A stretch of DNA of 64,000 bases. It comes from Bacilli bacterium. Lineage in GTDB: Bacteria; Bacillota_I; Bacilli_A; ML615J-28; CAG-313. The stretch lies in the NCBI GenBank assembly GCA_045653225.1, contig JAZOLP010000062.1, positions 908 through 64,907 on the forward strand. Direction: 5' to 3'. The number at the start of each line of letters is the position of its first letter. Position 1 is the first letter of the stretch. Below the pieces are notes generated by a model. The model worked only from the letters and a program-made list of their open reading frames with translations. It ran no database searches and was not told the origin of the DNA. Made by a program: the position numbers and the translations under genes. Positions 1 through 64,000 of this stretch are shown one piece after another.

Positions 1-61
1 TGCCAACTGTCAAAAGTTCCAAGTAATTCTCTGCCTTCATACCAATCATAAACCTTATACA

Positions 62-247
62 TTAAAACCCAACTCCTTCCAATTCATCATTTGCTGTGCC
101 ATATGCGCAGACAACGGTTACTTTTGCCCATTTCCATTCTGGGTGCTTTTCTAATATTTCATTGATTTCTGCTCCTGTTAAGTCGCTTACATATTCAACA
201 ATATGTCCTTTTTCGTTGATAATTGCTTCTGTTTTAATTGTTTTCAT
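62..247 (-). CDS. hypothetical early protein. The ORF track extends it to 289. The Met at 247 is the likelier start because it has an AAAGGAAAGGGGA RBS and lies downstream of the promoter at 280-308.
   Basis: ORF track; RBS inspection; promoter placement. Confidence 0.4.
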   Translation of the reverse strand: MKTIKTEAIINEKGHIVEYVSDLTGAEINEILEKHPEWKWAKVTVVCAYGTANDELEGVGF

Positions 248-279
248 AACGGTTATCCCCTTTCCTTTATTACATATAT

Positions 280-308
280 AGTATAACACATATAAACCAA
301 TTTGTCAA
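280..308 (-). promoter_or_regulatory. sigma70-like promoter: -35 TTGACA, 17-nt spacer, -10 TATACT, read on the minus strand
   Basis: Reverse complement of 303-308 is TTGACA. Reverse complement of 280-285 is TATACT. The spacer is 17 nt. Confidence 0.45.
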
Positions 309-342
309 GGGTTTTTTAGGAAAATTTTTCCAATTTTTTTAG

Positions 343-364
343 TGTCCGATTTATAGGACACTTT
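343..364. promoter_or_regulatory. perfect palindrome AGTGTCC-GATTTATA-GGACACT (7+8+7), a candidate operator just upstream of the leftward promoter
   Basis: Exact inverted repeat seen in the sequence. Confidence 0.4.
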
Positions 365-377
365 AATGATTTAATGA

Positions 378-505
378 ACTAAAGTGATTCCGGGATGCCA
401 CTTTATTACTTTATTGAAGTAAAGCGGAGCATAAAAAATTCACTTTAGTACACTAAAGCGAAATTCGGAGCCCGCGCGAAATAGACTGCCGCGCAGGCTC
501 CGGCG
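378..505. repeat. cluster of CTAAAG/CTTTAG inverted repeats (381-407 and 441-460) followed by a GC-rich hairpin (467-505) in an otherwise AT-rich spacer
   Basis: TAAAGTG...CACTTTA and CTTTAGT-aca-ACTAAAG pairings; GGAGCCCGCGCG...CGCGCAGGCTCC stem. Confidence 0.35.
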
Positions 506-526
506 AGTAAAAAAAAATAAGAGCTA

Positions 527-817
527 TTAGCCCTTCGCTCTTAGCTCCTGAAACTGTTCCCATAAGTCTTGCGGTACATCAATACCATAGTCTTGAAAAC
601 CTTTTATTAATGCTTCTATTTCCGCGGGTGTGCGTCTGTCTGTGATTATCTCAAAACAGAGATATGCGCGTTTTTCATCTGTCTTAATATAACAAAAATC
701 ACATTCATCGCCTTCTGCAATTTTATATGCGTCCCTTATTTTCTTTGGTATACCTATGCGCCCTGCGTTGTCTATTTTGCGGGACTGGTCAAGTTTTTTG
801 AATTCAATTATATTCAT
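527..817 (-). CDS. AbrB/SpoVT/MazE-family DNA-binding regulator
   Basis: The GRIGIPKKIRDAYKIAEGD motif matches the swapped-hairpin GRVVIPKEIR signature. The protein is 96 aa. Confidence 0.6.
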   Translation of the reverse strand: MNIIEFKKLDQSRKIDNAGRIGIPKKIRDAYKIAEGDECDFCYIKTDEKRAYLCFEIITDRRTPAEIEALIKGFQDYGIDVPQDLWEQFQELRAKG

Positions 818-891
818 CGCGTAAAAATCTCCCTTGTGCCAGAGTTGTGAAATTTCAGTCGTTTGCGAGTTATCGCTCAGACTGATGAACT

Positions 892-1050
892 TTATTGTGC
901 TTTAATCATTTCTGCAATGTTCCAAGTTTCAGGAGTTTTGCATATGCCTGAATCCTTAAACGCACAATAGTCGCAATTATCTTGTTGAGTGCAATAGTCT
1001 TTGATAGTTTGCAACGATATAACAAGTTCATTATACTCATTACTCTTCAA
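892..1050 (-). CDS. small Cys-containing protein (52 aa, TTG start), below the ORF-track size cutoff
   Basis: GGAAAGGAGATAA RBS 7 nt upstream of TTG; own promoter at 1086-1114; open frame to TAA at 892-894. Confidence 0.3.
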   Translation of the reverse strand: MKSNEYNELVISLQTIKDYCTQQDNCDYCAFKDSGICKTPETWNIAEMIKAQ

Positions 1051-1085
1051 GGTTGATTATCTCCTTTCCTTTATTTTCTATATAT

Positions 1086-1114
1086 ATTATATAAAAAATT
1101 TTTAAGAAACGCAA
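1086..1114 (-). promoter_or_regulatory. sigma70-like promoter: -35 TTGCGT, 17-nt spacer, -10 TATAAT. It shares the motif TAAAAATTTTTTA-TATAAT with two other leftward promoters.
   Basis: Reverse complement of 1086-1091 is TATAAT. Reverse complement of 1109-1114 is TTGCGT. Confidence 0.4.
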
Positions 1115-1135
1115 AAGAAACGCGGAAATCCGCGT
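1100..1135 (-). terminator. hairpin ACGCGG-aaat-CCGCGT followed by a T-tract on the minus strand, after the small TM ORF
   Basis: Stem at 1120-1135 and T-rich run in the reverse complement of 1100-1119. Confidence 0.35.
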
Positions 1136-1139
1136 CCCC

Positions 1140-1298
1140 TTACTTTATCCAGTTATAGACAATTAAGCCAATGTTCCACTCCTGAAGCTCGACTGAAGTA
1201 TGCCAAGCCAACTGCCCGCAAATTATAAAGTCAATTATACTTGCAACTATCCATATTGCTATTATGGTTATGATTATATTTTCAATTTTTTCTCTCAT
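1140..1298 (-). CDS. small membrane protein (52 aa, one TM segment), below the ORF-track size cutoff
   Basis: AGAAAGAGGTATAATGAT RBS then ATG; hydrophobic core IIITIIAIWIVASIIDFII. Confidence 0.35.
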   Translation of the reverse strand: MREKIENIIITIIAIWIVASIIDFIICGQLAWHTSVELQEWNIGLIVYNWIK

Positions 1299-1331
1299 AT
1301 CATTATACCTCTTTCTGTTATATAACAGAGA

Positions 1332-1601
1332 TTAAATCTCTGCTATATAACCCTTTGGAAAATTAATAATTCTAAATGTTAAACTACCTTTATAATTCTT
1401 CTGAAATTCTTTTGCTTGTTCATAAGTCAAACAATATAATGTTAATAATAAACAATCTTCTCTTATTTCATTTACCGTCATATCAATTTTTATGTTTGGA
1501 TAATTATTTACATCAATAACTTTTTTAGTTATTGGATTATATGGTAAATAATAACTTGCCTTTCTTTCTTCCATTGTTCTTGTTGTTGTTTTGTTTGTCA
1601 T
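1332..1601 (-). CDS. hypothetical early protein
   Basis: ORF track; position in the leftward early block. Confidence 0.5.
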   Translation of the reverse strand: MTNKTTTRTMEERKASYYLPYNPITKKVIDVNNYPNIKIDMTVNEIREDCLLLTLYCLTYEQAKEFQKNYKGSLTFRIINFPKGYIAEI

Positions 1602-1656
1602 AGTTTTATCCTTCTTTCTTTATAATTATTTTATCTTTATATAGTGAATTGCTTCA

Positions 1657-1959
1657 CTATATAAAGTATTTTGATTTGCAATCAATATATAAGCTTTCTA
1701 ATTGCTTTAATTTATTATCATACTTCTGTGGTAGAAATCTGTAGTTATAACTATAACATAAATCTTCTAACCAATCAAACCACTTTATGAAATTATCTGT
1801 GTTATGTTCTTCGATTTTGCCATCAATAATCATTTCATCTAATCTTCTGATATGGTCTTTAATATCATCAATCAAATAGATAATATTTTGTATTTGTGTA
1901 TTTTTAATATTTAAGTGCAACTTAATAATTTTAATTTTCATAATATTACAACCTTTCAT
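1657..1959 (-). CDS. hypothetical early protein
   Basis: ORF track. Confidence 0.5.
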   Translation of the reverse strand: MKGCNIMKIKIIKLHLNIKNTQIQNIIYLIDDIKDHIRRLDEMIIDGKIEEHNTDNFIKWFDWLEDLCYSYNYRFLPQKYDNKLKQLESLYIDCKSKYFI

Positions 1960-1995
1960 TATAATTATATTTTTATCTTTATAGTTGCGATTTAT

Positions 1996-2259
1996 TCAAT
2001 CGCAACTATTAATCAATTCAAATTCTATTGTTAAAATTTTATAGTTTTCTCTGTCATATATAAAATTGCCAAATGGATGAATTCCTTTATAACTTTGCAC
2101 TATTTCAATTATAGGTGTTGCATTTTCGTAGTATTCTGCAGGAATAAACTCACAAGCAAAAATATTCTTTTTTCTATCATAGAATCGTATTAATATATCA
2201 TCATTAAATTGTTCGCCGATTCCTTCAACCATTTTTGTAATTTGTTCAACTCTTAACAT
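1996..2259 (-). CDS. hypothetical early protein
   Basis: ORF track. Confidence 0.5.
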   Translation of the reverse strand: MLRVEQITKMVEGIGEQFNDDILIRFYDRKKNIFACEFIPAEYYENATPIIEIVQSYKGIHPFGNFIYDRENYKILTIEFELINSCD

Positions 2260-2321
2260 TTTTAAAATCTCCTTATTATAATATTTTTATTATTATAGTT
2301 GAGCTTTAAAGCTCAACTATA

Positions 2322-2666
2322 TTATAATCTTGTTGACCAATACCATCGTTCAAGAGCTTCTCTTTCCCTTTGGTCTGCTTCAGCTAATTTATTGTATACT
2401 TTTTGAGCTTTACTTTGTATACTTTCATAATCAATACAATAAGCATTTATTCCAATATAATCACAAAGTTTATCATTATAAAGTTGTTCAACCCTGTTAC
2501 ACAATTTAAGTATTTCATCAACATTTCGTTCGTAAATATCTTTATTTTCGTATTTTCTTAAAGAATTTACTACATAGTCTAAGCTGTCCATAAATTCAAG
2601 AATATCAAACCATTTGTTTCTATTCAATTCAAATTTTAAACCTTTTACAATTTTTACTTTTAACAT
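2322..2666 (-). CDS. hypothetical early protein
   Basis: ORF track; strong RBS AAAAAGGAGATTAAAAAAA. Confidence 0.55.
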   Translation of the reverse strand: MLKVKIVKGLKFELNRNKWFDILEFMDSLDYVVNSLRKYENKDIYERNVDEILKLCNRVEQLYNDKLCDYIGINAYCIDYESIQSKAQKVYNKLAEADQREREALERWYWSTRL

Positions 2667-2725
2667 TTTTTTAATCTCCTTTTTTTAATTTGATTTTTTA
2701 GGACTTGCGCATCCCTGATACAATT

Positions 2726-2754
2726 ATTGTAACACTGAATTTTGAATTTGTCAA
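2726..2754 (-). promoter_or_regulatory. leftward early promoter: -35 TTGACA, 17-nt spacer, -10 TACAAT
   Basis: Reverse complement of 2749-2754 is TTGACA. Reverse complement of 2726-2731 is TACAAT. Confidence 0.5.
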
Positions 2755-2819
2755 CACTTTTGTTAAAAGTTTTTTGCATTTTTTTTAAAATTGTTTAAAT
2801 CTGACGCAGATTTTATTTA

Positions 2820-2945
2820 AAAATGTAGGAATTTGGTTGGTTTTTAAAAAAATGGATTAAAGCCGTTTTAAAACATAAAACTGATTTTTTTGTGGTTTTT
2901 AAGTGTTTTTTAAAAAGTTTTTTATTGTTTTTAAGTTTTTTTATT
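2820..2945. repeat. iteron-like repeats of GTTTTTAA/TTTTTAAAA, at least 5 copies, in the divergent intergenic region
   Basis: ggtttttaaaaaaa, cgttttaaaac, tggtttttaagtg, tgttttttaaaaag and tgtttttaagttt are all visible. Confidence 0.4.
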
Positions 2946-3134
2946 TATTTTTTATATTTAATAGGAAGCGATTTTTTACTTTAGTTTAATAAAGCGGGGC
3001 TTGTTTGTAGGATTAGTGTAAAGTGTTTTACTTTACAGTTTGTGCCTGACACTTCCAATCCAGTAACTCAATTCCTAACCAAATTACGACACAAAATTTT
3101 TTTCTTGACTAAACATTCCCTACGCCAACTAAAC

Positions 3135-3163
3135 TTGCCTTACCCAAAAATTTTTGCTATTAT
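3135..3163 (+). promoter_or_regulatory. rightward promoter: -35 TTGCCT, 17-nt spacer, extended -10 TGcTATTAT. It sits upstream of the structural gene block.
   Basis: Sequence inspection. Confidence 0.4.
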
Positions 3164-3186
3164 AACCCTAAGAAAGAAGGTGAAAT

Positions 3187-4191
3187 ATGAAACTAGATTA
3201 TACCTTACAAACTGCAGAAGAAAGACTACAGCTTGTAAATCAAATTTTAGAAGAAAATCCAAATCCCAATGAAAAATATCTGGAAATTTTGGCAGATTAT
3301 TTAATCATTGGCTTTGATAAAGATAAAAAACGATTAGTAACACCCAATAGAGAACAAACAATTGCGAAAAGAGAAACTTCTTGGGAAGGACTTGCGGAAC
3401 AGTTTGAGCAAGGTGAGGATTCCATCAATGGGCTTATTCGCAATGATAAACATATTTTATTTCGCCCAAGAGATACAATTACCGATAAAGATGTTGCGGA
3501 AGTTCCTTTCCTTGCGCAAATCCGCGAGACAATCTCTAACTGGGAACAATATATGCGGAAAGCGAGCGGAAGAAGCGCATATCTGGCCAAAACCGCTTTA
3601 ATCGAAACCCGCAAAGAACAATATGCTGTAAAGAATGCGTACCGCAAACCTGTAATTGCAATCGCGCCAATCCACTCAAAAAAACCATTTTATTTAGACG
3701 CAGAAGAAGAATTAGTAAATGGCGATTTGGTCTACAACGCTGCTTCCTTCTGTAATAAAGACCTTATTCTTAATATACTTTGTAATTATGCTCAGTTGCG
3801 CGAGGCCGGTAAAGGTGACTTTAATAGCGATGTGTGGTTCCTCATGGAAGCTTTTGATGAATTGTGCGGCCGTGCCTTAGAAAAAGACTCCTTTTATGAA
3901 AAAGTAATGCGCTACAAGATAGAAGGTAAAACTAACGCAGAAATTAACGAGCTTTTGGGCAATAAACACACAGATGAGTTTTTCTCTGTTGTATGGCGCA
4001 AAAAAATTCCAAAAATTATTGCGGACAGGGCATTTGCGGAAAATCTTATTTGGCTCTGGAGTAAAGATAGTGAACTACCTTGGAAGAAATGCGGCCGTTG
4101 CGGCCAGGAGAAGCCAGCTCACCCATATTTCTTTAGTCGAAATAAAAATAATTTTTATAGTATATGTAAAGAATGTAGAAAAAGAAAATAA
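3187..4191 (+). CDS. hypothetical protein with a C-terminal CxxC...CxxC zinc ribbon and a possible HTH. It may be a DNA-binding or terminase-small-subunit-like protein, but this is unproven.
   Basis: C-terminal CGRCGQEKPAHPYFFSRNKNNFYSICKEC; first gene after the rightward promoter. Confidence 0.5.
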   Translation: MKLDYTLQTAEERLQLVNQILEENPNPNEKYLEILADYLIIGFDKDKKRLVTPNREQTIAKRETSWEGLAEQFEQGEDSINGLIRNDKHILFRPRDTITDKDVAEVPFLAQIRETISNWEQYMRKASGRSAYLAKTALIETRKEQYAVKNAYRKPVIAIAPIHSKKPFYLDAEEELVNGDLVYNAASFCNKDLILNILCNYAQLREAGKGDFNSDVWFLMEAFDELCGRALEKDSFYEKVMRYKIEGKTNAEINELLGNKHTDEFFSVVWRKKIPKIIADRAFAENLIWLWSKDSELPWKKCGRCGQEKPAHPYFFSRNKNNFYSICKECRKRK

Positions 4192-4211
4192 AAAAGAAAG
4201 GAGAGGATATA

Positions 4212-5522
4212 GTGGCAGCAGAAAAATTTAAAATGTATTGCGATAAGTGCGGCCGCCTCAAAAATAGTGACAAATATTATTCCACAAATAATTTAGAAAA
4301 ATATCCAAAAGGCAAGGTCACCGTATGTAAAGATTGTATGACTATGCACATTGATAATTTTCAGCCTGAAACATATGTGTGGATCATGAAAGAGGTAGAT
4401 GTACCTTACGTTCCAGATGTGTGGAATAAAGTATTGTTAAGTTATAAAGATCAGCCGGACAAGCTGGTGGGGCCTACTATTATGGGTAGATATATGTCTC
4501 AAATGAAATTGAGCCAATATAAAAATAAGCGCTGGGCAGATACACAAACACTGTCAGAAGAAAGAAAAGCTAGTGCCCGCAGATCACTAAAAGCGCAAGG
4601 TTATTCAGAAGAAGAAATTGAGGAAGAAGTTAAAAAAATGAATATTCCTGAGTCTGCGCCTCCACCAGAAGAGAAAGAAACTTACTCAAGTTTTATGGCG
4701 CGAGAGCCTGATGTAGATATGGCTTCTGAAGTCGCAGCTTTGCAGAATATGATCACAGAGATGCGCGAACAGGCTCAGAAAGATGCGGAAGCCCAGGCAG
4801 AGTTAGATAGGATTGCGGATTTGACTAAACCATCCCTAGACCCGCCAAATCTCGAAGCTCCTGGACAAGTCGCAGCAGACCCTTATGGGCCAAGTTATTT
4901 TGAAGATACTTTAACAGAAGATGATAGAAGAATGTTATCTTTGAAATGGGGCAGACAGTATACTCCAGAAGAATGGGTTAGACTTGAACAGCTTTATGTT
5001 GATATGTTTAACTCTTTTGATATTCAGAACGCGGGACACGTGGATACTTTAAAATTAATTTGTAAAACTTCGTTAAAAACACACCAGCTTTTGGATATGG
5101 GCGATGTAGAAGGTGCAAAGAAAACACAGGCCATGTATGATTCTTTAATGAAATCTGGTAAGTTTACTGCGCAACAAAATAAAGCAGAGTCTGGAGACGA
5201 TGTTGACTCTGTTGGTGAATTAGTTGCAATGTGCGAAAAACAAGGTTTTATTCCAAGATATTGCACTGATATCCCGCAAGACAAAGTAGATAAAACTTTA
5301 GCAGATTTAAAGCAATATACTAAAACACTTATTACAGAAGAACTTAATCTTGGAAATCTTATTGAAAATGCGATTAGACAAATGCAGAAGCAAGATGAAT
5401 TTGAACAGAAGCTTGAAGATGATGAAGATATATTAGTTCCTACTGTTGATGAGTTAGAAGATGAAGACTATGAAGATTTCTATGATTTCCTCGAAGGAGA
5501 AGAGGAGGATGAAGATGAATAA
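4212..5522 (+). CDS. hypothetical protein with an N-terminal zinc ribbon and a strongly acidic C-terminus
   Basis: CDKCG...CKDC at the N-terminus; EDDEDILVPTVDELEDEDYEDFYDFLEGEEEDEDE tail; its stop overlaps the TerL start (translational coupling). Confidence 0.5.
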   Translation: MAAEKFKMYCDKCGRLKNSDKYYSTNNLEKYPKGKVTVCKDCMTMHIDNFQPETYVWIMKEVDVPYVPDVWNKVLLSYKDQPDKLVGPTIMGRYMSQMKLSQYKNKRWADTQTLSEERKASARRSLKAQGYSEEEIEEEVKKMNIPESAPPPEEKETYSSFMAREPDVDMASEVAALQNMITEMREQAQKDAEAQAELDRIADLTKPSLDPPNLEAPGQVAADPYGPSYFEDTLTEDDRRMLSLKWGRQYTPEEWVRLEQLYVDMFNSFDIQNAGHVDTLKLICKTSLKTHQLLDMGDVEGAKKTQAMYDSLMKSGKFTAQQNKAESGDDVDSVGELVAMCEKQGFIPRYCTDIPQDKVDKTLADLKQYTKTLITEELNLGNLIENAIRQMQKQDEFEQKLEDDEDILVPTVDELEDEDYEDFYDFLEGEEEDEDE

Positions 5523-7240
5523 TGGCTCTCAGCGATATATTACAAATTTCAGATAGTAAAAAAATAGGTGTTTCAGAAGAAAGAATTAAACCTATATTAC
5601 CAGTCATAAGAGACTATGTATCCTTCTGGCGAGAATACCCAGATATATTCGTAGACCATATGAGTGGCGGCCAGTTCAATTTATTCTTCTATCAGCGTGT
5701 GTTTATGCGCGGAGCCATGCGTCATAAGTATGTCTTCGCGACATTCCCTCGTGCGTTCTCAAAAAGTTTTTTAAGTATTATGCTTTTGATGATTAGGTGT
5801 ATTCTTTACCCTCGTGCGGCATTGTTTGTTACTTCTGGTAATAAAGAGCAATCTGCTAGTATTATTGCGGAAAAGGTAAATGAAATTTGCTTAAAAATTC
5901 CTGCTTTTGATCGAGAAATAGATTATAGCAAAGGTCAAAAAGGTACTCAGTTTAGAAGAGATAAGGTGCGTATCGCATTCAAAAATGGTTCTTATTTTGA
6001 TAATATTGCGGCCCGTGAAAGCTCCAGAGGTCAGCGTCGTCATGGCGGACTTGTAGAAGAATGTGTTGGTGTAGATGGGGAAATCCTATCTTCGGTAATT
6101 ATTCCTACAATGAACGTTGCGCGTCCTTGTATGGATGGTGTTGCAGTACCCGAGGAGACATTGAATAAGTCGCAAATTTATATCACAACCGCGGGTTGGA
6201 AGGGAACATATAGCTACGATAAACTTATCTCGTTTTTGGTGTGTTCAGTCCCGAAGCCGGATAAATATTTTGTAATGGGTGGTACTTATAAGATACCTGT
6301 TATGGAAAAATTGCTTGATGCAAGTTTTATCCAAGATATTCAGAATGAAGGAACTTTTAATGAAGCAGCCTTTGAAAGAGAATATTGTTCTCGTTGGTCT
6401 GGAACCGCGGAAAAGTCTTTCTTTAATGGTGAGGCTTTTGATAAATGTAGACAATTAAAGCAGCCAGAGTATGAAGCTAGCGGGCGCTCAATGAAAGGTT
6501 CATATTATGTGTTTAGTGCGGATATTGGACGTAAATCTGACGCATCTGTTGTTACAATTTTTAAAGTAACTCCGCAACCAACGGGACCTTCTTTAAAGTC
6601 TGTTGTTAATATAAAAACCTGGTCAGACATTCATATTGAAGATCAAATATTAGAATTTAAACGACTATATTTCTTATACAAACCTCGTGCGTTTGTAATT
6701 GATGCCAATGGTATCGGTATTAACTATGTTGACCTTTTGGTTAAAAGTCAAATAGACCCAGAGACGGGAGATGAATTCCCAGGATTTGGCGTAATCAATG
6801 ATAAAGATGGGGAGTATAAAAAATTCCTGTCAAATAGTACAATACGAGATGTCTTATATCTTGTAAAGGCAAACGCGCAATTCAACACAGAGATGTATTC
6901 TAATTTACAAGTTCAAATTAATTCTGGTAAAGTTAAATTTTTAACAGATGAAAGAGTTGCGAAAGCTAAGTTGCTAAATACGCGCAAAGGTGAAGCAATG
7001 TCTCCAGAAGAGAGAGAAAAATATCTTAGACCATTCACATTAACCTCAATTCTTAAAGAAGAAATGATGAATCTAACAGAAGAAAATGAAGGTCAAAATA
7101 TTAGACTTGTAAAAATTAATAAAAGAATTAAAAAAGATAAAGTGTCCAGTCTAGGATATGGACTTTATTATATAAAAACTCAAGAAGAAACAAAGAAGAA
7201 AAAGAAATTCAATGTTCGTGATTATATTAGAATGAATTAA
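5522..7240 (+). CDS. terminase large subunit (putative)
   Basis: 572 aa; a deviant Walker-A-like stretch FPRAFSKSF; a C-terminal RNaseH-like nuclease signature VIDANGIGINYVD; position upstream of the portal. Confidence 0.6.
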   Translation: MALSDILQISDSKKIGVSEERIKPILPVIRDYVSFWREYPDIFVDHMSGGQFNLFFYQRVFMRGAMRHKYVFATFPRAFSKSFLSIMLLMIRCILYPRAALFVTSGNKEQSASIIAEKVNEICLKIPAFDREIDYSKGQKGTQFRRDKVRIAFKNGSYFDNIAARESSRGQRRHGGLVEECVGVDGEILSSVIIPTMNVARPCMDGVAVPEETLNKSQIYITTAGWKGTYSYDKLISFLVCSVPKPDKYFVMGGTYKIPVMEKLLDASFIQDIQNEGTFNEAAFEREYCSRWSGTAEKSFFNGEAFDKCRQLKQPEYEASGRSMKGSYYVFSADIGRKSDASVVTIFKVTPQPTGPSLKSVVNIKTWSDIHIEDQILEFKRLYFLYKPRAFVIDANGIGINYVDLLVKSQIDPETGDEFPGFGVINDKDGEYKKFLSNSTIRDVLYLVKANAQFNTEMYSNLQVQINSGKVKFLTDERVAKAKLLNTRKGEAMSPEEREKYLRPFTLTSILKEEMMNLTEENEGQNIRLVKINKRIKKDKVSSLGYGLYYIKTQEETKKKKKFNVRDYIRMN

Positions 7241-7244
7241 GAAA

Positions 7245-7290
7245 AAAAATGGGCGAAATCGAGCAAACTATTTCGTCCATTTTTTAAATA
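7245..7290 (+). terminator. hairpin AATGGGCGAAA-loop-TTTCGTCCATT flanked by an A-tract and a T-tract (bidirectional-type)
   Basis: 11-bp stem with one G-U pair, followed by TTTTTT. Confidence 0.45.
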
Positions 7291-7315
7291 ATATTAGAAG
7301 ACTGGAGGAATTTTT

Positions 7316-7678
7316 ATGAAAGCTAGTAAAGGTGAAATAAAAATATGTGAAATATTAGAAATGAATGATATTCCATTTGTTGAAGAATATTCTTTCCAAG
7401 GCTTAGTTAGTACCAATGGTAGATTATTAGCTTTTGATTTCGCCGTTTTTGATGATGCAGGTGATTTAGATTTCTTAATTGAATTTCAAGGTAAACAACA
7501 CTATGAACCTGTAAGTAAATTTGGCGGAAAAAGAGGATTATTTCAACAACAACATAATGATAATTTAAAAAGAAGATTTTGTATGAAAAACAATATTAAA
7601 TTAATTGAAATTCCTTACACTGATTATAATTACATTACGTATGATTATATAATGAAAAAAGCAGGTTACTGTGATTGA
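7316..7678 (+). CDS. small Vsr/DUF559-like PD-(D/E)xK endonuclease-fold protein, a free-standing homing-endonuclease-like gene between terL and portal
   Basis: LAFDFAV...LIEFQGKQHY...NDNLKRRFCMKNNIKLIEIPY resembles the D...IExDGxxH...D..R..L...G..V.R pattern. Confidence 0.4.
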   Translation: MKASKGEIKICEILEMNDIPFVEEYSFQGLVSTNGRLLAFDFAVFDDAGDLDFLIEFQGKQHYEPVSKFGGKRGLFQQQHNDNLKRRFCMKNNIKLIEIPYTDYNYITYDYIMKKAGYCD

Positions 7679-9209
7679 GAGAGGAGGAAAATCTTTGGAA
7701 GATAGAGAAATGTATAACTTTTCCAAAATGCAAATTGCATCAAAGAAAATGTTAGATCCTTCTGTTGACTTAAATAGCTTTAAAAAGGTAAATTCTACAT
7801 ATGGTGACAAGACAACTATTATGAAAGCAATTGATCAAAGAAATTATTCAGAATTAAGAAAAATTTCTAGCTTTTACTATGAGGTTAGTGGTATATATCA
7901 AAGACTTTGTAGATACGCGGCTTTCTTATATAGGTATGATTGGTATGTAACTCCAAATACTCTTAAGAAAACAACAAAAGAATTAACAGAAAAGGTTAAA
8001 GGAAAAATTTATGATAACTTTTTTGAAGTTGTTGAGTTTTTGGACAATTCATCTTTAAAACAATTATGCGGCGATATCGCTTTAAAAGTTGTGCGCGATG
8101 GTGTTTACTATGGCTATATTTTAGATAACCAAGAGAAAATAGATTTACAAGCATTGCCGCCAGATTATTGCAGAACTCGTTTCTTTAAAGGTGGAGAACC
8201 AACAGTTGAATTTAATATGAAATATTTTGATGATGCATTTACTGATACTGCGTATAGAATGCAGATTATTAATATGTTTCCAAAAGATTTTAGGAAGGGA
8301 TATATTAAATTTAAAGAACAACAATTAAAAGCTGAATATATGGGAGATAGTGACGGATGGTATTTATTAGACACATCAAGAACTGTAAAATTTAGCTTTA
8401 ACAATATTGAATCTCCATTGTTTATAAATGTAATTCCCGCAATTATTGATTTGGCTGAAGCTCAAGAAATTGATAGAAAAAGAATGATGCAACAGTTAGT
8501 TAAATTGATTATTCAAGAGTTGCCTTTAGATAAAAATGGTGAGTTAATATTTGACCCAGATGAAGCTGCGGATTTGCACAGTGTTGTTGTTGATATGTTA
8601 AAACGCACAGTTGGAACCGATTTAGTTACAACATTTGCAAATATGAAAGCAATTGATTTATCAGATCGTTCTTCGTCAACTTCTATTGATGAATTAGCTA
8701 AAGTTGAGAGAGGAATATTTAATCAATCTGGTGTATCTAACAATTTGTTTAATACAGAAGGTAATACTTCTTTAGACAGAAGTATTTTAAATGACGAGGG
8801 TAGTGGCCGCAACTTACTATTACAGTTTGAGAATTTTTCAAACAAGGGTTTAAGATTGCGCTTCCCAGATAAGAAAAAATATGGTTTTAAAGCTGAATTT
8901 TTAGAAACAACACAATATAATTATAAAGATTTAGCTAAATTATATAAAGAGCAAACTCAGTTAGGTTTTTCTAAAGTATTACCACAAATTGCTCTTGGTC
9001 ATACTCAAATGGAAATTTTACAATCTATTACATTTGAAAATGATATTCTTGAATTATCAAAAATTATGATACCACCAATGATGAGCTCAACAATGAACGC
9101 AGAAACTTTAGCTCAGGTTCATGGAGACAAAAAGTCTGTTGGCGGACAAGAATTACCTGATAATGAAAAAAGTGATAAAACATTAGCAAATAAAGAAGCA
9201 ATGGGTTAA
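7671..9209 (+). CDS. portal protein (putative, assigned by position and size). The start is uncertain; GTG at 7671 and TTG at 7695 are both possible.
   Basis: About 500 aa immediately after the terminase; synteny. Confidence 0.45.
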   Translation: MIERGGKSLEDREMYNFSKMQIASKKMLDPSVDLNSFKKVNSTYGDKTTIMKAIDQRNYSELRKISSFYYEVSGIYQRLCRYAAFLYRYDWYVTPNTLKKTTKELTEKVKGKIYDNFFEVVEFLDNSSLKQLCGDIALKVVRDGVYYGYILDNQEKIDLQALPPDYCRTRFFKGGEPTVEFNMKYFDDAFTDTAYRMQIINMFPKDFRKGYIKFKEQQLKAEYMGDSDGWYLLDTSRTVKFSFNNIESPLFINVIPAIIDLAEAQEIDRKRMMQQLVKLIIQELPLDKNGELIFDPDEAADLHSVVVDMLKRTVGTDLVTTFANMKAIDLSDRSSSTSIDELAKVERGIFNQSGVSNNLFNTEGNTSLDRSILNDEGSGRNLLLQFENFSNKGLRLRFPDKKKYGFKAEFLETTQYNYKDLAKLYKEQTQLGFSKVLPQIALGHTQMEILQSITFENDILELSKIMIPPMMSSTMNAETLAQVHGDKKSVGGQELPDNEKSDKTLANKEAMG

Positions 9210-9225
9210 ATAGGAGGAGAAATAA

Positions 9226-10701
9226 ATGAGACATATCAGTATTCCTATTGAACAATCTTGCGAATTTTTGGATATAGTTCCTATTAATCCTCTTATTTCT
9301 AAATGCAACATTAAAGTTCTTTATGTTGATGATGAAAATCCAAATAGAAATAAAAGTTTAATTACCAAAGAGGCTGCTATTAAGTTGGCGGCTTCTTTGC
9401 CAGGATGTCCAATCGTAGGAAAATTCAATGAAGGTATTGGAGATTTTGAAGAACACGAAGAAATCTTAACAAAAAGAGATGGTCAATGGAAATTAAGCAC
9501 TAATACTGTTCCTTATGGATTTGTTGATTTACATGCGAAAGTATGGTTTCAAAAATTTGAAGATGACCATCAAATAATTAGAGAGTATTTGTGTACAGAA
9601 GGTTATATCTGGACCGGTCAGTATCCTGAGTCTAAAGTTATTGTTGACGAAGGTCGCGGACAATCTATGGAATTTGATGAAGATTTTTTAGACTTTTCGT
9701 GGGCAAAAACAGATAATGGAAAACGCAAATTTTTCATAGTAAATGACGGAATAATTTCAAAACTTTGCGTTTTAGGTGAACACAAAGAACCTTGTTTTGA
9801 GGGAGCCTCAATACAAGTTAATTTTTCACTTGAAGATAGCTTTAAAACAACTTTTAGTGCTATGATTAGTGAAATGCAAGAATTATTAGAAGGAGGACAA
9901 AAACAATCTATGGATATTCTTAAATATGAAGTTGCGCAAGACAGCGCATTGTTTACTACTTTTTCTGAACAGATTGTAGAAACCGCACAGGTTTTAGGCT
10001 TCTTCACAGAAGGAGAACAACATTTCGCAATTATTGAAGATGGCGATTCTCACCTTAGAGTTAATTTTTCTTATGATAATGAAGAACTTGTTTGCGAAAG
10101 TGAATTAGTTGAAGTTGAAAAAACTTTTATCGAAGAAAATGGTGGCGTTCAATTTTTTGCAAAAAAAGAGGACAAAACTGAACAAGATGATAAGGACGAA
10201 AAAGAAGATAAAATAGAAGATAAGCCTGAAGAAAAAGAAGACAAACCTGAAGAAGAGCAAAAAGAAGAAAAAGAAGAAGATAAAAAGAAAACTTCTTATT
10301 CTGTTGAAGAATATGAAGCACTTCAATCAGAACTTTCTGAACTTCAAACACAATTCTCTGCTCTTGAAGAAACAAATCTTTCTTTACAGGAAGAAATATC
10401 AGTATTATCAAAATTTAAAGCGGATATTGAACTCAAAGAAAAACAGAATATGATTAAAACATTCTCAATGTTATCAGATGAAGACAAAAAAGAAGTAGTT
10501 GATAATATTGAAAAATATTCTCTTGATGAAATTGAAGCAAAACTTTCTATTCTCTGTGTTAGAAACAAAGTTAATTTTAACTTAGCAGATGACGGAGAAG
10601 ATAAAGGTATGTCTTTAAATATTGATTCTGCGCAAGGATCATTTGATTCAGCTCCTGCGTGGGTGCGTGCCGCAGAAGAAGTAAGAAAACAACAATTATA
10701 A
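9226..10701 (+). CDS. scaffolding-like protein, possibly a protease-scaffold fusion
   Basis: Long KE-rich acidic low-complexity segment and a C-terminal coiled coil (EEYEALQSELSELQTQFSALEE...); it lies between the portal and capsid genes. Confidence 0.4.
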   Translation: MRHISIPIEQSCEFLDIVPINPLISKCNIKVLYVDDENPNRNKSLITKEAAIKLAASLPGCPIVGKFNEGIGDFEEHEEILTKRDGQWKLSTNTVPYGFVDLHAKVWFQKFEDDHQIIREYLCTEGYIWTGQYPESKVIVDEGRGQSMEFDEDFLDFSWAKTDNGKRKFFIVNDGIISKLCVLGEHKEPCFEGASIQVNFSLEDSFKTTFSAMISEMQELLEGGQKQSMDILKYEVAQDSALFTTFSEQIVETAQVLGFFTEGEQHFAIIEDGDSHLRVNFSYDNEELVCESELVEVEKTFIEENGGVQFFAKKEDKTEQDDKDEKEDKIEDKPEEKEDKPEEEQKEEKEEDKKKTSYSVEEYEALQSELSELQTQFSALEETNLSLQEEISVLSKFKADIELKEKQNMIKTFSMLSDEDKKEVVDNIEKYSLDEIEAKLSILCVRNKVNFNLADDGEDKGMSLNIDSAQGSFDSAPAWVRAAEEVRKQQL

Positions 10702-10731
10702 TTTAAATAAAAATAAAGGAGGACTTTTAAA

Positions 10732-11223
10732 ATGGCTAAAACAAGATTAAGCAAAGCTACTTTTGTTAAATTTGGTTATGGTCAGGTTGAACCAAACCAT
10801 CTTTCAGCTATGAGAACAGGTCAAATCTATGCTCAGCTTCCTGCTGGCGAAGATGTTCTTGAACAGGGTATGTTTGCTAAATATGATTATGAAAATAATG
10901 AAGTAAACTTTGACGGCGCAGGCGAAGCTATGCTCGTATTCTGTGAAGAAAAAGTTTATGATGCTAGAGAAACAAATGCAGATTTTGCATGTAAAAAAGG
11001 CGGAGTTAATCCAAGACTTTTCAAAACAAATGTTGGTGATATTTTCACAACAAACACAGTAAATGGTTCAGCAGAAACACTTGAAGTTGGTGTTAAACTT
11101 GCTCCTGGCGCAGACGGCATTCTTGCAGTTACAGAAGGCGAAGATGGCATGCTTTGGAACATTGTAAAAGTTTATACACTTGCTGATGGTCAGCCTGCAG
11201 TTAAAATCCAAAGAATTCAGTAA
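10732..11223 (+). CDS. abundant small head protein (decoration or structural candidate)
   Basis: Very strong RBS AAGGAGGA; position just before the capsid gene. Confidence 0.3.
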   Translation: MAKTRLSKATFVKFGYGQVEPNHLSAMRTGQIYAQLPAGEDVLEQGMFAKYDYENNEVNFDGAGEAMLVFCEEKVYDARETNADFACKKGGVNPRLFKTNVGDIFTTNTVNGSAETLEVGVKLAPGADGILAVTEGEDGMLWNIVKVYTLADGQPAVKIQRIQ

Positions 11224-11242
11224 TAGGGAGGGAAAATAGATA

Positions 11243-12262
11243 ATGTTAGAAAGAAACGAATTATTTAGCCTTGTAAAAACACTTGCAAAGGCAGACCCTT
11301 CTGTTGCTACAGCTTACAGCTTTGGGGGTCAGTCATATTCATATGACGTTTTAAATGAAACAGCTAGACGTGAATTGAACGAATATTTAGGTTCAAACGC
11401 ACTTTATAGAGAAAATAAAAACATGTTCTTCACACTTATGGAAGAAGTTCTTTCAGACGTACTTCCAAAAAAAGTTATCGCACAGTATGGCGATTTCGCA
11501 GAAGTTAAAGTATTCGGCCAGGGTGACAAACCTACATTCAGAAGAAAACTTGGTAGACAGAGAGCTAAACAGTTTATCACAAAAGTAGGTCTTGCTGGTG
11601 TATACGAAGTATTCAGACTTGGTGAAGAAACATTTGATGTTGATACACAAGCATTTGGTGGCGCAGCTCGCGTAGGTATTGAAGAATTCCTTGATGGTAG
11701 AGTTGATTTTGCAGAACTTATCGCTATTGTTATGGAAGGCTTAGATGAAAACGTTTACAAAGAAATTGCAAATTCTCTTATCGCAGCAGTTAGTCAGCTT
11801 CCAGCTAATAACTATGTTGCAGAACCTTCTTTTGATGAAGCTAAATTTGATAAACTCCTTGGCGTAGTAAGCGCATATGGTGTTCCAACAATTTACTGCA
11901 CATATGAATTTGCTGTAACAATGATGCCTGCAGATAAATGGATTTCAGAAGCAATGAAAGACGAAAGATGGCAGAATGGTTACTTTACAACATATAAAGG
12001 TCATAGAGTAATTATCCTTCCACAGTCTTTTGAAGATGAAACAAATACAATGAAAGTTATCGATCCAGGTTATTGCTACATTATGCCATCTGGAGAAGGT
12101 AAACCAGTTAAAGTTGCATTTGAGGGAGCAACAGCTGTTAAAGAAGTAGAAAACGAAGATTGGTCAAGAGAATTCAGAGTTTACAAGAAACTCGGTGTTG
12201 CTACAATCATGACAAACAATATCGCTATCTACAGAAATACATCACTTACAAAACAGTATTAA
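11243..12262 (+). CDS. major capsid protein (putative)
   Basis: 339 aa; strong RBS GGGAGGGAAAA; synteny with scaffold upstream and connector genes downstream. Confidence 0.45.
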   Translation: MLERNELFSLVKTLAKADPSVATAYSFGGQSYSYDVLNETARRELNEYLGSNALYRENKNMFFTLMEEVLSDVLPKKVIAQYGDFAEVKVFGQGDKPTFRRKLGRQRAKQFITKVGLAGVYEVFRLGEETFDVDTQAFGGAARVGIEEFLDGRVDFAELIAIVMEGLDENVYKEIANSLIAAVSQLPANNYVAEPSFDEAKFDKLLGVVSAYGVPTIYCTYEFAVTMMPADKWISEAMKDERWQNGYFTTYKGHRVIILPQSFEDETNTMKVIDPGYCYIMPSGEGKPVKVAFEGATAVKEVENEDWSREFRVYKKLGVATIMTNNIAIYRNTSLTKQY

Positions 12263-12341
12263 TTTATATAGGGTTTTAATTTAGTGGCGGGTTTCGGCTC
12301 GTCACTAACAAACCCACTTGAGAGAAAAAGGAGTTAAAACA

Positions 12342-12914
12342 ATGAAAGAAATCGTATTAGTGAAAAATAGAAGTAGCGCAACAGCTGGATATACAATTCC
12401 AGAGACAGGCGTTACAAGAGAGTTCGCTCCAGGCGAAACACAAAAAATTCCAAAAGAAGAGATTGAAAAATTATCTTATCTTCCTGGCGGAAAAGTTCTT
12501 CTTGCAGATTATTTCTTAATCGATGATAAGGAGCTTGCCGCAGATTTATGTCCAAACAGTTTAGAGCCTGAATATTGGATGTCGGAAGAAAATGTAAAAG
12601 ATATGATGCTTCACGGGTCAATTGAACAGTTTTTAGATTGTTTAGACTATGCGCCTATTGGTGTTTTAGATTTAATGAAAAAATATGCAGTTACATTACC
12701 ACTTGGTAATTTACAAAAGATTGAAGCATTAAAAAATAAAACTGGTTTTGATACTACACTTGCTCTTGCAAGAGTTAAAGAATCAGTTATGGATGAAGAC
12801 AACAACACTACAGTTAAACCTTCTGCAAGACGTACTGCAGCACCTACCTATAATGAAAAACCTGCAACAGAAAGAAGAACCGACTATAGTGATAAATATA
12901 AAGTAATATCATAA
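12342..12914 (+). CDS. hypothetical head or neck protein. The start is moved to the Met that has an AAAAGGAG RBS.
   Basis: ORF track; RBS. Confidence 0.4.
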   Translation: MKEIVLVKNRSSATAGYTIPETGVTREFAPGETQKIPKEEIEKLSYLPGGKVLLADYFLIDDKELAADLCPNSLEPEYWMSEENVKDMMLHGSIEQFLDCLDYAPIGVLDLMKKYAVTLPLGNLQKIEALKNKTGFDTTLALARVKESVMDEDNNTTVKPSARRTAAPTYNEKPATERRTDYSDKYKVIS

Positions 12915-12932
12915 ATTTAGAGAGGAGGTCTC

Positions 12933-13448
12933 TTGGTGACTTTATTTCAAGAAGTTTATAATAATTTTTTAGGTAGAATTACCGAAGATATGTATATGGA
13001 GTATACTCCCAGAGACACAAAAAGAGATTGTCAATCATTATTAATAAGTGCGATGTCTAGTTTTGAATTTCCTCGTTTTAATGTATTTGATTATCAAATT
13101 GAAGAAATAGTAGAAAATAATGAGGGCGATTTTGAAGATCGCTCTTATTTTAATACAGATTTAACACTTGAAGAAATTACTATTTTAGCTGTTTTAATGA
13201 TGATAGAGTGGCTTGGTAGACAAATTAATTCTTGTGAAAATATTAGACAAAAATACTCTAGTGCAGATTTTAAGTTTACTTCTCAAGCGGCACATTTGGC
13301 GCAACTTACAAAACTGCAAGAAGAGAATTTAAAACATTCCACACATCTTCAACGTCTTTATAAACGTAGAATTCATGATTCTTCTACAAATAGAATCAAA
13401 TCTAATTGGAGTAATTTATTTGGGAAGAATGTGGGGAATTCAATATGA
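12933..13448 (+). CDS. head-tail connector or completion protein (putative)
   Basis: ORF track; AGAGGAGG RBS; synteny. Confidence 0.35.
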   Translation: MVTLFQEVYNNFLGRITEDMYMEYTPRDTKRDCQSLLISAMSSFEFPRFNVFDYQIEEIVENNEGDFEDRSYFNTDLTLEEITILAVLMMIEWLGRQINSCENIRQKYSSADFKFTSQAAHLAQLTKLQEENLKHSTHLQRLYKRRIHDSSTNRIKSNWSNLFGKNVGNSI

Positions 13449-13720
13449 TAATTCCTGTTGAAATTGAAAATAAAAATATTTTTCGTTTAGTTAATCAAAT
13501 ATGGAAATTAATTCCAATGCGTGAAAACGATGAAGATTGGAAAGCGCATTTAGATGGACTTATTGTGGAAATCGCGGGCTTACAAGAAATTTGCTCCCTT
13601 AATCTTTTGATTGTTTTGTCAAAGCTTAAAGGATTAAGAGTTGAAGAAACAAGCTTTTATACTTACCGTAACACAATATTTAAGACTATAAATCTTTTGA
13701 GTGAGGTGCTAAAAAAATGA
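13445..13720 (+). CDS. head-tail joining protein (putative)
   Basis: ATGA overlap coupling; synteny. Confidence 0.35.
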   Translation: MIIPVEIENKNIFRLVNQIWKLIPMRENDEDWKAHLDGLIVEIAGLQEICSLNLLIVLSKLKGLRVEETSFYTYRNTIFKTINLLSEVLKK

Positions 13721-14592
13721 TAGATAATTTAGAGCTAATGAAAAAAAGACTTGATTACTATGGTAGTAGCACCAATCCACGAAAAAGAATGGAAGGTCAT
13801 AAAATTAATTCTTTAAAATATGGTTTAGAAAATAATTCATATAACTCAGCAACGGTTGAGCTTGAGGGAAACACTTTTCCAGCATTAATAAATGAAGAGA
13901 GACTTACTGAAACTTTAAACAATAAAACTATTTCATGTCTAAAAGAAAATAACGTAGAAGAAGGAAAAGTAATAACTTGGCAAGAGACAAATACTAAATG
14001 GTTAGTTTATTCACATGATTTAAATGAAACTGCTTATTTTTTGGGTGGAATTCGTTTATGTGAGGAAACGCCATTGGTTATCAAAGATAAAGAGTATTAT
14101 TTTGCATTAGTGGGTCCCGCAGAAAAGAAGATTGTATCTTCTAAAAATGGATCTTTTGTAATTGATACTCCAAATCAGAGTTTAGATTTTTTAATACCGG
14201 CTTCCGCAGATATCGAAAGATACTTTAAATTTGAATATGCGGATAAAACCTGGGAAGTTCAATCAGTGAATACTGTTGACTATAAAAATATTTTAAGAGT
14301 TTATGCAGAAGAAAATTATGAGATAGTAGAAGATAAACCAGTTTTGGATGATGTTGTTGTAGATGATTGGTTATCAGGACCAGCTGTTGTAAAACCGTTA
14401 TCTGAAAATACTTATACTATTAACGATGATAGTTTAGAAGGCTCTTGGAATATTACAGGAGATAATATTAAAATTGTTTCTCAATCAGATAGAGAAATAA
14501 CTATTAAATGGGATTCTATTAAAAGTGGGTTCTTTACCGTTGCTTTTGGTAATAAAAGTCAATTAATTCTTGTAGAATCTTTATTTAATTAA
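13717..14592 (+). CDS. hypothetical neck or structural protein
   Basis: ORF track; overlap coupling. Confidence 0.35.
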   Translation: MIDNLELMKKRLDYYGSSTNPRKRMEGHKINSLKYGLENNSYNSATVELEGNTFPALINEERLTETLNNKTISCLKENNVEEGKVITWQETNTKWLVYSHDLNETAYFLGGIRLCEETPLVIKDKEYYFALVGPAEKKIVSSKNGSFVIDTPNQSLDFLIPASADIERYFKFEYADKTWEVQSVNTVDYKNILRVYAEENYEIVEDKPVLDDVVVDDWLSGPAVVKPLSENTYTINDDSLEGSWNITGDNIKIVSQSDREITIKWDSIKSGFFTVAFGNKSQLILVESLFN

Positions 14593-14616
14593 TGAGAGAA
14601 AAAGGAGTTTTGAGAT

Positions 14617-15150
14617 ATGATAGTAGGAAATACTGATTATTTATATGATAATAAATCGAGTTTCTTATCAATGGAAAAAGATTTTAGTATTATAATTACT
14701 AAAATGCTTGAAGACGAACAATTAAAGAAATTATTATATTATAAAACAGACGACTGCCTAAAAAGACCAAATTTAACACAAGCAGAAACTTTTTCTTTAA
14801 TTGATAAGCATATTAGAATTGTACCTAAAATTGAAACTACAGAAGAACAATTATCTTATGTAATTATTTCATTTGATAATTTTACTCCAAACGCGACAAA
14901 TCCTCAATTTAGAGATAATATTATTACTATTGATATATTATGTCATTTTGATTTGTGGAATTTAGGGGATTTTAAATTAAGACCTTATAAAATCGCAGGC
15001 CGCATCGATGCAAGATTAAATAATCAGAAATTAAGTGGTATTGGTACTTTACAATTTTTAGGTGCTAATAACCTTGTTATAAATGACCAGATAGCAGGAA
15101 TTACTTTAATGTACTCTGCAATTCATGGTGGAGAGGACACAAATGAATAA
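14617..15150 (+). CDS. tail completion protein (putative)
   Basis: ORF track; RBS AAAAGGAG. Confidence 0.35.
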   Translation: MIVGNTDYLYDNKSSFLSMEKDFSIIITKMLEDEQLKKLLYYKTDDCLKRPNLTQAETFSLIDKHIRIVPKIETTEEQLSYVIISFDNFTPNATNPQFRDNIITIDILCHFDLWNLGDFKLRPYKIAGRIDARLNNQKLSGIGTLQFLGANNLVINDQIAGITLMYSAIHGGEDTNE

Positions 15151-15862
15151 GCTTGCGCTTTATACAGGTGCAGATATTTTATTTGAACAAAACTTCTTTA
15201 TTCATCAGCCCACTATTGCGGAAATCTCCTCCATGTTTTCTGAGGCGGAGTTTTTTAAAGTACTCCAGTTCTGTACGAGAACACCGCAACCTGGTATGCA
15301 AATTAATAATCTTCTTTTGTTTTATGTAATTCTTCATAAAGGAGAAGGAGTTACAGAAGAAGATAGAAACAATATTGCTCTATTTTTAAATTTTCTTTTT
15401 AAAGATTGCCAAGTATCTTTACTTGAGCAAGGAATACTTCTTAGTAGAGAAGAGAAGAAAGAGTTTTTATTATTAGACAATGATTTATTTATTAAATTTC
15501 AAGATTATATAAAAGAAATTTTTTGTATTCATAAATTATTTAGTGAAAAAGTTGAAGCGGAAGAATTTAAACCCGTAGACGCGCGAGCCGCAGCAATTGC
15601 GGAAGCTCTCAACAAAGGGAGACAAAAAGTTGCCGAAGCAAAAACCGCTCAAGCAAATGAAAAAAGTGCGATTGGAGCTTATTTAGAAATTCTTTCTGTT
15701 GGACTTGGAGTCTCAATGCGTGATTTGGCTAATCATACATTTCATCAATTATTTGGATTAGTAGATAGGTTTTCAAAAAAGCAAAGTTTTGATATTGATT
15801 TACAATGTAGATTAGCTGGTGCAAAAGGGGATAAACCACTTGATAATTGGATGGGTATTTAA
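15143..15862 (+). CDS. hypothetical structural protein. The start is set at the Met with a GGAGAGGA RBS; the ORF track has 15125.
   Basis: ORF track. Confidence 0.35.
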   Translation: MNKLALYTGADILFEQNFFIHQPTIAEISSMFSEAEFFKVLQFCTRTPQPGMQINNLLLFYVILHKGEGVTEEDRNNIALFLNFLFKDCQVSLLEQGILLSREEKKEFLLLDNDLFIKFQDYIKEIFCIHKLFSEKVEAEEFKPVDARAAAIAEALNKGRQKVAEAKTAQANEKSAIGAYLEILSVGLGVSMRDLANHTFHQLFGLVDRFSKKQSFDIDLQCRLAGAKGDKPLDNWMGI

Positions 15863-15915
15863 AATTCTTTTTTTAATATAAAAATAAAACTTTTTTAAAG
15901 GAGGAAATATACACT

Positions 15916-16770
15916 ATGTTAGGTATGAATAAACAATTTGGCGTTAGAGAAATTGCAAACGTAGTTCTTAAAGCTAAAGCAGAAATGAAAATTGGCAATA
16001 CTGAATTCAAAGCAGGCGAACCAGTTCTTTATTTTGACACATTAAAAACATCAACAGTTGAGGGTGCAGCTACAACAGTATACGCAACTGGTGGTAGAGG
16101 TAACGCGAGATTAGTATCATGGGACGGCGAAAGAACAATCACATTCACAATGGAAGATGCTCTTATTTCTCCTATGGGTCTTGCTGTTCTTGCTGGCGCA
16201 GGCCTTATCTCTGAGTCAAAAGAAGCACATTTTAATGCTAGAATTGAAGGAACACTTGGCACAGATGGTAACGTAACAGCGGCTTGGCCAACAACTGATT
16301 TTAAAAAGCCAACTATTAAAGAGGGTACTGTTCTTAAAGCATATGCAGGTATTGTTGAAGGAGATGGATCAAATCCTGATAAATTAGTAGAAGCAACAAT
16401 AGATGCAGAAGGTGTTGAATTTACAGTATCAGAAAAACCCGATGCAGAAACAAATGTAACAGTATTTGTAGATTATTATTCTAATGAAAATGTTCTTACT
16501 ATTGATATCGAACCAGGTAAATTCTCAGGCAACTTCTATCTTGAAGCTGCTACATTATTCAGAGACACAGATGGTAAAGATCATGCTGCTGAATTTATAA
16601 TTCCAAACTGCCGTGTACAGTCAAACTTCACATTCACAATGGCTGCTACTGGTGATCCATCAACATTTACATTTACAATGGACGCATTCCCAGGTTATAC
16701 AGCTTATGACAAAACAAAGAAAGTACTCTGCGCAATCCAAGTACTTGGTGACTCTGCCAGTAGTAACTAA
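15916..16770 (+). CDS. major tail protein (putative)
   Basis: Strongest RBS in the block (AAAGGAGGAAATATACACT); 284 aa; followed directly by a terminator; lies upstream of the chaperone and tape measure genes. Confidence 0.5.
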   Translation: MLGMNKQFGVREIANVVLKAKAEMKIGNTEFKAGEPVLYFDTLKTSTVEGAATTVYATGGRGNARLVSWDGERTITFTMEDALISPMGLAVLAGAGLISESKEAHFNARIEGTLGTDGNVTAAWPTTDFKKPTIKEGTVLKAYAGIVEGDGSNPDKLVEATIDAEGVEFTVSEKPDAETNVTVFVDYYSNENVLTIDIEPGKFSGNFYLEAATLFRDTDGKDHAAEFIIPNCRVQSNFTFTMAATGDPSTFTFTMDAFPGYTAYDKTKKVLCAIQVLGDSASSN

Positions 16771-16861
16771 TAATATTACAGAAGAAGAAAACGAACCAGA
16801 AAATTATAATTTAGATTATGATTATGATTTTGGTTCTGGAGATCCAACAATTTGATTTTAA

Positions 16862-16892
16862 GGGAAGAGAGAAATCTCTTCCCTTATTTTTT
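16862..16892 (+). terminator. rho-independent terminator: GGGAAGAGA-gaaa-TCTCTTCCC followed by TTATTTTTT
   Basis: Perfect 9-bp stem and T-run. Confidence 0.6.
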
Positions 16893-16921
16893 ATTTAGAT
16901 CTAAAGAAAGGAGAGAAGAAT

Positions 16922-18334
16922 ATGGGAGCATTTGTATTTGGAAAAAAAACTATATATCCTTATGTTCATTTTCATTTTTCTCATTACCAAACAGATTCTG
17001 ATTATATAAAAGGTATTACTATGTTTCAAAGCGCATATAATCAAGCAAGTAATAATGCCTATAGCAACTATATTCAACAAAATTATAACGCTGCTCAATT
17101 ACGAGCATTGGAAAATGTGTTTGGACAGTATAACACAATAGAAACATGGGAATCTTATATTGCAGGAGTAATAGAATCTGAAATATCTTCTAATTTAAGA
17201 CAAAGTGTTGAGCATGTTTTAAACTCCAAGAATGCCTTTGTCTCGGCGATGTCTGGAGTAAATTTAACTGCTCGAAGAAGCGAGACTATTGATGATTTTT
17301 TGCGGAGTATTGGTAATATTTTAAAAGAACTTGGAGAAAATAATACAATATTTACAACAATGCGATATATTTTATTATCTAAAGGTACAAATCAAACATT
17401 ATCTAATTTAAGAGCAAGTTTTTGCAAAGCAATTCAAAAACAAGGTATCGGAAAAGTAGATTTAGAATTAACCAATAATATATTAACACGTTTTTATCAA
17501 CTTTTAAGCTCAGACCCAAATGGAAAATTAAAGAAGGGTGACGTAAAAGGCTTTGTTGGAAAAAAAATGGCTGAAGACTTAGAATTAATACCTCCAATGC
17601 TATTGTCTCGAGCAATCTCTTCATCTATTGGTAATAGCATAGGGCAATTACGTCATACTGGAAGCAATAGAAGAGGTAGCATTAAAATACAGGAAGTAAG
17701 TGGTGATGTATTTACAGAAGGTCCTGCGACAGTAGAAATTAAACCGGATTCTGTTTTAAAAATTAGAATAAATACAGACAATCAAATTTCTGGCTCTGTT
17801 GAGATTGATACTGGTATATCTACAAAATTTTATAATCAAAAGGCTTTAAAGGATTTTGGGGTGGGAACGATTAGCTCTACTCCTTTTTACCAATATGCGC
17901 TAGGTACATTAAAAAAACCAGATACCTTACAAATGAGACATATTCTTTCAAATACCATAGCTTTTCAAAAAGAAAATGGAAGTGAGTACGCGACATTAAA
18001 AAGTGCTATTATTAAACGATACATTACTACTTTTTTATCAGGTACAGGAACCACCTCCAATGAAATTAAAGATACTAGCCAAATTTTATTTGTTAATGAT
18101 AAAGCATATCCAATGTCACTAATTATTAAAAAAATTGCTCAATCTGAAGCTATACAAGATTTAGATGGTATTTTTAAGATTACCTATAAAAATCCTAATA
18201 AGTGGCTTGGAGACGGTGGTCCATCTAAAGCAAGAGCTTATAAGAGAAGCAAAGACTTTTTGCATAACTTACATAATATAAAAATGTCGATAAAGTTCCA
18301 TCCTGAACAGGTATTTACTAAATTAGGATTATAG
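16922..18334 (+). CDS. hypothetical tail protein
   Basis: ORF track; RBS AAAGGAGAGAAG. Confidence 0.4.
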   Translation: MGAFVFGKKTIYPYVHFHFSHYQTDSDYIKGITMFQSAYNQASNNAYSNYIQQNYNAAQLRALENVFGQYNTIETWESYIAGVIESEISSNLRQSVEHVLNSKNAFVSAMSGVNLTARRSETIDDFLRSIGNILKELGENNTIFTTMRYILLSKGTNQTLSNLRASFCKAIQKQGIGKVDLELTNNILTRFYQLLSSDPNGKLKKGDVKGFVGKKMAEDLELIPPMLLSRAISSSIGNSIGQLRHTGSNRRGSIKIQEVSGDVFTEGPATVEIKPDSVLKIRINTDNQISGSVEIDTGISTKFYNQKALKDFGVGTISSTPFYQYALGTLKKPDTLQMRHILSNTIAFQKENGSEYATLKSAIIKRYITTFLSGTGTTSNEIKDTSQILFVNDKAYPMSLIIKKIAQSEAIQDLDGIFKITYKNPNKWLGDGGPSKARAYKRSKDFLHNLHNIKMSIKFHPEQVFTKLGL

Positions 18335-18336
18335 TC

Positions 18337-18365
18337 TTGACAAAATCGAAAATTTTTGATAAAAT
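18337..18365 (+). promoter_or_regulatory. internal promoter: -35 TTGACA, 17-nt spacer, extended -10 TGaTAAAAT, before the chaperone and tape measure genes
   Basis: Consensus elements seen in the sequence. Confidence 0.45.
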
Positions 18366-18427
18366 ATAACTATCAAAGGAAAGAAAAATTTACTTTCCGC
18401 AAATGAGAAAAAGGAGGACAAATTAAA

Positions 18428-18946
18428 ATGGCAAAAATTGGTTTAACAAAACTTATTACAATAAAAGAGCCTGAAGTTAGCATAATGCATATTGGAGAAC
18501 AAACTTTAGAAGTAAAGCAGTATCTTCCACTTGAAAAGAAAATTGAATTAGTAAATCATGTTGCTAATAGTTCTATTACAGAAACAGGAATCAATCCTAT
18601 TCAGAGAGATGTTCTCGCTGATTTAGCTATTGTAGAATATTATACAAACATTAAATTCACAGAAAAGCAAAAAGAAGATATGCAGAAAACATATGATTTA
18701 CTTTCTATAAATGGTATTATTGAAAGTGTTAAAAAATTAATTCCTTCAAACGAGCTTGGTCAGATAATGAATTGGATTTGGTCTTGTGTAAATGCTATTG
18801 AAACATATGGTAATTCCGCGCGTGGTATTTTAAAAGACATTACAACCAATTATGATAGCACAAAACTTAATGTTGAAGAAATATTAAAAGATATTAAAGA
18901 TCCAGCAATAGCGGAATTCATTAAAAATTTACCTAACCTGGTCTAA
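18428..18946 (+). CDS. tail assembly chaperone (putative)
   Basis: 172 aa immediately upstream of the tape measure gene. Confidence 0.35.
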   Translation: MAKIGLTKLITIKEPEVSIMHIGEQTLEVKQYLPLEKKIELVNHVANSSITETGINPIQRDVLADLAIVEYYTNIKFTEKQKEDMQKTYDLLSINGIIESVKKLIPSNELGQIMNWIWSCVNAIETYGNSARGILKDITTNYDSTKLNVEEILKDIKDPAIAEFIKNLPNLV

Positions 18947-18998
18947 TTTGAATAATCTATTTATTTTATCGCGTAAATAAATAGAGAAAGAAAAGTAT

Positions 18999-19039
18999 TT
19001 AACCCTTTTATCCTTTCTTGGATAAAAGGGTTATTTTTT
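18999..19039 (+). terminator. hairpin AACCCTTTTATCC...GGATAAAAGGGTT followed by TATTTTTTG
   Basis: 13-bp stem and T-run; a second AT-rich palindrome lies at 18956-18985. Confidence 0.5.
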
Positions 19040-19069
19040 GTTTATAAAGGAGAGAAAGGAGAATATAAT

Positions 19070-22000
19070 ATGGCGAATAACAGAGTTGTGGTAAATTTTG
19101 ATTTTAAAGCTAATACTCAAGATATTCAAACACAATTAAATAGCTTAAAAACAAATTTACAACAAATTATAGGTCAATCTAGTAAGATAAATATTGGTGG
19201 ACATATTAACACACAGTTAAAAGACGCTGTGGGAGCCGCACAGTCATTACAAAAGCATTTAACCGCATCTTTCAACACAAATACAGGTCAATTAGATTTG
19301 GCAAAGTTTAATGCTTCATTGAAATCTTCTAATCAGAATGTTACTATGCTCGGAAAACAATTACTCGGTGCGGGTGCAGAGGGTAAAGCAGCATTTATGG
19401 GACTTGCTACTAGTCTAGTTCAAGCAGAAATACCTGCTGTAAAGCTTAGTACTACAATGGGTAAATTAATGACAACTTTTGCAAACAATGCTCGTTGGAT
19501 GATTTCTTCTTCTGTGTTAACAGGTTTCATATCTGGTATTAGAGAAGCTGTTGATTATACAAAAGATTTAAATGAAAGTTTAACAGATATTAGAATTGTT
19601 ACTGGTAAATCTTCAGAAGAAATGAATAGATTAGCCAAGTCAGCAAATAGAATGGCAAAAGAGCTTAAAACCTCTACTGCGGAAATTGTTAAAGGCCAAT
19701 TAATCTATTATCAACAGGGTGATAGTGCAGAGCTTGCAGCAAAGAAAGCTGAGATTACAACTAAAGCAGCCAATGTGTCTTTTGGTACTTCTCAAGAACA
19801 AATGTCTGAATATTTAACCGCAATTTGGAATTCATATCAAGTTGGAGAAGAAAATTTAGAACAGTTTGTTGATGTACTCGCGGCAGTTGGTGCAACAACC
19901 GCGACAAGTATGGAAGAAATTGCAACAGCGATGCAGAAAGTTGCCGCGACAGGTAATGCAGTAGGTGTTTCTTATGAGCAATTAACAGCAACAATTGCAA
20001 CTATTTCATCTATAACAAGAACAAGCTCTGAACAGGTTGGTACCGCGTTAAAAACTATTTATGCACGTATTGGTGATTTAAAAGCTGGTGGTCTCGATGA
20101 AGATGATATTGGTCTTGGTCAAGTTTCTACTGGTTTGAAAAAAGTTGGAATTGAAATTTTAGATACTAACAATAATATTCGTGATATGGGCGAAGTTGTT
20201 GAAGAAATTGGTACTAAATGGGAAGGATGGACAGAAGCTCAACAGCAAGCGATAGTTCAATTAATTGCGGGTAAAAGACAGTATACTCAAATGATGGCAT
20301 TGTTTGACAACTGGGATATGTATGAATCCACTCTTGCTACCGCAGAAGGCGCAGACGGTGAATTAAATAAACAACAAGAAATTTGGGCAGAAAGCTGGGA
20401 AGCCGCGAGTCAAAATGTTCAAGCTTCTTTAGAAAGTCTTTACGGTCAAATTTTTGATGATGATGTTTTTATTGATTTCTTAAATGGTTTAAATTTAATC
20501 CTTGAAGGTATAGATGGAATTACTGATTTGTTTGGCGGACTCGGCAACACATTGCTTATTTTGTCTACTTTGTTAGTTCAAAGATTTTCTATTCCTCTTG
20601 CAGATGGATTGCGCAACGCTGCAATGCAAGCAAAATTATTATTTGATTTTACAAACAAAGGATATCAAAAACAAATGTCTGACGTCCAAGAGTTATTGGG
20701 CAGCGTAAAAGCAGTAAACAGTGAAGAGCAAACTCAATTAAATATTTTAAAAACTAGAGCTCAATTAAATAGTGAATATGCAGCCATAGAAGAAAAATTA
20801 ACTGCTGAGCAAAAAACTCAGTACAAAGCAGAAATGCAAAATTTACAAGTTCTACAAGATGCTGCTTTGATTAAAGCAAAAAATTTAGATTTAACCAAGC
20901 AAGAAACGTCAGAAAAAATAAAAGAAAATTTTTCACGTGGCAAAACAGGTAAATCAGATGCTTTAGGCATGGCTCACGCACAGTTTAATGCAGAGAAAAA
21001 CCGTTTAACTGATTTGTATACAGGGTTAATTCCTGATGAGAAAATGCCCGGTTTAGAAAAATTAATAAATAATTTTAAAACCGGTAGTATAAATGCAACA
21101 GAGTTTAGACAAGAATTGGCAAAAATTGAACCTGAGCTTGCAAATGATAGTGGTTTAGATTTGTATATTCAAGGATTAGAAGAAACTCGAAACAAGATAC
21201 ATGAATTACAAAATGAATTAAATATATTATCAAACGCACCTCTTGCACTTGGAGAAGAGAATCAGTTTAATAATATGGGTGCGGATCAAGCAATTCAAAA
21301 ATATGCTCAATTAAAAGGTCAACTAGAATATTATGGTAATGCGTTAAAAACTGTGTCTTTTAATACAAAAGATGCAGAAAGTAGTCAGCAATCTATTAAT
21401 ACTGTTTTAAATGCTGCAGCAAAAATTTACGCAGATAACCCTGAAAAACTTAATAAAATATCACAAGCTTTAAAAGCTACAGATCTTTCAGCTGAGCAAT
21501 TTGAGGCTGAGGTTAAGCAATTAAAAAATGATTTAAAAGAACTCTATAGCTCTGAAAATGGCGGCTCTGGTAAGCTAGTCAATCAATTTATGAAAGTTAG
21601 AGATGCAATTAAAAATTCTGGCGGAGACGTTAAAGAATTAGATAGACTAATTGACGAATTATCTGGTAGCGTATACATTGCTGAGCAAGGTTTTGACCAA
21701 ATGGGAGAATCTGCTGAAAAGGCAAAAGGAAAGCTTGATCCAACACAAAACAAAAAAGATTGGGCGAGTTGGTCTGTGTCTATCTCAAGTGCGCTTATGT
21801 CTCTAATGAGTATTGTTAATGCAGTAAAATCTGCTTTTGATAGTTTTAATAATCCTGATGCAACTGGTTGGGAAAAATTTAGTGCAGTTATAAGTGTTGT
21901 TACTACTGTTTTAATGAGCGTCTCTATGTTATATCCAGTTGTTAGTGGTATAGTGGTAGCAAGTAATAGGGCTATGGCTGCTTCTGCAGCAGGCACTGCG

Positions 22001-25000
22001 ACTGCAGCACAAGCAATGTGGGCGTCAATTCTCGGTCCTATAGGAATAGCTGTTATTGCAATAGCCGCTGTTGTTGGTGCTATTGTGGCTATCGGCGCGG
22101 CAATCCATGAAACAGATACCGAAAAATTAGAACGTTTAAACAAAGAAGTTGAAGAAGTAAATGAAAAATATAACAAACAAAAATCTATTATAGATGAGCT
22201 TAACGCAAAAAAAGAAGCAGGAGCAGATAATCAAGCACAATTAGATGCATTGGATGCAGAAATAAAAAGAGAAGAAAGAAAATTAAAACTATTAGAAGAA
22301 GAAAAAAAAGCCAAAGAAGAAGAAAAAAATAAGCAAGAAGTTAAAGTTGAGCAAGAAAAGTATGATAAGGGCGGTTCAGCAAGTAAAAATACATATAATG
22401 ATTTAAACAATGCAAAGAACAGACTATTTAATGACGTTGGGTATTCAATGACACTTGAGGGACAAGTAGAATATCAAAAATTAATTGATGCATTTGAGCA
22501 AGGAAAAATATCGTTTCAAGAAATTCAAGATGAACTTCAGAATAATGCCGATAAATATTTTAACCCCGATGTTGCAGATGAATATGCTGATGCTGCAATT
22601 CAAGCATTAGAAGGTATCTCTGATGAAACTGAAAACAATTTACAAGAAAATTTAGAAAGTCTTGAACTATTTACTAAGAATGGCACAGAATTAACAGATA
22701 ACTTTTTAGGTACTTTTAAAAGAAATTTACATGCAGTATATGGAGATAGTCTTGGTTCTGATGCTATCGCAGCTATTGCGTCTTACTATAGTGGTATTGA
22801 CGAAATGTCTGATAAAGAATTACAATCTTTATTAGAAAAATTATTTCCTGATGATGACAAAAATACATTGGTTGAACGCTTTAGACAGGGTTTACAAGAG
22901 GTTGATGGTGAGATTGATAAGTTTGGAAAAAATCAAACTTTAGCTAAATCTCTTGAAAATTCAGGAAAAGCAGTAGAAAAAGTACAATCAGCGTTGAAAG
23001 AAGTTAGTAAAGATGGTTTTTTAGCTTATTCTACTATTGAAGAAATGGGAACTACATTAGATAAAGCTGGTGTTGCAAGTGCAGAATGGAAACAAGCTTT
23101 ATATGATGCAAATGGCAATGCAGAAAAAACCAAAGAAGTTTTAGGTCAAATTGTAAATGAAATAATTAACGCAACTCTTGCAGAGCAAAATTTTGCTAAT
23201 AATTTAGATTTTGATAAAGATGGTAAATTAACAGCAAGTAGTCAGCAATATATTCAAAATGTAGAGAAAATGATTGCTACTCAATTGCGTGAAAATGGAG
23301 TTTTAAACGCTGAAGAAGAAGCTCACAAAAGAGTTCAAGCAGAAATTATAAAGACAAAAGCTTTAAAACAAGGATTCGCAAGTCTAACCGGCGCGAACGC
23401 AGAAGCATTAATGGCAGAAGCCGCTGCCGCAGGAATCACAGGAGAAAGCTTTTCTGTTTTACAAAAACAAATTGCTATAGCTGCAGCTCAAGAATATGTA
23501 GCAAGAACAGAAGCTTTGGGTGCAGAAGCATCAGCAGCGTTTAGAGCTGCAATGGGCTATCAGGCAGTTGCAGATGCAAAGAAAGGATTAAAGTTTGATT
23601 CTCGTGGAGGATATTTTGTTGATAAAAATGGAAAAGTATACGGTGTTGGCGACGACCGCACAGGCGCGGAAGGTTTAGTATATCATACTTTATCTGGAGA
23701 TGCGAAAAATTTAATGAGTAGTGTAGAAATTCCAAAAATCACCGTTTCATCTGGAAGTGGCGGCGGAGGCAATAACGATCCATACTGGAAACAAATGTAT
23801 GAGACTAACGTTGCTCGAGCAGAGTTTCTGCAAAAAAGAGATGGTAAAACAGATGAGTGGCTTGGTCAGCAAATGGATTATTGGTATAATACATATGCTA
23901 AAGGACATGAGCTAGAAATAAAAGATCCAAAAACTGGTGAGACATGGGAAGAATATTCATTTGACGAGCAAAAAAAAGCAATAGAAAAGAAAAAATCTGG
24001 CGTAAAAAAGGTCTTTGAAGACACAATTAAAGATATTGAGCGTAACTCAGATAGTATCGACATGGGACGCGTGTCTACTTTATTATCGGATACTCTGAAT
24101 AAACAAACTGAACTAGGTTTCACATTTTCTCCTGAAGAAAAAGCAGAATTAATTGATGACTATGTGTCTCTTGTAGATGGTTTAATGAAAGAAGCTTCAT
24201 CTGATTTAGATACTAAATTTGAAAACCAAGAATTCTTTTCTGGTATGATTGATTTTGATGCTAAACAAGCAGAATATCAATATTTATTAGACACTTCACA
24301 AGATTATCTTAAAGATTTAGAAAAAAATGGAGCCACAACAGAACAACTTGCAGAATATGAAAATTCAGTTGTTATACCTCTTATTAAAAAGAAAAGAGAC
24401 CTTTTAAAAGAGGAAGCAGACGCGGCGAAGAAAGCAACTGAACACTATATAAAGCAGCGTGAATTCTATGGCTATAAAAACGGCGACAATGAAATTAAAG
24501 CTAGAGAAAGAGCTTATAAAAAAATGTTAAATTTAACACAGGAACAGATTCTTGCTGAATACGGAACATATCAAGAATATTGGTATGCTCTCGAGGAAGA
24601 AAGGCTTAATATTGATCAAATATTTAGAGACAAATTAAAAGAAGCTCTTGAAAAAGAAAAAGATGATAGAATTGCTGTTTTAGAAGCTGAAAAAAATGCT
24701 GTAGAAAAACTCTATGAAGGCGAAAGTACACTAAGAGAAAAGCGCAAACAAATCAATGATCAATTACAAGAATCTTTAACAATGTATCAATATCTTGATA
24801 AAGCAACAAGAAAGTTAATATTTAATGAAGAAGATTATCTTGCATTATCTAATACTTTAAATGAAATTGAAGAAGATATGTATGATTTAAATCAAAAATA
24901 TTTAAGAGATATTGTTGGTAAAGAAGCAGATGAATTAGAATATATAAATGTAGAATATGAAAGACAAAATGAACTTTTAATGAATCGCTACGAAATTGCA

Positions 25001-26218
25001 GAAAAAGAACTTGGTATTATCAAAGCCCGCACCGAATTAGAGAATACTCTTAAAGAAAGAAATACTCAAATGTTTATTAATGGTCGTTGGCAATGGGTAG
25101 CAGATCAGAAAGCTGTTATTGAAGCTCAAAAGAAATTAAATGACGCGGAATTTGACAAAGAAACATCTGAATTAGAAAATGAACAAGAGCTTTTAATTAA
25201 TAGTTTTGAAAAACAAATTGATGATGCAAATCAAACTTGGAAAAAAGCAACCAAAGTATTAGAAGACAAAGTTATGACTGTTGCAGAATTAATGGGGTCT
25301 CTTTCAGAACCTTTGGATGCTTTGACCGCACAGTTTTATGAGCTTGCTACTGGTAAAAAAATAACAGCTAGAAGAGAACCAAAACCTATTGAAGACGCAC
25401 AATCAGCATTGGCAAAAGATATTGCATTAGCTATTATTCGTAAGAAAGAAGAGTATGACGCGGCCAAAGCTCAAGGAGATATGACTAAAGCCCAAGAAAT
25501 TGAAGAGCAAACTAAAGCTGCTTATCAGGCTTTACAAGATTTAGGGTACAATGAACTGGCTGAAGAATTGCACAAGTCTGATTTAGCTACTGCTAAACAG
25601 TTAAATTTAGATGAATTAACTGCCAAAAAACAACAAACTGATGAAATAAAAAATACAATAAACAGTGCTAGTGACAAAATAGCGAAGGCTGTAAATCAAG
25701 GTTCTGTTACATCTGAAACAGAGCACAAAGGATCTGATGGTTTATCAATGCCAAAAGGATACGATCCAAATTTTGATTATCAAGCTCATATTAATAAACT
25801 AACTGCTGCAGGAGCGCCTGCTTCAGAGATTAATTATTGGAAAAGTCAAAGAGAAAAGAAAATTAAAGGAGAAAATCTTAATCCAGACGGTTCAAAGAAA
25901 GCAGCAGCAGGAACCCGTTTCGCGGCTCATGCTTTGTATGAAATTAATGAAATTGGTGAAGAAACATTTGTTACTCCTGATGGTCATTTCCGCAACTTTG
26001 CCGGAGGAGAGGTAGTATTCACTCACGAGCAAAGTCAAAGATTATTCTCACTCTTGAATGCAGATTTATTTGATATTAATAAGATGCCGAGAATGGGCGA
26101 GTTTGAACAATCCAATTCTAATGATACTTATATATCTATAGGAGGAATTTCTATTGATACAACAACACAGGACGGAAAAGATTTAGTAGAAATTCTTCAA
26201 AGAATTACAAATATTTAG
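19070..26218 (+). CDS. tail tape measure protein (2382 aa)
   Basis: Giant coiled-coil-rich protein; internal Ala/Ile/Val-rich transmembrane cluster at about aa 905-1000; position after the chaperone gene. Confidence 0.7.
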   Translation: MANNRVVVNFDFKANTQDIQTQLNSLKTNLQQIIGQSSKINIGGHINTQLKDAVGAAQSLQKHLTASFNTNTGQLDLAKFNASLKSSNQNVTMLGKQLLGAGAEGKAAFMGLATSLVQAEIPAVKLSTTMGKLMTTFANNARWMISSSVLTGFISGIREAVDYTKDLNESLTDIRIVTGKSSEEMNRLAKSANRMAKELKTSTAEIVKGQLIYYQQGDSAELAAKKAEITTKAANVSFGTSQEQMSEYLTAIWNSYQVGEENLEQFVDVLAAVGATTATSMEEIATAMQKVAATGNAVGVSYEQLTATIATISSITRTSSEQVGTALKTIYARIGDLKAGGLDEDDIGLGQVSTGLKKVGIEILDTNNNIRDMGEVVEEIGTKWEGWTEAQQQAIVQLIAGKRQYTQMMALFDNWDMYESTLATAEGADGELNKQQEIWAESWEAASQNVQASLESLYGQIFDDDVFIDFLNGLNLILEGIDGITDLFGGLGNTLLILSTLLVQRFSIPLADGLRNAAMQAKLLFDFTNKGYQKQMSDVQELLGSVKAVNSEEQTQLNILKTRAQLNSEYAAIEEKLTAEQKTQYKAEMQNLQVLQDAALIKAKNLDLTKQETSEKIKENFSRGKTGKSDALGMAHAQFNAEKNRLTDLYTGLIPDEKMPGLEKLINNFKTGSINATEFRQELAKIEPELANDSGLDLYIQGLEETRNKIHELQNELNILSNAPLALGEENQFNNMGADQAIQKYAQLKGQLEYYGNALKTVSFNTKDAESSQQSINTVLNAAAKIYADNPEKLNKISQALKATDLSAEQFEAEVKQLKNDLKELYSSENGGSGKLVNQFMKVRDAIKNSGGDVKELDRLIDELSGSVYIAEQGFDQMGESAEKAKGKLDPTQNKKDWASWSVSISSALMSLMSIVNAVKSAFDSFNNPDATGWEKFSAVISVVTTVLMSVSMLYPVVSGIVVASNRAMAASAAGTATAAQAMWASILGPIGIAVIAIAAVVGAIVAIGAAIHETDTEKLERLNKEVEEVNEKYNKQKSIIDELNAKKEAGADNQAQLDALDAEIKREERKLKLLEEEKKAKEEEKNKQEVKVEQEKYDKGGSASKNTYNDLNNAKNRLFNDVGYSMTLEGQVEYQKLIDAFEQGKISFQEIQDELQNNADKYFNPDVADEYADAAIQALEGISDETENNLQENLESLELFTKNGTELTDNFLGTFKRNLHAVYGDSLGSDAIAAIASYYSGIDEMSDKELQSLLEKLFPDDDKNTLVERFRQGLQEVDGEIDKFGKNQTLAKSLENSGKAVEKVQSALKEVSKDGFLAYSTIEEMGTTLDKAGVASAEWKQALYDANGNAEKTKEVLGQIVNEIINATLAEQNFANNLDFDKDGKLTASSQQYIQNVEKMIATQLRENGVLNAEEEAHKRVQAEIIKTKALKQGFASLTGANAEALMAEAAAAGITGESFSVLQKQIAIAAAQEYVARTEALGAEASAAFRAAMGYQAVADAKKGLKFDSRGGYFVDKNGKVYGVGDDRTGAEGLVYHTLSGDAKNLMSSVEIPKITVSSGSGGGGNNDPYWKQMYETNVARAEFLQKRDGKTDEWLGQQMDYWYNTYAKGHELEIKDPKTGETWEEYSFDEQKKAIEKKKSGVKKVFEDTIKDIERNSDSIDMGRVSTLLSDTLNKQTELGFTFSPEEKAELIDDYVSLVDGLMKEASSDLDTKFENQEFFSGMIDFDAKQAEYQYLLDTSQDYLKDLEKNGATTEQLAEYENSVVIPLIKKKRDLLKEEADAAKKATEHYIKQREFYGYKNGDNEIKARERAYKKMLNLTQEQILAEYGTYQEYWYALEEERLNIDQIFRDKLKEALEKEKDDRIAVLEAEKNAVEKLYEGESTLREKRKQINDQLQESLTMYQYLDKATRKLIFNEEDYLALSNTLNEIEEDMYDLNQKYLRDIVGKEADELEYINVEYERQNELLMNRYEIAEKELGIIKARTELENTLKERNTQMFINGRWQWVADQKAVIEAQKKLNDAEFDKETSELENEQELLINSFEKQIDDANQTWKKATKVLEDKVMTVAELMGSLSEPLDALTAQFYELATGKKITARREPKPIEDAQSALAKDIALAIIRKKEEYDAAKAQGDMTKAQEIEEQTKAAYQALQDLGYNELAEELHKSDLATAKQLNLDELTAKKQQTDEIKNTINSASDKIAKAVNQGSVTSETEHKGSDGLSMPKGYDPNFDYQAHINKLTAAGAPASEINYWKSQREKKIKGENLNPDGSKKAAAGTRFAAHALYEINEIGEETFVTPDGHFRNFAGGEVVFTHEQSQRLFSLLNADLFDINKMPRMGEFEQSNSNDTYISIGGISIDTTTQDGKDLVEILQRITNI

Positions 26219-26250
26219 TAAGAAGAGGGTTTATCCCTCTTCTTATTTTG
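26219..26250 (+). terminator. hairpin AAGAAGAGGG-ttta-TCCCTCTTCTT followed by ATTTTG
   Basis: Sequence inspection. Confidence 0.5.
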
Positions 26251-26276
26251 AGAGAAAAAGGAGGTAATAAAAATAA

Positions 26277-29200
26277 ATGTTATATAAACCTAAAAATATA
26301 CATCCTAAATTGGGAAGTGATCAGCCAATTATTTATTTAGATCAACTTTCAGAAAATGGAACTGTTGATTTTACATATGATATAGATGGAGATGAACTAA
26401 TTGAAACTGCAGAGATTTTGATTAGTAATACAGAAGAAGAAGTAGTGGATGTGAATACAAAAACGTTTCAGAATATATTTTATCAAGCATCTGCTAACCG
26501 AAGCTCACTTTACAATGATGAACACGTAACTTTTACGAATCCTTGGATAAATGGAAATGGTACAATTACAGATATTAATTTCCAATACAACTCAAACTAT
26601 AGGTATGTAGAAAGTCACGAAATCTCCGATCTTCGATATATAAATCATACTTCTTCCAACTATACAGACAGATATCGTTTTTACTTAGGCACTGAGGGGT
26701 GTTATAATGAGTTTACAATTTGTTCAGGGACTGGACAAATTTCCATGTATTATAGTTATAACCCAAATGCCGTATTAAAGTCTGATTTTAATATTACTCA
26801 AGTATTTGATTCAAAAATTACGAATTATAAATTAGATGCAACATTATCTGACGGTACAGAACGATATTATGTAGATGAGAATGCCGATATGTGTGGTAGT
26901 GGAAATCCATATTGGTTTACGATTTCCAGTACAGAAAGTATAATGCTTTATGATTCTAAGTCTGGTGAACAAGGAATTCTCCTACCAAAAGATAATTTGG
27001 TTACAGGGCGAGAGCTAATAAAAATCAATGCATCTAAAGATGAGAGTACAAATTTTACATTTCAGCCATTTTATACTGGTACATATGAAGGCAACAACAT
27101 GGTTGAACACAACAAGGATATTATTATTGAAAAATTTTTTAGTACAAATATGTTATTTACAGTTACAAATATCAAAACAATAGACAAAGATACGTTAGAT
27201 GTTACTTGTTCTTTAAAATCTAATAATGTTATAGAAGGTGAGTTAAATCCTGAGGCAACTATCTCTTGTAAGAGCTATAGTGGTTGTAACATTAAAGAAC
27301 TCCACTTAAGTCTTACGTTAGATGAAAATCCTGAACAATATTTAATAAATTCAGCATATATCCCAGCAGGTAAATTATCTTATAAAATATTTATAATGCA
27401 ACCTTTTACAGGATTTATGGATAGTTTTGCTTATTGGAAAGGGATTACAGGCAATCTTATATTGGACACAAATCTTATAACTCAAACACCAATTTTTAAA
27501 AGCTTAGGGCAGAAAACGTACTCTTTGATAACGTATCCTTCGAGCGAGCCTATTACATATTCTGCAATACCTGATTTATTGACCGTCGGAAACAATCAAT
27601 ATTACTTACGTGTTAATAGAGTGGTAGAATCCGATATGGTTTCAGTTCAAATTTGTGAAACAAGCCCAACAATTAGTATAGATGATTTATTACCTTTTTA
27701 CAGTGGACCGTATATTAGAATAACTGGAAAATTTACTTCGATCAGCAAACTAGAAAAATTAAATAATTATCAATGGAAACTTTATCGAGGTACCTATAGT
27801 GAAGATACTGATCAAATAAATGGTAATCTTATTTATCAAACCTCAAAAATATATTCTCAAGATTTTCAATTTGAATACGATAATTTAATATCAGGAGAGT
27901 ATGTAATTGAAGCAATTGTAGAAGATAATTATGGACAAATTTGGTCAAAAAGAGAACCATTTGAGGTTAATTACGAACAAAATGACTTATATTTAAATCT
28001 TCAAAGTGAGCTAGATAAAGAAAATACTGGAGTTAAATTAAAATGGGATAAACCTATTTATGGAGTTGCAGTAGATGAGAGAGAAGAGACAGACTTAGCT
28101 CTTACAGAAGATTTATTTACGCTATTTTCTGACGAACAATTAAAGAATTATAAAACAGAACTTGTCCAAGATGGCATTCTTAATTTGTGCTATAATAAAT
28201 ATTATCTTCCAAAGCTAACTAATAAGATTACTTTTTTCTTTGAAGAAGAACGTTATTTAAATGTTAAAAATACTAACGTACAATATTTTTCTTTCTTGGG
28301 TAGGATTTATTTAGATCCAAACAAAAATATGATAACTATGCCAATATATTGTTACAATGATACAGATTATTGGAATCAAATACGTATTCAAAAAAAAGAT
28401 AATATATACTACCATCCATACATACAAACAGAGGGTATTTTTCAGGAAAGAAGAGAGTTTGAAAAATTAAAAAATGTATATAAAGGCTTAACTACACCAG
28501 CATTTTTTGATTTTTATTGTCAATATAATTTTAAACTTGGAAACTATCTTGTAGCAACAAAAGTACCAACTTCAGAAAATTGGGAATGGGACTGTTTAGA
28601 TACCAGTTTTATTGCTCAAGATTCTTGCGTTTTTTATTGTAGTTTATCAAATATATCTAATATTGATTATATTATGCTTACAGAACATTCAACTTGGGAC
28701 AATATAAATGAAATTCCAATTTTGGGTAAAAATATTGATTTTGAAAAAGAAAATAGCAAAGATACTATATATTTAAATTTTAACTCTATTGACAATATAT
28801 GGAATATTAAAGATCCAAATGCAGTCACAGCATTTAATGGTTATAAAATGAAACGATATAACCCATTAACTCAAAAGGTATTAAATATGGGACAATATTA
28901 TTTTACATCAGAGAACACAGAAGAAGAAAGAAGATTCGTCGATTATTCACTTCCGCACAACGAAGAAGTTAAATATTTAATATATCCTCAAGGAAATGAA
29001 ATAATAAAGGACGAAGAGGGTAGCGAGATATCACAAGAACTAATTTTTTCGCCTATATATTCAGATTCAATTAAAGGTGATTGGGATAAATGGTGCTTAT
29101 TCACAACTCGCGGACCCGCACCTAAAAATCTTGACGAAACTGCAGATAATGGATATAATGAAAATGTTTTGCTAGTTGATAAAGTGTTTTTCTTTGAAAT

Positions 29201-29690
29201 GAATGTTGAAACAGGTAGTATGAAAAATAATACAGATTTTTCTGTTGTTAAAAACTTTACCCCATATCCGCATATTCAGCGTTCACCAAGTAACTATTGG
29301 TCAGGACAATTAAAAGGTTTGCTTGGTAGATTAGCTATTGATGATTGCACTTTCAAACAAACACCAACCATGCTACAAGAAATTAAAGAGTTAACTCAAA
29401 ATACTAGTAGAAAATTCTTAAAAGATAGAGATGGTAATTTCTGGGAAGTTGAACTTTCTTCTGATATTACAATAGACAATAATGATAAATTAGATGTTCA
29501 GCTTAAAACAAAATCATTTAATTGGGTTGAAGTTGGTGACGCTTCTGATATTGCACTTGTTTCTGTTGGTCCTGGCCGCGAAGATTGGCTATTAACAGAA
29601 CTTGGACAAGAACAGATTGATATATCTAGATATACTTGGGACGAGAATGCAATTTGGGATGATAACGACTTCTGGACGGAGAGTGAATAA
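26277..29690 (+). CDS. tail tip or distal tail protein (1137 aa), a receptor-binding candidate
   Basis: Position immediately after the tape measure gene; size. Confidence 0.4.
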   Translation: MLYKPKNIHPKLGSDQPIIYLDQLSENGTVDFTYDIDGDELIETAEILISNTEEEVVDVNTKTFQNIFYQASANRSSLYNDEHVTFTNPWINGNGTITDINFQYNSNYRYVESHEISDLRYINHTSSNYTDRYRFYLGTEGCYNEFTICSGTGQISMYYSYNPNAVLKSDFNITQVFDSKITNYKLDATLSDGTERYYVDENADMCGSGNPYWFTISSTESIMLYDSKSGEQGILLPKDNLVTGRELIKINASKDESTNFTFQPFYTGTYEGNNMVEHNKDIIIEKFFSTNMLFTVTNIKTIDKDTLDVTCSLKSNNVIEGELNPEATISCKSYSGCNIKELHLSLTLDENPEQYLINSAYIPAGKLSYKIFIMQPFTGFMDSFAYWKGITGNLILDTNLITQTPIFKSLGQKTYSLITYPSSEPITYSAIPDLLTVGNNQYYLRVNRVVESDMVSVQICETSPTISIDDLLPFYSGPYIRITGKFTSISKLEKLNNYQWKLYRGTYSEDTDQINGNLIYQTSKIYSQDFQFEYDNLISGEYVIEAIVEDNYGQIWSKREPFEVNYEQNDLYLNLQSELDKENTGVKLKWDKPIYGVAVDEREETDLALTEDLFTLFSDEQLKNYKTELVQDGILNLCYNKYYLPKLTNKITFFFEEERYLNVKNTNVQYFSFLGRIYLDPNKNMITMPIYCYNDTDYWNQIRIQKKDNIYYHPYIQTEGIFQERREFEKLKNVYKGLTTPAFFDFYCQYNFKLGNYLVATKVPTSENWEWDCLDTSFIAQDSCVFYCSLSNISNIDYIMLTEHSTWDNINEIPILGKNIDFEKENSKDTIYLNFNSIDNIWNIKDPNAVTAFNGYKMKRYNPLTQKVLNMGQYYFTSENTEEERRFVDYSLPHNEEVKYLIYPQGNEIIKDEEGSEISQELIFSPIYSDSIKGDWDKWCLFTTRGPAPKNLDETADNGYNENVLLVDKVFFFEMNVETGSMKNNTDFSVVKNFTPYPHIQRSPSNYWSGQLKGLLGRLAIDDCTFKQTPTMLQEIKELTQNTSRKFLKDRDGNFWEVELSSDITIDNNDKLDVQLKTKSFNWVEVGDASDIALVSVGPGREDWLLTELGQEQIDISRYTWDENAIWDDNDFWTESE

Positions 29691-29692
29691 AT

Positions 29693-31204
29693 ATGACAAG
29701 ATTTTATGAATATTTAGAGAAGTTGCGCGACCCGCATTATAAAACAGCAATTAAAATTTCTTGGCTTTATCCAGACGAAACAGTTCAGAAAGAATTCACT
29801 AATGATTTATATAATATGAGTGGTAATTTAACAGTAAATTATCAAAATGGTGCAAGGCGTTCTTGCACCATTACTCTTTCCAATGATAATGGTAAATTTC
29901 CCGTTGATTATAATAATATTTGGTTAGGTCAAAAATTCCAGCTATGGATGGGACTGTATCTCGATGATGGAACGCCATTCTACTTGCCGCAAGGGATTTT
30001 TTATATAAAAAACCCGAAAGAAACATATAATCCAAATACAAAAACTTTAACTTTACAAGGTGTTGATAAGTGGGCCTATTTAGATGGTTCATTGTTTGGA
30101 TATTTAAGAGGAACTTACCAATCTTTGATTAATCAAGATATTCGTGCATTAGTAGCGGGTTTAATTAATAAATCAAAATATGATAATAATTTTGACTCTA
30201 CTGGTAATATTTTAGATAGAATAGACCCAAAAGATGCAATATTTGATGGTTTTGACGGAGATAGCGGCAAAGCAGAGGTACAAGGATATGAAAAAGAAAC
30301 TGGCAATTTGGTTTTTAAAGATATGTCTTCTGATACATATTTTATTATTGGGATGAACTCCAATTCTGAAACACCTGTTTATCAATGTATTCAAAAAGAA
30401 ATAAAAGATGACAACAAGGATAGCATTATTGGCTATTCTTATGAATTATCAAAAGATGCAAACGGTAATAATATTCTTATCACTGCATTACCGGAAAACT
30501 ATAAGCCTGCGGTAACGGAACAATCTATATTTTTAAATCCATATACGATGACTACTGAAACGGGTAAAACGTTAGCAGATATGATTTTAGAGTATGCAAC
30601 CATTTTATTTGCTGATGTTTATTATGATGAAAATGGATATTTAAGATTTGTAGCGCGCGATCGCACAAAACAAGACCAAAGCGTTTATAACAAAGAGCTT
30701 ATTTGGCATTTTACTGTTGAAGAGAAAGAATTACTTGGCTTAGAATTAACTAATGCTTTTGATAAAGTTTATAATGATATTATTGTATTGGGACAAATTA
30801 TAGGGGGCAAACAAATGAAAGCCCGCATTCAAAATCAAGATCCTGCGAGCGATACCAATGTTGAGAAAATAGGTATAAAAACAAAACCTCCATATGAAAG
30901 CGATCAATATTATTCTAATCAATTATGTTTAGAATTGGCTGGATATTATGCTCAAATTGATATGGCAATGGATAGAACAGGTACAGTTAAAGCATTACCT
31001 ATTTATCATATGGATGTTAATAAATTAATAACCTTATCAACACCAAACAATAAAATGAAAAGAGAAGAATTTTTAGTTACAGGATATACTCTTCCACTCA
31101 ATCCCATTGGGCAAATGAGCTTAAATGTAACTAATTTAAAATATTTTACAAATTGGACAGATATGACTTGGACTTTAGAGGAAGGAGCTGTTAATGTTGA
31201 ATGA
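29693..31204 (+). CDS. tail tip or baseplate protein (503 aa)
   Basis: Synteny. Confidence 0.35.
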   Translation: MTRFYEYLEKLRDPHYKTAIKISWLYPDETVQKEFTNDLYNMSGNLTVNYQNGARRSCTITLSNDNGKFPVDYNNIWLGQKFQLWMGLYLDDGTPFYLPQGIFYIKNPKETYNPNTKTLTLQGVDKWAYLDGSLFGYLRGTYQSLINQDIRALVAGLINKSKYDNNFDSTGNILDRIDPKDAIFDGFDGDSGKAEVQGYEKETGNLVFKDMSSDTYFIIGMNSNSETPVYQCIQKEIKDDNKDSIIGYSYELSKDANGNNILITALPENYKPAVTEQSIFLNPYTMTTETGKTLADMILEYATILFADVYYDENGYLRFVARDRTKQDQSVYNKELIWHFTVEEKELLGLELTNAFDKVYNDIIVLGQIIGGKQMKARIQNQDPASDTNVEKIGIKTKPPYESDQYYSNQLCLELAGYYAQIDMAMDRTGTVKALPIYHMDVNKLITLSTPNNKMKREEFLVTGYTLPLNPIGQMSLNVTNLKYFTNWTDMTWTLEEGAVNVE

Positions 31205-31484
31205 ACAAAATTTAGCTAAAATGCTTGAAATTTTAGAACCTTATTTTAGGAAGAAATTTGAAAAAGAAACTGGTTTAACAAAAACCGCAAAAATTCTCAA
31301 TGCTATTGTAGATTTTACTTCTGATATTGATAAATCTAAGGTAACTGTTCACACTGCAGATTCTCCTAATGTAAAGTTTATAGTTACAAACCCTAATCTA
31401 TATAATACTTATAGTCAAGGAGACTCTGTTCAATTAATATATTATGATAGTTTAAAAACAGCAAAAATATTTGCAAAAAATTGA
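31194..31484 (+). CDS. hypothetical tail-associated protein
   Basis: ORF track; overlap coupling. Confidence 0.35.
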   Translation: MLNEQNLAKMLEILEPYFRKKFEKETGLTKTAKILNAIVDFTSDIDKSKVTVHTADSPNVKFIVTNPNLYNTYSQGDSVQLIYYDSLKTAKIFAKN

Positions 31485-31503
31485 GTGAAAGGAGAAAATT
31501 AAA

Positions 31504-32079
31504 ATGGCAGAAATATCAGCAATACCTGAAAGCTGGCATGGCTTAACTGGTGCGCAAGTTAGAGATATAATGATTAGTATCTTGCAGAGAGCAGAAAATG
31601 CGGCAGATGCAATAGAAAATGTGGATAATGCTTTTGTTTTTGGATATTATGTGGATAACGAGTTTTATAAAACAAAAAATAGCGATGGCTCATATGGCGA
31701 TAAAATAGCTGACAAAAAGAAAACAACAATCTATTATGATTTAAATAATTTACCTATTGCATACGGATGGGATGGTACAAAATTTCAATCACTTGAGACT
31801 AGTGCTGAAATTGCTTCAAGATTAAATAATTTTGATGATAATAATCAAACCATAGAAGCAGTAATGGATAATAAGGTAGATAAAGTAGAAGGTTCAACAC
31901 TTTATTCTACAGAAGAGAGAAGTAAAGTTCAAATAGTTAATGATTTAACTGTTGAAATAGTTCATAAAATTGGTGAATTATTTTCGTTAACAGAAACAGA
32001 TGGTGATTATTCACCTGGCTTATACGTGTATACAGGCGAACAAAATCAACCCTTTCGAAGAGTAGGAGGTTTATTATAA
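31504..32079 (+). CDS. hypothetical tail or fiber-associated protein
   Basis: RBS GAAAGGAGAAAA. Confidence 0.35.
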   Translation: MAEISAIPESWHGLTGAQVRDIMISILQRAENAADAIENVDNAFVFGYYVDNEFYKTKNSDGSYGDKIADKKKTTIYYDLNNLPIAYGWDGTKFQSLETSAEIASRLNNFDDNNQTIEAVMDNKVDKVEGSTLYSTEERSKVQIVNDLTVEIVHKIGELFSLTETDGDYSPGLYVYTGEQNQPFRRVGGLL

Positions 32080-32080
32080 T

Positions 32081-32413
32081 ATGAAAACAATTAATTGGAT
32101 TTTAGAAAATTGGGATGCGCTTTGCGCGATTGGCGCTATTGTGTTTGGCATCGCGATTAAATTAAAAAATCTCTGGACAGGAAATGTTAAAGAATGGTTA
32201 ATTAACATCTGTCTGGAAATGGAAAAAGAGTTTGGAGAAAAGACAGGTTTAATTAAAAAATCTAATGCTTATGCAATATTTGTTGAGCAATATCCTATTA
32301 TATCCAAACTTATAAGTGCAAAAACATTTGATAAAATTTTAAACGAAGCTCTTGAAATTATACATCAAGAAATTGAGAATAATGAAAAAGTAAAAGAGTA
32401 TTGCGGAAAATAA
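32081..32413 (+). CDS. small membrane protein, a holin-like candidate
   Basis: N-terminal TM segment ALCAIGAIVFGIAI; last gene before a terminator. Confidence 0.3.
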   Translation: MKTINWILENWDALCAIGAIVFGIAIKLKNLWTGNVKEWLINICLEMEKEFGEKTGLIKKSNAYAIFVEQYPIISKLISAKTFDKILNEALEIIHQEIENNEKVKEYCGK

Positions 32414-32420
32414 AAAATTT

Positions 32421-32456
32421 GGGGAATCCTAAACGGATTCCCCTCTTATTTTTTTG
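32421..32456 (+). terminator. rho-independent terminator: GGGGAATCC-taaac-GGATTCCCC followed by TCTTATTTTTTTG
   Basis: Perfect 9-bp stem and T-run. Confidence 0.65.
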
Positions 32457-32559
32457 CCAAAAATTTTTAAAAAAAATTGGACAAAATTGGGAAATTCTCT
32501 TGCCAGAATTTTTATAAGAAAATGGAAGGGAAAAATTCTTGCAAGAAAGAAGGTTAAAA

Positions 32560-32963
32560 AAATGTATCCAAATACTTTTGGCAATAATTTATATAATAAT
32601 TTTATTCCACCGCAATATAGAATGATAGATCAACAGTCACAGACTTTTTCTTTAAGAGGCAGACCAGTAGCTTCAATAGAGGAAGCTAGAGCCAGTATGA
32701 TAGATTTAGATGGATCAATATTCTATTTTCCAAGTATGGCAAACAATTGTATATATACGAAACAAATTAATTTAGACGGGACTTCTTCTTTAAAAACTTA
32801 TCAATTAGTAGAAACGCCAACTCCGGCTCCATTCCCTTCAACTACAGATTTTGTTACTAAAGAAGAATTTAACAAAAAAATAAATGAAATTTTAGAACAA
32901 ATGAAAGGAGTTAGCGATGACAATGACAAGAGAGAACCCGCTGCTTTCCCATCCTCTTTTTAA
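32560..32963 (+). CDS. hypothetical protein, first gene of the accessory cassette. The start is set at MYPNTFG; the ORF track begins at 32454.
   Basis: ORF track; RBS GAAAGAAGGTTAAAAAAATG. Confidence 0.35.
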
Positions 32964-33102
32964 AAGAGCGCAAGAAATGGCGCAAGGGAAATCAGAAGCA
33001 GAGCTTCAACAGATAGCTCTAAATTTATGTAAAGAACGCGGACTTGACTTTGAGGAAGCTTTTTCCGCGTTTCAAAAACAATTTGGCTTAAGCCAAAAAT
33101 AA
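32917..33102 (+). CDS. small hypothetical protein (61 aa)
   Basis: AAAGGAG RBS 7 nt upstream of the ATG. Confidence 0.35.
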   Translation: MTMTRENPLLSHPLFKRAQEMAQGKSEAELQQIALNLCKERGLDFEEAFSAFQKQFGLSQK

Positions 33103-33135
33103 AATAAAAAAAATTTTTAGAAAGGAGTACATTAA

Positions 33136-33975
33136 ATGATGGACAACGGATTATCAATTGCTGATGCTTTAGCATTATCAAGAAGCAATGGAAATGGTGG
33201 CAATGGAGACGGCTTCGGTGGCTTCGACTCTTGGATTTTCTTCCTTTTCTTCCTTTTAGCTTGGGGAAATGGCGGTATCTGGGGTAACAGAGGCGGCGGA
33301 TTTGGCGGAGGTGGCTCAGAAGGTGGCGGATATAATCACTACCACAACTTCTGCGGAAATGGCTGGGGCTCACCTTTTGCAACTCAAGCAGACGTAAGAG
33401 CTGCAGTAGATCAGCAGACACTTATTAGTAAACTTGATCAGCAAACCTATGGTCTTGCAGATAGCACATATGCATTAAATAATGCTATCACAAGTGGTTT
33501 TGCTTCTGCTGAATTATCAAGATGTAATCAACAAGCAGCTTTAATGGCTCAGCTTAACAACATAGCTATGAGCAATGAAAAATGCTGCTGCGAAACACAG
33601 AGATTAATTGAAAGAGGTTTCTGTGATACAAATTACAATCTTGCAACTCAGTCTAATGCAATTCAAGGCGCTATTTGCAGCTCTACAAGAGACATCCTTG
33701 AAAACGCAAACAACAACACAAGAGCAATCCTTGATTTCTTAACAACAGATAAGATTGCTTCATTACAGGCTGAAAATCAAAAACTTCAGCTCGCTGCTTC
33801 ACAGGCTAACCAGAATAGCGCACTTTTAGCTGCTATTGATGCTAGTACAGCAGAAATCATTAGAAGAACAGGCAGCGAATGCCCAATTCCAGCATATGTA
33901 GTACCAAATCCTAATTGCTGCTACGATTATCGCGTAGTTGCTAATAATGGCTGCGGCGGATGCGGAAGCTTCTAA
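33136..33975 (+). CDS. Gly-rich, aromatic and Cys-rich membrane-associated protein of unknown function
   Basis: GNGGNGDGFGGF...IFFLFFLLAWGNGGIWGNRGGGFGGGGSEGGGY, then a Q/N/A-rich region and a CCYDYRVVANNGCGGCGSF terminus; strong RBS. Confidence 0.5.
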   Translation: MMDNGLSIADALALSRSNGNGGNGDGFGGFDSWIFFLFFLLAWGNGGIWGNRGGGFGGGGSEGGGYNHYHNFCGNGWGSPFATQADVRAAVDQQTLISKLDQQTYGLADSTYALNNAITSGFASAELSRCNQQAALMAQLNNIAMSNEKCCCETQRLIERGFCDTNYNLATQSNAIQGAICSSTRDILENANNNTRAILDFLTTDKIASLQAENQKLQLAASQANQNSALLAAIDASTAEIIRRTGSECPIPAYVVPNPNCCYDYRVVANNGCGGCGSF

Positions 33976-34060
33976 TTTAATTTTATGAATTTTCTGAAAA
34001 ACTAAAATAGGCAGGCGGCCGCGAGGTCGTCTGCCAAATACTATAAGAAAGGAGATTATT

Positions 34061-34471
34061 ATGGTTTATACATTTTCAGTTACAGAACAAGCATTAGAAA
34101 CGAACGAAGCTATTCCTTTCTTAACAGATGGAGTAACATATGGTAGCTGTACTTGTCATAGCGCAGGTTCCGCGGCTGTTCAGTTAAAACATACTGGACT
34201 TTATTTCGTTACTTTTAATGCGACACTTAGCACAACAGAAACAACTGGCGACTTAGAAGCTCAGCTTCAAATAAATGGTGTAAACTATCCAGGTGCAGTT
34301 GCTTCTGCCGGTGTAACAGAAGGTAATTCTATTTCATTTTCTGCTCTTGTAAAAGTATTACCAAACTGTTGCGCAATTGATTCTAATTTACCTGCTTCTG
34401 TTACTGTTGTAAATACAGGCGTAGACGCTATTTATACTAACGCTGCGTTAACCATAGTGAAAATAAGATAA
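34061..34471 (+). CDS. C1q/TNF-like jelly-roll protein that resembles the BclA C-terminal domain
   Basis: FVTFNATLSTTE...LQINGVNYPGAV...ALTIVKI resembles the YKITVIANTATA...IQVNGVPVPG...IIIEKV pattern of BclA-CTD, as recalled from memory. Confidence 0.4.
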   Translation: MVYTFSVTEQALETNEAIPFLTDGVTYGSCTCHSAGSAAVQLKHTGLYFVTFNATLSTTETTGDLEAQLQINGVNYPGAVASAGVTEGNSISFSALVKVLPNCCAIDSNLPASVTVVNTGVDAIYTNAALTIVKIR

Positions 34472-35214
34472 TGGACACAAATTTAAATTCAAGTAATTAT
34501 GGAATGCCATCTATGGAAGTAGCAAGAAATACACATCACCTTGCTTCTAAAATTTACAACAGACAAATAGAAGCTATAATGTTTCACGAATCTTTAATCG
34601 ATCTTTTTAACCTTTTAAAGCTTGACGGCTTTGTAGAGTGGCAAGAAGAGGTATTAGAAGATGAAATGGATTTAATGCATAAGTTTAAGAAACAATATGC
34701 AAAACATTTAAAAGGAACAGTTGATAAACCAAAATTTAATGAATCAACTGACTCTGCTCTTCCAAAAGAATGGCAAGGCAAACAAAATGTAACTATAGAT
34801 GCAAAAAATATGTCTATGGGTATTAGATATGGTCTAAACAAGTATATTGATTGGGAAAAAGAAACTATGAATATGTACAAAGATGCCATGTCTCAAATTG
34901 AGAAAGACGGCGAGTTTGATGAATTAGCTTCTTTCCTTAAAATGCTTTGTAAATCTTCAAAAAAAGAAATAGCATTTGTAGAAGAATTAATCAATGAATT
35001 AGAAGAAACTCATTATGAGCCAAACGCAATTAAAAAATTACAAAAAGATTATTTTGAAAACTATGAAGATTATGAAGTATCTGGCAATAGAAATGGATAT
35101 GCATATAATATGCACCCATACTATCCGGCTATGAATAGAAGACGCGATGATATGGCTATGAACAATGGCCGCGACCGCGCTTATAATAGAAAACTAATCT
35201 ATTATCGCTATTAA
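34471..35214 (+). CDS. hypothetical protein, last gene of the cassette
   Basis: ORF track; taATGg overlap. Confidence 0.4.
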   Translation: MDTNLNSSNYGMPSMEVARNTHHLASKIYNRQIEAIMFHESLIDLFNLLKLDGFVEWQEEVLEDEMDLMHKFKKQYAKHLKGTVDKPKFNESTDSALPKEWQGKQNVTIDAKNMSMGIRYGLNKYIDWEKETMNMYKDAMSQIEKDGEFDELASFLKMLCKSSKKEIAFVEELINELEETHYEPNAIKKLQKDYFENYEDYEVSGNRNGYAYNMHPYYPAMNRRRDDMAMNNGRDRAYNRKLIYYRY

Positions 35215-35223
35215 AAGCAAAAT

Positions 35224-35266
35224 AAGGGAGTCTTATATTTTATATAAGACTCCCTATTTTTTTTTA
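35224..35266. terminator. bidirectional terminator between the convergent modules: GGGAGTCTTATAT-ttta-ATATAAGACTCCC with T-tracts on both strands
   Basis: Perfect 13-bp stem flanked by runs of T on each strand. Confidence 0.65.
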
Positions 35267-35698
35267 ATCTTGGGTTTGTTTTAAACTTCTTACTTTTGCT
35301 ATTAGTGCGTCCATGTGACCATTTCCGCCTAATTTTTTGTATAAAGTAAACTCTTCTTCAATGTTTTCTAATTCATAAATGCTAATGTGACATGCATTAA
35401 TATACATAATACATTTGTCTTTTAAAGCATTATAATGCGCAGATAAAATCCCTTCGCGCAATACATCTAAAGAAGATATAAGTGTTTCTATTTTGTCATT
35501 TAATTCTGTATATTCTCCAAGAGTTGTTTCTCTTAACTCATCAATTTCGTCATATACACTTTTAAATACTTCTTGCTCTCTTCCAGCTTTTACGTATTTG
35601 GCATCTTTTTTAATTCTTGCTCCAAGATAAGTAATTAAACCTGTTGCCATAGCACCTAAGATACCGAGAGCCCATTTAACCCAATATTCTTGCCACAT
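35264..35698 (-). CDS. membrane protein with an N-terminal TM helix, a lysis-associated or spanin-like candidate
   Basis: WALGILGAMATGLITYLGA TM segment; RBS GAGGGGAGA. Confidence 0.35.
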   Translation of the reverse strand: MWQEYWVKWALGILGAMATGLITYLGARIKKDAKYVKAGREQEVFKSVYDEIDELRETTLGEYTELNDKIETLISSLDVLREGILSAHYNALKDKCIMYINACHISIYELENIEEEFTLYKKLGGNGHMDALIAKVRSLKQTQD

Positions 35699-35761
35699 TT
35701 GTTCATTCTCCCCTCGTTTATAGTATCTAAATATTATAAAAATTAGAGGAGCTAGATTGTC

Positions 35762-36253
35762 CTAATTTGTCCTAGAAACTAAATATTTTCCAATACAAAT
35801 TGCATCACATTCATCTTGAATAACTTTAATGCCATATTCTTCTTTGATGTATCTTTGCGCGTCACGCTTTTGCTCGGTACGGTTTTTGCCTTTTATACCG
35901 AGCGCGCTCTTCCAAGTAGAAGACGGGACTATTTCATACGGAACCGACATTTCCGCGCACAATTCTAATAACAATGCTTGAACATAAGCAAGTTTTTTAA
36001 ATGTTGCTACATTAGTATCTTTTGAAGATCCAGGAATGTTTTGCAACTGAATTTCTTCTATTGCAACTAATAGCTTTCCACGAAACATTAATTCAGTTAT
36101 CTTATTTTTAATTTTGCTTTTGAGTTTAATAATTCTTGCAAACATTTCTCCTTCTGGGGAGAAGTGTTCCCAAGATTCTAGCTGACCATTGACAAATATT
36201 GCGATACCTGTAACTTGAGTACTTTGGTCAAGAGCTAAAATAATTTCATCCAT
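35762..36253 (-). CDS. ruvC: RuvC-family Holliday junction resolvase
   Basis: ILALDQSTQVTGIAIF N-terminal catalytic Asp motif; EEIQ glutamate; C-terminal DECDAICIG. Confidence 0.6.
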   Translation of the reverse strand: MDEIILALDQSTQVTGIAIFVNGQLESWEHFSPEGEMFARIIKLKSKIKNKITELMFRGKLLVAIEEIQLQNIPGSSKDTNVATFKKLAYVQALLLELCAEMSVPYEIVPSSTWKSALGIKGKNRTEQKRDAQRYIKEEYGIKVIQDECDAICIGKYLVSRTN

Positions 36254-36741
36254 TATTTTTTGCTACTTCCTAATTTTCCAGTTCCTCTTTCTGATTCTAT
36301 TTTCATTAAATCATCATAAGGAATTTCTTCAAACTGAACTTTAGGTGGTTCAATAAAAATAGCTTGAGCTATTGCTTTTTCGTATGGGTAAATAATATAG
36401 TGATGTTTTTCCCAAGTTTTATCTTCTATGTTTTTTAAAACTACAATAGGAAAATCATTAGTGTTTGTAATACCAACAAAAATTTCTCCTCTATACCCAG
36501 AATCAACAACTCCTGAGCGGAGTGCCATACCCTTAGCTCCTGTACTTCCTCTTTCGCGCAACAACATTACATAATCAGGTGAAAAGGCTGTCGCTAAACC
36601 AGTAGGAATTAGTTTTGTTTTATGCGGGAGTATAATAATATAATCTTCATCGAAGCAAGGATAAAGGTCAAATCCCGCATCTTCATCTCTTTTACTTGGT
36701 ATCTTTGCTTCTGGTCTTAATTTAGAAATCTGTACTTGCAT
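36253..36741 (-). CDS. dut: dUTP pyrophosphatase. The start is set at MQVQISK; the ORF track extends it to 36777.
   Basis: Motifs AGFDL, RSGxxxKG and GVVDSGYRGEI. Confidence 0.8.
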   Translation of the reverse strand: MQVQISKLRPEAKIPSKRDEDAGFDLYPCFDEDYIIILPHKTKLIPTGLATAFSPDYVMLLRERGSTGAKGMALRSGVVDSGYRGEIFVGITNTNDFPIVVLKNIEDKTWEKHHYIIYPYEKAIAQAIFIEPPKVQFEEIPYDDLMKIESERGTGKLGSSKK

Positions 36742-37000
36742 CTTCGTTATTCTCCATTCTTTGTTCGCAGTAAACATCTAAAGTAGAATTCATTGGGTCT
36801 TTTTCGTCATTAAATACAAGCTTAGCTGTAACCACATAATAAGTATCTACAACTGCACCTTTTTCTTTAACATCTTTTGTTTTGTAAGAAAAATTCTTTA
36901 ACTCTCCGTATCTATGCTTTTTAAGCTCTGCATGAAGTTCTTCTACTTCTGCTACACTACTCATTCTATATGTTGCACTATTTTCAATTAAATATTTCAT
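36722..37000 (-). CDS. hypothetical protein
   Basis: ORF track. Confidence 0.4.
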   Translation of the reverse strand: MKYLIENSATYRMSSVAEVEELHAELKKHRYGELKNFSYKTKDVKEKGAVVDTYYVVTAKLVFNDEKDPMNSTLDVYCEQRMENNEDASTDF

Positions 37001-37013
37001 ATTAAATCTCCTT

Positions 37014-37235
37014 TTACTCTTCCATTAAATGTATTTCAAAACCTGCTTCGCCAATTAATTCCGCCATTTCTAAAGATATAGATGATTTAAAAACATATAT
37101 TTCTTTAGTATCTAATTCTCTTAATGAAGGAATTAAATCTTCTAATAAGCATCTTTTAATTAATACTGTGGTATCTATGTTGTCACCTTGAAAAATATAA
37201 GCTCCGTGCGGAACCATTGTTAATATATATCTCAT
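37014..37235 (-). CDS. hypothetical protein
   Basis: ORF track. Confidence 0.4.
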   Translation of the reverse strand: MRYILTMVPHGAYIFQGDNIDTTVLIKRCLLEDLIPSLRELDTKEIYVFKSSISLEMAELIGEAGFEIHLMEE

Positions 37236-37585
37236 ATTTCAATTACTCCTTTATCATATACAAAAAAGTAGTAAGCTCTATCGTCAACCCAGAATATTAA
37301 AGCCTCTTCATCTTCTGTTAATGCAATAGATTTTAGTTCTCCTCTATCAAAAACAGTAAGCATTAATTCGTCCAATAACTTTCCATTTGGGTTCATTCTT
37401 AGGTTATGACCTTTTGCAAACATAGTAAAATCATAAGTTTCTCTATTTAACAAAAGGAAGTATTTATTAGAACTGTGCTTATCAAGATATGATTTTACTA
37501 AACCACTAACCATTACTTCTACAAATTCGTCGTCTAATTTTTGCATTCCGTTCATTATCATTTGATTAAATTCATATTGTGTCAT
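37232..37585 (-). CDS. hypothetical protein
   Basis: ORF track. Confidence 0.4.
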   Translation of the reverse strand: MTQYEFNQMIMNGMQKLDDEFVEVMVSGLVKSYLDKHSSNKYFLLLNRETYDFTMFAKGHNLRMNPNGKLLDELMLTVFDRGELKSIALTEDEEALIFWVDDRAYYFFVYDKGVIEI

Positions 37586-37624
37586 TTATTTAACCTCCTT
37601 TTCTATAAATATATTATCAAAATT

Positions 37625-38107
37625 TTAATTTGTTTTCAAACATTCGATAATTCTTTGATTAGCGCTTCCTCGCCATTTCAAAGTTAAATCTTTCTGTTCT
37701 TCGACAAAAGGTCCGTCTATTAAATAATTAATTTTTTCTAATATATTTGTTATATAGATATCTTTTTTAGACATTAATTCTTCTATTGTATATCCTGTCC
37801 AGAGGAATATTTTTATATCTGGATGCGCGGCCCGCACCTTAGAAATTAAATGCGAGACTTCTTTGCGATTTCTCGGATGGAGGGGCTCTCCGCCAAGTAT
37901 ACTTAGGTTACGCTGAATTCCATTAGCAACAAGCGCGTTAAATATTTCTTTTTCAGTAGCCTTTGTATAAACATTTCCGCTCTGAAAATTCCACGCAGCT
38001 TTATTAAAACAACCTGGGCACTGGTGTTCACATCCGCTAACAAAGAGGGAAACGCATATACCCTCTCCGTTAACTATATCATTTGGATTGATAATCATAT
38101 AATTCAT
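37625..38107 (-). CDS. nrdG: anaerobic ribonucleotide reductase activating protein (radical SAM)
   Basis: 160 aa; GCEHQCPGCFN CxxxCxxC cluster; near-collinear with E. coli NrdG, including WTGY and LKWRGS. Confidence 0.8.
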   Translation of the reverse strand: MNYMIINPNDIVNGEGICVSLFVSGCEHQCPGCFNKAAWNFQSGNVYTKATEKEIFNALVANGIQRNLSILGGEPLHPRNRKEVSHLISKVRAAHPDIKIFLWTGYTIEELMSKKDIYITNILEKINYLIDGPFVEEQKDLTLKWRGSANQRIIECLKTN

Positions 38108-38469
38108 TTTACAAAATCCTCCATAAAATATAAAGTGTTACAATATAAATTACATACGGGTAAGATAATTTGCTCAATTATTTCATCTGGTATCGTATCA
38201 TCTATAATGCATGTTTTTGCACGTAAACCGCGAACACTTTCAGTTGCTTTGTAAACTCTATATGTTGTATTTCCAATTTTTACTATTGGAAACATACTAT
38301 GTTTTCTTAAATATTCTCCTTGAACTGCTTTTAGAAAAAAATCTAAATTTTCTAAAGAAGAATAAAAAATTATATTTGATAAACTTTGATTGCCACAAGG
38401 TACATTTAAAGTTTTTCTTGGAGTATTAAAATATTCAGTAATTTTTTTTCTATTTAAATATCTTTCCAT
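38104..38469 (-). CDS. hypothetical protein. Its ATG forms a TAATG junction with the stop of the nrdD 3-prime remnant, and its end overlaps nrdG (ATGA).
   Basis: ORF track; reading-frame junctions. Confidence 0.4.
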   Translation of the reverse strand: MERYLNRKKITEYFNTPRKTLNVPCGNQSLSNIIFYSSLENLDFFLKAVQGEYLRKHSMFPIVKIGNTTYRVYKATESVRGLRAKTCIIDDTIPDEIIEQIILPVCNLYCNTLYFMEDFVK

Positions 38470-38518
38470 TAGTTAGTCACCTTCCAATATTTTACCCTCT
38501 CTTTCACTTCTGTTTGTT

Positions 38519-38550
38519 TGCCTTTGTTAAATGCAGTTGTGTAATTTCCT
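38519..38550. repeat. right copy of a 30-nt direct repeat flanking the pflB insertion. It encodes a duplicated nrdD C-terminal remnant ...[26 protein letters not shown].
   Basis: cctttgttaaatgcagttgtgtaatttcct matches 40828-40857 at 28 of 30 positions. The minus-strand translation reproduces the NrdD tail. Confidence 0.7.
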
Positions 38551-38592
38551 ATTAAGCAACCATTGTTATAGACAATGATTATATAATTTATT

Positions 38593-40788
38593 TTACAGCC
38601 CTCCATGAAATGTTCTGCTTAATATTTCTTGCTTTTGTTCTTTTGTTAGAGAATTAAACAGAACTGCATATCCACTAATTCTAATTGTTAAGTTTGGATA
38701 GCTTTCAGGGTGTTCAATAGCATCTTCTAATGTTTCTTTGTTAAACACATTTACATTAATATGATGTCCATTTTTTTCAAAATATCCATCTAAAATTGTA
38801 CACAAATTATTCACTTGTTCTTTTGTATTTTTACCAAGCACAGAAGGAATAATTGTAAACGTATTTGAAATACCGTCATCACAGAACTGATAAGGTATTT
38901 TCGCAACTGAATTTAAAGAGGCAAGAGCGCCATTTTCTTCTCTTCCGTGGAGTGGGTTCGCGCCAGGAGCAAATGGAGCATATGCCTTTCTACCATCTGG
39001 AGTTGCGCCAGTTTTCTTTCCGTACATAATATTAGATGTTATTGTAAGTATAGATAAAGTTGGTTTTGCGTTTCTATAAAGCCATTGTGCTTCTAAGAAA
39101 TACTTAAAATAAGTAGCAACTTGAAGCCCTAACGCATCTGATTCATCTATATCATTACCATATTTAGGAAAATCGCCTTCAATTTTAAAATCAATAGCAA
39201 TTCCTTCTTCATTTCTTATCGGTATTACTTTTGCGAATTTAATACTTGCTAAACTATCGGACATTACTGAATAGCCTGCAATACCAAAAGCCATTAATCT
39301 ATCTTCTAAATGAGTATCGTGTAGAGCCATTTGAATTGATTCATACGCATACTTATCGTGCATAAAATGAATTACATTATTTGCATCTGAATAAATTCTT
39401 GCCAATTCGCGCAATACATATAAATAATTTTCATAAACTTCTTTAAAATCAAGAGGAGATTTTGTTAATTTTGGAACACCTTTAATTACTAATTCTCCTG
39501 TTCTTTCGTCTTTACCCTCGTTAATTGCATATAATAGAGCCTTGGCTAAATTACATCTTGCACCGAAGAATTGCATTTGTTTACCAGTTTTCATCGCAGA
39601 AACGCAACAAGCAATAGAATAATCATTTCCATATTTTGGTCTCATTAAATCATCATTCTCATATTGAATTGCACAAGTCTTAATAGACATTTCTGCACAA
39701 TATTTTTTAAAGTTTTCAGGTAGCTTTTCGCTCCATAAAACAGTTAAATTTGGTTCTGGTGCCGCACCTAAATGCTCTAGCGCGTGTAAAAATCTAAAAG
39801 AAGTTTTTGTTACTAATGATTGTTCATCGTTAAGCATACCACCTATTGCTTCAGTTACCCAAGTAGGATCTCCTGCGAATAATTCATCATAAGCAGAAGT
39901 GCGCAAATGACGAATAAATCTTAATTTTATAATAAACTGATCTATTAACTCTTGAGCTTCTTGCTCGGATATAATATCATTTTTTAAATCATTCTCAATA
40001 TAAATATCAATAAAAGTTGATACTCTGCCGAGAGAGGTTGCCGCGCCATTACTTTCTTTTGCACCAGCAAGATAAGCAAAATAAATTGCTTGAATTGCGT
40101 CTCTCGCGTTTGTAGCTGGCTTGTTAATCATAATACCATATCTGGCCGCCATTGTTGTTAATTCGCGCAATGCTTTAATTTGCATAGATACTTCTTCTCT
40201 TAATTGTATATCACGCATATCTAAATTTGCAAAATCTTTTTGCTTTTGTTCGATTAAATAATCTGTGCCATAAAGTGCTACTCTGCGATAGTCTCCTATG
40301 ATGCGGCCGCGTCCATAGGCATCTGGTAAGCCAGTTATTAACCCATTGTGTCTAGCTTTAAGAACTTCTTCTGAATAAGCATCAAATACTCCTTCATTAT
40401 GAGTTTTTCTAAATTGGTGAAACAAATCTAATTCATAAGGAGTTGTTAAATCGTGTTCTCGCAAACATTGCTTAACCATTCTTATTCCACCGTATGGGTT
40501 AATGATTCTTTTAAGTGGGGTATCTGTTTGAAGCCCCACTATTACTTCATTATCTTTATCTATATAGCCAGGTTGAAAATTATCTATTCCAGAAAACGCT
40601 TCTGTTTCAATATCTAATACTCCACCTGCTTCTTGTTCTTGTCTTAATAAATCTTTACATTTATCCCATAATTTTTGAGTTTTTTCTGTTATTGGTTGAA
40701 GAAAACTACTGTCTCCTAAATATTCAGTATAATTATTCTCAATAAATTTATTTACATTAATAGACATTGATTTTCCTCCTTTTCTCAA
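38593..40788 (-). CDS. pflB: pyruvate formate-lyase (formate C-acetyltransferase, glycyl radical enzyme)
   Basis: 731 aa, near-collinear with E. coli PflB. Active-site IACCVS is present, followed by [24 protein letters not shown]. The C-terminal glycyl-radical motif is [40 protein letters not shown] is also present. Confidence 0.85.
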
Positions 40789-41753
40789 AATTTATGTTTT
40801 ACTCTTAATTCTGTTTCTTGAACTTTTCCTTTATTAAATGCAGTTGTATAATTTCCTGTCAAATAACCTGTTACTCTTCTTAACTGTTGAATGTGTTCAC
40901 TACCGCACACAGGGCAGTATTTATTAAACTCGTCTAAATATCCACAATCCAAGCAAGCGTCATTTGGGACATTGATCGCGAAATAAGGTATATCCTTGTC
41001 CATAGCATAATTTATAATTTGCTCAATTGCAGATAAGTTATTTTTAACACTACCATCTAACTCTACATAAGTAATACATCCCGCACTTGAATAACCAGTT
41101 AATTGAGATTCTATGTCAATTTTATCAAATGGTGACATTTCTTTCCAAACTGGAACATGCATCGAATTAGTAAAGAATGCTTTATCACTAACATTTTCGA
41201 TTACTCCATATTTATCTTTAAATTTTTGCATAGCAGTAAAACAAAGATTTTCTGCAGGAGTATAATATACACCAAAGTTAAGTTTATACTCTTCTTTGAA
41301 TGAAGCGCATTTATCTTTAAATAATTGTTCAATTCTTTTAGCCAATACCATACCCTCTTCAGTTGTATGGTCTGTACCAATTAAAATTTGAAGTGTTTCC
41401 GCAAGACCAAGTTGCCCAATCGCAAGAGTTCCGTGTTTGAGTGCGCTTCTAATTCCCTCTTCTGGCACATAACCAGCCATTAAATTATTTTCATACATAA
41501 ATTTGGCTGAGTCTGGACTTTGCGAACAAATATATTCAAATCTTTCTAATAAGATGTCTTTTGCGTCGTGAATTTTTCTATTTAAAAGATTTAAGAATAC
41601 TACTTCTAAATCTTCTTCTTGTCCTTCTTCCTCACACATTTCTTTAGCCATCATAGCCAATGTAGGAAGAATAATTGTTACAGGACATATATTACCTCTA
41701 CCATCTTTAAGCTGGCCAAAACCATTAATATCCCAGCCGTTTGCCGTTCTGCA
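40785..41753 (-). CDS. nrdD: anaerobic ribonucleoside-triphosphate reductase, exon 2 (C-terminal part, beginning CRTANGWD)
   Basis: C-terminal Zn ribbon CLDCG...CPVCG and glycyl-radical motif RRVTGYLTG. The conserved MGCR motif is reconstituted only when joined to exon 1. Confidence 0.75.
40828..40857. repeat. left copy of the 30-nt direct repeat. It lies inside the intact nrdD 3-prime end and encodes [11 protein letters not shown].
   Basis: See the paired repeat at 38519-38550. Confidence 0.7.
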
Positions 41754-42575
41754 CATGTTAATCCGATGTTACCATCGGCACTGACTATATCTTCTCCAAT
41801 TATTTGGAGTCTTCCGCTTCGAATGTGCGCCTATCTCACATTCTACTCCCTTACATTCATCAGGGATAGTCGATACACTTTATTCATTATAATATTCAAA
41901 AATCCAAGTATTTTTATATGGACTTTTTACTTGTCCATTGAGTCGAGTGGTAATAGAAGTTTTTCCATTTTGTATTCCGCAGGCTCTGGCGCAACCAATT
42001 ACTGTATCGAAAATATCAACTTCATTTGTAATTATATTGGTTCGTTTGACTTTTTGAGCCATCGGGTTTTTCCCACCCAATTTTGTTTGTCTAATTTTTT
42101 CTTTAATTTCATTCATTTCTTCATCTGTTTTAGAAAGATATGTATTTCCACCGCATTTATAAATAGCGCTAGTTTCATTATATCCCTCTTTAACAGCATT
42201 ATAAAATTGAATCCAATATTGCTCTTTGAAATTTAATTCTTCTTGATTTTCTGCTGTATCAATTTCTTCTATAACAAAATTTTCTTTGCCGTATTTTCTA
42301 ATTGCTCGAGCAAAATGCGTATCAAGAATGTTATTTAATGCGTCATTTATATGACGATGAAATCTTGCTTCGATAGGCCTAATACTTTGACCTATATATA
42401 CTTTGTTGTTTTGAATATTTGTAATTTTATATATCCACATAGAAACTCCTTTCTATTGAATATTATAATGAATCTTAGCACGGTCTCATCCACGTGGGAC
42501 CTAACCGTTAGCCCGCAATCGCGGACACCCTCGGGCGAGGTTCAAAAGATTTTACATGGGCTGTAGTTTTCACTT
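41754..42575 (-). mobile_element. group I intron (822 nt) interrupting nrdD, carrying a GIY-YIG homing endonuclease ORF
   Basis: In-frame junction ...ATG GGT | intron | TGC AGA... The exon ends in U and the intron ends in G. GC-rich structured segments flank the ORF at both ends, with GACTA in the 3-prime part. There is an internal RBS for the endonuclease. The split falls exactly in the conserved NrdD MG|CR motif. Confidence 0.7.
41880..42440 (-). CDS. GIY-YIG homing endonuclease encoded within the intron
   Basis: WIYKITNIQNNKVYIGQS GIY-YIG motif; downstream R, H and N catalytic residues; basic C-terminal DNA-binding region. Confidence 0.75.
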   Translation of the reverse strand: MWIYKITNIQNNKVYIGQSIRPIEARFHRHINDALNNILDTHFARAIRKYGKENFVIEEIDTAENQEELNFKEQYWIQFYNAVKEGYNETSAIYKCGGNTYLSKTDEEMNEIKEKIRQTKLGGKNPMAQKVKRTNIITNEVDIFDTVIGCARACGIQNGKTSITTRLNGQVKSPYKNTWIFEYYNE

Positions 42576-43829
42576 ACCCATTGTGCTCATATATGTTCTA
42601 GGGTCGTCAGGATCGTATCCAGCATTGCCGCTCCAATCTACATTACAGTAATTTGGATATAATCTTGTTGCAGTTGATTTAAGAGCCAACTGATATAAAT
42701 CATAATTAGGGGTACCTGGTTTATCATTTACACCTTTCATATATTGAAAAATTTGACAAGGGAAAACAGATGTTCTATGCGATTTTCCAAGTCCTTCAAT
42801 TGTTCCTTCTAAAATAGCTTTTGTAACCATTCTTCCCTCAACTAGAGTACAAGTACCATAGTTAATTGAACTAAATGGAAGCTGATTTCCGCTACGAGAT
42901 TGTAAAGTATTAAGATTATGAAGCATACCTTCAACTGCTTGTTTTAATTCTCTTTCTGTCATATCCATAGCATATATATAAACATTTGGAAAATAATTTA
43001 TATAACATTCGTTAAATATAGAAGTTTCATTTGTTACGTAGTTAAATACTACTGCATCATACGGATTTTCAAACATTTCAATATATTTTAAACCATCCAC
43101 ATAGTGCTTATAGAAACTTTTTCTTACATACGGAACCATACTCCAATCCAAGTGAGAACAACTTACACCGCCAAACTGTTGTAAACTTTGTATCTGAAAA
43201 ATAACTGCCAATAGTTGAAATGCTGTATTGATTGAACTTGCGGGGCGCACATCTGTTTGTCTCGTATTGAAACCATTCGCAAGTAAATGATCAATAGGAA
43301 CAGTTAAACAGTTATGATTACCAAGTACATATTGATCTAGGTCGTGAGTATAAATTTTATTATTAAGATGATTATCTTTTGTTTTTTTGCTTACTAAATA
43401 ATTTAAAGCGTAGTCTTTATTCATTACGCTCGCGGCTTCGCCATTTCTTCCACCGAAAGATTTTTCATCTACATTTGCATTTTGATTTTTAATATCTTGT
43501 GCTTGAAGCTTTTTACCTATCTCTTTATGTAACGCGCTTTTCGCATTACGAGCAATACTTCTTTTTTCTCTATATATAATATAAGCTTTTGCAACATCTA
43601 ATCTTTCACTTTGCATAAGCTTTTGCTCAACTAAATCTTGTATTTTTTCTATATCCCAATCACTTACATAGTGAGTATATTCTTCATAGATTTCTTCTGC
43701 GATATCTTGAGCAATTTCCTCTGAATAAATTTGTCCATCTACTTCTTCAAAAGCTTTATTTATTGCTTTTATAATATTGTCTTTACAAAACTCTACAAGA
43801 GTTCCGTCTCTTTTAATTATCATCTTCAT
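42576..43829 (-). CDS. nrdD: anaerobic ribonucleoside-triphosphate reductase, exon 1 (N-terminal part with an ATP-cone). The ORF track runs on to a stop at 42570 inside the intron.
   Basis: IIKRDGTLVEFCKDNIIKAI ATP-cone; the exon ends ...YMSTMG. Confidence 0.75.
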
Positions 43830-43838
43830 TGCTACCTC

Positions 43839-43885
43839 CTACTAAATATTGTGTGCGGCAGACGATACCGCACTATATTTAGGTT
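43839..43885 (-). promoter_or_regulatory. two putative NrdR boxes with 31 bp between centres, upstream of nrdD
   Basis: On the minus strand the boxes read AACCTAAATATAGTGC and ACACAATATTTAGTAG. Each matches 12 of 16 positions of the ACACTATATATAGTGT consensus, recalled from memory. The spacing is about three helical turns. An RNA hairpin GTGCGG...CCGCAC lies between them. Confidence 0.35.
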
Positions 43886-43894
43886 TTGTTAGAA

Positions 43895-44485
43895 TTAGAT
43901 TGTCCATTCTTGCCCACAGAGAACAGTATCAATTTGGTGAATGGTATCGGAAAATTCCCAGCGTGTGTTATTTTTGAACTTCGACACGATTGGGAATTCG
44001 TCTTCATTTTCTGTGATTTGAAAATCTGCTTTGTCAGTAGAAAATCTTCTAATAATTTCTTCAATATCTGGATTTTCTTCTCTGCTAAGCTGACGAATTA
44101 ATCTTTCTTTGTCTGTTGCTTCAATATAAGCAACTTTTAAATCGATTCTGTCGTCCCAACTTAGTATTTGAATACCCTCTGGGTTTAACACAAGTAAATT
44201 AATTTTTTCTTCATCTAAAGACATAATTGGAGTACCATAGGCCCAATTATTAAAACAAGTTGCTTCAAGCATTCTATTGTTATCTAATTCTCTTAAAAAG
44301 GTTTCAGGAGTTAAAAAATGATAATCAACTCCATTAACTTCTCCCTCTCTTGGAGGTCGAGTAGTCGCGGAAACTACTCGATTAAATTTATGCGGTCTAA
44401 GCTTTAATAATTCTTTAGCTATTGTATCTTTTCCGCTTCCCGCTTTGCCCATAATAGCTAAAACTTTAAGCTTCTTCATCTTCAT
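43895..44485 (-). CDS. gmk: guanylate (nucleoside monophosphate) kinase
   Basis: P-loop GKAGSGKDT; GMP-binding signature SATTRPPREGEVNGVDYHF. Confidence 0.7.
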   Translation of the reverse strand: MKMKKLKVLAIMGKAGSGKDTIAKELLKLRPHKFNRVVSATTRPPREGEVNGVDYHFLTPETFLRELDNNRMLEATCFNNWAYGTPIMSLDEEKINLLVLNPEGIQILSWDDRIDLKVAYIEATDKERLIRQLSREENPDIEEIIRRFSTDKADFQITENEDEFPIVSKFKNNTRWEFSDTIHQIDTVLCGQEWTI

Positions 44486-47400
44486 ATTCTCCTTTATATC
44501 GTTCCTCTTGAAGAACTATATCTCCTTTGTTGTCTATATCTAAAATTCTATATAGTTGGTGGCCGCCTGTTGCAGTATATTTTTTAGCAACAAAATCATC
44601 GCCTCGTCTAATACCTTGAATCAACAGCATATTGCCTCGAGTGAACCAGCTTTTTTCCATAACTTTTTTCTTTCCATCTGCTTGTCTTTCAGAAATCTGT
44701 TTATCGAACAATGAAAAATATTCTTTTCCAAACTTAACATTAACGACGCCATCGTTTGTTAATAATGAAATAGTTGATTTAATTTTATTTTTTGCAATAC
44801 AAGTACCTGCTATTTTATATATTTTATAAATAGGAATTAATGCTTCTTTTCTTCTGATGGTATAATCAATATCAGGCTCTTCGTTTAACTCAAAGAAACT
44901 TGATATCCCATACTTAGTATCATCTAAATCAATTAATTCATGATCGTGGTAATAGAAACTTAATGATTCCATTTCCCATTTTGAAATATTACCTTTACCC
45001 GCGTACTTTGCCCAATCTTCTAAAAATACTTGATTATTTAAAGATTGTAAAATTTCTTTTTGCTCTGCTGATAACCAGGCGCGAGCCGCGTCCATAACTT
45101 TCTGATACTTCTTATCCCAAGCTTTTACTCCAATTCCAAGTTGACCGTCTATTGAAGCTACTCCATCAAAGTTATCCATAAAGAAAACCTCTGCGGCTTG
45201 ATCAAAAATATAGTTTTCACCTTTTTTGCATTTTGCTTTTAAATATTTGTTAAAATGATATACAGATTTTTCAAAATTTAATTCTTTTGGAACCAAATCT
45301 CTTTTTATTAATGTTGGGAAATTTTGTAAATTAAGTTTACTTTTTAAATCTGATGTCTTATAAACATATCTTGCCATTAAATGTTTTCTATCTTCAAACT
45401 TATCAAAAGCTCCCGCTTTAATTAACGATATGGTTTGAGTTTTATTCGTTTTTACTTTTGACATAAAATCATCAAAATCATTATATGGTCTATTGCTAAT
45501 AATTTCTTGAACCAAATCATCGCCAATATTAGCTATTGCTTTTAAACCAAATAAAATTTCATTGTTTTCAATATCTGGAATAAAACCAAAATCAGATTTA
45601 TTAATATCTGCTAGCGATACTTTAATTCCTGAGGTGCGGATATCACCTATCGCTTTTGCTATTTTATCATATTTTGTTGTATCGCCCTTATCAGGGTCTA
45701 CTGCGCCACTATTAACAATTAAACACGCGGTATTCCAATATATAGGTTTCCAATTTGTCGCGAGAAACGCGTCCTGTACACCTACAAACGAGTATGGGAG
45801 AGAGTGATTAATTGAAAATGCATAACCTAGAGACGGAGCTATCGCAGCTTCCCATACATAGTTAGCCTCCAGAGTATTTGGTATATGCGCGAATAACTGT
45901 TCTTTTAATTCTGGAATTTTATCCATTTGCTTCTTCGCAACAATTTTACGCGCGGCATTTGCTTCACCCAGTGTAAATCCGGCGATATCAGGATCCATAA
46001 GAATTTGCATCATTTGTTCCTGCATTGGTACGCATCCATAATATTCATCACAATATTTATGCAAGGCTGTGCGCATTTTATCACCAACTCCAGCGCTGCG
46101 CATTTCATCTTCAAAAACATCTAATCCTTCGTGCTGAATACGATAAAACTTGTCTTGCTGAGATTCTTTACCTTTTTCGCTCATTAATCTCATCATCGCG
46201 GAAGCCGCGGTCATTTCAAGAATATTTTGTGGTTTAAGCTTTTTAGCTATTGCTAAACCAACACCTGTACAAAATTGGAATATATCTAAAACTTCTCCGT
46301 TTCCTATTGCATCCCAAATTTTTTGATTCGATAAATCAAGTTTTTCTGGATGTAAATATTGATTATATACTTCTCTAATTGAGAGATTATCTGGTATTTC
46401 TTTATATATTTGAAGCATTTTCATTGCTTGAATAATTTTATCGCATACTTCTGTAACAAGAAAGTCATACTTTGTGTCTCCGCAAGCTTCTGCCTCGTGA
46501 AGATCAAATTGAGTAACTAAGTCTCCTGATGGGGTTCTCATGATCGCTGAAGTTTCATATAATGTGTCATCATATAATATTACACCAGACGCGTGACTCG
46601 AACGGCCGCATATAATTCCTTCAATAGATAACATAATATCCAAAAGTCCTGGATACATACTTACTTCTTTTATAAAAGTTTTATTTGGTTTTCTATCTTT
46701 TTCTGGATTACCATAAATAGTATCTTTAAGTGAGAAGATAAAACCTCTTTCTTGTTCTATTAATGAACTTATATATTGCGCGACATCAACATCAATTCCG
46801 CTTGGATATTCTTCACTTCTGTATCCGCGGCACGCGGTTAATATCGCACTTTTTGTTGTTTCAGTTTTAAATGTACTAACTTGAACAAGCCCTAACTCTC
46901 CACGCTCCTCGCGAATTTTTGAGAAGATGAGTGGTCTTGCAGACGGGGCCAGATCTATATCTATATCCGGTAATTCTGCACGCTCGCGATTAAGAAAACG
47001 CCATTCAGGTAAGTTCCATCTCATTGGGTCTAATTGAGTAATACCCATACAATAATTTGAAAGATAGCCAGTTGCGCTACCTCTACCTGGTCCTACGATA
47101 CTTCCGCACTCCCAGAATAAATTAATGTAATGTTGAAGAGTATTAAAATAAGCAAACAAACAATCTTCTAATTGTTCGCCTATAAACTTAATAACCGAAG
47201 CTTCTTCTTCTACTCTTGCTAAATACCTATCATCGCTAAACTTACCCATATTCATTAAACCATTTAAAACTTCATTAGCCCAATATCTCTCTTGAATTTC
47301 ATTTGATAATAATAACGAATGAATTGTTGGGTAATTATTGTCTAATTCATCACGAACACTATTATTAACACCAAAATGTGAAAGTGATTTAGGGTAATTT

Positions 47401-48344
47401 TTTACTGAGACTTTTGGAATTTTTTGTTTATGACGTAAGCTATAGCTAGTTATTTTTGAGTTAATTTCTTCTGAATTGGAAAAGAGTTCATCAATAAATT
47501 CTTTCTCGAACGATTTACCTAAATTCTCATAAATTTCATCATTTGTTTGAAGATAAGAAAATTCATAAAAAGCATCAACTTCTCTTTCTCCCTCTCTTGA
47601 ATTAAGATATGCTTTATGAACATATCTATCATCTTTTTTCATAAAGTGCGCATCTGTGCCAATTACTATTTTTATGCCATAGTACGCAGCGATATCTTTA
47701 AGTCTCTTGTTAACTATAACTTGCTCTTCAGAGCAACCAGGAGCAACTTCAATATAGAAATCATCGTGAAATAAATCTTTGCAAAATAATATGAATTTTT
47801 CAATTTCTTGCTTTGTTTCTAAAATAGTTCCTAAATCCGCGTGCGCGTTCTCGAGCTGGCATAGTCTTAAAACCAGAGTTGAGAGTTCTCCGCCGAGACA
47901 CGCGGTGGTTCCTATTAAATTTCCTGGATTTTCTTTTATAATAGCTTCTAATTCTGATTTAAGAGTTGGAACTCTTTCATATCCTCTATCTGAATATGCA
48001 TTTAACCAAGAGTTAGAAGATAATTTTCTTAATTGAATGTATCCTTCTTTGTTTTTTGCGATTAAAATAAAATGATAATATTTTTGCCCTCTTTCTCTAT
48101 CATCTGTTAAATAAATTTCATTGCCGAGTGCTACAGTAAAATCTGGATATTTTTCTGCGTGAAAGTTACATTTTGCATGAGCGCAAAGAGCCTCATGGTC
48201 TGTAATCGCGATGCCAGATAAACCAAGCTCAACAGCACGATCTATAATAGCTTCTGGGTTATTGATACAATCAAGTAATCGTAAATTTGATAAAGTTGTA
48301 TGTATATGTGGATCAAATCTTCCCACATCATCACTCCTTTTCAT
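44466..48344 (-). CDS. dnaE: DNA polymerase III alpha-subunit-like replicative polymerase (PHP domain plus Pol III core), DnaE-type
   Basis: 1292 aa; N-terminal PHP motifs HIHTTLS and ITDHEAL; size and architecture. Confidence 0.6.
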   Translation of the reverse strand: MKRSDDVGRFDPHIHTTLSNLRLLDCINNPEAIIDRAVELGLSGIAITDHEALCAHAKCNFHAEKYPDFTVALGNEIYLTDDRERGQKYYHFILIAKNKEGYIQLRKLSSNSWLNAYSDRGYERVPTLKSELEAIIKENPGNLIGTTACLGGELSTLVLRLCQLENAHADLGTILETKQEIEKFILFCKDLFHDDFYIEVAPGCSEEQVIVNKRLKDIAAYYGIKIVIGTDAHFMKKDDRYVHKAYLNSREGEREVDAFYEFSYLQTNDEIYENLGKSFEKEFIDELFSNSEEINSKITSYSLRHKQKIPKVSVKNYPKSLSHFGVNNSVRDELDNNYPTIHSLLLSNEIQERYWANEVLNGLMNMGKFSDDRYLARVEEEASVIKFIGEQLEDCLFAYFNTLQHYINLFWECGSIVGPGRGSATGYLSNYCMGITQLDPMRWNLPEWRFLNRERAELPDIDIDLAPSARPLIFSKIREERGELGLVQVSTFKTETTKSAILTACRGYRSEEYPSGIDVDVAQYISSLIEQERGFIFSLKDTIYGNPEKDRKPNKTFIKEVSMYPGLLDIMLSIEGIICGRSSHASGVILYDDTLYETSAIMRTPSGDLVTQFDLHEAEACGDTKYDFLVTEVCDKIIQAMKMLQIYKEIPDNLSIREVYNQYLHPEKLDLSNQKIWDAIGNGEVLDIFQFCTGVGLAIAKKLKPQNILEMTAASAMMRLMSEKGKESQQDKFYRIQHEGLDVFEDEMRSAGVGDKMRTALHKYCDEYYGCVPMQEQMMQILMDPDIAGFTLGEANAARKIVAKKQMDKIPELKEQLFAHIPNTLEANYVWEAAIAPSLGYAFSINHSLPYSFVGVQDAFLATNWKPIYWNTACLIVNSGAVDPDKGDTTKYDKIAKAIGDIRTSGIKVSLADINKSDFGFIPDIENNEILFGLKAIANIGDDLVQEIISNRPYNDFDDFMSKVKTNKTQTISLIKAGAFDKFEDRKHLMARYVYKTSDLKSKLNLQNFPTLIKRDLVPKELNFEKSVYHFNKYLKAKCKKGENYIFDQAAEVFFMDNFDGVASIDGQLGIGVKAWDKKYQKVMDAARAWLSAEQKEILQSLNNQVFLEDWAKYAGKGNISKWEMESLSFYYHDHELIDLDDTKYGISSFFELNEEPDIDYTIRRKEALIPIYKIYKIAGTCIAKNKIKSTISLLTNDGVVNVKFGKEYFSLFDKQISERQADGKKKVMEKSWFTRGNMLLIQGIRRGDDFVAKKYTATGGHQLYRILDIDNKGDIVLQEERYKGEYEDEEA

Positions 48345-48359
48345 TTTTCTTTTATAATA

Positions 48360-48713
48360 TCATATCTTTATATTTGAATCAATATTTTCATAATAAGGTT
48401 CATAAATTGCTGCTTGTCCCTCTGGCGCGACAGTTATCATTTTATCCCATTGTCTTTCTATTGAATAATTATATAGCTGCCTATCAGTGGCTCTAATATC
48501 TCTACTATTTAAAATTTTACCATTAAGATAGTATCTACCTTCTTCTATTTTCTTTCCAATATCATTTGTGAAATAAAAATAGTAAGGTTCAACATTAAAT
48601 TCATTCTTTAATTTTAAAGCAATTCTAATTGCTTCTTGCATTTTATTCTCGGGGTCATTTATATCCCAAAACTTTGGTACATAATCACTTATATAATGAA
48701 AGAATACCTTCAT
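48360..48713 (-). CDS. hypothetical protein
   Basis: ORF track. Confidence 0.4.
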   Translation of the reverse strand: MKVFFHYISDYVPKFWDINDPENKMQEAIRIALKLKNEFNVEPYYFYFTNDIGKKIEEGRYYLNGKILNSRDIRATDRQLYNYSIERQWDKMITVAPEGQAAIYEPYYENIDSNIKI

Positions 48714-49360
48714 TGTTTATCGCTCCTTCTTAGCCAATTTAAATAAGTTCCTCCGTAAGTTTGATTGCGATTCCAATAAAACCACGCATACGCTTGAGCA
48801 GAAGAACCTGTAATTGAAGTGTCTCCATTCTTGTAACATTGAATTCTATCTACATACTGAAATATTTTATCAGGCGGATTGTCCTTAAAGATATTTTCAT
48901 AACGACTTTCACTTTCTACAAATTGAGTGCGGCCAAGCATTAAAACTTCAGGAGCAATCTCAAGTGCACGAATTACAAAAGGTTCAATAGTTGCGTATGG
49001 AGGATTCATAATAATTAAATCTGCTTTCTCTATTGGATAGTCATCAGATAGAAAATCACATTGTTCTCCATATATTAATTCAATTCCTGATTTAGAATAA
49101 CCTCTATCTTTAATGTCTGTACCTATTAATTTAAGAGGGGTTTGCGGCCAGATGGTGTTTTCATATGCGATAATACCCTCCATCATATGTCCGCCACCAA
49201 CACAAGGTTCAAGCACAATTTTATCTTCAAGATTAATGTTAGCTGCTAACATCGCATTGATTACTTCATTTGTTGGGGTGCTATAATAATCTAATGCTTC
49301 TCTTTCTTTGTTATTTTTTTTATATTTATTATATAAACCTTTATTTGTATATTGTCCCAT
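48710..49360 (-). CDS. N6-adenine DNA methyltransferase
   Basis: Motif IV NPPY (IIMNPPYA); motif I-like LEPCVGGG. Confidence 0.65.
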   Translation of the reverse strand: MGQYTNKGLYNKYKKNNKEREALDYYSTPTNEVINAMLAANINLEDKIVLEPCVGGGHMMEGIIAYENTIWPQTPLKLIGTDIKDRGYSKSGIELIYGEQCDFLSDDYPIEKADLIIMNPPYATIEPFVIRALEIAPEVLMLGRTQFVESESRYENIFKDNPPDKIFQYVDRIQCYKNGDTSITGSSAQAYAWFYWNRNQTYGGTYLNWLRRSDKQ

Positions 49361-49544
49361 TATTCATATCCTTTCTATTTAATGAGCATATTTGTTTATC
49401 ATTATCCCAAAATCCGCATTCTTCTTTATAACAAGGTAAAAAGTGAGTTATTTTAATATGGTCTTCAAAATAATTTCCTTTTTCAATTCTTGTTTCTTCT
49501 TTTGAGCGGTAAGGGCATCTTAAAATAATTTGTTTTTCTTTCAT
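49341..49544 (-). CDS. small Cys4 zinc-ribbon protein
   Basis: CPY...C...C..C spacing; ORF track. Confidence 0.35.
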   Translation of the reverse strand: MKEKQIILRCPYRSKEETRIEKGNYFEDHIKITHFLPCYKEECGFWDNDKQICSLNRKDMNNGTIYK

Positions 49545-49548
49545 TTTA

Positions 49549-50730
49549 TTATTTCCTCACTAATATTAATTGTTTACTTGCTCTCGTTACGCAAGTATAT
49601 AACCATCTAGCGTGTTCTATTGGAACGACAGGGAAGTTTTCTTCTATTACCAAAACCTTTTCAAATTCTGAACCTTGCGCTTTGTGTCCTGTAATTGCGT
49701 AAGCATAGTCCATATCTAAAATGTCGGGGCCTCTATAGTATTTTGAACCTAATCTACCAAGTTTTGCTTTTTGAATTTGAGATAATGTGGGAGTTCCTGT
49801 TGTAAGTGTTTGTTTATCTAAAGTAAGACCAGCGAAAGATTCTCCACTATCAGTTATAAAATGACCTTTAATGGTATGAACAGGTCTTTGATGGATAAAT
49901 CGTGGAACCCATACCAAACCACTCTCACAATGGTCAATAGTTAATATCGTTCCATTGGTTAATGGTGTTCCTTCACTACCAGTTATCTCCCAATTGTTGT
50001 GTAAACAAATTAATTTGTCTCCTTCTTGCGGATCTCCTGTTTTTCCAAGTATTTTTCGCATTTCTTGATTAATACTTGTACGAGTTTTATTCGTCGCGCA
50101 AAGTATCTGATCTGCCCAAGTGTACATACCAGTAACAAGATCTTTACTATCAATAACTTGTATATCTTTTCCTTTATAAGTATTAATAGGATTACCTTGT
50201 CTAATATCAAAACTCAATCTAATGATTTCATTGTCCGCAGCCTGACGCATAATTTCATCAAGAAAAATGTGCGGATTGTCCAGCACATGATTATCTTCAT
50301 CTGGATTAATAGTAGGTAACTGAAATGGGTCTCCGCACGCCAAAACATGAATTCCATGAGTTAGGAGTAAATCCCACATTTCTTTTGGTAACATTGACAC
50401 TTCGTCAACAACAATAATTTTATACTCTCCACTAAGGCTTTTTGGAGTAAAAATAAAATGATCTCCAATTAATTCTGCTTTATATAGTAATTTATGAGCG
50501 GTAATCGCGTTTGGGCAATTTTTACTTTTTAATACATTTGCTGCTTTGCCGGTATATGCGCAGTAGCAAACATCTATATCAGGATTCACTCCAAGCGCGT
50601 CTATAATAAATTGAATTAGCGTACTTTTCCCGACTCCCGCATAACCCGCGATACACGTGTAAACTTCTCCCGCGTGGAATCTTTCAAGAGCTATTTTCAA
50701 TCCTTCTTTTTGCTTTTGCGTTAATTCCAT
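49549..50730 (-). CDS. Dda/RecD-like SF1 DNA helicase
   Basis: Walker A AGYAGVGKST; VDEVSM; GDPFQLP; ITGHKAQGSEFEKVLV. Confidence 0.8.
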   Translation of the reverse strand: MELTQKQKEGLKIALERFHAGEVYTCIAGYAGVGKSTLIQFIIDALGVNPDIDVCYCAYTGKAANVLKSKNCPNAITAHKLLYKAELIGDHFIFTPKSLSGEYKIIVVDEVSMLPKEMWDLLLTHGIHVLACGDPFQLPTINPDEDNHVLDNPHIFLDEIMRQAADNEIIRLSFDIRQGNPINTYKGKDIQVIDSKDLVTGMYTWADQILCATNKTRTSINQEMRKILGKTGDPQEGDKLICLHNNWEITGSEGTPLTNGTILTIDHCESGLVWVPRFIHQRPVHTIKGHFITDSGESFAGLTLDKQTLTTGTPTLSQIQKAKLGRLGSKYYRGPDILDMDYAYAITGHKAQGSEFEKVLVIEENFPVVPIEHARWLYTCVTRASKQLILVRK

Positions 50731-50748
50731 AATTAATTTCCTTTCTTT

Positions 50749-50797
50749 AAAAAAAAATAAGAGGTATAACAGAATACTACTTCTATTATACCTCTAT
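50749..50797 (-). terminator. hairpin AGAGGTATAA...TTATACCTCT followed by a T-tract on the minus strand
   Basis: 10-bp stem; the reverse complement shows TATTTTTTTTT after the hairpin. Confidence 0.5.
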
Positions 50798-50831
50798 AAT
50801 ACTATAATTTAATTATAAAATCAACTTACTC

Positions 50832-51488
50832 TTACTGTTTGTAAGGATTTTCCATCCAAAATAAAGAGTCTAACTGTTTTGGTCCGTAGAAATCTGCACG
50901 GAAATAATTGTGTTTACCATCTCCAGTAAAGTAATAATAATTGGGAGGTAATACACGACCAACAGCAGTTTCACCCATTTTTTCTAAATAATAACGAGTT
51001 AACACATCTTCTGCGAGCCAAGCATAAACAGTTTTATTATGGTATGCAGCATTTGTATGATATAGTGCGAATTGATTTGAATAGCATATTCCTGAAATAG
51101 AACCATCGCCTCGGTCTACTCTATTCAGTACACACCAAGCTACCATAGCAACTTCTCTTGTGTCTAATCCGCGAGCTTCAATATACATTACCGCGGCAAG
51201 TGCATCTATATCTTTTTGAGTTATTTTACTTTTTGCTACATCCTTTTTGGTTTCATACCAACCAACGGACATTTGCGCTTCTTTCATGTGACTAGGGAAC
51301 ATTTCTGCTCTACCGTCTGCAGCATATAACTGGACGAAAGTTATAGGCGCTTCCGCAGCTGATACGGTATAAATTCCAGTCTCTTTTATTTCAGTTTCTG
51401 TAAAACTTCCACGTACTACAAACCCACTAATAACTAAAACAACAATAATTAATATTGCTACTAATAAGTGTTTTTTCAAAATAATCAT
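50832..51488 (-). CDS. SleB/CwlJ-family (Hydrolase_2) cell-wall hydrolase with an N-terminal signal anchor, a candidate SAR-type endolysin
   Basis: AAVMYIEARGLDTREVAMVAWCVLNRV motif; N-terminal TM segment LLVAILIIVVLVISGFVV. Confidence 0.55.
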   Translation of the reverse strand: MIILKKHLLVAILIIVVLVISGFVVRGSFTETEIKETGIYTVSAAEAPITFVQLYAADGRAEMFPSHMKEAQMSVGWYETKKDVAKSKITQKDIDALAAVMYIEARGLDTREVAMVAWCVLNRVDRGDGSISGICYSNQFALYHTNAAYHNKTVYAWLAEDVLTRYYLEKMGETAVGRVLPPNYYYFTGDGKHNYFRADFYGPKQLDSLFWMENPYKQ

Positions 51489-51531
51489 TCCTTTCTATTT
51501 TTTGGTTTAAAAAATAGTCAGGCTGTGTTAT

Positions 51532-53268
51532 TTAAAAATAGTAATTTTGTCTATTTATAATTTCATAATCTTCAATTCTTATTTGTGGATATTCATTACC
51601 TTTCCACTTGTTGATTTGGCAAGAGCCAACAACATTAATAGTTACACAACCTAAATCTGAAAATAAACTTTCATATTCTTGTTCAGATGATTTAAACCTA
51701 ATTAAACTTATTCCATTGTTCAACGTGATTTTGAGAGTAGGGTTGCGGTCTCTTGATAGTAAAGACAAATTATCTTTTGTAATTTGTAAATTTTCTATAG
51801 CAATCAACGGCTCATCTACCTCTTGTCCCCAGATTGTTTCATATTTTCCTATTTCTAAAATAGAGTTAGGATTTAAAGTCTCATAGTCAAATATGAAATC
51901 AACCTTGTAGCAAGGAGAAAAGTCATAATTTACAAGTTTATCATTTGAATAAGCAATAAAATTATTCAAATCAGTTTTTGGTATAGATGTACCAAAAGCA
52001 TTGGCATGTCCTGTCGCGTATTCCGCATTGGGATAGCTTCCAACAAACTCGCGGAAATCAGCTAACTCAGAATTATTAACTCCTCGAGCGGAACCCGCGT
52101 AACAACCATCTTCATTTTCTTTTAGTATTAGAGTTGGCTTTTGATATTTTGCAGCCATCTTGTTAGCCATTAAACCTAATATATTCTTTTCAGCTTTCTC
52201 TTCGTCTTTTGGAAAGGTAACTAAAAGAACTTGGTTGTCAAGTAAATTACAATCTTTTATTTTCTGTTCGATTATGTTTAAGCAAGCATCTGTAGCTTTT
52301 GTCTGTCTATTCTTGACATTGGTACAGTTTCTGCAAGCTTGTTCTGCTCTTGTTTCTTTTTGACCTGCGCAACCTCTTTTTGTCGAGGGAATTTCTTCGT
52401 ATGCCAGATATTCAATCATTGACTCGAACAGTGTCAGCTTTTCTTGTATTGTGCCAGACCTAACGGTGGCATTAATATAAGGTGCGATATAGAATGCTAT
52501 GCCAATAGGCGTAATCACATCACCCAATGAATAGGCATTCTTTTTACTTAATGTGTAAATGAAAGGATTTTTAATATTTGTTAATCCCTTTTGGACTAAA
52601 TGTTTAGTCTCATAATCGCGTAAGCTTGACATATCTGCAATCATCCCACATGCAACTAAATCTAAATAGTCGTCTGCATACGCGGTGTTTGCTACAGAAT
52701 CAAGATATTGGCAAAATTTATAAACTACACCAACCCCAGATAAAGATTTAGTGGGATAATCACATAGTTGATTGTTTATAACGCACGCATATTCTGATTC
52801 ACGGTCCGCGTGGTGATGATCCAGTATCAACACATCTATTCCTCGTTCAGCTAATTCTGCGTGTATCTCGTATTCATTGCTACTTGCATCTGGGGCAATG
52901 ACCAAACCAATATCGTCTGGAACTGATGCCGAACTTAAAATTCCGTGTTGTTTTCCTTCGTGAAGTCTATAACTTAAACGACTTTTTACAAATGAAGGAA
53001 ATAATCTATGTAAAAAATTAATTAAAGTTGCGGCAGAGGTATAACCATCCGCGTCGCAGTCAACGATAACTAATATTTTACTACCATTATTAATGTGTCT
53101 TACTAACATTTGTGCGCCTTTTTGAATATTGTTTAACAGAAGCGGGTCGCGCACATCATCTTCTGTTGTATTTAAGTAGTGAGTACAATCTTCAATGCCT
53201 CTATTGTTTAAAATTTGTTGCATTGTTGATTTTGTTTTACTCACTGGATTTATTAATTGATATCTCAT
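51532..53268 (-). CDS. recJ: RecJ-like DHH/DHHA1 phosphoesterase (ssDNA exonuclease)
   Basis: VIVDCDADG; LILDHHH; GHANAFG. Confidence 0.6.
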   Translation of the reverse strand: MRYQLINPVSKTKSTMQQILNNRGIEDCTHYLNTTEDDVRDPLLLNNIQKGAQMLVRHINNGSKILVIVDCDADGYTSAATLINFLHRLFPSFVKSRLSYRLHEGKQHGILSSASVPDDIGLVIAPDASSNEYEIHAELAERGIDVLILDHHHADRESEYACVINNQLCDYPTKSLSGVGVVYKFCQYLDSVANTAYADDYLDLVACGMIADMSSLRDYETKHLVQKGLTNIKNPFIYTLSKKNAYSLGDVITPIGIAFYIAPYINATVRSGTIQEKLTLFESMIEYLAYEEIPSTKRGCAGQKETRAEQACRNCTNVKNRQTKATDACLNIIEQKIKDCNLLDNQVLLVTFPKDEEKAEKNILGLMANKMAAKYQKPTLILKENEDGCYAGSARGVNNSELADFREFVGSYPNAEYATGHANAFGTSIPKTDLNNFIAYSNDKLVNYDFSPCYKVDFIFDYETLNPNSILEIGKYETIWGQEVDEPLIAIENLQITKDNLSLLSRDRNPTLKITLNNGISLIRFKSSEQEYESLFSDLGCVTINVVGSCQINKWKGNEYPQIRIEDYEIINRQNYYF

Positions 53269-54362
53269 TCTAAAACAATTCTCTCCTTAAATAATTTGTA
53301 AAATTTATCTTTTCCTTCATCTAAAGGACAAGCTTTATAAGAAGTAATCATATCTTTATCAAAAATAAAAGAGAGATTAACATAATTTTTAAAGTTATTA
53401 TTTATCTTTAGAATGTTGTCTTTTAAATGATTATATTCTTTATCCCCTACTTCTTGAAATTGTCTATCAAAAGCTATGATAATTTCTTCAGCTCCGCAAG
53501 ACATTAATAAGGCAATTTGATATTCAGAAACTGAACTGCCGCAAATCGCAACAGATATATCATTTTCTTTTCCAAAATAAGTAGAATATAATAAAGTACC
53601 TTTTTCTCCCTCAACAATAATTGCTTTTTTTAATCTTTTAATATTATCTTTTGAATTGTTTAAATTATAAAGATTATATCTTAAAGGGTGATTATATAAG
53701 ATACCATTGATATAAAGAGGTCTATATTTACCAAACATTTCTGCGTCAGCTTGTACTAAAGCTCTTCCTCTTATACCAATCAATCTACCATTGATATCAT
53801 AGTGCGGAATTGTAATTTGACTATCTCCCGCATAAAAACCTATATCGTGTTCTTGCATTACTTCACGAGAAATTCCATCTCTTTCCCAAGGTTCAATAAT
53901 AGGGTGAGTAAAATGATTTAAAATGTCTTTATTATATTCGGGTAAAGTGATAAATGTATTATTCGTTTCTGCCCGAATACTGTCAAAATGTTTCAACATT
54001 TCCCAATCATCAATTTCATATTTTTCTTCTTTTGAATAGCTACCTGTTAAATTAAATTTATATACTAAATAAAAAACAGCTTTCATTAAAGTTAAATCTT
54101 TATTTTCTTGAATCTTTTTTGCTTTTATAATTAATTCAAATATATCAAAGGTTTCTCCGCACCCTGTAAAACAATTAAATAAATGTGAATTTTCATAGTA
54201 ATACAATTTGCGAGAGCCTTCATGAGCATAATTATGACAAATTGTTCTTGAAATAATACCAAAAGAAGAATAAGTTGGCTCACCACCTAATTCTGTAAGC
54301 ACATCAAAGACTTGTTCTAAAGTTAATTCACTTTTAATCGCATCTTTGTCATACTGTATCAT
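53265..54362 (-). CDS. dnaG: DnaG-type DNA primase
   Basis: CHC2 zinc finger CHNYAHEGSRKLYYYENSHLFNCFTGCG; TOPRIM-like IIVEGEKG. Confidence 0.6.
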   Translation of the reverse strand: MIQYDKDAIKSELTLEQVFDVLTELGGEPTYSSFGIISRTICHNYAHEGSRKLYYYENSHLFNCFTGCGETFDIFELIIKAKKIQENKDLTLMKAVFYLVYKFNLTGSYSKEEKYEIDDWEMLKHFDSIRAETNNTFITLPEYNKDILNHFTHPIIEPWERDGISREVMQEHDIGFYAGDSQITIPHYDINGRLIGIRGRALVQADAEMFGKYRPLYINGILYNHPLRYNLYNLNNSKDNIKRLKKAIIVEGEKGTLLYSTYFGKENDISVAICGSSVSEYQIALLMSCGAEEIIIAFDRQFQEVGDKEYNHLKDNILKINNNFKNYVNLSFIFDKDMITSYKACPLDEGKDKFYKLFKERIVLE

Positions 54363-54512
54363 TCTTTTATGGTGATTCTTTCAATAGTACCTTTTATACC
54401 AAATTGTTCATTTACAATTTTACAAACATATTTATAAGGATTCATTTTTAATTCATTCCCTTTTCTTTCTTTTACCAAATTATTAAACATTGTTCTTGTC
54501 ATCTGATACATA
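54360..54512 (-). CDS. small ORF (51 aa), translationally coupled between dnaB and dnaG, below the ORF-track cutoff
   Basis: AAGGAAGG RBS 8 nt upstream of the ATG; its stop overlaps the primase ATG. Confidence 0.25.
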
Positions 54513-54516
54513 TTCG

Positions 54517-56043
54517 TTAACCTTCCTTATCTTCTAATATTATTTCTAACTCTTTCATAGGTATTAAATTATAGCGGAAATCTGTCGCATATAGAGGATT
54601 AACTCTACAAGTTCCAAGATTTGCTTTACACCATAAATAAACACCTTTATATTTTCCTCGTCTATTCTTATATATAGCCATTTTTAAATTTGGCTGAACA
54701 AACGAGCTTCCTGATATAGTATCTATTCCATCATAATCTTTTTGAGTAAGAGGGAGTAGATGTAAACCCAAATCAATCTTATCAGCGATAGCTTTTGATC
54801 CACGCAACAAGCCTTGGTCTGGAGTTTCCGCGTCTTTGTAATCATTACTTAACTGCGTACTAGACATAAGAAAAATTCCATATTGATTACAAATATCTTT
54901 TAATTTTGCGGAAATCATAAATAAGATATTGTCTTCACGCAATTTCATTCCATTTGTTACTTTTGAAACTTCTTCAAGTATTTTTAAACTACTATGAAGA
55001 TAATCATAAAACACATACTGGACGCCATAATCTCTAATAGCACCTTTGATTGTGTTTTCAATATCTTGTAAAGAGAAGTTTGGTAATAATTCAATTCTCA
55101 AAGGAGCTTTTTCCAAAATTCTCGCAGCTTCTAAAACTCTTTCATACTCGCCTTCTTCATACTTACCGTCTAATATATGATCTTCCTCGACGTTTGATAA
55201 GAAAGCTAGCATCATAGTTTGAACTTCGTCTATCTCTAACTCAGTAGAAATATAAAGAGTTGGATGTTCTCCACCTGTTTTTATCCAGCCAAAGTTTTCA
55301 TCAAATATGTGGGAGCACGCGATATAACACGCATCCGCAATTTGGGTTCTACTTTTTCCCACACCTGTTGGCGCGGAACGAAGATAAAACTTCTTTAAAC
55401 GGGCACCGCGAGAAACTGTATTAACTAAATTTCCGTAAAGCGGCAGCCCCACATCAGGAACATTTTTTAATCTTTCAATTAAATCATAAATTCCTTCACC
55501 AGCCTGATAATTTTCAGAAGCTAAATTCTCTGAATACTTTTGTTTAACTTGCTCAAAGTATAACTCAATACGATTAACTAACTCTTCAAAAGTACAAGTA
55601 TTTAGATAATCTTCTTGTTCTTGTAAAACATTCGCATCAAATACATTATCTGGGTCATAAATAAAACTCATATCAAAGCCAATATTTTCATAAGCGCGCA
55701 ACAAACTCATTTTCTTTAATCTATCATAATAGAAATTAAAATTTTCTGTTTTTGCTAATTCAGATACTTTTTGTAAATATTCTGCGCCATTATTTGCTTT
55801 ATAAACTCCAAACCATTTATCTCTTGAAGAAAGAAAATTTTCTATATCTTCAACAAATACTTTTTTTGTACCAGCTTTATATAGTTGATAAATCGTACCA
55901 AATATCACTTTATGAAAATCAGAATAAAAATCTTCTTCAACAAAATGATATTGTTCAAATTCCAAAAGAGAAGGATTATTATAAATATTACCAATGACTT
56001 GCATTGTTGCTAAAGTATTTACATATTTACTCTGTTTCGCCAT
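54517..56043 (-). CDS. dnaB: DnaB-family replicative helicase
   Basis: Walker A SAPTGVGKS; size; N-terminal DnaB-like domain. Confidence 0.55.
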   Translation of the reverse strand: MAKQSKYVNTLATMQVIGNIYNNPSLLEFEQYHFVEEDFYSDFHKVIFGTIYQLYKAGTKKVFVEDIENFLSSRDKWFGVYKANNGAEYLQKVSELAKTENFNFYYDRLKKMSLLRAYENIGFDMSFIYDPDNVFDANVLQEQEDYLNTCTFEELVNRIELYFEQVKQKYSENLASENYQAGEGIYDLIERLKNVPDVGLPLYGNLVNTVSRGARLKKFYLRSAPTGVGKSRTQIADACYIACSHIFDENFGWIKTGGEHPTLYISTELEIDEVQTMMLAFLSNVEEDHILDGKYEEGEYERVLEAARILEKAPLRIELLPNFSLQDIENTIKGAIRDYGVQYVFYDYLHSSLKILEEVSKVTNGMKLREDNILFMISAKLKDICNQYGIFLMSSTQLSNDYKDAETPDQGLLRGSKAIADKIDLGLHLLPLTQKDYDGIDTISGSSFVQPNLKMAIYKNRRGKYKGVYLWCKANLGTCRVNPLYATDFRYNLIPMKELEIILEDKEG

Positions 56044-56548
56044 TGTTATCTTCCTCCATTAAAAATGCAAACGGTAAATTCTTGCTTCTTTTTCTTACTG
56101 TTGGAACAGGAATAACCACCGTCTCTTTTTCATTTGTAAATATTTTATCTTTATTATTTTGTTTGATTTTTTCTAATTCATCAAAATAAGACATTGCTTT
56201 ATCATATACATAAGGAACAATACCTATTCCGCCGTTTGATTTATCTGTTGAGTTGCCTTGCACTTGATAAAAGTATATTAAAGATTTTACAATACCCATA
56301 TAACTATAGTTATTCTTTTCATATAAATCTTTAATTTGTTTTTCAATTAAAGGTGTTAACCGCTCTAATTTAAATAAATTCCTGATAAGCAATGTTAATG
56401 TATGATAATCTTGAGCATTTTTCTCCGCGTCTTCTATTGATTTTTGATAGCAGTGCGGATGAGCATATCTGCGAGAAGCGATTTGAACAAACTCTTCTTT
56501 CTCACGATTAAACTTTTCCTTACAAAACGGACAAGTTACAAGAGCCAT
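56027..56548 (-). CDS. hypothetical protein with an N-terminal zinc-binding motif. It could be a helicase loader, but this is unproven.
   Basis: CPFCKEKF...HPHC; position upstream of dnaB. Confidence 0.35.
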   Translation of the reverse strand: MALVTCPFCKEKFNREKEEFVQIASRRYAHPHCYQKSIEDAEKNAQDYHTLTLLIRNLFKLERLTPLIEKQIKDLYEKNNYSYMGIVKSLIYFYQVQGNSTDKSNGGIGIVPYVYDKAMSYFDELEKIKQNNKDKIFTNEKETVVIPVPTVRKRSKNLPFAFLMEEDNNGETE

Positions 56549-56606
56549 TTTCTCACTCCTTTTATAAATTTATATTATCATAATTTATAAAAAAAATCAA
56601 AGAGCC

Positions 56607-57581
56607 TTAATTCAGGCTCTTTAACTCTTCTGTGATAAGAGAAACAATTTCTGCTTGTCTTTCCGTACACTCTGCAACCTTTTTACCTTTACCAAGATAT
56701 CTTTCAACAGTTGCAGTAATTTTTGCTGCATTGTTTGCATCTGCAGTCATCATTGCATTAACTACTTCGTTAAAATCATTCATAATCTGTTCAAATGTTT
56801 TTTCAATTCTTACAGATGTTTGATTTCTTTCATTTGTGATAAATTTTCCTTCTGTTTCCTGTGCTTCCATATCAATAGCTTCATTTAATGCTTTAACTAA
56901 ATTCTCATATGAAAGTTCAACAGCAGGAGGCATATACCTAAATCTGCTCTTACAATCAACAGTACCATCTAAACTGCGGAAAGTTAATATTCTTTTTGGA
57001 ACACCATCAATAACTTTTTGATGAGCATAAGCCATAATATCAACCATATTTTTAATAATTTCTCCGCAAGTTGATGGGCAAGATGGAATAATCATATTAT
57101 ATTCTGTACCATCTTCTCTTTTAAATGTTTTGTCTTTATCGTGTGAAATAAAGAATACTGCATAACCCATTTGCGCCATTGAGCGGAACATATCTTCAAA
57201 TTCACGCTTTAAAAGTGTCCAACCCTGACCATATGGAATTTCGCCAATTTTTTCAACGTCATTCTGGCTACAAATATATTTTTCGCACATCGCCGCGGCA
57301 ATATCAATAGTATCAATAATAACTGTTTGATATTTTTCTTTAACTTGAGGCTTCTTAAGCTCATTTCTAACCTGACGCATTTCTGCCCAAGAAGTTACGT
57401 CAATTGGCATAACTCCAGGTAATGCATTATAACCTTTTTCTGTTGCGATTAACAATGCATTTGGCGCTTTGGTAGCAAGGGTGGTTTTACCGATACCGCC
57501 CTTGCCATAAATGTATGTTATATAGCCGCTAAGGTCGCGACTAACTTTGTGTGGTTCAATTGCTAATAAATTAATTGCCAT
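56607..57581 (-). CDS. AAA_24/Sak4-like P-loop ATPase
   Basis: YIYGKGGIGKTTLA Walker A; VIIDTID Walker B. Confidence 0.5.
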   Translation of the reverse strand: MAINLLAIEPHKVSRDLSGYITYIYGKGGIGKTTLATKAPNALLIATEKGYNALPGVMPIDVTSWAEMRQVRNELKKPQVKEKYQTVIIDTIDIAAAMCEKYICSQNDVEKIGEIPYGQGWTLLKREFEDMFRSMAQMGYAVFFISHDKDKTFKREDGTEYNMIIPSCPSTCGEIIKNMVDIMAYAHQKVIDGVPKRILTFRSLDGTVDCKSRFRYMPPAVELSYENLVKALNEAIDMEAQETEGKFITNERNQTSVRIEKTFEQIMNDFNEVVNAMMTADANNAAKITATVERYLGKGKKVAECTERQAEIVSLITEELKSLN

Positions 57582-57598
57582 AGTCGCTTACCTCCAAA

Positions 57599-58522
57599 TC
57601 AAAATCCTGGGAATGCACCAGCCTGTGCAACAGGAGCTGCCGCAGGTGCTGTTTTTCTTTCTTCTTTTTTCTGTTTTAATGTAGCAAGTTTAACTTGTCT
57701 ATCACTTAACATTTTTGCAACTTCAGTAGCAAGGATTGAGTCTTCTGTATCCCAAGCTGGTGAGTCTGGGTCTGCATAATCAACTACAAAATCTTTGCTT
57801 GTGTATTTGCTTTCTGTAACAATATCATTACCAAAAGCATTGTGTTCAATTTTAACGCTATTTACGATTAAAGATACCTGTGAACCGCCAACTTTTGAGA
57901 AATAAGGATTTTTAGAAGAAGCATCAAGACCTAAGAAGAAACTCTTACCTGCTTCATTATAAACTGAAAAACTAACTGGAAGAATTTCATTTCTAAATGT
58001 GAAAATATGACCGCTAATAACTACTTTGGCTTCTTTGTTTTTCTCTGGGTCACCTTCAACTTCTTTAACGCCTGTGATAATCATATCTGTTCTAAATAAA
58101 TTTCTCTTAGATTCATCTTCATTGAGTTCATCAACTTTTCTAACAAATCCACCTTCTGCTCTAAGTCTTGAAACTAATTCATCATTTTGATCGTACCATT
58201 CGTTAAGTACAAGTGATGTATTGAGTTTCATTTTAGCAGCTTCAGCTTTTGAACTATCCATTAATGTTTTAAATTTACCGTCAATAATATTTAAAAGCAT
58301 ATTAAAGTTAGGGTTTGGTCCGCCATCTTTTTTATCAGCTACTACATAAGTATAATATACTGTAACAATATTATTACAAGCTTCATCTGTCGCAATATTT
58401 ACTGAACCTGCAATAAATTCTTTTCCAAAATTTTCTGATTCTTTGTTTTGTACTGTTTTCTTTTCTAATTTGTGAGAATGAAGATATCCTTCTACATTAT
58501 AAGTGTTTACTAACTTTTTCAT
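57599..58522 (-). CDS. putative ssDNA-binding or annealing protein
   Basis: Position in the recombination block; a C-terminus ending in Phe (AGAFPGF), reminiscent of gp2.5-like SSBs. Confidence 0.3.
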   Translation of the reverse strand: MKKLVNTYNVEGYLHSHKLEKKTVQNKESENFGKEFIAGSVNIATDEACNNIVTVYYTYVVADKKDGGPNPNFNMLLNIIDGKFKTLMDSSKAEAAKMKLNTSLVLNEWYDQNDELVSRLRAEGGFVRKVDELNEDESKRNLFRTDMIITGVKEVEGDPEKNKEAKVVISGHIFTFRNEILPVSFSVYNEAGKSFFLGLDASSKNPYFSKVGGSQVSLIVNSVKIEHNAFGNDIVTESKYTSKDFVVDYADPDSPAWDTEDSILATEVAKMLSDRQVKLATLKQKKEERKTAPAAAPVAQAGAFPGF

Positions 58523-58531
58523 AAATTAATA

Positions 58532-58885
58532 TTACTCTCCTTTATAATTTTTTCCTTTTTCTGTTAAGCTATATATAATTGGATCTGTGCTTATTTTTTC
58601 AACATATTCATCAGATACTAATTTTCTCATCGCGCCAGATACTGTTCTTGCTGAAACTCCAAGACCATCAGCGATATCTTTTGCTTTTAATAAGGGTTTA
58701 GTATCTTCTTGCTGCATATACTGTAAAATAAGCTTACCATTATCAGTTAAACCTGTTGTTTCTTTTTCTTTTGTTTCTTTTAATACTTCCAAAAATTGTG
58801 CTACATTTTCTGGAACAGTTGTTGGTTCTTTACAATTTTTTACCAAATAATCAAAATAATTGAAAAATTCTTCTTTAATAGTCAT
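58532..58885 (-). CDS. winged-helix/MarR-like HTH transcriptional regulator
   Basis: AKDIADGLGVSARTVSGAMRKL helix-turn-helix. Confidence 0.5.
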   Translation of the reverse strand: MTIKEEFFNYFDYLVKNCKEPTTVPENVAQFLEVLKETKEKETTGLTDNGKLILQYMQQEDTKPLLKAKDIADGLGVSARTVSGAMRKLVSDEYVEKISTDPIIYSLTEKGKNYKGE

Positions 58886-58943
58886 TTATTTATACATTCC
58901 TTTCATCTTTATATAAATATAATACTATAAATTTTAAATATAA

Positions 58944-59603
58944 TCAACTGTTTTTACAAGAATGCTTTTCAGGACAATATCCAAGATATTTACATTTTGG
59001 AACAAAGTATTTTGTTACGCAATATTGCCACTGAGCAGAATAATCTGATAAAGCTGTTTCTATATCATCAAACAAGTCTCTAAATTCCCAAAAGGCACGT
59101 TGACATTTTCTTTGATGAGACATATCTATTAAATTGCGGAGATTGGTTCTAATAACTACTTTTGTAGTCATACCAAGAGGAAGTAACATTGAAGCATCCT
59201 CTTTGGTAAATCCAATAGCCTCTAAATTTTTAACAGCTTCTGAAATATAGCTCATGCATCTGTCATAAATTTCTAAAGCTGCTTGATTTTCATAGAGTTT
59301 TGGCGGTGTCACATACTCAAAATTTCCATACTCAATATATCTTGTGCTGGCTTGTAATCGAGTTGGAGAACCACCAATGTGAGTATATAGCTCACGAATT
59401 ACTTTTGCACTATATCCTTCTAATATGATATATACTTGCGGATATTCAGATACTCTACCGTGTTGAGATTCTAAACAATCTAATCCACGCAAATAATTTT
59501 TTTCACTATCAGAAGTATCTGCACCCCAGCAAGTACCAGCCATTTCACCCATAAGAGTAATTGGGTTAATAGTGGTCGCGGGATGTACTGTTATTTTACC
59601 CAT
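58944..59603 (-). CDS. thyX: flavin-dependent thymidylate synthase ThyX-like
   Basis: 219 aa; a ...SPTRLQASTRY segment resembling the ThyX S-x-RY motif; nucleotide-metabolism context. Confidence 0.45.
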   Translation of the reverse strand: MGKITVHPATTINPITLMGEMAGTCWGADTSDSEKNYLRGLDCLESQHGRVSEYPQVYIILEGYSAKVIRELYTHIGGSPTRLQASTRYIEYGNFEYVTPPKLYENQAALEIYDRCMSYISEAVKNLEAIGFTKEDASMLLPLGMTTKVVIRTNLRNLIDMSHQRKCQRAFWEFRDLFDDIETALSDYSAQWQYCVTKYFVPKCKYLGYCPEKHSCKNS

Positions 59604-60628
59604 TATCCGTTTCCTCCTGTAACATTATATCCCCAATTTTTTGAATCAAAGTATTCAATCCAAAATTTTTCTCTTTCGTTTAAATCTGCTCTCGCGCATT
59701 CTTCAATTAATTCAAAAGAGAAATTCTCTACACCTTTTTCCCAAAGGGCGGGATATAACTTATTATTAAGCGGGGTCTCTGCGTGTAATCCTCTCTTAAT
59801 GTGTTGTTTCCATCTATCTGCGAGAGAAACGCATTGCCCAATATAAATTCTTCCTGATTCGATGTCTTGAATTTTATAAATACCAGTAGTAGGTTTAGAA
59901 ATTTGTCTACCTATTAAATCATTAGTAGGCTTTTCAAAATAAGTTTTCCAAATAAGCTTATTTAAAACCTCTTTATTGTTTAACTTTTCTGATAATTCGC
60001 GCAACTTATTAATATCTTCTAAATCTTGTTGCGGAATTTGTAGCCTAAAAAATTCTGACTGGGTTCTTTTCTTTTCTTCGCGTTTCAAATCTTCTTGAGC
60101 AGCGGCCGCGAGTGTCTGATATTTATTTAACTCAATTTTTGCTTCGTTTATTTTATTTATTTCAAGATTCATATTGTTAGATAAAGCAATTGCAGCATCT
60201 TTCATTATACTTGAATATTCATTATAAAAATCATTTTTTGCATTTTCTAAATCATTTTTCAATTCTTCTTTTGCTTTTTCTATTTTTTCTTTTTCAAAAC
60301 TTATCTTGTCTTGATAGTTTTTATCTGCTTGTTGACATAATTGAGTTAAATGAATTATTTTCTGATCTAATATTTCAGATTCTGTTTCTTTTTTATCACA
60401 AGTATTTTTAATGTTAATTAAATGTTGTTCAGCTTCTAAATTATAAGCATCAAGCTCAGCTAAACGAATTTCTTTATAAGAAATTTCTTTATTTAATTCA
60501 TTTATTGTGCTTTTTGTGATTTTTAATTTTGGTCTTAATATTAAATAGGTTCCACCTATTCCCAGACCAATTCCAAATATTAGTAATATTATTGTCATAG
60601 ATAAAAAAATAAGAGGTAGTAGAAGCAC
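59603..60628 (-). CDS. membrane-anchored coiled-coil protein with a C-terminal GIY-YIG nuclease domain
   Basis: N-terminal TM segment LLPLIFLSMTIILLIFGIGLGIGGTYLIL; about 200 aa of coiled coil; C-terminal GIYKIQDIESGRIYIGQ...R...H...E...N. Confidence 0.6.
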   Translation of the reverse strand: MLLLPLIFLSMTIILLIFGIGLGIGGTYLILRPKLKITKSTINELNKEISYKEIRLAELDAYNLEAEQHLINIKNTCDKKETESEILDQKIIHLTQLCQQADKNYQDKISFEKEKIEKAKEELKNDLENAKNDFYNEYSSIMKDAAIALSNNMNLEINKINEAKIELNKYQTLAAAAQEDLKREEKKRTQSEFFRLQIPQQDLEDINKLRELSEKLNNKEVLNKLIWKTYFEKPTNDLIGRQISKPTTGIYKIQDIESGRIYIGQCVSLADRWKQHIKRGLHAETPLNNKLYPALWEKGVENFSFELIEECARADLNEREKFWIEYFDSKNWGYNVTGGNG

Positions 60629-60643
60629 TACCTCTTAGTATTA

Positions 60644-60916
60644 TTATTCAGCGTCTTCTGAAGCGTTAGGGTCGATAGCTTTACCAGCATCTGTAAGTTT
60701 AAGGAACTTAACTTTCTTATGTGTACCATCTTCGAGTTCGATTTCAGCTTCTACTCTTTTGCCAAGTTCGTTCTTCTGAAGGTATGTGAATGTTCCGTCA
60801 ACCACTCTCTTGTCTGCAATACCGAGTTCAGCAGCAACATCTGCAGCTGTTACATTAGCATCGCCAATACCCTGTAAAAATGTAATAACTTTCTTTGAAT
60901 TTTCTGATAATTTCAT
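60644..60916 (-). CDS. small hypothetical protein, possibly DNA-binding
   Basis: ORF track; own promoter at 60983-61011. Confidence 0.4.
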   Translation of the reverse strand: MKLSENSKKVITFLQGIGDANVTAADVAAELGIADKRVVDGTFTYLQKNELGKRVEAEIELEDGTHKKVKFLKLTDAGKAIDPNASEDAE

Positions 60917-60982
60917 TGTTTTCTTACTCCTTTTAATTTAATATTTTTTATTTATAAGATAAATCTCTTATTTTCTGGTATT

Positions 60983-61011
60983 ATTATACAAAAAATTTTT
61001 TTAGATATCAA
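60983..61011 (-). promoter_or_regulatory. sigma70-like promoter: -35 TTGATA, 17-nt spacer, -10 TATAAT, with the shared TCTAAAAAAATTTTTTG spacer motif
   Basis: Reverse complement of 60983-60988 is TATAAT. Reverse complement of 61006-61011 is TTGATA. Confidence 0.45.
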
Positions 61012-61205
61012 ATTCTTTCTTGTATATAAATATCAATTTCACTCATAATATCGAGTGGATTTTCTTGCTCAAATACTATGTCAGCTAATTTTTGCATACT
61101 TTTTTCCGCATCTAACTTTTCCTCTTTTGAGGAATTTGGGTTCTGTAAAATTTTTTCATAAACTAACATTTTTGTAGCAATTTTTATAATTTCTTTTTTT
61201 CTCAT
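61008..61205 (-). CDS. small hypothetical protein (65 aa)
   Basis: ORF track; own promoter at 61226-61254. Confidence 0.4.
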   Translation of the reverse strand: MRKKEIIKIATKMLVYEKILQNPNSSKEEKLDAEKSMQKLADIVFEQENPLDIMSEIDIYIQERI

Positions 61206-61225
61206 TGTCTTTACCTTATGTATAT

Positions 61226-61254
61226 ATTATATGAAAAATTTTTTAGATTTACAA
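61226..61254 (-). promoter_or_regulatory. sigma70-like promoter: -35 TTGTAA, 17-nt spacer, -10 TATAAT, with the same spacer motif ATCTAAAAAATTTTTCA
   Basis: Reverse complement of 61226-61231 is TATAAT. Reverse complement of 61249-61254 is TTGTAA. Confidence 0.45.
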
Positions 61255-61260
61255 CTTAAT

Positions 61261-62364
61261 TCACTGAAATATTTCTGATATCTTGCAATCAGAGTCATTC
61301 TTATCCTCTCTAAAACGCTTAAAAGAAGCGTGGCGTAAAGTTTTTTCGTTATTATCCTTTTCCATGCAAGAGATTTCTATAACTTTATGGAGATATTTCT
61401 CTGGTTCTCTGGCAAATTTATCACACATCTCGTCAGTTAAGCCAGAATGCACCAATCCAATATCTTTAATTTCACCATTGTCCAAATATGCGCCTACCCT
61501 AATGCGGGTTATCCAATTATTATAATAACCTTTTGTAATAGGGCGGTACAAGTGCGGATTATGTTGATGGGCCTCAAAATAGTCGCCAATAGCTTTATAC
61601 CATTCGCCGTCTTCAGCTTTTTCTTCCCAATACGGCCAAGTTTCTAATTCTTTGCCCGTATAAACTCTTTCTGCTTGTTCATACCCAATAATAAAAGCAT
61701 CAACAGTATCAGACTTTTTAATTTTTATCATTGACCAAGCAGGTCTTTTATCTGGATAATATGGACAATCTCGTTTTTTAAGAACAACTCCCTCTTCTCC
61801 TGCGGATAATGCGTTATTTGCGAAGTCTAATAGATTATCTTCTTCAATATCTGCAAGTTGAATATAAGGATTTTCTCCTAAGTTGTATTCTTCAAATATT
61901 TCTTTCAATTTTAAATATCGCTCATAAGCACCTTTTTGCTGATAATCTTCATAATTATAATAAATTAAATCGTGAATATAATAATAGATTTTACCGTATT
62001 TTTCTTGGCGCTTTATAGCTTCTTCCGGCAAACATCCCATAATTTTAGTTACATCTTTTGATGTTTTGCCTGGAAAGTATATTTCTCCCAAAATAATTGT
62101 ATCAGATGGGAGTTTATTTAGTGTTTCCATAATATGAGGAACATTAGCACTTTTTTCAGTTAACATTCCTGTTGTTCTACTAATATTGCGGCTAAATAAA
62201 TATCCATTACCGCTAGGAGTTTTTTCAAACTGATAGAAGTAACCATCTTTTTTCAATTGACCAAAATACCCACCAGCCGCGAGAATAGAAGAAAGCTTTA
62301 GGGTGTTATTCCCTTCAGCTTTCCATATTTTCATAGCGGGTATCATCTTTGCATTGTTATACAT
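61261..62364 (-). CDS. ATP-dependent DNA ligase
   Basis: KxDG adenylation motif (QLKKDGYFYQF); EGVVLKK motif; size 367 aa. Confidence 0.7.
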   Translation of the reverse strand: MYNNAKMIPAMKIWKAEGNNTLKLSSILAAGGYFGQLKKDGYFYQFEKTPSGNGYLFSRNISRTTGMLTEKSANVPHIMETLNKLPSDTIILGEIYFPGKTSKDVTKIMGCLPEEAIKRQEKYGKIYYYIHDLIYYNYEDYQQKGAYERYLKLKEIFEEYNLGENPYIQLADIEEDNLLDFANNALSAGEEGVVLKKRDCPYYPDKRPAWSMIKIKKSDTVDAFIIGYEQAERVYTGKELETWPYWEEKAEDGEWYKAIGDYFEAHQHNPHLYRPITKGYYNNWITRIRVGAYLDNGEIKDIGLVHSGLTDEMCDKFAREPEKYLHKVIEISCMEKDNNEKTLRHASFKRFREDKNDSDCKISEIFQ

Positions 62365-62443
62365 ATATATAATTTCTCCTGAGGAATTTTTTTGTTTTTC
62401 TCTTCTCTTCTCTATAATAGTTTAATCAAAATTTTTTTCAAAG

Positions 62444-64000
62444 TCAAATCTTGGATACTGAGACAATGTCTCCTTCTATCGCGTTGACTCCTTGAGTGTT
62501 GCGGCCGGCCGCAGGTATGTCTTTAGCAAGAATACAAAGTGACTTATGTGAACCGATTATTAATATTTCATCATTATCATCAACAAGTAAAGTACCTACA
62601 AGATTTGCGTTTTTATGAGAAATTAAACCTTTTCCGCCTTTTGATTGAATTGGAAATTCTTTTAATGGAGTTTTTTTACACATTCCGTTGGCGGTAAATG
62701 TAGCTAAATAATCACTATCGTGTTTAATTGGAAGAGCATCAATGACATAGTCATCATTTCCTAAGTTAATACCTTTCACGCCTTTTGCGATTCTTGAAGA
62801 AGCACCTAAATCTTTTAACGAAAAGCGCAATGATTGAGCTTTATTTGTGGTTATAATTAAATCTTCTTCATTTGCAAAAGTAACTTTAGTTAAAATATCT
62901 CCTTCTTTAAGAGTAATAGCTATAATACCATTTTTTCTTTTTGAAGCAAATTCATCTAAATTTACTTTTTTTACGATACCTTGTTTTGTAATAAACACAA
63001 CATATTTAGCTTCTGTATTTCTATATAAATTAGAAACTGCCATTATTTCTTCGTCGGTTTCTAAATTAATTAAAGTGTTTAAATGAGTACCTTTCGCGGT
63101 ATTTGTACCAATAGGTAAGTCATTAACTAATACATTATATGCTTTACATTTAGAAGTAAATACCATAAGTGTATCTATAGTATTCGTTTTAAATACCCAT
63201 TTAGTATTATCTTCTTGTACTTTAACTCCTTTTCCACCGCGTCTTTGAGTGCGGAAAGATGTTTTTGGAATTCTTTTTGCGTATCCTTTTGAGCTAATGC
63301 AAACTACAACATCTTCTGGAGTTACATTTGCAATCTCTTTTTCCTCTTTTGTTGTTTCTGCAAGTTGAACCAAATCTGTCTTTCTAGCATCACCATACTT
63401 TTTAACGAGTGTTTCAAGTCTTTTTCTTAATTCTGGAATAGGATTATCGTGTATTTCTTTTAAAGTAATTAACAAAGCTCTTAATTCTTCTGCTTCGTTT
63501 TGTAATTCAGCTTTCTCCAATTTAGCTAATTTGGATAATTTCATATCTAAAATAGCCTTAGCTTGTTCTTCAGAGAATCCCCATTTATTTTTAAGAGTTT
63601 CTTTAGCAGCGGCCGCCGATTCAGATTTCTTAATCATTGCGATAATTTCATCTATTATATCTAAAGCTTTAAATAAGCCCTCTATAATATGAAGTCTTTG
63701 CTCAGTTTTCTTAATATCAAAAGACACTTCTCTTACAATGCATTTTGAATTATAATCAACATATATTTTAATACAATCCTTTAAGTTTAACTCTGTTGGA
63801 GTTTTATCTACTAATGCAACTTGATTATAAGAAAAGCTTGATTGTAAACTTGTCTTAGCAAAAAGATTTGTAATTATTGTATTGATTGGAGTGTTTTTAT
63901 CGCATTCAATTACTAATCTAAAACCTTTTTTATTACTTTCATTTCTAATATCTAAAATACCAGACAATTCTTCTTTATCACATAATTCTCCAATTTGAGA
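62444..64000 (-). CDS. gyrA: type IIA topoisomerase A subunit (GyrA/ParC-like), C-terminal two thirds. The 5-prime end lies beyond the window. The Met at 63967 in the ORF track is an internal TTG codon.
   Basis: ILDIRNESNKKGFRLVIE resembles the GyrA EIRDESDREGMRIVIE segment. SEEQAKAILDMKLSKLAKLE is present. The C-terminal beta-pinwheel repeats have GxKG motifs. The frame stays open to the window edge. Confidence 0.65.
   Translation of the reverse strand, partial: SQIGELCDKEELSGILDIRNESNKKGFRLVIECDKNTPINTIITNLFAKTSLQSSFSYNQVALVDKTPTELNLKDCIKIYVDYNSKCIVREVSFDIKKTEQRLHIIEGLFKALDIIDEIIAMIKKSESAAAAKETLKNKWGFSEEQAKAILDMKLSKLAKLEKAELQNEAEELRALLITLKEIHDNPIPELRKRLETLVKKYGDARKTDLVQLAETTKEEKEIANVTPEDVVVCISSKGYAKRIPKTSFRTQRRGGKGVKVQEDNTKWVFKTNTIDTLMVFTSKCKAYNVLVNDLPIGTNTAKGTHLNTLINLETDEEIMAVSNLYRNTEAKYVVFITKQGIVKKVNLDEFASKRKNGIIAITLKEGDILTKVTFANEEDLIITTNKAQSLRFSLKDLGASSRIAKGVKGINLGNDDYVIDALPIKHDSDYLATFTANGMCKKTPLKEFPIQSKGGKGLISHKNANLVGTLLVDDNDEILIIGSHKSLCILAKDIPAAGRNTQGVNAIEGDIVSVSKI

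What the first reader, a model, noticed from the sequence alone, without database searches (positions are those of the whole stretch)
32454..35266. Separately terminated accessory cassette after the tail genes, encoding spore-surface-like proteins
Strong terminators at 32421-32456 and 35224-35266 bracket five genes that do not fit virion synteny. One is a 279-aa protein that is Gly/aromatic-rich (GNGGNGDGFGGF..., with a hydrophobic FFLFFLLAW segment), then Q/N/A-rich, then Cys-rich (CCYDYRVVANNGCGGCGSF). Another is a 136-aa protein whose sequence pattern resembles the C1q/TNF-like BclA C-terminal domain of Bacillus and Clostridium exosporium proteins. A 247-aa protein has a basic and aromatic tail. 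In a phage of an AT-rich, probably spore-forming Firmicute, this could be a moron cassette that modifies spore or cell-surface properties. It could instead be an unconventional receptor-binding or lysis cassette.
Basis: inference. Interest (0 to 1): 0.6.

Follow-up and report, generated by a model that had tools for sequence, protein, structure and literature searches.

The report
Mobile accessory gene cassette of gut phages
The five genes are real and form their own transcription unit, but they are one copy of a very widespread, dispensable and uncharacterised gene module that moves between gut phages of Clostridia, Bacteroides and even archaea, so it is not a spore-specific cassette.

Summary
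Two strong bidirectional terminators bracket five + strand genes, although the first gene starts at 32562, not 32454. The 136-aa protein D does resemble the BclA C-terminal domain (Pfam E 8e-8, below the curated cutoff; PDB 9H38 E 1e-3). The cassette is a module with fixed gene order A-B-C-D plus variable genes, seen in 86 fetched loci. The 279-aa protein C has about 2,400 clusters (50% identity) of relatives, none named. The module sits at different genome positions: after lysis genes next to an integrase, inside head-gene clusters, or among early genes. It often carries its own small HTH regulator. Near-identical Clostridium perfringens phages exist with and without it, so it is dispensable. 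Homologues of C occur in crAss-like and Bacteroides uniformis phages and in Methanomassiliicoccales viruses, which argues against a spore-specific role. The AlphaFold2 model of C has a Gly/aromatic head with a 7-14-residue hydrophobic core, one helix of about 160 residues, and a Cys-rich tail. A conserved strong hairpin follows gene C. My best guess, at low confidence, is a dispensable rod-plus-knob fibre or coat assembled in the cytoplasm. The function is unknown.

The parts
32421..32455 (.). Upstream bidirectional intrinsic terminator. It separates the tail genes and the 110-aa membrane protein from the cassette.
   Evidence: 9-bp stem, 6 GC pairs, then a T-run; sequence.
32479..32518 (+). 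Conserved upstream block (GGACA ... TATAAG), a candidate dedicated promoter or activator site. It does not have sigma-70 spacing.
   Evidence: Alignment with the regions upstream of gene A in L004 and L068. One search lists no consensus sigma-70 site between 32443 and 32562.
32562..32963 (+). Gene A, 133 aa. It has a disordered Tyr/Gln/Pro-rich N-terminus, a small 3-strand beta meander, one helix, and a conserved C-terminal Phe.
   Evidence: P0121 is identical. Alignment A3. AlphaFold2 model. No PDB fold match. The only structural matches are uncharacterised gut phage proteins in BFVD. Found in 78 of 86 loci.
32917..33102 (+). Gene B, 61 aa, a small helical protein. Its start overlaps the end of A.
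   Evidence: Of the 71 ORFs found in the A-C slot, 70 form one family. The median A-B gap is -8 nt.
33136..33975 (+). Gene C, 279 aa, the signature protein. It has a Gly/aromatic head with a short hydrophobic core, a helix of about 160 residues with an invariant CC (a CCC triplet in at least 90% of sequences), and a Pro/Cys-rich tail (CPxPAYVVPNPNCCY...GCGCG).
34010..34035 (+). Strong GC-rich hairpin just after gene C (dG -23 kcal/mol) with no T-run. The feature is conserved by position across loci.
   Evidence: in 51 loci the mean best dG is -21.5 against -11.5 for shuffles. Sequence.
34061..34471 (+). Gene D, 136 aa, a BclA_C-like (C1q/TNF-like) beta protein with CxC and CC motifs.
34471..35214 (+). 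Gene E, 247 aa, a helical protein with an Arg/Asn/Tyr-rich tail. This slot is variable between loci.
   Evidence: Homologous to the 332-aa protein of L001 (E 7e-9). Weakly similar to CPD1_043 and phiCP26F gp37 (E 5e-4).
35225..35265 (.). Downstream bidirectional terminator, shared with the convergent - strand gene 35264-35698.
   Evidence: sequence.

Best explanation
Shown: the region is one copy of a horizontally mobile, separately transcribed, dispensable accessory module of gut phages. Its core is A-B-C-D in fixed order, followed by variable genes. Elsewhere it is often preceded by a small HTH regulator and a small papain-like protein. Inferred mechanism: C is the abundant main product. Its helix of about 160 residues (roughly 24 nm) would form an oligomeric rod. 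The Gly/aromatic head, whose hydrophobic core is too short to be a normal transmembrane helix, would serve as an anchor or self-association plug. The Cys-rich tail would be a cross-linking or metal-binding knot. D, a small BclA_C/TNF-like protein and probably a trimer, would supply a knob. A and B, which look translationally coupled, and E would act as adaptors or assembly helpers rich in disordered Tyr/Gln/Arg segments. None of these proteins shows an obvious signal peptide, so assembly would take place in the cytoplasm late in infection. The product would be an optional fibre or coat on particles, or on an infected-cell structure. It would serve persistence or adhesion in the gut, not host recognition or lysis.
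For: Fixed synteny was found across 86 loci. The insertion site varies. Phage_min_cap2 lies upstream in 9 of 39 loci and Phage_scaffold downstream in 9 of 55. Endolysin domains lie upstream in 7 loci, and integrase or resolvase genes downstream in 17 of 55. In CPD1 and C3_41T2LP the module sits among early or recombination genes. There is a natural presence/absence polymorphism between C. perfringens phages whose flanks are 94-98% identical; a 3' remnant of gene F0 remains in the cassette-minus phages. The window copy has an upstream terminator and a conserved upstream block. GC is 0.40 across gene C against 0.29-0.34 nearby. The AlphaFold2 model of C has a single helix at 84-245. The hydrophobic period of that helix is 3.65, above the shuffle null, and the hydrophobic run is only 7-14 residues. 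A strong hairpin after C is conserved, as is seen after major-subunit genes in pilus operons (my own knowledge). D is BclA_C-like. C homologues occur across host phyla, which fits a function that does not depend on host envelope type. Other annotators have called the crAss homologues 'spike protein/glycoprotein' or 'viral fiber'.
Against: No experiment and no structural match ties any of these proteins to virions. The module's own regulator, its terminators and its position among early genes in some phages are unusual for structural genes. A Gly/aromatic hydrophobic head and long disordered Tyr/Gln/Arg-rich segments are unusual in virion fibres. I found no link between the C tail variant and the type of D protein. 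The D slot is filled by at least two families with no detectable sequence similarity to each other. The C model is of moderate quality (pLDDT 66, pTM 0.25), and the oligomeric state was not modelled. The hairpin after C in the window has no T-run.
Confidence: 0.35

Rival explanations
1. Membrane-associated accessory system. C is tethered to the cytoplasmic membrane by its hydrophobic head. Together with D, A, B and E it forms a late envelope-associated scaffold that modulates lysis timing, blocks superinfection, or organises assembly.
For: C has a hydrophobic aromatic core flanked by Gly. The module often lies next to holin and endolysin genes. In the window it sits where a lysis cassette would be expected, and no endolysin or holin was recognised there. 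The 3.65-residue amphipathic period fits surface-binding 11-mer helices (the comparison rests on my own knowledge).
Against: The uninterrupted hydrophobic run is only 7-14 residues (median 10), short for a transmembrane helix. No muralytic or holin family matched. There was no PADLOC match. The cassette is dispensable. It is conserved across Gram-positive, Gram-negative and archaeal hosts, whose envelopes differ.
Confidence: 0.22
2. One reading: a moron expressed in sporulating hosts that adds BclA-like and Cys-rich proteins to the spore surface.
For: D is BclA_C-like. The Cys-, Gly- and Tyr-rich compositions resemble coat or exosporium proteins (my own knowledge). None of the proteins shows an obvious signal peptide, as for mother-cell assembly. 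Most loci come from Clostridia. Some cassettes are preceded by a GerE/LuxR-like 70-aa HTH protein (E 1.6e-3, below cutoff).
Against: C homologues occur in crAss-like phages, a Bacteroides uniformis phage and Methanomassiliicoccales viruses. The window phage has no integrase among the ORFs scanned. D lacks a collagen-like stalk. There is no DUF4183 or DUF3992 (Ena) match. No sporulation-sigma promoter was shown.
Confidence: 0.07
3. A proteolytically processed or cross-linked protein matrix (a 'cornified' coat or occlusion-like material) that protects progeny outside the anaerobic gut. The associated papain-like or metallopeptidase genes would process or cross-link the Gln-, Cys-, Gly- and Tyr-rich substrates.
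For: In 30 of 63 loci a 125-aa protein with invariant GDC..R, H and D.W.S lies directly upstream of A. SprT/PolyVal-like metallopeptidases lie in or next to the module in Clostridia, crAss and Bacteroides phages. The compositions are Cys- and Gln-rich. All known hosts are strict anaerobes of the gut.
Against: The argument rests only on composition and analogy. The protease genes are absent from the window. No catalytic family assignment was obtained.
Confidence: 0.12
4. An essential tail fibre, receptor-binding or lysis module in unconventional form.
For: In the window it lies directly after the tail genes. D has weak PHROG hits to collagen-like minor tail and tail fibre families (E 9e-3 and 2.5e-2).
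Against: Near-identical viable phages lack it. C is 30-50% identical across phages of different host phyla, unlike receptor-binding proteins. Its genome positions vary.
Confidence: 0.04

Closest known systems
BclA / F-BclA C-terminal domain (Pfam PF18573; PDB 9H38, Bacillus thuringiensis F-ENA tip fibrillum)
   Same: D aligns over nearly its whole length (Pfam positions 17-127 of 128; 9H38 residues 15-139). It is a small all-beta protein of the size of one C1q/TNF-like domain.
   Different: The score is below Pfam's cutoff. D has no collagen-like stalk and no exosporium-anchoring N-terminus. It has extra CxC and CC motifs. It is encoded in phages, including phages of hosts that do not sporulate. 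The wider D-slot family gives no PDB hit.
Phage morons (autonomous transcription units inserted in late operons, as defined for lambdoid and HK97-like phages; my own knowledge)
   Same: The unit has flanking terminators and a candidate promoter of its own. It inserts between genes that are adjacent in relatives, it is dispensable, and its composition differs from its surroundings.
   Different: It has five to eight genes instead of one or two. It also occurs in apparently virulent phages and among early genes. Expression from a prophage has not been shown.
Dispensable alpha-helical virion fibres: T4 fibritin (wac), phi29 head fibre gp8.5, reovirus sigma1 (my own knowledge)
   Same: These have a long helical rod, a short N-terminal anchor and a small C-terminal oligomerisation element, and they are not essential for plaque formation.
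   Different: There is no sequence or fold match. C has a Gly/aromatic hydrophobic head and 9-19 cysteines. The knob is a separate polypeptide.
crAss-like phage ORFs annotated 'spike protein/glycoprotein' or 'outer capsid protein/viral fiber' (for example QOR59421.1 of cr116_1 and WLZ21182.1 of Bacteroides phage C3_41T2LP)
   Same: These are true homologues of C, with HMM E-values of 4e-29 and 1.5e-37. They share the Gly/hydrophobic head, the CCC, the ENxxLxLAASQQAQTA motif and the PxPAYVV...GCGC tail.
   Different: Their names are annotation labels with no supporting evidence in the records. The neighbouring genes in those phages are not detectably homologous to A, B or D.
Keratin with keratin-associated proteins, or the bacterial spore coat (analogy by composition only)
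   Same: A central helical rod is flanked by Gly/aromatic and Cys-rich end domains, together with partner proteins rich in Tyr/Gly and Cys.
   Different: There is no homology. The rod is half as long, and cross-linking has not been tested.

Membership tests
BclA_C domain (PF18573), C1q/TNF-like | Sequence score at or above Pfam's gathering cutoff | tested here: not met
   32.7 bits against a cutoff of 38, although E is 7.9e-8 over profile positions 17-127 of 128. Three close relatives carry a precomputed PF18573 assignment.
BclA_C domain (PF18573), C1q/TNF-like | Similarity to a solved BclA-type C-terminal domain | tested here: inconclusive
   phmmer against 9H38 gives E 1.1e-3. hhalign of the D family against a 9H38 fragment gives probability 37%, E 3.5e-4. 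The D-family profile against the whole PDB gives no hit.
BclA_C domain (PF18573), C1q/TNF-like | Trimeric jelly-roll fold | not tested
BclA-type exosporium glycoprotein | N-terminal exosporium-targeting motif and collagen-like GXX repeats | tested here: not met
   D has 136 aa and no GXX repeats.
Endospore appendage subunits (Ena DUF3992, F-ENA DUF4183) | Match to the subunit domain; N-terminal connector or hook | tested here: not met
   There is no such Pfam hit for A-E at E up to 1. The F-ENA hook motif M-P-psi-psi is absent from D.
   C homologues occur in crAss-like phages, a Bacteroides uniformis phage and Methanomassiliicoccales viruses.
   Only a conserved block that does not fit sigma-70 spacing was seen. 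No expression data are available.
Phage moron / accessory cassette | Own terminator(s) and a candidate promoter | tested here: met
   Terminators. Conserved upstream block. In other loci a terminator hairpin and a TGn-extended -10-like motif precede gene A (read by eye).
Phage moron / accessory cassette | Present or absent between otherwise near-identical phages | tested here: met
   This was shown for the homologous cassette in C. perfringens phages, 17DYC against phiCP26F. It could not be tested for the window phage itself, because no near relative was found.
Phage moron / accessory cassette | Expression from the prophage | not testable with these tools
   No transcript data are available. 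The window phage has no integrase among the ORFs scanned.
Lysis cassette (holin, endolysin, spanin) | Muralytic domain or holin-type transmembrane domains; required for plaque formation | tested here: not met
   No such family matched in Pfam, PHROGs or NCBIfam. The hydrophobic run in C is 7-14 residues. Viable phages lack the cassette.
Known anti-phage defence systems | Match to a PADLOC model | tested here: not met
   There were no hits apart from two chance-level ones.

The most novel reading that the evidence does not exclude
A-B-C-D is a previously undescribed kind of phage accessory structure. It would be a self-contained, horizontally mobile kit shared by viruses of Clostridia, Bacteroidota and gut methanogens. 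The kit would build a cross-linkable rod-and-knob or coat material: C as a keratin-like rod, a TNF-like or other Cys-rich knob, and disordered Tyr/Gln/Arg-rich partners. The material would form on virions or on infected-cell remains, and it would adapt the virus to the gut or to transmission (adhesion to mucus, or protection from oxygen or desiccation) and not to a particular host cell.
Probability: 0.2. Interest if true: 0.8.

Novelty: new variant of a known kind. Interest (0 to 1): 0.6.

Why it matters
Protein C belongs to a family of about 2,400 clusters at 50% identity, and at least 7,966 clusters at 90% identity. The family has no Pfam model, no name and no solved structure, yet it is shared by crAss-like phages, Clostridia phages and gut archaeal viruses. 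A module that crosses host phyla, is dispensable and often carries its own regulator probably serves the virus's life in the gut and not its interaction with one host. Cultured pairs of C. perfringens phages with the module (CPD1, 17DYC, XP41-N3) and without it (phiCP26F, phiCP39-O) already exist. The question can therefore be tested directly.

Tried and rejected
- Near-DNA search of the region against phage records found nothing.
- Pfam, NCBIfam and PHROGs gave no functional name for A, B, C or E. The accessory families were likewise unnamed.
- PDB sequence searches with C, E, A, the D-family profile, the alternative D1 family and the papain-like family found nothing meaningful.
- A Foldseek search of the A model against the PDB gave no hit below E 0.28.
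- A fold search of C was not attempted, because the model is a single helix.
- PADLOC gave no match.
- Rfam gave only a chance-level hit.
- I looked for an endolysin, holin or integrase in the window by pooled Pfam scans. None was found.
- I tested whether the variant of the C tail tracks the type of D protein. No pattern emerged.
- I considered a double-glycine leader in C cleaved by a C39-like peptidase. The motif is not conserved in the window copy and no link to C39 could be shown, so I dropped the idea.
- Literature searches found no description of the cassette. The 'spike protein' paper I read concerns unrelated tail spikes.
Full report
**1. The observation**

The scan of 30000-38000 finds two strong terminator-like hairpins, each predicted on both strands. 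One is at 32421-32443: a 9-bp stem with 6 GC pairs, then a T-run. The other is at 35225-35255: a 14-bp stem, then T9. The region has 11 terminator-like sites, against 3.8 +/- 2.0 in shuffles.

Five + strand ORFs lie between the two hairpins. I call them A to E.
- A: 32562-32963
- B: 32917-33102
- C: 33136-33975
- D: 34061-34471
- E: 34471-35214

The identical database protein P0121 has 133 aa and begins at ATG 32562. GC is 0.40 across gene C and 0.29-0.34 on either side. The downstream terminator also marks the point where the + strand late genes meet the - strand replication genes.

**2. Protein D**

D matches Pfam BclA_C at E 7.9e-8 over almost the whole profile, but the score of 32.7 bits is below the cutoff of 38. 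Its best PDB match is 9H38 at E 1.1e-3. Sleutel et al. identify 9H38 as the C-terminal domain of F-BclA, the tip fibrillum of Bacillus thuringiensis F-ENA (PMC12357932). Three close relatives of D carry a precomputed PF18573 assignment.

D has no collagen-like repeats. The wider family that fills the D slot hits the window's D at E 4e-12, but it gives no PDB hit as a profile and only a weak hhalign link to 9H38. I did not model the fold.

**3. The cassette is a conserved module**

C matches phrog_16490 at E 1e-46. It also has 2,409 relatives among 50%-identity representatives, of which 1,173 score at E 1e-10 or better. None has a name or a Pfam domain.

I fetched 86 loci and searched them with iterated HMMs.
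- A is present in 78 loci.
- Of the 71 ORFs (55-94 aa) found between A and C, 70 form one family (B).
- C is present in all 86.
- The slot after C holds a D-like protein in 45-49 loci, an unrelated Cys-rich beta protein (D1) in 12, and other proteins in the rest.
- The next slot is variable. In 41 of 56 loci it holds a helical protein with an Arg/Asp/Tyr/Gly/Ser-rich middle.

The window's E is homologous to the 332-aa protein of L001 (E 7e-9). It is weakly similar to a 175-aa protein of C. perfringens phages (E 5e-4). A and B overlap or abut, with a median gap of -8 nt.

Upstream of A, many loci carry a 125-aa protein with invariant GDC..R, H and D.W.S (30 of 63 loci). That pattern fits a papain-like triad, which is my inference. 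No family or PDB link was found for it. Many loci also carry a 66-86-aa HTH protein of the sigma-70 region 4 / LuxR-GerE type, with scores below the Pfam cutoffs. The window has neither of these genes.

**4. The module is mobile and dispensable**

I pooled the neighbouring genes and scanned them with Pfam. Within 4 kb upstream, 9 of 39 loci have Phage_min_cap2 and 7 have endolysin domains. Downstream, 13 of 55 loci have Phage_integrase, 4 have Resolvase and 9 have Phage_scaffold. The module therefore recurs in two places: between the lysis genes and the integrase, and inside the head-gene cluster.

In the cultured C. perfringens phage CPD1 it lies beyond the lysis genes, among anti-repressor, recombinase and ThyX genes. 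In Bacteroides phage C3_41T2LP, C follows the RecT, resolvase and I-HmuI genes.

The decisive comparison is between two C. perfringens phages. Phage 17DYC carries A, B, C, D1, D2 and F0. Phages phiCP26F, phiCP39-O, phiCP13O, phiCP34O and phiCP9O share flanks that are 94-98% identical but lack A to D2. They keep only the 3' part of F0, annotated as gp36. tblastn with A or C finds nothing in those genomes. The module is thus not needed to make plaques. This excludes an essential virion, receptor-binding or lysis role.

Homing endonuclease genes sit inside or beside the module in L003, CPD1 and C3_41T2LP.

**5. The host range of C argues against a spore role**

Most genome hits are Clostridia: Oscillospiraceae, Acutalibacteraceae, Lachnospiraceae, Ruminococcus, Anaerotruncus colihominis DSM 17241 and Enterocloster. 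However, C homologues also occur elsewhere.
- Many crAss-like phages
- The plaque-isolated Bacteroides uniformis phage C3_41T2LP
- Viruses assigned to Methanomassiliicoccales

These homologues share the Gly/hydrophobic head, the CCC, the ENxxLxLAASQQAQTA motif and the PxPAYVV...GCGC tail. The Clostridia HMM scores them at E 4e-29 and 1.5e-37. The neighbours of C in those phages are not detectably homologous to A, B or D. They do have similar sizes and compositions, and small HExxH peptidases lie nearby.

The window itself shows no integrase, endolysin or holin among 54 ORFs scanned. It encodes gyrase, ligase, helicases, NrdD, ThyX and other replication functions. It looks like a virulent phage.

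**6. Anatomy of C and A**

The AlphaFold2 model of C has moderate quality (pLDDT 66).
- Residues 1-83 form a disordered Gly-rich head with a short helix at 32-43.
- Residues 84-245 form one continuous helix.
- The remainder is a disordered Cys-rich tail.

Family-averaged hydrophobicity along the helix has a period of 3.65 residues. Its spectral power is 75, against a 95th-percentile null of 55. The longest hydrophobic run in the head is 7-14 residues with a median of 10, which is short for a transmembrane helix. C proteins contain 9-19 cysteines. The tails fall into several variants that do not track the type of D protein.

A has a disordered Tyr/Gln/Pro-rich N-terminus, a three-strand meander, one helix and a conserved terminal Phe. 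Its model has no PDB fold match. It matches only uncharacterised gut phage proteins in BFVD.

**7. Regulation**

No consensus sigma-70 promoter lies between the upstream terminator and A. A block (GGACA ... TATAAG) is conserved with two divergent relatives.

A strong GC-rich hairpin follows gene C in nearly all loci. The mean best dG is -21.5 kcal/mol, against -11.5 for shuffles, over 51 loci. In the window the hairpin lies at 34010-34035 with dG -23. Such hairpins after a major-subunit gene usually raise its expression relative to the genes downstream (my own knowledge). C is therefore probably the abundant product.

**8. Interpretation**

Shown: this is a mobile, insulated, dispensable module of very wide distribution.

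Inferred, at confidence about 0.35: a rod (C) plus knob (D) assembly, helped by A, B and E, is built in the cytoplasm as an optional fibre or coat.

The rivals are as follows.
- A membrane-tethered late scaffold that affects lysis or exclusion: 0.22
- A processed or cross-linked protective matrix: 0.12
- An essential fibre or lysis module: 0.04

No defence-system model matches. I found no paper that describes the module.

**9. Novelty and verdict**

The genetic element is of a known kind, a phage moron or accessory cassette, and D belongs near a known domain. The core proteins A, B and C have no characterised relatives, and the spread across host phyla is unusual. I rate the finding as a new variant of a known kind, with interest 0.6. 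There is a 0.2 chance that it represents a new class of gut-phage accessory structure.

Noticed in passing
window 34010-34035, and the C-D intergenic regions of 51 loci (for example L007, L042, L062): A strong GC-rich hairpin directly after gene C is conserved by position but not by sequence. It is often followed by a weak T-run. It is probably a partial terminator or a transcript stabiliser that sets the C:D ratio.
   Followed up: partly
L003 5079-5630 (- strand); L087 7540-8190; L089 3934-4554: Homing-type endonuclease genes (HNH or I-HmuI-like) sit between B and C, or just upstream of C, in three unrelated phages. They may help the module spread.
   Followed up: no
L012, L016, L017, L018, L021, L028, L074, L075: 130 nt upstream of gene A: Direct repeats of ACACTTT or GATACTT follow the small HTH gene. 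After them come a hairpin with a T-run and a TGnGATAAT-like extended -10 motif. This looks like a dedicated regulator with its operator and promoter.
   Followed up: no
L008 6505-6963 and 29 other loci (alignment A9): A 125-aa protein family (phrog_3754) with invariant GDC..R, H and D.W.S lies directly upstream of A in about half of the Clostridia loci. It could be a papain-like protease or a transglutaminase. It has no Pfam or PDB link.
   Followed up: partly
window 1-64000: No endolysin, holin or integrase family was recognised among 54 ORFs scanned. Terminase, portal and capsid were not recognised by Pfam either. The lysis genes of this phage remain unidentified. Candidates with N-terminal membrane helices are 32081-32413 (+, 110 aa) and 35264-35698 (-, 144 aa).
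   Followed up: partly
window, - strand block 35700-64000: Two ORFs match NRDD and two match GIY-YIG (pooled scan). This suggests that the anaerobic ribonucleotide reductase gene is split or accompanied by homing endonucleases. I did not resolve which ORFs are involved.
   Followed up: no
window 19070-26218: A 2,382-aa protein matches Phage-related minor tail protein (PhageMin_Tail, E 1.4e-30), probably a tape measure. It is followed by proteins of 1,137 and 503 aa with no family match.
   Followed up: no
window 1001-3000: A stretch of very low GC (0.24-0.25) with only small - strand ORFs lies at the left end of the window.
   Followed up: no
L091 5742-5978 (phiCP26F gp36): gp36 is the 3' remnant of the module's F0 gene. 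It is a recombination scar that marks loss or replacement of A to D2 in the phiCP26F/phiCP39-O lineage.
   Followed up: yes

Follow-up and report, generated by a model that had tools for sequence, protein, structure and literature searches.

The nrdD-nrdG pairs of phage T4, Lactococcus lactis and Prevotella copri are the described systems that stand nearest to the phage locus analysed here. They have in common with it the ATP-cone, the finger-loop Cys, an Asn in place of the third Cys and the Zn ribbon of NrdD, the class III ribonucleotide reductase (RNR), besides a C-terminal glycyl radical and an NrdG activase of about 155 aa. T4 nrdD is interrupted by a group I intron that encodes a GIY-YIG endonuclease, to which the putative intron of our phage, at a different site, would correspond, and the T4 nrdD-nrdG interval has also received an insertion, the homing-endonuclease gene mobC. 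The bacterial pflB-pflA pair is a second point of comparison, since the pyruvate formate-lyase (PFL, formate C-acetyltransferase) of our phage shares with it the TIGR01255 equivalog, the Cys-Cys pair and a near-identical glycine loop. GrcA/YfiD and T4 Y06I are a precedent for a phage-encoded PFL-type glycyl-radical domain without PflA, and the host PFL activase reportedly activates Y06I.

To our knowledge, glycyl-radical enzymes are thought to need an activase of their own, and the tightness of the match is poorly known. The PFL activase (PFL-AE) recognises RVSGYAV and not the RNR loop, and the specificity of activases tracks the loop sequence; the subject has been little studied, and cross-reactivity is known only among enzymes with the same loop (PMC13450708). 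The same article cites Wagner et al. 2001, by title, for autonomous glycyl-radical cofactors. Many phages carry nrdD without nrdG (PMC3653736), which we read as reliance on the host activase. The metabolic link from PFL through formate to NrdD has been recognised in cells (PMC4390871), and PFL on phage contigs has been listed in virome surveys as a fermentation gene (PMC13644194; phrog_21327). The literature that we searched held no description of an nrdD-pfl-nrdG operon, of a phage formate link to NrdD or of the missing-activase question.

Such an operon is present in the window, by which we mean the whole 64-kb stretch of DNA that was analysed. The window covers part of a genome whose size, judged by relatives of 99-106 kb, would be 100 kb at least, with about 40 kb estimated to lie outside; a gyrA ORF at the right edge indicates that the genome continues past it. 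The features of the locus are the following, in the order of transcription:

43895..44485, minus strand: guanylate kinase gene (gmk), upstream neighbour of the module (Pfam Guanylate_kin, E 2.5e-24)
42576..43829, minus strand: nrdD exon 1, ATP-cone and N-terminal half of the class III RNR, ending in ...STMG (Pfam ATP-cone, NRDD)
41754..42575, minus strand: putative group I intron of 822 nt in nrdD (junction sequence, GIY-YIG ORF, homologous introns)
41880-42440: GIY-YIG homing-endonuclease ORF within the intron (Pfam GIY-YIG)
40785..41753, minus strand: nrdD exon 2, the functional 3' end of the gene (Pfam NRDD and Gly_radical; alignment with P. copri NrdD)
38593..40767, minus strand: PFL, 724 aa (Pfam, TIGR01255, PflB alignment)
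38469..38569, minus strand: non-functional second copy of the last ~29 nrdD codons, a recombination scar (direct repeat, collinearity)
38104..38469, minus strand: orf121, a small protein; the slot that it fills, upstream of nrdG, is variable (neither Pfam nor PHROG family)
37625..38107, minus strand: NrdG, radical-SAM activase of the class III RNR, 160 aa (TIGR02491, phrog_626, motif scan)
36253..36777, minus strand: dUTPase gene (dut), downstream in the nucleotide-metabolism block (Pfam dUTPase; synteny)

The reductase gene is split just ahead of the catalytic finger-loop Cys, where exon 1 stops. Exon 2 contains this Cys, the Asn replacing the third Cys, the Zn ribbon CLDCGY...CPVCGS and the glycyl-radical loop RRVTGYLT. 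The putative intron interrupts MGCRT, parting the Gly codon from the Cys codon: a U precedes the 5' splice site, the exon sequence AUGGGU pairs with the intron sequence GCCCAU at 42556-42561, the last intron base is a G, and a perfect 18-bp stem (42456-42473 with 41882-41899) loops out the endonuclease ORF. Homologous introns of 270-331 nt that have no ORF are found at the same nrdD site in four other contigs (L019, L037, L063, L068); their 3' hairpin shows compensatory changes, and a AGATATAGTCAGT element is conserved. Rfam gave no match to the intron of the window, nor to these ORF-less copies. Removal of the intron, as we infer it, would join ...STMG to CRTANG... in a NrdD of 740 aa. Residues 3-738 of the spliced protein align to P. 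copri NrdD (PDB 8P23) with E 1.2e-124, placing a Cys under each of Cys171 and Cys416 and an Asn under Asn435. The P. copri enzyme has been shown to need formate, and the criteria for the formate type were taken from the same work (PMC11226230). The corresponding signature is seen in the phage protein, namely one Cys on strand 1 and one on the finger loop, with an Asn on the sixth strand instead of the third Cys of thioredoxin-type enzymes. Thermotoga maritima NrdD, which belongs to the NrdD2 group (PMC4493059), is a weak match to it (E 1.5e-11). The phage NrdD is thus confidently predicted to be of the formate-requiring type (NrdD1).

PFL follows 17 nt behind the nrdD stop. The ATG at 40767 is a better start than that of the ORF 38593-40788 (minus strand), as it gives 724 aa, matching the homologues, and is preceded by the ribosome-binding site AAAGGAGG (GGAGG). 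The protein exceeds the cutoff of NCBIfam TIGR01255 formate C-acetyltransferase (1065.5 bits against 994.2) and matches the Pfam families PFL-like (E 1.6e-186) and Gly_radical (E 1.5e-37). Set against PflB from E. coli and S. aureus in an alignment, it has retained Cys418, Cys419, Gly734, Arg176, Arg435, Trp333 and Phe432. The glycine loop reads RISGYAV, one conservative change from RVSGYAV, and none of the loop residues R, S, G, Y, A and V varies among the 17 PFLs aligned, most of them from phages; 270 columns of this alignment are invariant. Moreover, the comparison with the 96% identical PFL of contig L249 gives a dN/dS of 0.06, which means purifying selection, and a GC3 of 0.19 gives the gene a composition like that of other phage genes. 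The residues kept predict an enzyme that is catalytically intact.

The activase encoded nearby is not a PflA. NrdG scores 177.9 bits with TIGR02491 (cutoff 126.1) and just 21.9 bits with the PflA model TIGR02493 (cutoff 231.75), has the cluster motif CEHQCPGC and lies on the same strand and in the same transcription unit as nrdD, and by these signs we take it to be a true NrdG. The original prediction held that PFL is present without PflA and that this 160-aa protein is the only radical-SAM protein in the window, and it proposed a search for other CxxxCxxC ORFs. Profile scores, motif scan and tblastn bear this out within the 64 kb: in a six-frame scan of the window for stop-to-stop ORFs (minimum length 50 aa), CxxxCxxC occurs nowhere except in NrdG, and E. 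coli and S. aureus PflA used as tblastn queries against the window matched NrdG alone (E 0.001-0.003), all other hits having E of at least 0.1. Only residues 15-82 of PflA, a protein of about 245 aa, align to NrdG, and the C-terminal half of PflA is absent from it. As the window is a part of the genome, the absence of PflA holds for these 64 kb alone. In the relatives the situation is similar, with PflA found within 10 kb of PFL in none of six related phage contigs, while 77 of 80 sampled bacterial PFL loci, for the most part from Clostridia and Bacilli, have it within 4 kb.

These six gut phage contigs (L085, L086, L087, L088, L254, L255) reveal a context that the original prediction had missed. 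All have nrdD-pfl-nrdG inside a gmk...dut-ruvC block, with PFLs 67-74% identical to that of the window, gmk in the same position and RuvC coming after dUTPase, so that the conserved order is gmk-nrdD-pfl-(small orf)-nrdG-...-dut-ruvC and PFL is its middle gene. The nrdD-pfl-nrdG core is also shared, in part, by two short contigs whose PFL is 96% identical. The neighbours in the block belong to nucleotide metabolism (gmk, dut, thyX, ligase, helicases), and no terminator-like site was seen on the minus strand from 44000 to 37215. In all six contigs the end of pfl touches or overlaps the start of nrdG. In the window it is the orf121 stop that overlaps the nrdG start (ATGA). Homologues of orf121, which has neither a Pfam nor a PHROG match, are 89-93% identical (92.6% in L251); weak homologues stand directly behind nrdD in L029, L015, L016 and L020, and in L249 the slot is filled by a different ORF of 89 aa. 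A second, unrelated phage lineage (L107/L119), whose NrdD is 25-30% identical, has PFL sequences right behind nrdD-nrdG.

Besides being conserved, the junction is mosaic. The top direct repeat of the region pairs 38487-38561 with 40794-40868 (72% identity over 75 nt), and the nrdD-tail remnant is collinear with the native nrdD tail directly ahead of orf121 in contig L251, as well as with L029, L015 and L020. L251 is a close relative of our phage, with 88% nucleotide identity over 9.8 kb that begins exactly at 38562, and has no PFL at this site. The PFL-less relative and the leftover nrdD tail show, at the level of sequence, that pieces have been swapped between phages at this junction. Given this relative and the scar behind PFL, the gene behaves as an accessory one, differing between related phages. 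Unrelated insertions of 1-2 kb are found in the nrdD-nrdG interval of about 20 of 80 relatives; the junction is a general insertion hot spot, and position alone is weak evidence of function.

These observations bear on whether PFL is mere cargo, a passive or decaying hitch-hiker that does nothing for the phage. The original prediction had offered recent capture as one of its options. For this clade recent capture is refuted by the gene order kept in six contigs at 67-74% PFL identity, the GC3 of 0.19 and the dN/dS of 0.06, and the part of the idea that survives is the accessory behaviour. The PFL-free close relative, the mosaic junction and the homing endonucleases that crowd the neighbourhood would suit a gene without function; with a dN/dS of 0.06, every catalytic residue intact, 270 invariant columns across 17 sequences and a conserved operon coupling against it, we consider this reading most improbable.

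We think instead that the metabolic logic of the locus, which the original prediction had also overlooked, lies in the product of PFL, for the adjacent gene encodes a formate-type NrdD, which has formate as its reductant. In the scheme that we propose, gmk, nrdD with its putative self-splicing intron, pfl, the small ORF and nrdG would constitute an operon for DNA-precursor synthesis free of oxygen. PFL would split pyruvate and CoA into acetyl-CoA and formate and would thereby furnish NrdD with its reductant, which is oxidised to CO2 with each dNTP made, with acetyl-CoA (for ATP) and one-carbon units as side benefits; NrdG would install the glycyl radical on NrdD. The PFL itself would be activated by the host's own PflA, as the glycine loop has stayed of the PflA type (RISGYAV), and because PflA acts catalytically, the consumable enzyme is all that the phage would have to bring. 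We rate an anaerobic dNTP module making its own formate, with a PFL most likely fired by host PflA, as somewhat better than an even bet. For the coupling of PFL to NrdD through formate we argue from the class of the enzyme and the order of the genes. A host with PflA normally has PflB and already makes formate, so the benefit of the phage copy would rest on the usual argument for auxiliary genes.

The same enzyme could serve general fermentative or one-carbon metabolism and not NrdD, giving acetyl-CoA for ATP and formate that enters 10-formyl-THF for purines and thymidylate, with its place beside nrdD a consequence of the recombination hot spot. ThyX and other nucleotide genes in the same block, the listing of PFL as a fermentation auxiliary gene in virome surveys (PMC13644194) and the fact that most viral PFLs in IMG/VR are not adjacent to nrdD would agree with such a role, as would the unrelated 1-2 kb insertions that the interval takes in about 20 of 80 relatives. 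Yet the position is kept down to 67% PFL identity, the unrelated lineage also has PFL sequences beside nrdD-nrdG, and this type of NrdD consumes formate stoichiometrically. We regard general metabolism as the sole purpose as doubtful, if well worth weighing; the two roles are compatible and do not exclude each other.

Which activase fires the PFL is a separate question. The original prediction framed it as host PflA or cross-activation by NrdG, which was the right dichotomy to pose, its third option of recent cargo being unsupported for the clade. Host PflA is the candidate that we favour, as probably correct, the presence of PflA in the host being an assumption. Speaking for it are the PflA-type glycine loop and an NrdG that is not distinct from those of PFL-less relatives. 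The phage also belongs with the SPbeta-like phages of Bacillota, and in bacterial loci drawn mostly from Clostridia and Bacilli PflA accompanies PFL in 77 of 80 cases. Among the 32 IMG/VR contigs with PFL, 27 have no activase in the examined flanks (for about nine of these contigs, 10 kb to either side); the 27 include contigs of 220-233 kb, none of which turns up in the IMG/VR scan for the PflA pattern. Full-length PFL matches in the phage collection were set aside as evidence, these being mostly unverified or fragmentary records taken as host DNA.

The alternative is that the phage NrdG has dual specificity and activates two glycyl-radical families, NrdD (RVTGYLT) and PFL (RISGYAV). The nrdD-pfl-nrdG set would then be a portable, self-sufficient module in which one activase serves both the formate maker and the formate user, even in a host without PflA. 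A shared activase would look much like what is seen, with PFL between nrdD and nrdG in every clade member examined, the pfl stop abutting or overlapping the nrdG start in relatives (translational coupling) and PFL sequences beside nrdD-nrdG in the second lineage too. Bacterial PFL travels with pflA (77 of 80 loci), yet the phages took or kept pfl only, with no PflA within 10 kb in six relatives, and the scarcity of work on activase specificity (PMC13450708) leaves room for the idea. An unusual Leu four residues past the radical Gly, which most clade members have and which is present in 71 of the 120 closest PFLs against 1 of 80 bacterial loci, could reflect a different partner; we rejected it as an adaptation, since it goes back to one inherited change and the clade member L255 lacks it (its PFL, P0022, has H). 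The NrdG of the window is an ordinary 160-aa member of TIGR02491 without the C-terminal half of PflA, and the PFL loop is strictly of the PflA type, with no drift to the NrdD loop. We also rejected a PFL-specific NrdG subfamily, because the NrdGs of PFL-plus and PFL-less phages interleave in a neighbour-joining tree; identity is 52% to the NrdG of L085, which has PFL, and 51% to that of L011, which does not. E. coli pflA mutants are without PFL activity despite having NrdG. Known cross-reactivity is confined to enzymes sharing a loop (PMC13450708), and other PFL phages have no activase near the gene. Taken together, these points make a dual-specificity NrdG unlikely.

A further alternative is a PflA encoded by the phage itself outside the window. 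There is space for one, as the window has 64 kb and related contigs 99-181 kb, and the genome runs on beyond gyrA. Against this, the six relatives have no PflA within 10 kb of PFL, and bacterial PFL and PflA are almost always adjacent. Full-length PflA was found on only about nine IMG/VR contigs; three of these carry PFL, with PflA immediately adjoining as in bacteria, and no large PFL phage contig is among them. We therefore judge a distant phage PflA to be highly unlikely.

The phage can be placed, on its predicted proteins, in the SPbeta-like group that infects Bacillota. Its nearest cultured phages have 38-49% identity in TerL and DnaE, and no related phage came up in INPHARED when the locus and 24 kb of the window were searched by megablast. 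Nor did an exact-protein lookup of NrdG or an exact 51-mer scan of IMG/VR give a match. No tRNA genes were found, and ten ORFs of the structural region that were scanned contain no lysin or other host-specific domain. With no tRNA genes, recognisable lysin or close cultured relative as a guide, host PflA is an assumption; and as bacterial PFLs are at most 66% identical to the phage PFL, neither donor nor host can be named.

In our opinion, this phage clade is a natural experiment in which a complete PFL has long been kept under strong purifying selection with an RNR-type activase alone beside it. If host PflA is the activase, a virus carries the consumable enzyme and borrows the catalytic maturase, and the locus would also be the first genomic evidence that we have found of phages securing formate for their anaerobic ribonucleotide reductase. 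If it is NrdG, we would have the first demonstrated case of one activase acting on two enzyme families, which would matter for glycyl-radical engineering. Either way, three genes suffice to put to the test the metabolic connection of PFL with class III RNR, which was noted long ago.

The differences from the known systems follow from this arrangement. Compared with the nrdD-nrdG operons of T4, L. lactis and P. copri, the phage operon has between the two genes a complete second glycyl-radical enzyme, which would make the reductant of NrdD. Compared with bacterial pflB-pflA, the phage PFL comes without an accompanying pflA and sits within a class III RNR operon, whereas the bacterial gene shares a fermentation locus with focA. 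The phage PFL has 55-58% identity with PflB from E. coli and S. aureus and no more than 66% with PFLs of Clostridia, and phage PFLs are slightly shorter (720-741 aa vs 742-760 aa). More than 1500 phage records, mostly T4-like, match only the last ~75 residues of PFL (phrog_1209). A parallel with the T4 gene order was dropped, as the 16 kb around T4 nrdD-nrdG do not include its GrcA-like gene. GrcA/YfiD and Y06I are small spare parts of roughly 60-130 aa that repair host PFL cut by oxygen, whereas the phage described here encodes the whole enzyme of 724 aa.

What is unusual in this locus is the system: a fermentation enzyme, pyruvate formate-lyase (PFL), is parted from its own activase, PflA, and built into the class III ribonucleotide reductase (RNR) operon of a phage, beside the reductase NrdD and its activase NrdG. 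The genes of the pfl/nrd locus all lie on the minus strand, in the following order:

First, minus strand: ORF of 419 aa encoding an ATP-cone and the first NrdD half
Second, minus strand: GIY-YIG endonuclease, 186 aa
Third, minus strand: ORF of 323 aa encoding the second NrdD half, glycyl-radical end included
Fourth, minus strand: PFL, 724 aa
Fifth, minus strand: 121-aa ORF of no family (orf121)
Sixth, minus strand: radical-SAM protein, 160 aa

The window is clearly phage DNA. A plus-strand structural block converges with a minus-strand block for replication and nucleotide metabolism (gyrA, ligase, thyX, DnaB, RecJ, an SF1 helicase, a YorL-type DnaE, gmk, dut and a RuvC-like gene), and the two meet at a perfect 14-bp hairpin with T-runs on both sides (35225-35255), which is likely a strong bidirectional terminator. 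Among cultured phages, those closest to it are SPbeta-like phages of Bacillota, with a protein identity of only 38-49%. A GyrA-like ORF (62444-63967, minus strand) matches the topoisomerase profile from about position 248 on, and a stop codon closely precedes it, still inside the window, so that gyrA may also be an interrupted gene, with an intron or a homing endonuclease in it. A 341-aa ORF (59603-60628, minus strand) that abuts thyX (58944-59603) has a GIY-YIG domain at its C-terminus and is probably another free-standing homing endonuclease.

The gap between the two NrdD ORFs measures 822 nt. The upstream exon ends in ...ATGGGT and the downstream one starts with TGCAGA..., so removal of the insert would put the catalytic cysteine back into its conserved MGCRT and leave nrdD whole. 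Two features occupy the gap:

41754-42575, minus strand: group I-like intron, 822 nt, placed precisely where the Gly codon of MGCRT meets that of the catalytic Cys
41880-42440, minus strand: GIY-YIG homing endonuclease ORF within the intron, enclosed by a perfect 18-bp stem

On the 5' side, the final exon base is U and the exon AUGGGU is able to pair with GCCCAU, 14 nt inside the insert, whose terminal base is G. Introns of 270-331 nt that lack an ORF sit at the same site in four related contigs (L019, L037, L063 and L068); their 3' hairpin shows compensatory changes, and a AGATATAGTCAGT element is conserved in them. The group I assignment appears well supported, and it falls short of formal proof because Rfam has no match for the nrdD intron or its ORF-less copies. 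In L254, a PFL-carrying relative, nrdD is also found in two ORFs, of 307 and 382 aa (6219-9745), and a LAGLIDADG-type endonuclease gene lies between nrdD and pfl.

The predicted spliced NrdD, of 740 aa, aligns end to end with that of Prevotella copri (E 1.2e-124), whose formate requirement has been shown experimentally; formate-requiring NrdDs have a sixth strand without the third cysteine, and the P. copri enzyme has Asn435 there (PMC11226230). The phage protein aligns a cysteine with each of Cys171 and Cys416, and its counterpart of Asn435 is likewise an asparagine; its match to the NrdD of Thermotoga maritima, which belongs to the NrdD2 group (PMC4493059), is weak (E 1.5e-11). By its sequence, the phage NrdD is of the formate type. 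PFL would then provide, in its product formate, what such a reductase requires; a link between the chemistries of PFL and class III RNR has been noted for anaerobic cells (PMC4390871).

Both family assignments hold, since PFL scores above the NCBIfam equivalog cutoff for formate C-acetyltransferase (1065.5 bits against 994.2) and the 160-aa protein above that for NrdG (177.9 bits against 126.1). In a comparison with E. coli and S. aureus PflB, every catalytic residue examined is kept (Cys418, Cys419, Gly734, Arg176, Arg435, Trp333 and Phe432), and the glycine loop reads RISGYAV. The original prediction, that PFL has no PflA beside it and that the NrdG-type protein is the sole activase, is confirmed for these 64 kb. 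The 160-aa protein is far below the PflA model cutoff (21.9 bits against 231.75). It alone has the CxxxCxxC motif in a six-frame scan of open stretches of at least 50 aa, no second radical-SAM ORF of this kind being found in the window, and it is the sole tblastn match of E. coli and S. aureus PflA, over PflA residues 15-82.

Among the 80 most similar bacterial loci, a full-length PflA lies within 4 kb of PFL in 75, and a damaged or truncated one is present in 2 more. A class III RNR in the neighbourhood of PFL is rare in these bacteria (1/80): on a contig of an uncultured Clostridia MAG (L226, CAMEKZ010000036.1), nrdD lies about 1 kb upstream of pfl-pflA. The viral contigs with PFL in IMG/VR (n = 32) comprise three with PflA adjacent in a bacterial-looking layout, two (L107 and L119) with nrdD, nrdG, a 77-aa GrcA-like ORF and then a PFL body without radical domain, and 27 with no activase in the flanks examined (10 kb each way in about nine of them), contigs of 220-233 kb included. 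From this survey, PFL without PflA is the rule in phages, and PFL sequences beside nrdD-nrdG arose at least twice. In L119 (9995-12267), and alike in L107, both of an unrelated phage lineage, the 77-aa ORF after nrdD-nrdG is a stand-alone PFL radical domain with RVSGYAV, and the PFL body is itself broken into ORFs of 267 and 345 aa; this PFL may be split or permuted, or decaying. In the locus L118 (10001-12228), the PFL body is followed by a separate radical-domain piece.

A scan of IMG/VR with two conserved PflA peptide motifs, which a divergent PflA could escape, picked up full-length PflA on no more than about nine contigs; the PFL carriers among them are only the three with adjacent PflA, and the large PFL phage contigs are all absent from the matches. 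Judging from related contigs of 99-181 kb, an estimated 40 kb of the phage genome lies outside our view, and we consider a phage-encoded PflA that went unseen to be very unlikely.

The PFL of the window belongs to a family whose members, collected by a protein search, share 65-96% identity with it, and the genomic context of eight was examined. In six cases the gene stands on a phage contig (24-181 kb) with the same gene block, which runs from DnaE and gmk through nrdD and pfl to an NrdG of 162-166 aa, and on over three small ORFs to dut and RuvC; the stop codon of pfl is adjacent to the start of nrdG or overlaps with it, and no PflA was found within 10 kb in any of the six. The seventh, 96% identical, is on two short contigs in the order nrdD tail, pfl, small ORF, nrdG. 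The eighth, 66% identical, is bacterial and has a 239-aa PflA immediately upstream. Because nrdD-pfl-nrdG is conserved in relatives, the proposal that PFL is recently captured cargo does not stand. The GC3 of PFL (0.19) is the same as that of the other genes of the phage, and dN/dS against the 96% identical homologue is 0.06.

The window itself uses the standard genetic code. In-frame TAG codons occur at conserved Gln positions of NrdD in L029, L020, L015, L016 and the PFL-carrying L086, and reading TAG as sense roughly doubles the long ORFs of these five contigs, which points to TAG-to-Gln recoding. TGA looks recoded in L082, and translation with table 11 does not yield the PFL of L087 and L254.

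As for the activase that serves PFL, we lean towards the PflA of the host. The PFL loop is strictly PflA-type, with R, S, G, Y, A and V invariant in 17 aligned sequences; the PFL activase of E. coli recognises the peptide RVSGYAV and not the RNR loop, and known cross-activation is limited to enzymes with the same loop (review, PMC13450708). Besides, most other PFL phages have no activase near PFL, and many phages have nrdD without nrdG (PMC3653736), which we read as dependence on a host activase. The PFL-adjacent NrdGs form no separate group either, their similarity to one another being no greater than that to the NrdGs of phages without PFL. Activation by the phage NrdG, which we think rather unlikely, would fit several facts: pfl invariably lies between a glycyl-radical enzyme and an activase, it is tightly coupled to nrdG, a second lineage has the same neighbourhood, and a Leu four positions after the radical glycine is common in the clade and rare in bacteria. 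The residue concerned is 703 (about 38659-38661): 71 of the 120 closest PFLs (P0001-P0120), mostly of the window's phage clade, carry Leu there, and its equivalent in the 80 bacterial loci is Asn, Arg or His in 77 and Leu in one. However, the Leu is one inherited change, and it is missing in a member of the clade, L255, whose PFL (P0022) has His. A PFL without function, or something else again, we regard as improbable. Activation by the host would be the ordinary case, while an activase with two clients would be remarkable.

Phage PFL genes have been listed as fermentation genes in virome surveys (PMC13644194) and a PHROG family exists for them; the literature searched describes neither an nrdD-pfl-nrdG operon nor, for phages, the link through formate.

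PFL is found in none of 80 IMG/VR relatives with NrdD 69-81% identical, and nrdG directly follows nrdD in most of them. The window has this additional feature:

38469-38569, minus strand: decayed second copy of the last ~29 nrdD codons, directly after the PFL stop

The duplicate is the longest direct repeat of the region, and it matches the native nrdD tail (1441-1549) of L251, a closely related Logan contig without PFL in which the tail of an uninterrupted nrdD runs straight into orf121 and nrdG. DNA identity between the window and L251 is 88% from 38562 down to 28832 and falls to 76% upstream of 38562, and PFL and nrdG are 90-92% identical in DNA to those of L249, a PFL-carrying contig with a different small ORF between pfl and nrdG. 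This pattern of identities indicates that the window is a mosaic of an L249-like and an L251-like phage, in which a patch of nrdD tail and orf121 from a PFL-less relative has taken the place of the small ORF that stood after pfl and before nrdG. Variable in content, this slot directly before nrdG is filled by small ORFs of 121, 89 and 90 aa, unrelated or barely related and of no known family, with a common C-terminal ...IP.C..Y... motif:

38104-38469 of the window, minus strand: slot ORF
2367-2636 of L249: slot ORF
9071-9340 of L029: slot ORF

About 20 of the 80 PFL-less relatives have inserts of 1-2 kb between nrdD and nrdG, and nrdD itself is broken at several sites among them. The nrdD-nrdG junction is a general insertion hot spot; in T4, the homing-endonuclease gene mobC sits between nrdD and nrdG.

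Follow-up and report, generated by a model that had tools for sequence, protein, structure and literature searches.

The anaerobic (class III) ribonucleotide reductase (RNR) of phage T4 is an NrdD1 enzyme, while the NrdD of T. maritima has been placed in the NrdD2 group and is inactive with formate (PMC4493059). NrdD2, the thioredoxin type, is defined by a third active-site Cys together with a Glu (PMC4493059), and NrdD1 enzymes use formate (PMC9176816, PMC4390871). The nrdD gene of T4 carries a group I intron (PMC3653736). Among viral contigs of anaerobic-digester origin, some have been reported to carry pyruvate formate-lyase (PFL; K00656; PMC13644194).

In this study, we analysed a 64-kb stretch of DNA (the window) in which a PFL gene stands between nrdD and nrdG. 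Phage genes in the window include those for a terminase, a portal protein and a YorL-like pol III alpha, and the window represents a large, distantly SPbeta-like phage, probably with a host among gut Clostridia. Taking all results together, we consider it probable that nrdD-pfl-(small orf)-nrdG is an operon kept by selection throughout a phage clade, that PFL feeds formate to NrdD, and that an additional nrdD tail found behind pfl is a recombination scar whose formation was triggered by an endonuclease.

The pfl gene and its operon

The pfl gene lies on the minus strand at 38593-40767. A preliminary description of this DNA had reported a protein of 731 aa from 38593-40788; these are indeed the bounds of the open reading frame on the minus strand, but the protein is likely to be 724 aa long, starting at the ATG at 40767 as its homologues do. 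A ribosome-binding site, AAAGGAGG, is present within the 17-nt spacer behind the nrdD stop codon. The product has the Pfam domains PF02901 (PFL-like, E 2e-186) and PF01228 (Gly_radical, E 2e-37) and scores 1065.5 bits against TIGR01255, the NCBIfam equivalog for formate C-acetyltransferase (cut-off 994.2), while the NCBIfam models of other glycyl-radical enzymes stay far under their own cut-offs. Its alignment with E. coli PflB (PDB 1h16, E 3e-257) spans the whole protein. The motifs IACCVS and RISGYAV of the phage protein are in register with the Cys-Cys dyad (E. coli C418-C419) and the radical G734 (RVSGY) of 1h16, giving the dyad Cys387-Cys388 and the radical Gly699. All three residues are invariant in an alignment of the window's PFL and its 29 closest homologues (30 sequences), a clade in which every sampled context is phage, and dN/dS between the window and locus L005 is 0.06. 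The domains, the TIGR01255 score and the alignment with 1h16 bear out the preliminary description of a complete PflB homologue, with catalytic cysteines and radical glycine, in a phage nrdD-nrdG operon. We infer that the pfl of this phage lineage encodes a catalytically complete PFL that is maintained by selection.

Searching the phage collection for nearly identical DNA revealed no close relative. The identity to the E. coli pflB copies in records of that collection is about 54% (tblastn), and most of its full-length matches come from short, unannotated or 'unverified' records with a bacterial-looking origin. Most of the 1592 matching phage records align with the C-terminal 80 residues alone (query 640-720), the part of PFL that is also matched by the phrog_1209 and GrcA models.

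The resident nrdD upstream of pfl is intact and ends with its stop at 40785. Exon 1 (42576-43829, minus strand; Pfam ATP-cone and NRDD) encodes the ATP-cone and the N-terminal part of the class III reductase and ends in YMSTMG; exon 2 (40785-41753, minus strand; Pfam NRDD and Gly_radical) is translated through to the stop and contains the radical-Gly motif. The 822-nt intron between them, with its GIY-YIG gene, had been overlooked in the preliminary description. It is a probable group I intron (41754-42575, minus strand) that interrupts the frame precisely at the thiyl-Cys motif, with U as the last exon base and G as the last intron base, and the GIY-YIG homing endonuclease ORF within it (41880-42440, minus strand) scores 73.7 bits against TIGR01453 ('group I intron endonuclease'; cut-off 56). 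Rfam gave no group I intron match in the window or its relatives, whether the gathering threshold or an E of up to 10 was applied, a weak negative given that an ORF-interrupted intron can evade a covariance model. The same site is empty in L003, L004 and other loci and occupied in L034, L087 and L178. The spliced NrdD has 740 aa and matches the NrdD models of both Pfam and NCBIfam. All of it can be aligned with PDB 8p23, without a break at the TMG|CRT junction; the alignment takes in ATMGCRT, the C-terminal Zn-ribbon (CLDCGY...CPxCGS) and RxTGYL, with the radical Gly in RRVTGY.

Downstream of pfl lie orf121 (38104-38469, minus strand) and nrdG, the gene for the class III RNR activase (37625-38107, minus strand; TIGR02491). 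The product of orf121 is a conserved protein with no match in Pfam, PHROG or NCBIfam. It is 89-93% identical to the proteins P0121-P0123 and is a homologue (40% identity, E 2e-16) of orf89, the 89-aa ORF between PFL and nrdG in L005/L006. Its dN/dS against L007 is 0.085, its AlphaFold model has a mean pLDDT of 50, and the exact protein does not occur in the contig index. The operon is closely packed: 17 nt separate nrdD from pfl, followed by the overlaps TAATG (between the additional nrdD tail and orf121) and ATGA (between orf121 and nrdG), and no excess of promoter or terminator signals was detected within the nrdD-nrdG block.

The order polIIIalpha-gmk-nrdD-PFL-(orf)-nrdG-...-dUTPase is found in L003, L004, L005/6, L170, L171, L172, L173 and L197, metagenomic phage loci that were taken from deep branches of the PFL tree, and in L091 the end of nrdD lies directly upstream of PFL. 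This position is constant across PFL sequences that are merely 65-74% identical to each other. The clade comprises proteins of 716-741 aa, all sampled members being phage-borne, and accounts for about 80 protein clusters in the best 120 database matches, on contigs of about 70-180 kb. Judged by these gene orders, PFL between nrdD and nrdG, in the replication module, is a conserved arrangement of the whole phage clade. In a PFL-profile scan of metagenome contigs, the matches listed were mostly PFL without a flanking nrdD, some of them with a PflA-like gene downstream; L091 was the one locus among them that served the comparison.

Relatives with an uninterrupted nrdD-orf-nrdG order were also looked for and found: L007 and L009 have nrdD-orf121-nrdG and no PFL. 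PFL is likewise absent in 80 relatives from IMG/VR and 19 from genomes or MAGs whose NrdD is closely similar, and is therefore dispensable for such operons. In many relatives the slot between nrdD and nrdG holds HNH or GIY-YIG genes, and LAGLIDADG and ART-like genes also occur there. In the IMG/VR phages L083-85, the slot carries a gene with a formate/nitrite transporter domain (PF01226, E 1e-24); its product, which at 158 aa covers only profile positions 35-206 of 240, may be a fragment.

A second nrdD 3′ end and its origin

Behind the pfl stop codon, a junction spacer of 26 nt (38567-38592, minus strand) leads into sequence homologous to the tail of nrdD (38469-38566, minus strand), which by tail identity is a relic of an L007-type nrdD 3′ end and includes the ribosome-binding site of orf121. 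Its stop codon overlaps the ATG of orf121 as TAATG. The preliminary description had noted both this second C-terminus and a repeat shared with the resident gene, and both are real. Copy 1 of the repeat (40824-40856, minus strand) lies within codons of the resident nrdD and copy 2 (38517-38549, minus strand) within the remnant; they align at an offset of 2307 nt over 30 nt with 2 mismatches, or over 33 nt with 3 mismatches, and weaker homology continues for some 15 nt on the upstream side and some 50 nt on the downstream side. The window contains no third copy of the repeat, and no match arose in 100 shuffles.

The view that the repeat duplicates the end of the resident nrdD did not hold up. 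Over its 97 nt, the remnant matches the L007 tail with 87% identity and the resident nrdD tail with 70%, gaps included, and the near-identity of remnant and resident tail is confined to the 30-33 most constrained nucleotides. The repeat consists of the most conserved codons of two diverged nrdD alleles, and in itself is ordinary phage mosaicism. The remnant also has private changes that are absent from L007, L008 and L009, namely an AT insertion, an ACTA insertion and GCLIG, a decayed form of the invariant nrdD motif GYLTG. A second nrdD tail occurs in the window only, among 11 PFL-bearing loci; none of the 10 others (L003, L004, L005/6, L091, L170-173 and L197) has one. The preliminary description had taken PFL for a one-off insertion, a reading that these loci do not support, and it had itself named PFL at this place in relatives lacking a remnant as the observation that would speak against that claim.

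Identity profiles revealed that the window is a fine mosaic of PFL-bearing and PFL-less lineages. Its PFL and nrdG are 90-98% identical to those of L197 and L005, and the remnant and orf121 are L007-like. The identity tracts switch at intron, intein and endonuclease sites, the 90% L197 tract beginning at the HNH intron site of L197. The nrdG allele does not track the presence of PFL, as it might under co-adaptation; the NrdG of the PFL-less L007 is closer to that of the window than are those of the PFL-bearing L003 and L004.

The remnant begins about 10 nt or less from a site, directly behind the radical-Gly codon, into which introns have inserted repeatedly. Introns are present exactly at this site (GGT|TAT) in L008, L076-79, L170 and L171, and those of L170 and L171 contain a LAGLIDADG gene. 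For the 26-nt spacer, three candidate sources match about equally: as a relic of the 5′ end of orf89 (L005) it gives 13 of 16 matches, which is not significant (262 of 2000 shuffles scored as high), and there is similarity, too, to the G|Y-site intron at its 3′ end (L008, L170, L171) and to the end of nrdD exon 1. The exact junction of PFL and remnant has no match in IMG/VR and is known from a single assembly.

As judged from these alignments, the second nrdD 3′ end is a recombination scar and not a target-site duplication; it was left when a PFL-bearing genome exchanged DNA with a PFL-less relative whose nrdD directly adjoins orf121. One crossover would have been homologous, in the 5′ part of nrdG, and the other illegitimate, joining DNA just 3′ of pfl to an nrdD tail. 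The event may have been set off by a homing-endonuclease double-strand break that was repaired off a non-collinear template; the position of the junction, within about 10 nt of the intron site behind the radical-Gly codon, makes an endonuclease break a likely trigger. The mosaic pattern would fit equally well with the reverse reading, in which a patch of L007-type nrdD tail and orf121 entered a PFL-bearing genome, as with two L197-type patches in an L007-type genome.

Proposed formate supply, activation and rival explanations

Against class III reductases in the PDB, the spliced NrdD gave E 1e-124 with 8p23 and E 4e-86 with 9d3x. It is far closer to the NrdD of T4 (E 3e-73) than to that of T. 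maritima (E 1e-11), a subtype call made by overall similarity to these NrdD1 and NrdD2 representatives, and PFL would therefore supply the reductant of NrdD. During infection, PFL would convert host pyruvate and CoA to acetyl-CoA and formate; the formate would be the stoichiometric reductant of the phage NrdD, and the acetyl-CoA could give extra ATP. Given that formate is the reductant of NrdD1, the operon would give dNTP synthesis a reductant source of its own. That PFL supplies formate to the class III reductase is, in our view, a reasonable hypothesis, to which the present results lend indirect support.

The activase of PFL could be the PflA of the host or the NrdG of the phage. No PflA is present in the 64-kb window, so the activity of the phage PFL hangs on a putative activase. 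NrdG is the sole radical-SAM activase there and the only product with a CxxxCxxC motif among window ORFs of at least 100 aa; it scores 178 bits against TIGR02491 (cut-off 126) versus 22 bits against the PFLA model TIGR02493 (cut-off 232). A two-enzyme glycyl-radical module, in which NrdG activates both NrdD and PFL and the formate made by PFL is spent directly by NrdD, would fit the lack of a PflA in the window, the constant place of pfl between nrdD and nrdG and the radical loops of both enzymes (R-V/I-S/T-G-Y). We regard this idea as speculative and rather improbable; if true, the virus could make its dNTPs without relying on the PflA or the formate pool of the host.

Two other explanations of the junction were considered. 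The preliminary description had a segment of about 2.3 kb with pflB enter the last codons of the phage's own nrdD; on this model, a recent insertion would have duplicated a target of about 30 nt in the manner of a mobile element that brings a replacement gene end. Set against L007 and L009 the window does have just the form of a 2.3-kb insertion of nrdD tail plus PFL close to the glycyl-radical codon of nrdD, and this part of the description stands; the remnant, moreover, is still in frame down to its stop codon and still overlaps orf121 as TAATG, and the repeat is unique within the window and far beyond chance. Nevertheless, PFL occupies the same position in every clade member sampled, the two tails are different alleles, and PFL with nrdG on the one hand and remnant with orf121 on the other have separate affinities. 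The 2.3 kb contain no integrase, transposase or endonuclease gene. We consider such an insertion quite unlikely, and a target-site duplication was rejected, as the remnant over its whole length is 70% identical to the resident tail and 87% to the L007-type tail, no mobility gene lies in 38593-40860 and the closest PFL relatives, L197 and L005/6, carry PFL without a remnant. An assembly chimera of co-occurring PFL-bearing and PFL-less strains could have been produced by the shared 30-nt stretch misleading the assembler; the metagenomes that yield the two parental types are of the same kinds, and the exact junction was found in no other contig. However, a chimera formed at the repeat should join nrdD to orf121 or lose PFL, whereas the nrdD tail sits 26 nt past the PFL stop, where the parents share no sequence, and the private changes of the remnant are foreign to L007, L008 and L009. 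A chimera therefore seems to us extremely improbable.

The role of PFL can also be explained otherwise. PFL may be a general fermentation or energy gene (acetyl-CoA, ATP, redox balance) for which the neighbourhood of nrdD is incidental and the slot merely a landing hot spot. The HNH, GIY-YIG, LAGLIDADG and ART-like genes that use this slot in relatives, the many relatives without PFL and the listing of PFL among viral auxiliary metabolic genes of anaerobic-digester viromes, with a fermentation rationale (PMC13644194), all agree with this explanation. It is less easily reconciled with a strict position despite the divergence of the PFLs, with the tight translational spacing to nrdD, with the formate-transporter domain gene in the same slot of other phages or with formate being a known reductant of NrdD1 (PMC4390871), and we take it for a serious but unlikely alternative. 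Another substrate (2-ketobutyrate, as for TdcE), or a role chiefly in donating or carrying a glycyl-radical domain, as GrcA or T4 Y06I would do, is suggested by the short GrcA-like glycyl-radical proteins of T4-like phages, the matches confined to the C-terminal 80 residues and the phrog_1209 and GrcA matches. In contrast, the phage protein is full length, passes the PFL equivalog cut-off with other glycyl-radical models far below theirs, and conserves the dyad, the radical Gly and the surrounding motifs of E. coli PflB, which makes such a function very unlikely. PFL and TdcE are, in any case, close paralogues that both release formate, which would leave the formate logic unchanged.

Comparison with known systems

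The reading that we prefer, a selected operon in which PFL provides formate for NrdD, can be set beside several known systems. E. coli PflB (PDB 1h16/2pfl) and the phage PFL are alike in family and length, in the Cys-Cys dyad, in R(V/I)SGYAV with its radical Gly and in the other aligned motifs. The phage PFL differs in forming a separate clade and in lying between nrdD and nrdG, unlike the bacterial unit focA-pflB-pflA, and no pflA accompanies it in the 64-kb window. The phage PFL raises a sharp question of activase specificity, NrdG or PflA.

With the nrdD-nrdG system of T4, the locus has in common a phage class III reductase with its activase, an nrdD intron with a homing endonuclease and a tie to PFL chemistry. 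In T4-like phages, however, this tie consists only of a domain of about 80-120 aa related to the PFL C-terminus, whereas the present clade carries an entire PFL. T4 Y06I is said to have been described as a GrcA-like protein by Wagner et al. in 2001, and a GrcA domain of the T4-like kind could at most repair the PFL of the host.

Like viral auxiliary genes that feed nucleotide synthesis, pfl is a host-derived enzyme gene under purifying selection in phage. The virome reports of PFL are catalogue entries without gene context, and here the gene has a conserved operon context. The literature searched contained no conserved nrdD-pfl-nrdG operon with a reductant-supply rationale, and within that literature the operon looks undescribed. 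If the proposed role is right, this auxiliary gene was chosen for its chemistry, a maker of formate being brought together with a spender of formate, the class III RNR, and in gut bacteria that are strict anaerobes, central fermentation would be tied to the DNA synthesis of the virus.

Finally, the nrdD of the window is rich in intron, intein and endonuclease sites, which recalls the phage RNR genes in which homing-endonuclease mosaicism and co-conversion are known (T-even, SPbeta, Twort). Unlike clean homing, the window displays a probable non-collinear repair that left a 97-nt relic of a gene end, with the part of the endonuclease suggested by position. The remnant may show cleanly, in a natural setting, how hot spots for homing endonucleases within RNR genes, through a presumed endonuclease step, can shift a neighbouring cargo gene between phages.

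Gene layout and identity of the phage pyruvate formate-lyase

The window is phage DNA; its genes include those for terminase and portal and, in the structural-gene block, a 2382-aa ORF that presumably encodes the tape-measure protein, and its DNA polymerase III alpha subunit shares 39% identity with YorL of SPbeta-like Bacillus phages. On the minus strand, the genes for the polymerase III alpha subunit (48344-44466), guanylate kinase (44485-43895) and NrdD (two pieces, 43829-42570 and 41756-40785, with a GIY-YIG ORF between them at 42440-41880) are followed by a 731-aa pyruvate formate-lyase (PFL) ORF (40788-38593), a 45-aa ORF (38606-38469), a 121-aa ORF, orf121 (38469-38104), and nrdG (38107-37625); three small ORFs, a dUTPase gene and a RuvC-like gene, also on the minus strand, lie 3′ of nrdG. 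The packing of nrdD, pfl and nrdG is tight and internal promoter or terminator signals do not rise above background, which suggests that the three genes may be co-expressed. At 35225-35255, a perfect 14-bp hairpin that has T-runs on both strands resembles a bidirectional terminator and marks the end of this minus-strand block of replication and nucleotide-metabolism genes at its border with plus-strand genes.

The preliminary description had recognized an intact PFL in this operon, and every motif that it quoted is present. The start common to all homologues is the ATG at 40767, 17 nt past the nrdD stop and preceded by AAAGGAGG, giving a protein of 724 aa with the Pfam domains PFL-like and Gly_radical. 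Its alignment with E. coli PflB (1h16; E 3e-257) runs from end to end and places IACCVS in register with the catalytic C418-C419 and RISGYAV with G734; an 11-residue motif and FFGARxNLAK are also kept. Against the NCBIfam equivalog model of formate C-acetyltransferase the protein scores 1065 bits (cut-off 994), and the scores against all other glycyl-radical enzyme models are far under their cut-offs. NrdG scores 178 bits against the NrdG equivalog (cut-off 126) and 22 bits against PflA (cut-off 232), and a CxxxCxxC motif scan together with tblastn found no second activase in the 64-kb window. The PFL may be activated by a host PflA or, possibly, by the phage NrdG. Its dN/dS is 0.06 at a dS of 0.40 (window versus the related locus L005), and none of the catalytic columns varies when the window's PFL is aligned with 29 of its closest homologues, all from the phage-context clade. 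Judged by this selection and conservation, pfl is functional and has long been resident in the phage lineage.

Pyruvate formate-lyase at the same site in related phages

Among the best 120 matches, the protein search returned one 96%-identical cluster and then about 80 clusters at 65-74% identity (716-741 aa); set apart from this phage clade is a group of proteins 739-745 aa long, a few of which carry the names Clostridiales or Christensenellales. The tree was a quick neighbour-joining tree of these 120 matches without a broad outgroup, and gene contexts were sampled from branches spread over the 716-741-aa group (clusters P0001, P0002, P0003, P0022, P0027, P0060, P0075 and P0127). The contigs of all sampled clusters are phage-like (mostly 25-182 kb, about 3 kb for P0001), and in all of them the order is polymerase III alpha, guanylate kinase, nrdD, PFL, no or one small ORF, nrdG, small ORFs, dUTPase and RuvC. 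In the related locus L091, another nrdD end lies immediately 5′ of PFL. The PFL had been described as an insertion; it is not peculiar to this phage but occupies the same position in all sampled branches of the clade, and a second nrdD tail is found in only 1 of 11 PFL-carrying loci, that of the window, and in none of the 10 others. Since 80 IMG/VR loci and 19 genome or MAG loci with a similar NrdD (C-terminal half 69-81% identical) have no PFL, the gene is a mark of one sub-lineage within a wider phage group. Sources of the 19 loci include Clostridia, Lachnospiraceae, Oscillospiraceae and a Hominimerdicola aceti isolate; judging solely by MAG labels, the hosts of the wider group are probably Clostridia.

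The nrdD frames of three IMG/VR loci (L021, L025 and L034; ~4720-6990) contain many in-frame TAG codons, one of which replaces the conserved Gln of an 11-residue motif; L021 nrdD has nine TAGs and no other stop codon. By this pattern, some phages of the group may read TAG as Gln; the window itself translates cleanly with the standard code.

In L005 and L006 (PFL 96% identical at the aa level), nrdD ends in YLSTDYRNFNKGKQAEVKARVKHKF and a stop codon and is followed by PFL, an 89-aa ORF (2367-2636 in L005) and nrdG. The 89-aa ORF is a homologue of orf121 (40% identity, shared motif VRGxRA...IDD). These ORFs are under purifying selection (dN/dS 0.085, for orf121 against L007) and have no family match (Pfam, PHROGs and NCBIfam for orf121); the AlphaFold model of orf121 has a mean pLDDT of 50, and orf121 has only three homologous clusters. 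A small ORF often lies between PFL and nrdG, as does a 142-aa ORF in L172 (8174-8602). In L197, a 99.7-kb contig of the same PFL cluster, nrdG is immediately 3′ of PFL.

Origin of the second nrdD tail

As first described, the two nrdD tails share 30 nt with 2 mismatches, at an offset of 2307 nt; the alignment can also be read as 33 nt with 3 mismatches. No further copy of the pattern exists in the window, and none arose in 100 dinucleotide-preserving shuffles. The 30-nt repeat comprises the codons of 11 residues that form the tail's most conserved stretch in this sub-lineage. An uninterrupted order of the kind that the preliminary description suggested looking for exists in L007 and L009, where intact nrdD runs directly into orf121 and then nrdG and PFL is absent. 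The second tail, a 97-nt remnant at 38469-38566 between PFL and orf121, is 87% identical to L007 and 85% to L009, but its identity to the resident nrdD tail, with gaps, is only 70%. By this comparison, the remnant is a relic of an L007-type allele and not a copy of the resident gene end, so that the proposed duplication is not supported. The universally conserved GYLTG reads GCLIG in the remnant, a decay that would be expected of a dead fragment. The orf121 ribosome-binding site continues to be provided by the relic's 3′ end, and the relic's stop overlaps the orf121 start as TAATG, as had been noted. The junction between PFL and remnant is known from one assembly only.

Sliding identity of the window against L197, L005 and L007 revealed a mosaic. 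The 3′ part of nrdD together with PFL (41255-38593) is 90-93% identical to L197 and L005, and the backbone upstream of 41256 is about 79% identical to L197. The remnant, orf121 and the first ~60 nt of nrdG (38566 to ~38040) are about 90% identical to L007; the rest of nrdG and the next ORF (~38040-37270) are 93-98% identical to L197 and 53-80% to L007; and the downstream genes (37270-35200) are 85-98% identical to L007 and 50-80% to L197. These identities can be explained equally well by an L197-type genome that received two L007-type patches and by an L007-type genome that received two L197-type patches. What had been called an insertion of PFL into the nrdD end survives as one of these two mosaic readings, without the duplication. 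It is firm that just 3′ of pfl the DNA of a PFL-carrying parent was joined to the nrdD tail of a PFL-less parent; this join is illegitimate, because the parents share no homology at that point. The resident nrdD tail at 40810-40875 also forms a local patch: its identity to L197 and L005 (STDYRNF...) is only 63%, within a tract otherwise 85-95% identical; its first 41 nt are nearly identical to L009 (1 mismatch) and its QETELR part resembles L033, suggesting that short conversion tracts may have arisen repeatedly just 3′ of the radical-glycine codon.

The nrdD gene is a frequent target of mobile elements in these phages. In the window, an 822-nt interruption (42575-41754, minus strand) splits STMG|CRT, the thiyl-cysteine motif; the exon ends in U and the intron in G, the GIY-YIG ORF of the interruption passes TIGR01453 ('group I intron endonuclease'), and the spliced NrdD (740 aa) aligns in full with the class III reductase 8p23, the alignment running unbroken through the splice junction. 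The interruption is probably a group I intron with a GIY-YIG endonuclease. The same site holds an intron in L034, L087 and L178 (endonucleases 55-78% identical) and an intein in L083 (nrdD 1031 aa); Rfam gave no match to any of these. A second GIY-YIG homologue lies at 59609-59881 on the minus strand of the window; over 99 residues it shares 33% identity with the endonuclease of the nrdD intron (tblastn E 4e-10). Other introns lie exactly past the radical-Gly codon (GGT|TAT; RRVTG|YLTG) in L008 (1-143), L076-L079 (~6891-7653), L170 (~4675-5910) and L171 (~4705-5905), and their 3′ ends share GGATAACA(A/T)AAT(T)G; a LAGLIDADG ORF lies within the intron of L170 and L171, where PFL directly follows a second exon of 25 codons. 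Further occupied sites are near NrdD residues 224 and 307-317, and at YTP|AENL of L197, which is split by an HNH-ORF element (6543-7515); the nrdD-nrdG spacer of relatives is often occupied by HNH or GIY-YIG genes. The 90-93% tract shared by the window and L197 starts at this HNH intron site, which looks like a co-conversion boundary.

Homology between the remnant and nrdD starts 3-10 nt upstream of the GGT|TAT site, depending on the placement of a 2-nt indel, a coincidence expected by chance in a few percent of cases. A homing endonuclease might have made a double-strand break at this site in an L007-type genome, and the break might have been repaired from a co-infecting PFL-carrying genome that was non-collinear downstream of the 75-nt second exon. 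Such events would give exactly the observed remnant structure; we propose them tentatively, as a course slightly on the improbable side.

Possible role of the enzyme and relation to known systems

PFL yields one formate per pyruvate. In the well-studied class III reductases, hydrogen is donated by formate. Formate users make up the NrdD1 group, which includes the T4, E. coli and L. lactis enzymes; NrdD2 and NrdD3 depend on thioredoxin or NrdH instead (PMC4390871, PMC4493059, PMC9176816), and T. maritima NrdD failed with formate (PMC4493059). In overall similarity, the phage NrdD is much nearer to the T4 enzyme (E 3e-73) than to that of T. maritima (E 1e-11); among structures it best matches the class III reductases 8p23 (E 1e-124) and 9d3x (E 4e-86). 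In the IMG/VR phages L083-85 (= L175-L177), the nrdD-nrdG slot contains an ORF with a formate/nitrite transporter domain (L083:7010-7486; PF01226, E 1e-24), along with an ART-PolyVal ORF. The transporter ORF (158 aa, covering profile positions 35-206 of 240) may be a truncated gene; its presence in this slot would lend independent support to reductant supply. Given the formate use of NrdD1, the closeness of the phage NrdD to that of T4, the tight packing and the transporter in the slot, we lean slightly towards the view that the PFL provides reductant to make viral dNTPs, acetyl-CoA and ATP being an extra benefit, over its main rival, a generic fermentation role.

PFL or PflA figures in published lists of viral auxiliary genes (PMC13644194, PMC12713726), beyond which the literature searched yielded neither in viruses and no paper on a conserved nrdD-pfl-nrdG operon. 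A survey of phage ribonucleotide reductase genes does not mention PFL (PMC3653736), and PHROGs includes a full-length PFL family of 'unknown function'. The remnant is a case of ordinary phage mosaicism, though an instructive one. In its proposed role the PFL would be an auxiliary metabolic gene serving nucleotide synthesis, which is a known kind of viral gene.

Follow-up and report, generated by a model that had tools for sequence, protein, structure and literature searches.

A probable group IA2 intron with a GIY-YIG homing endonuclease gene between the finger-loop Gly and Cys codons of a phage nrdD gene

Selfish elements target the most conserved catalytic codons. The introns of the phage T4 genes td, nrdB and sunY belong to the IA2 class of group I introns, and the sunY intron is self-splicing. 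The td intron has a P2 helix, and its endonuclease ORF is accommodated in a loop of the P6 region.

Interrupted RNR genes have been described well beyond T4. A survey of 128 phage genomes found 16 with split RNR genes, nrdD being the gene most often split (PMC3653736). In the gut jumbo ('Jug') phages, nrdD is in fragments: group I introns, intein-like inserts and endonucleases interrupt it, and its splicing is backed by metatranscriptome reads (PMC12880540). Introns and inteins coincide in the SPbeta genes bnrdE and bnrdF, according to the account of this work given in PMC3653736 (Lazarevic et al. 1998; Derbyshire and Belfort 1998). An earlier sequence-only reading of the locus studied here had remarked that the phenomenon is not new, and the split phage nrdD genes documented in PMC3653736 and PMC12880540 bear this out.

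Here, we analyzed a phage nrdD gene interrupted by an 822-nt insert at positions 41754-42575, which we predict, with a probability of about 0.9, to be a splicing group I intron. The intron and its endonuclease belong to a previously uncharacterised and widely distributed family that occupies a new site in nrdD.

The split nrdD gene and its insertion site

The window, by which we mean the whole 64-kb stretch of DNA analyzed, is a phage genome whose plus strand carries a structural module and whose minus strand carries a module for replication and nucleotide metabolism. The gene order on the minus strand is guanylate kinase, the split nrdD, a 731-aa enzyme, a small ORF, an NrdG-type activase and a dUTPase. 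The 731-aa protein, downstream in this order, is a pyruvate-formate-lyase-like (PFL-like) glycyl-radical enzyme, and its gene was found in 0 of 139 related loci. Upstream lies a PolIII-alpha gene whose product is 39% identical to SPbeta YorL, and G+C across the whole window is 32%; the nrdD intron resides in an uncultivated low-GC phage with an SPbeta-like DNA polymerase. By NrdD, the nearest sequenced phages are the Thomasclavelia phages TR-TP1 and TR-TP2 from human faeces (67.5% identity), and a megablast search of the nrdD locus against sequenced phages returned no match.

NrdD is encoded here in two minus-strand ORFs. The first, at 42570-43829, has 419 aa and a C-terminus reading ...DPRTYMSTMG-K-stop; it matches the Pfam ATP-cone (E=3e-21) and positions 2-260 of the NRDD profile, which is 562 positions long. 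The second, at 40785-41756, has 323 aa, begins M-CRTANGWD and matches NRDD profile positions 264-562 as well as Gly_radical. Because these profile coordinates are complementary, the two ORFs are halves of one NrdD and not paralogues. The sequence-only reading had proposed a single nrdD gene in two ORFs and had named two independent paralogues as the alternative to look for; the complementary Pfam ranges speak against the latter, and 63 uninterrupted homologues, colinear across ATGGGN|TGYMGN, support the former.

The exon boundaries can be placed to the base. Exon 1 (42576-43829, minus strand) encodes the ATP-cone and the N-terminal half of NrdD in 418 codons and ends ...STMG, with GGU as its last codon. 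Exon 2 (40785-41753, minus strand), whose first codon is a UGC for Cys (CRTANGWD...), supplies the C-terminal half of the protein, where the Zn ribbon and the glycyl-radical site are found. When exactly the 822 nt at 41754-42575 are removed, the sequence becomes ...ACA AUG GGU | UGC AGA ACG..., read as STMG|CRTANG, and the rejoined exons encode a 740-aa NrdD. The predicted junction joins ...ACAAUGGGU of exon 1 to UGCAGAACG of exon 2, and the corresponding intron-less junction in the relative L064 reads ...AGTACGATGGGT|TGTAGAACTGCA... The earlier description of an 822-nt separation, with exon 1 ending in U and the intron in G, proved exact to the base.

The insert opens with six bases that give the first ORF its final Lys codon and its stop, and it closes with A-U-G, the Met start of the second, in which the G is the terminal G. 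The annotated end of the one ORF and start of the other are therefore insert-encoded artefacts. This bears on the possibility that an endonuclease cassette has left nrdD as genes in pieces, each half being translated on its own and the two proteins coming together as an active enzyme. Two ORFs can indeed be called, the second with an ATG start, and functional split RNRs have a precedent in NrdA of Aeromonas phage Aeh1 (PMC3653736). However, the ATG of exon 2, made of intron bases, is missing in 26 of 40 copies, where the insert ends in ACG or GCG; a start codon for exon 2 is thus not conserved, and no ribosome-binding site was found in the sequence ahead of it. Moreover, a plain cassette would have no need of the covarying ribozyme core found in the non-coding flanks, and ORF-less copies of 269-330 nt still sit at the site with the ribozyme kept. 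We regard separately translated halves as very improbable, and treat the locus as one nrdD gene interrupted by a group I intron.

The insertion falls between Gly418 and Cys419. Cys419 aligns with Cys290 of T4 NrdD, in SPMGCRS, which sharpens the earlier placement of the insert in a conserved MG|CR box. Cys290, as numbered in the alignment, is probably the finger-loop Cys of T4 NrdD; a literature search on this residue number gave no match. RNRs start catalysis with a conserved Cys on the finger loop, and in class III enzymes a finger-loop Met pairs with the second active-site Cys (PMC4493059).

The same Gly|Cys junction holds an intein in four relatives (L126 and L135-L137), and an HNH intron occurs in relatives at a spot 4 nt upstream. 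The Gly|Cys bond may be a three-way hot spot, taken independently by a GIY-YIG intron, an HNH intron and an intein. The +1 residue of the intein would be the catalytic Cys, and a GIY-YIG domain appears to sit inside its Hint fold; we considered this domain as specific kin of the intron endonuclease and rejected the relationship (E=0.3). The shared junction also raises the question of whether the present insert could be an intein, or a group II intron, rather than a group I intron. The insert is out of frame with the exons and meets a stop two codons in, and an intein is excluded because of this reading frame; furthermore, there is no Hint or intein match, no reverse transcriptase and no domain V, and a group I core is present instead. 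Taken together, an intein or group II identity has a near-negligible probability, and the group I reading is retained below.

Architecture and covariation of the intron

The group IA2 intron (41754-42575, on the minus strand, as are all intron features below) is 822 nt long, starts AAGUGAAAAC and ends ...UUAACAUG with a terminal G. An internal guide sequence at 42556-42566 (intron nt 10-20) provides strands for both P1 and P10. P1 pairs intron GCCCAU (nt 15-20) with exon AUGGGU, with a U.G wobble at the splice site, and P10 pairs intron CUACA (nt 10-14) with exon-2 UGCAG, where four of the five pairs form in this copy and one is a mismatch. All 40 copies show P1 with its wobble as well as P10, and all 40 end in G.

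To quantify the secondary structure, we counted 76 pairs on an alignment (A1) of 27 distinct intron copies, from which the ORF was removed except for its last 27 nt; as controls, the partners were slid by 1-3 columns. In the proposed structure 96.0% of cells are paired, against 37-43% in the slid controls, and 33 pairs are changed on both sides, against 6-11. The covariation score is 0.337 versus 0.05-0.07 when slid, and none of 500 shuffles reached the observed values. P3, P5, P6, P7.2, P8, P9 and two extra hairpins each contain several compensatory pairs. At the splice sites, all six P1 pairs are 100% paired among the 27 copies, with the U.G invariant and one pair switching between GC and GU. 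For P10 the figure is 88% overall; pairing is perfect in relatives with a UGU codon, and L013 provides one compensatory case.

The 5' half of the core begins with the P3 5' strand, UCUUUUG at 42543-42549, whose partner CGGAAGA lies at 41810-41816. Its seven pairs are 100% paired and three of them are changed on both sides, for example as CCUCGUG/CGCGAGG. There is no P2 between P1 and P3. Two extra hairpins, which we name P3.1 and P3.2, occupy 42513-42540 between the P3 5' strand and P4, with the sequences CCUC-GCCC-GAGG and CCGC-GAUU-GCGG. Each covaries, with double changes in 3 of 4 and 4 of 4 pairs, respectively. CCGC...GCGG had been a candidate for P3 itself and was rejected, since its two strands form a local hairpin with covariation of its own. 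A search of the literature for hairpins between P3 and P4 yielded a single mention, of 'P3.1', listed as an optional group I pairing (PMC3873408). The combination of these two covarying hairpins with the lack of P2 suggests that the intron family may represent a distinct IA2 architecture.

P4 (ACGGU/ACCGU) encloses P5 (GUCC-CACGU-GGAU) at 42480-42508; in the 27 copies P4 is invariant and P5 has three double-changed pairs. The P6 5' strand, AUUCAUUAUAAU, lies at 42462-42473 and pairs with 41882-41893 on the far side of the endonuclease ORF. P6 has 12 bp, is 99.7% paired and shows double changes at six pairs. A TATAAT occurs inside the P6 5' strand, an observation that carries no weight; a scan for promoters and terminators gave 8 matches against 11.3 expected from shuffles, and thus no excess.

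The 3' half of the catalytic core, at 41783-41871, comprises P7 (GACUAU/AUAGUC), P7.1, P7.2, P3', P8 and J8/7 (GAAGAUAUAGUC). P7.1 is formed by CCCU/AGGG and P7.2 by GAAUGUG/CACAUUC, the latter with five pairs changed on both sides. These two helices between P7 and P3' are the trait of the IA subgroup. P7.2 and P8 covary. For P4 and P7, neither of which changes among the 27 copies, the evidence is not covariation but their placement in the structure and their resemblance to the T4 sunY intron. The P9 hairpin, CCGAUG-GUAA-CAUCGG at 41763-41778, has six pairs, 100% paired and four of them double-changed, and its loop is GNRA in all relatives. The copies therefore share a conserved P3-P9 core with the P3/P7 pseudoknot.

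Folding agrees with this structure. A minimum-free-energy fold of the ORF-deleted RNA recovers every helix that had been read by hand except the pseudoknotted P7, at -99.1 kcal/mol versus -70.4 for shuffles (z=-5.45); a fold of P1-P9 had been among the checks suggested earlier. The flanks of the insert have 45% and 43% G+C and the internal ORF 29%; the GC-rich structured ends noted earlier correspond to these flanks and their covarying helices. Overall, the P1 wobble, P10, the terminal G, the covarying core, the fold energy and the identity with sunY substantiate the claim of a group I intron, and, as judged by sequence comparison, structural selection on the intron family is clear. That this insert recurs at one and the same phosphodiester bond in some 40 independent viral contigs is far beyond chance.

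Searches with Rfam models, which had been proposed as a further check, support the assignment in part. In gathering mode, neither the whole window nor the ORF-less relatives gave a match; a permissive scan found nothing in the whole insert, and a search of the 5' part alone was also negative. Permissive scans with RF00028 (Intron_gpI) did match the 3' 141 nt (21.4 bits, E=8e-4), spanning P7, P3', P8, P7' and P9, and the ORF-less intron of L125 (269 nt) over the whole model (27.1 bits, E=3.4e-5). Both scores are below the RF00028 gathering score of 50 bits, so that formal Rfam membership does not follow from them. Rfam is silent on the whole insert probably because the 561-nt ORF interrupts the RNA; this ORF in P6 and the extra hairpins probably also lower the RF00028 score, and the low score of the ORF-less L125 is attributed to the generality of that model. 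Neither a pattern search nor our covariance model R1 found another intron like this one in the 64-kb window.

The sub-threshold Rfam scores, together with the P10 mismatch, could also indicate a decayed intron that splices poorly in this copy, leaving nrdD either a pseudogene or dependent on a host or phage protein cofactor. However, every core helix is intact in this copy, the exon frames are open with full-length Pfam matches, the activase gene nrdG is retained nearby, and the intron family is under clear structural selection. Decay is thus quite unlikely, and a splicing-competent intron is the reading that we follow.

In the proposed splicing pathway, the nrdD transcript would fold into the P1-P10 core, and an external guanosine would attack after the U of the Gly codon GGU, held in P1 by GCCCAU. 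The freed exon 1 would then attack after the terminal G and join GGU to UGC, a ligation expected to restore the 740-aa NrdD with an intact Met-Gly-Cys finger loop.

The endonuclease and the proposed spread of the intron

The GIY-YIG homing endonuclease gene (41880-42440, minus strand) encodes 186 aa and lies in the P6 loop. An AAAGGAG ribosome-binding site precedes its ATG by 7 nt, and the protein scores 32.3 bits with Pfam GIY-YIG (PF01541; cut-off 22.6), in agreement with the internal ribosome-binding site and 186-aa GIY-YIG protein described in the sequence-only reading. A 7-bp hairpin, AUAGAAA-GGAG-UUUCUAU, may form around the ribosome-binding site (42439-42456, minus strand) and take in the AU of the start codon. 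Among relatives it occurs in L031-L037 only, so a regulatory role is speculative and we give it little weight.

The I-TevI catalytic domain (PDB 1MK0/1LN0) aligns over residues 3-93 (E ~1e-5, best E=8e-6), and Y4, Y15, R26, H30, E73 and N88 match the I-TevI catalytic residues Y6, Y17, R27, H31, E75 and N90. Every catalytic residue is therefore conserved in the N-terminal domain, which upholds the assignment as a GIY-YIG homing endonuclease. A match to phrog_314 'homing endonuclease' (E=5e-24) covers residues 3-184. Residues 100-186 are conserved in relatives, and Pfam recognised no DNA-binding module in the endonuclease, even at E up to 10. Judging from its sequence, the endonuclease is probably active at present, a point on which we are somewhat less confident than on the intron itself.

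The 3' strand of P6, AUUAUAAUGAAU at 41882-41893 (minus strand), encodes the last endonuclease codons, Y-N-E, and the first base of the stop codon. Covariation of P6 holds in L038, where a different protein C-terminus is matched by a compensating 5' strand. Since the last codons form this strand, ribosomes finishing the ORF must unwind P6, and we speculate that translation of the endonuclease competes with folding and splicing of the ribozyme.

To explore the distribution of the element, we searched IMG/VR with the endonuclease and obtained 59 loci. In 39 of these, the same intron occupies the identical site, ATGGGT|intron...G|TG(T/C). Across the relatives the endonuclease is 63-84% identical, compared with 56-79% for the surrounding NrdD, a difference that we read as a sign of mobility. 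Among sequenced phages there is no close relative of the endonuclease, identity remaining below 46%, and an exact-sequence look-up found no identical protein on record.

We also examined the site in 78 further nrdD relatives. The gene is uninterrupted in 63, while eight carry an ORF-less intron, two an ORF-bearing intron, one a TR-TP1-type intron and four an intein. The ORF-less versions of the intron are 269-330 nt long, and L059 has a copy with an internally deleted ORF. A homing element is expected to give just such a mixture of vacant sites, complete elements, decayed ORFs and introns without an ORF. In a co-conversion comparison of intron-plus and intron-minus pairs, exon identity near and far from the site showed small differences only. 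The intron and endonuclease are found both in phages with the standard code and in relatives with in-frame TAG codons, and this occurrence in both code types suggests homing across genetic codes.

During a mixed infection, the endonuclease would be expected to cut an intron-less nrdD near ATGGGN|TGYMGN, and repair from the intron-bearing copy would spread the intron.

Comparison with described elements

The T4 sunY (nrdD) intron with I-TevII shares with the present element its host gene, the IA2 subgroup, the P7.1 and P7.2 helices, the lack of P2 and a GIY-YIG endonuclease. A 30-nt stretch over P7 and P7.1 is identical in the two introns, P9 is similar, and both the core motif CGACUAUCCCUGAUGAAUGUAAGGGAGUAG and J8/7 with its P7 segment, GAAGAUAUAGUC, are identical in sunY. 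The two nevertheless differ in several respects. On this NrdD, the sunY site (AYE|YEV) falls near residue 304, whereas the present intron lies at 418/419; the sunY ORF is near the intron 3' end, after P9, and not in the P6 loop; and sunY is without the two hairpins found here between P3 and P4. The endonucleases are unrelated beyond their fold (E=1.5 for I-TevII). Orthology with sunY/I-TevII was considered and rejected on the grounds of the other site and the unrelated endonuclease.

The T4 td intron resembles the present element through I-TevI, whose catalytic domain aligns at E=8e-6 with conserved catalytic residues. It differs in its host gene, thymidylate synthase, and in its endonuclease: I-TevI has 245 aa and a DNA-binding region with a zinc finger and a helix-turn-helix, in contrast to 186 aa and no recognised module here. 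As an I-TevI-like enzyme with a defined natural target, the present endonuclease could possibly serve as a nuclease domain or specificity module.

In TR-TP1 and TR-TP2 (PQ571309, PQ571310), the Met-Gly-Cys motif of nrdD is likewise interrupted, and the insert is group I-like and carries an endonuclease ORF. Their splice site is 4 nt upstream of the one described here, after the AU of the Met codon, and their endonuclease is of the HNH/NUMOD4 type. Their intron forms a canonical P2, and model R1 shows no more than a distant likeness in the core (14 bits, E=0.36). The pieces of nrdD are annotated as separate CDSs in these deposits. For the present locus, two 'NrdD-like' ORFs and a 'hypothetical' endonuclease would become one spliced gene and a mobile element, and the same annotation correction applies to TR-TP1 and TR-TP2.

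The nrdD introns of the 'Jug' phages belong to another phage group, with genomes of 360-402 kb and Bacteroides hosts, and are mostly about 206 nt long without ORFs. Current understanding of group I introns is unchanged by the nrdD intron. The roughly 50 covarying copies, with and without ORF, can seed a covariance model specific to the subgroup, a useful resource given that the general model of Rfam misses this intron family. Whether the distinct IA2 architecture, the three-way Gly|Cys hot spot and cross-code homing are jointly undescribed is a tentative matter, and we put the chance that they are at a little short of even.

A parallel for site choice comes from bnrdE and bnrdF of SPbeta, which are also RNR genes of an SPbeta-type phage used by introns and inteins at conserved catalytic motifs. 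Those genes encode a class Ib RNR, whereas the gene described here encodes a class III enzyme, in which an intron and an intein occupy one junction in different phages. The Met-Gly-Cys finger loop of this glycyl-radical RNR, where the two kinds of element share a bond, thereby offers a clean example of how selfish elements choose their sites.

Other insertions at and beside the Gly|Cys junction

The Gly|Cys junction that holds the window's intron is also interrupted, in a different manner, in some of the related nrdD/endonuclease loci (L-numbers, mostly viral metagenome contigs). In L135 (2610-3500; also in L136 and L137) and in L126 (2607-3500), an in-frame insert of 297-298 aa occupies the identical junction, with boundaries reading STMG|ALSGHEHL...SDIIMHN|CRTANG. 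The insert begins with Ala and ends with His-Asn, and the catalytic Cys of NrdD provides the +1 residue. Pfam searches placed a GIY-YIG domain within it (28.4 bits, over the cut-off), together with weak matches to Intein_splicing and HINT. We consider this insert a candidate intein with a GIY-YIG nuclease domain inside; such an arrangement would be unusual, if true. No close relationship links that nuclease domain to the endonuclease of the window's intron (E=0.3).

The closest sequenced phages carry their nrdD split 4 nt upstream of the window's site, after the AU of a Met codon. In Thomasclavelia phage TR-TP1 (PQ571309; locus L001), the insert spans 7242-8129, and like inserts are present in TR-TP2 and L072. 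These inserts are ~865-890 nt long, end in G, and show a canonical P2, a P3 of CUCAUC/GAUGAG, and a P7 of GACUAUC/GAUAUAGUC. Their cargo is an HNH/NUMOD4 endonuclease, and the split nrdD of these phages is entered in GenBank as separate CDSs.

Introns, loop cargo and TAG codons in related loci

Using R1, a covariance model of the IA2 intron 3' half made in this analysis, we found one to three more cores of related introns within the first nrdD exon of L018, L019, L022, L034, L038, L045, L085, L088, and L098; in L022, these lie at 1454-1579, 1878-2003, and 3562-3728. The additional cores agree with the division of exon 1 into two to four tblastn pieces in the same set, and together the two observations imply that some relatives have nrdD genes with three or four introns. 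In contrast, no second intron was found in the window, which carries one copy alone.

Individual introns also hold added sequence. In the P6 loop of L006 and L010, a small ORF starting ATGAGAGGATATAAATTAAC... precedes the endonuclease gene, and in L008 an AT-rich, ATG-containing insert of ~200 nt occupies the loop of the second of the two extra hairpins between the P3 5' strand and P4. Both loops evidently tolerate cargo.

In the endonuclease genes of L006, L008, L010, L011, L027, L034, and L041, every in-frame stop codon is TAG, often at positions that are Gln in relatives. In-frame TAGs occur in the nrdD exons of this set too, and most of them align with Gln. This pattern suggests that these loci belong to TAG-recoded phages, in which case one intron and endonuclease family would occur in phages with different genetic codes. 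In-frame stops are absent from the window's own copy.

Neighbouring genes and possible endonuclease signals

Directly downstream of nrdD, the window encodes a 731-aa glycyl-radical enzyme resembling pyruvate formate-lyase (38593-40788, minus strand; PFL-like E=1.6e-186, plus Gly_radical). Its gene begins with a TTG that overlaps the stop codon of nrdD, and lies upstream of the NrdG-type activase gene (37625-38107). The protein matches phrog_21327 (unknown function), and a search of all 139 related loci found no copy of its gene. This gene may have an auxiliary metabolic role, with a product that shares the NrdG-type activase. Elsewhere, L125 has a tRNA gene (6371-6442, 61 bits) ~2.9 kb downstream of nrdD.

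A promoter-like sequence on the minus strand (ATGAGA and TATAAT, 16 nt apart; 42462-42489) has its -10 hexamer in the P6 5' strand, and the ribosome-binding site of the endonuclease gene follows ~25 nt downstream. Promoter-like sites are no commoner here than in shuffled sequence, and an endonuclease-specific promoter, like those of T4 intron ORFs, is only a lead. Within exon 1, the window's allele reads CCUAG (42598-42602, minus strand) at 23-27 nt before the insertion site. This sequence fits CNNNG, a motif common by chance, at which I-TevI cuts at the same distance upstream of its own insertion site.
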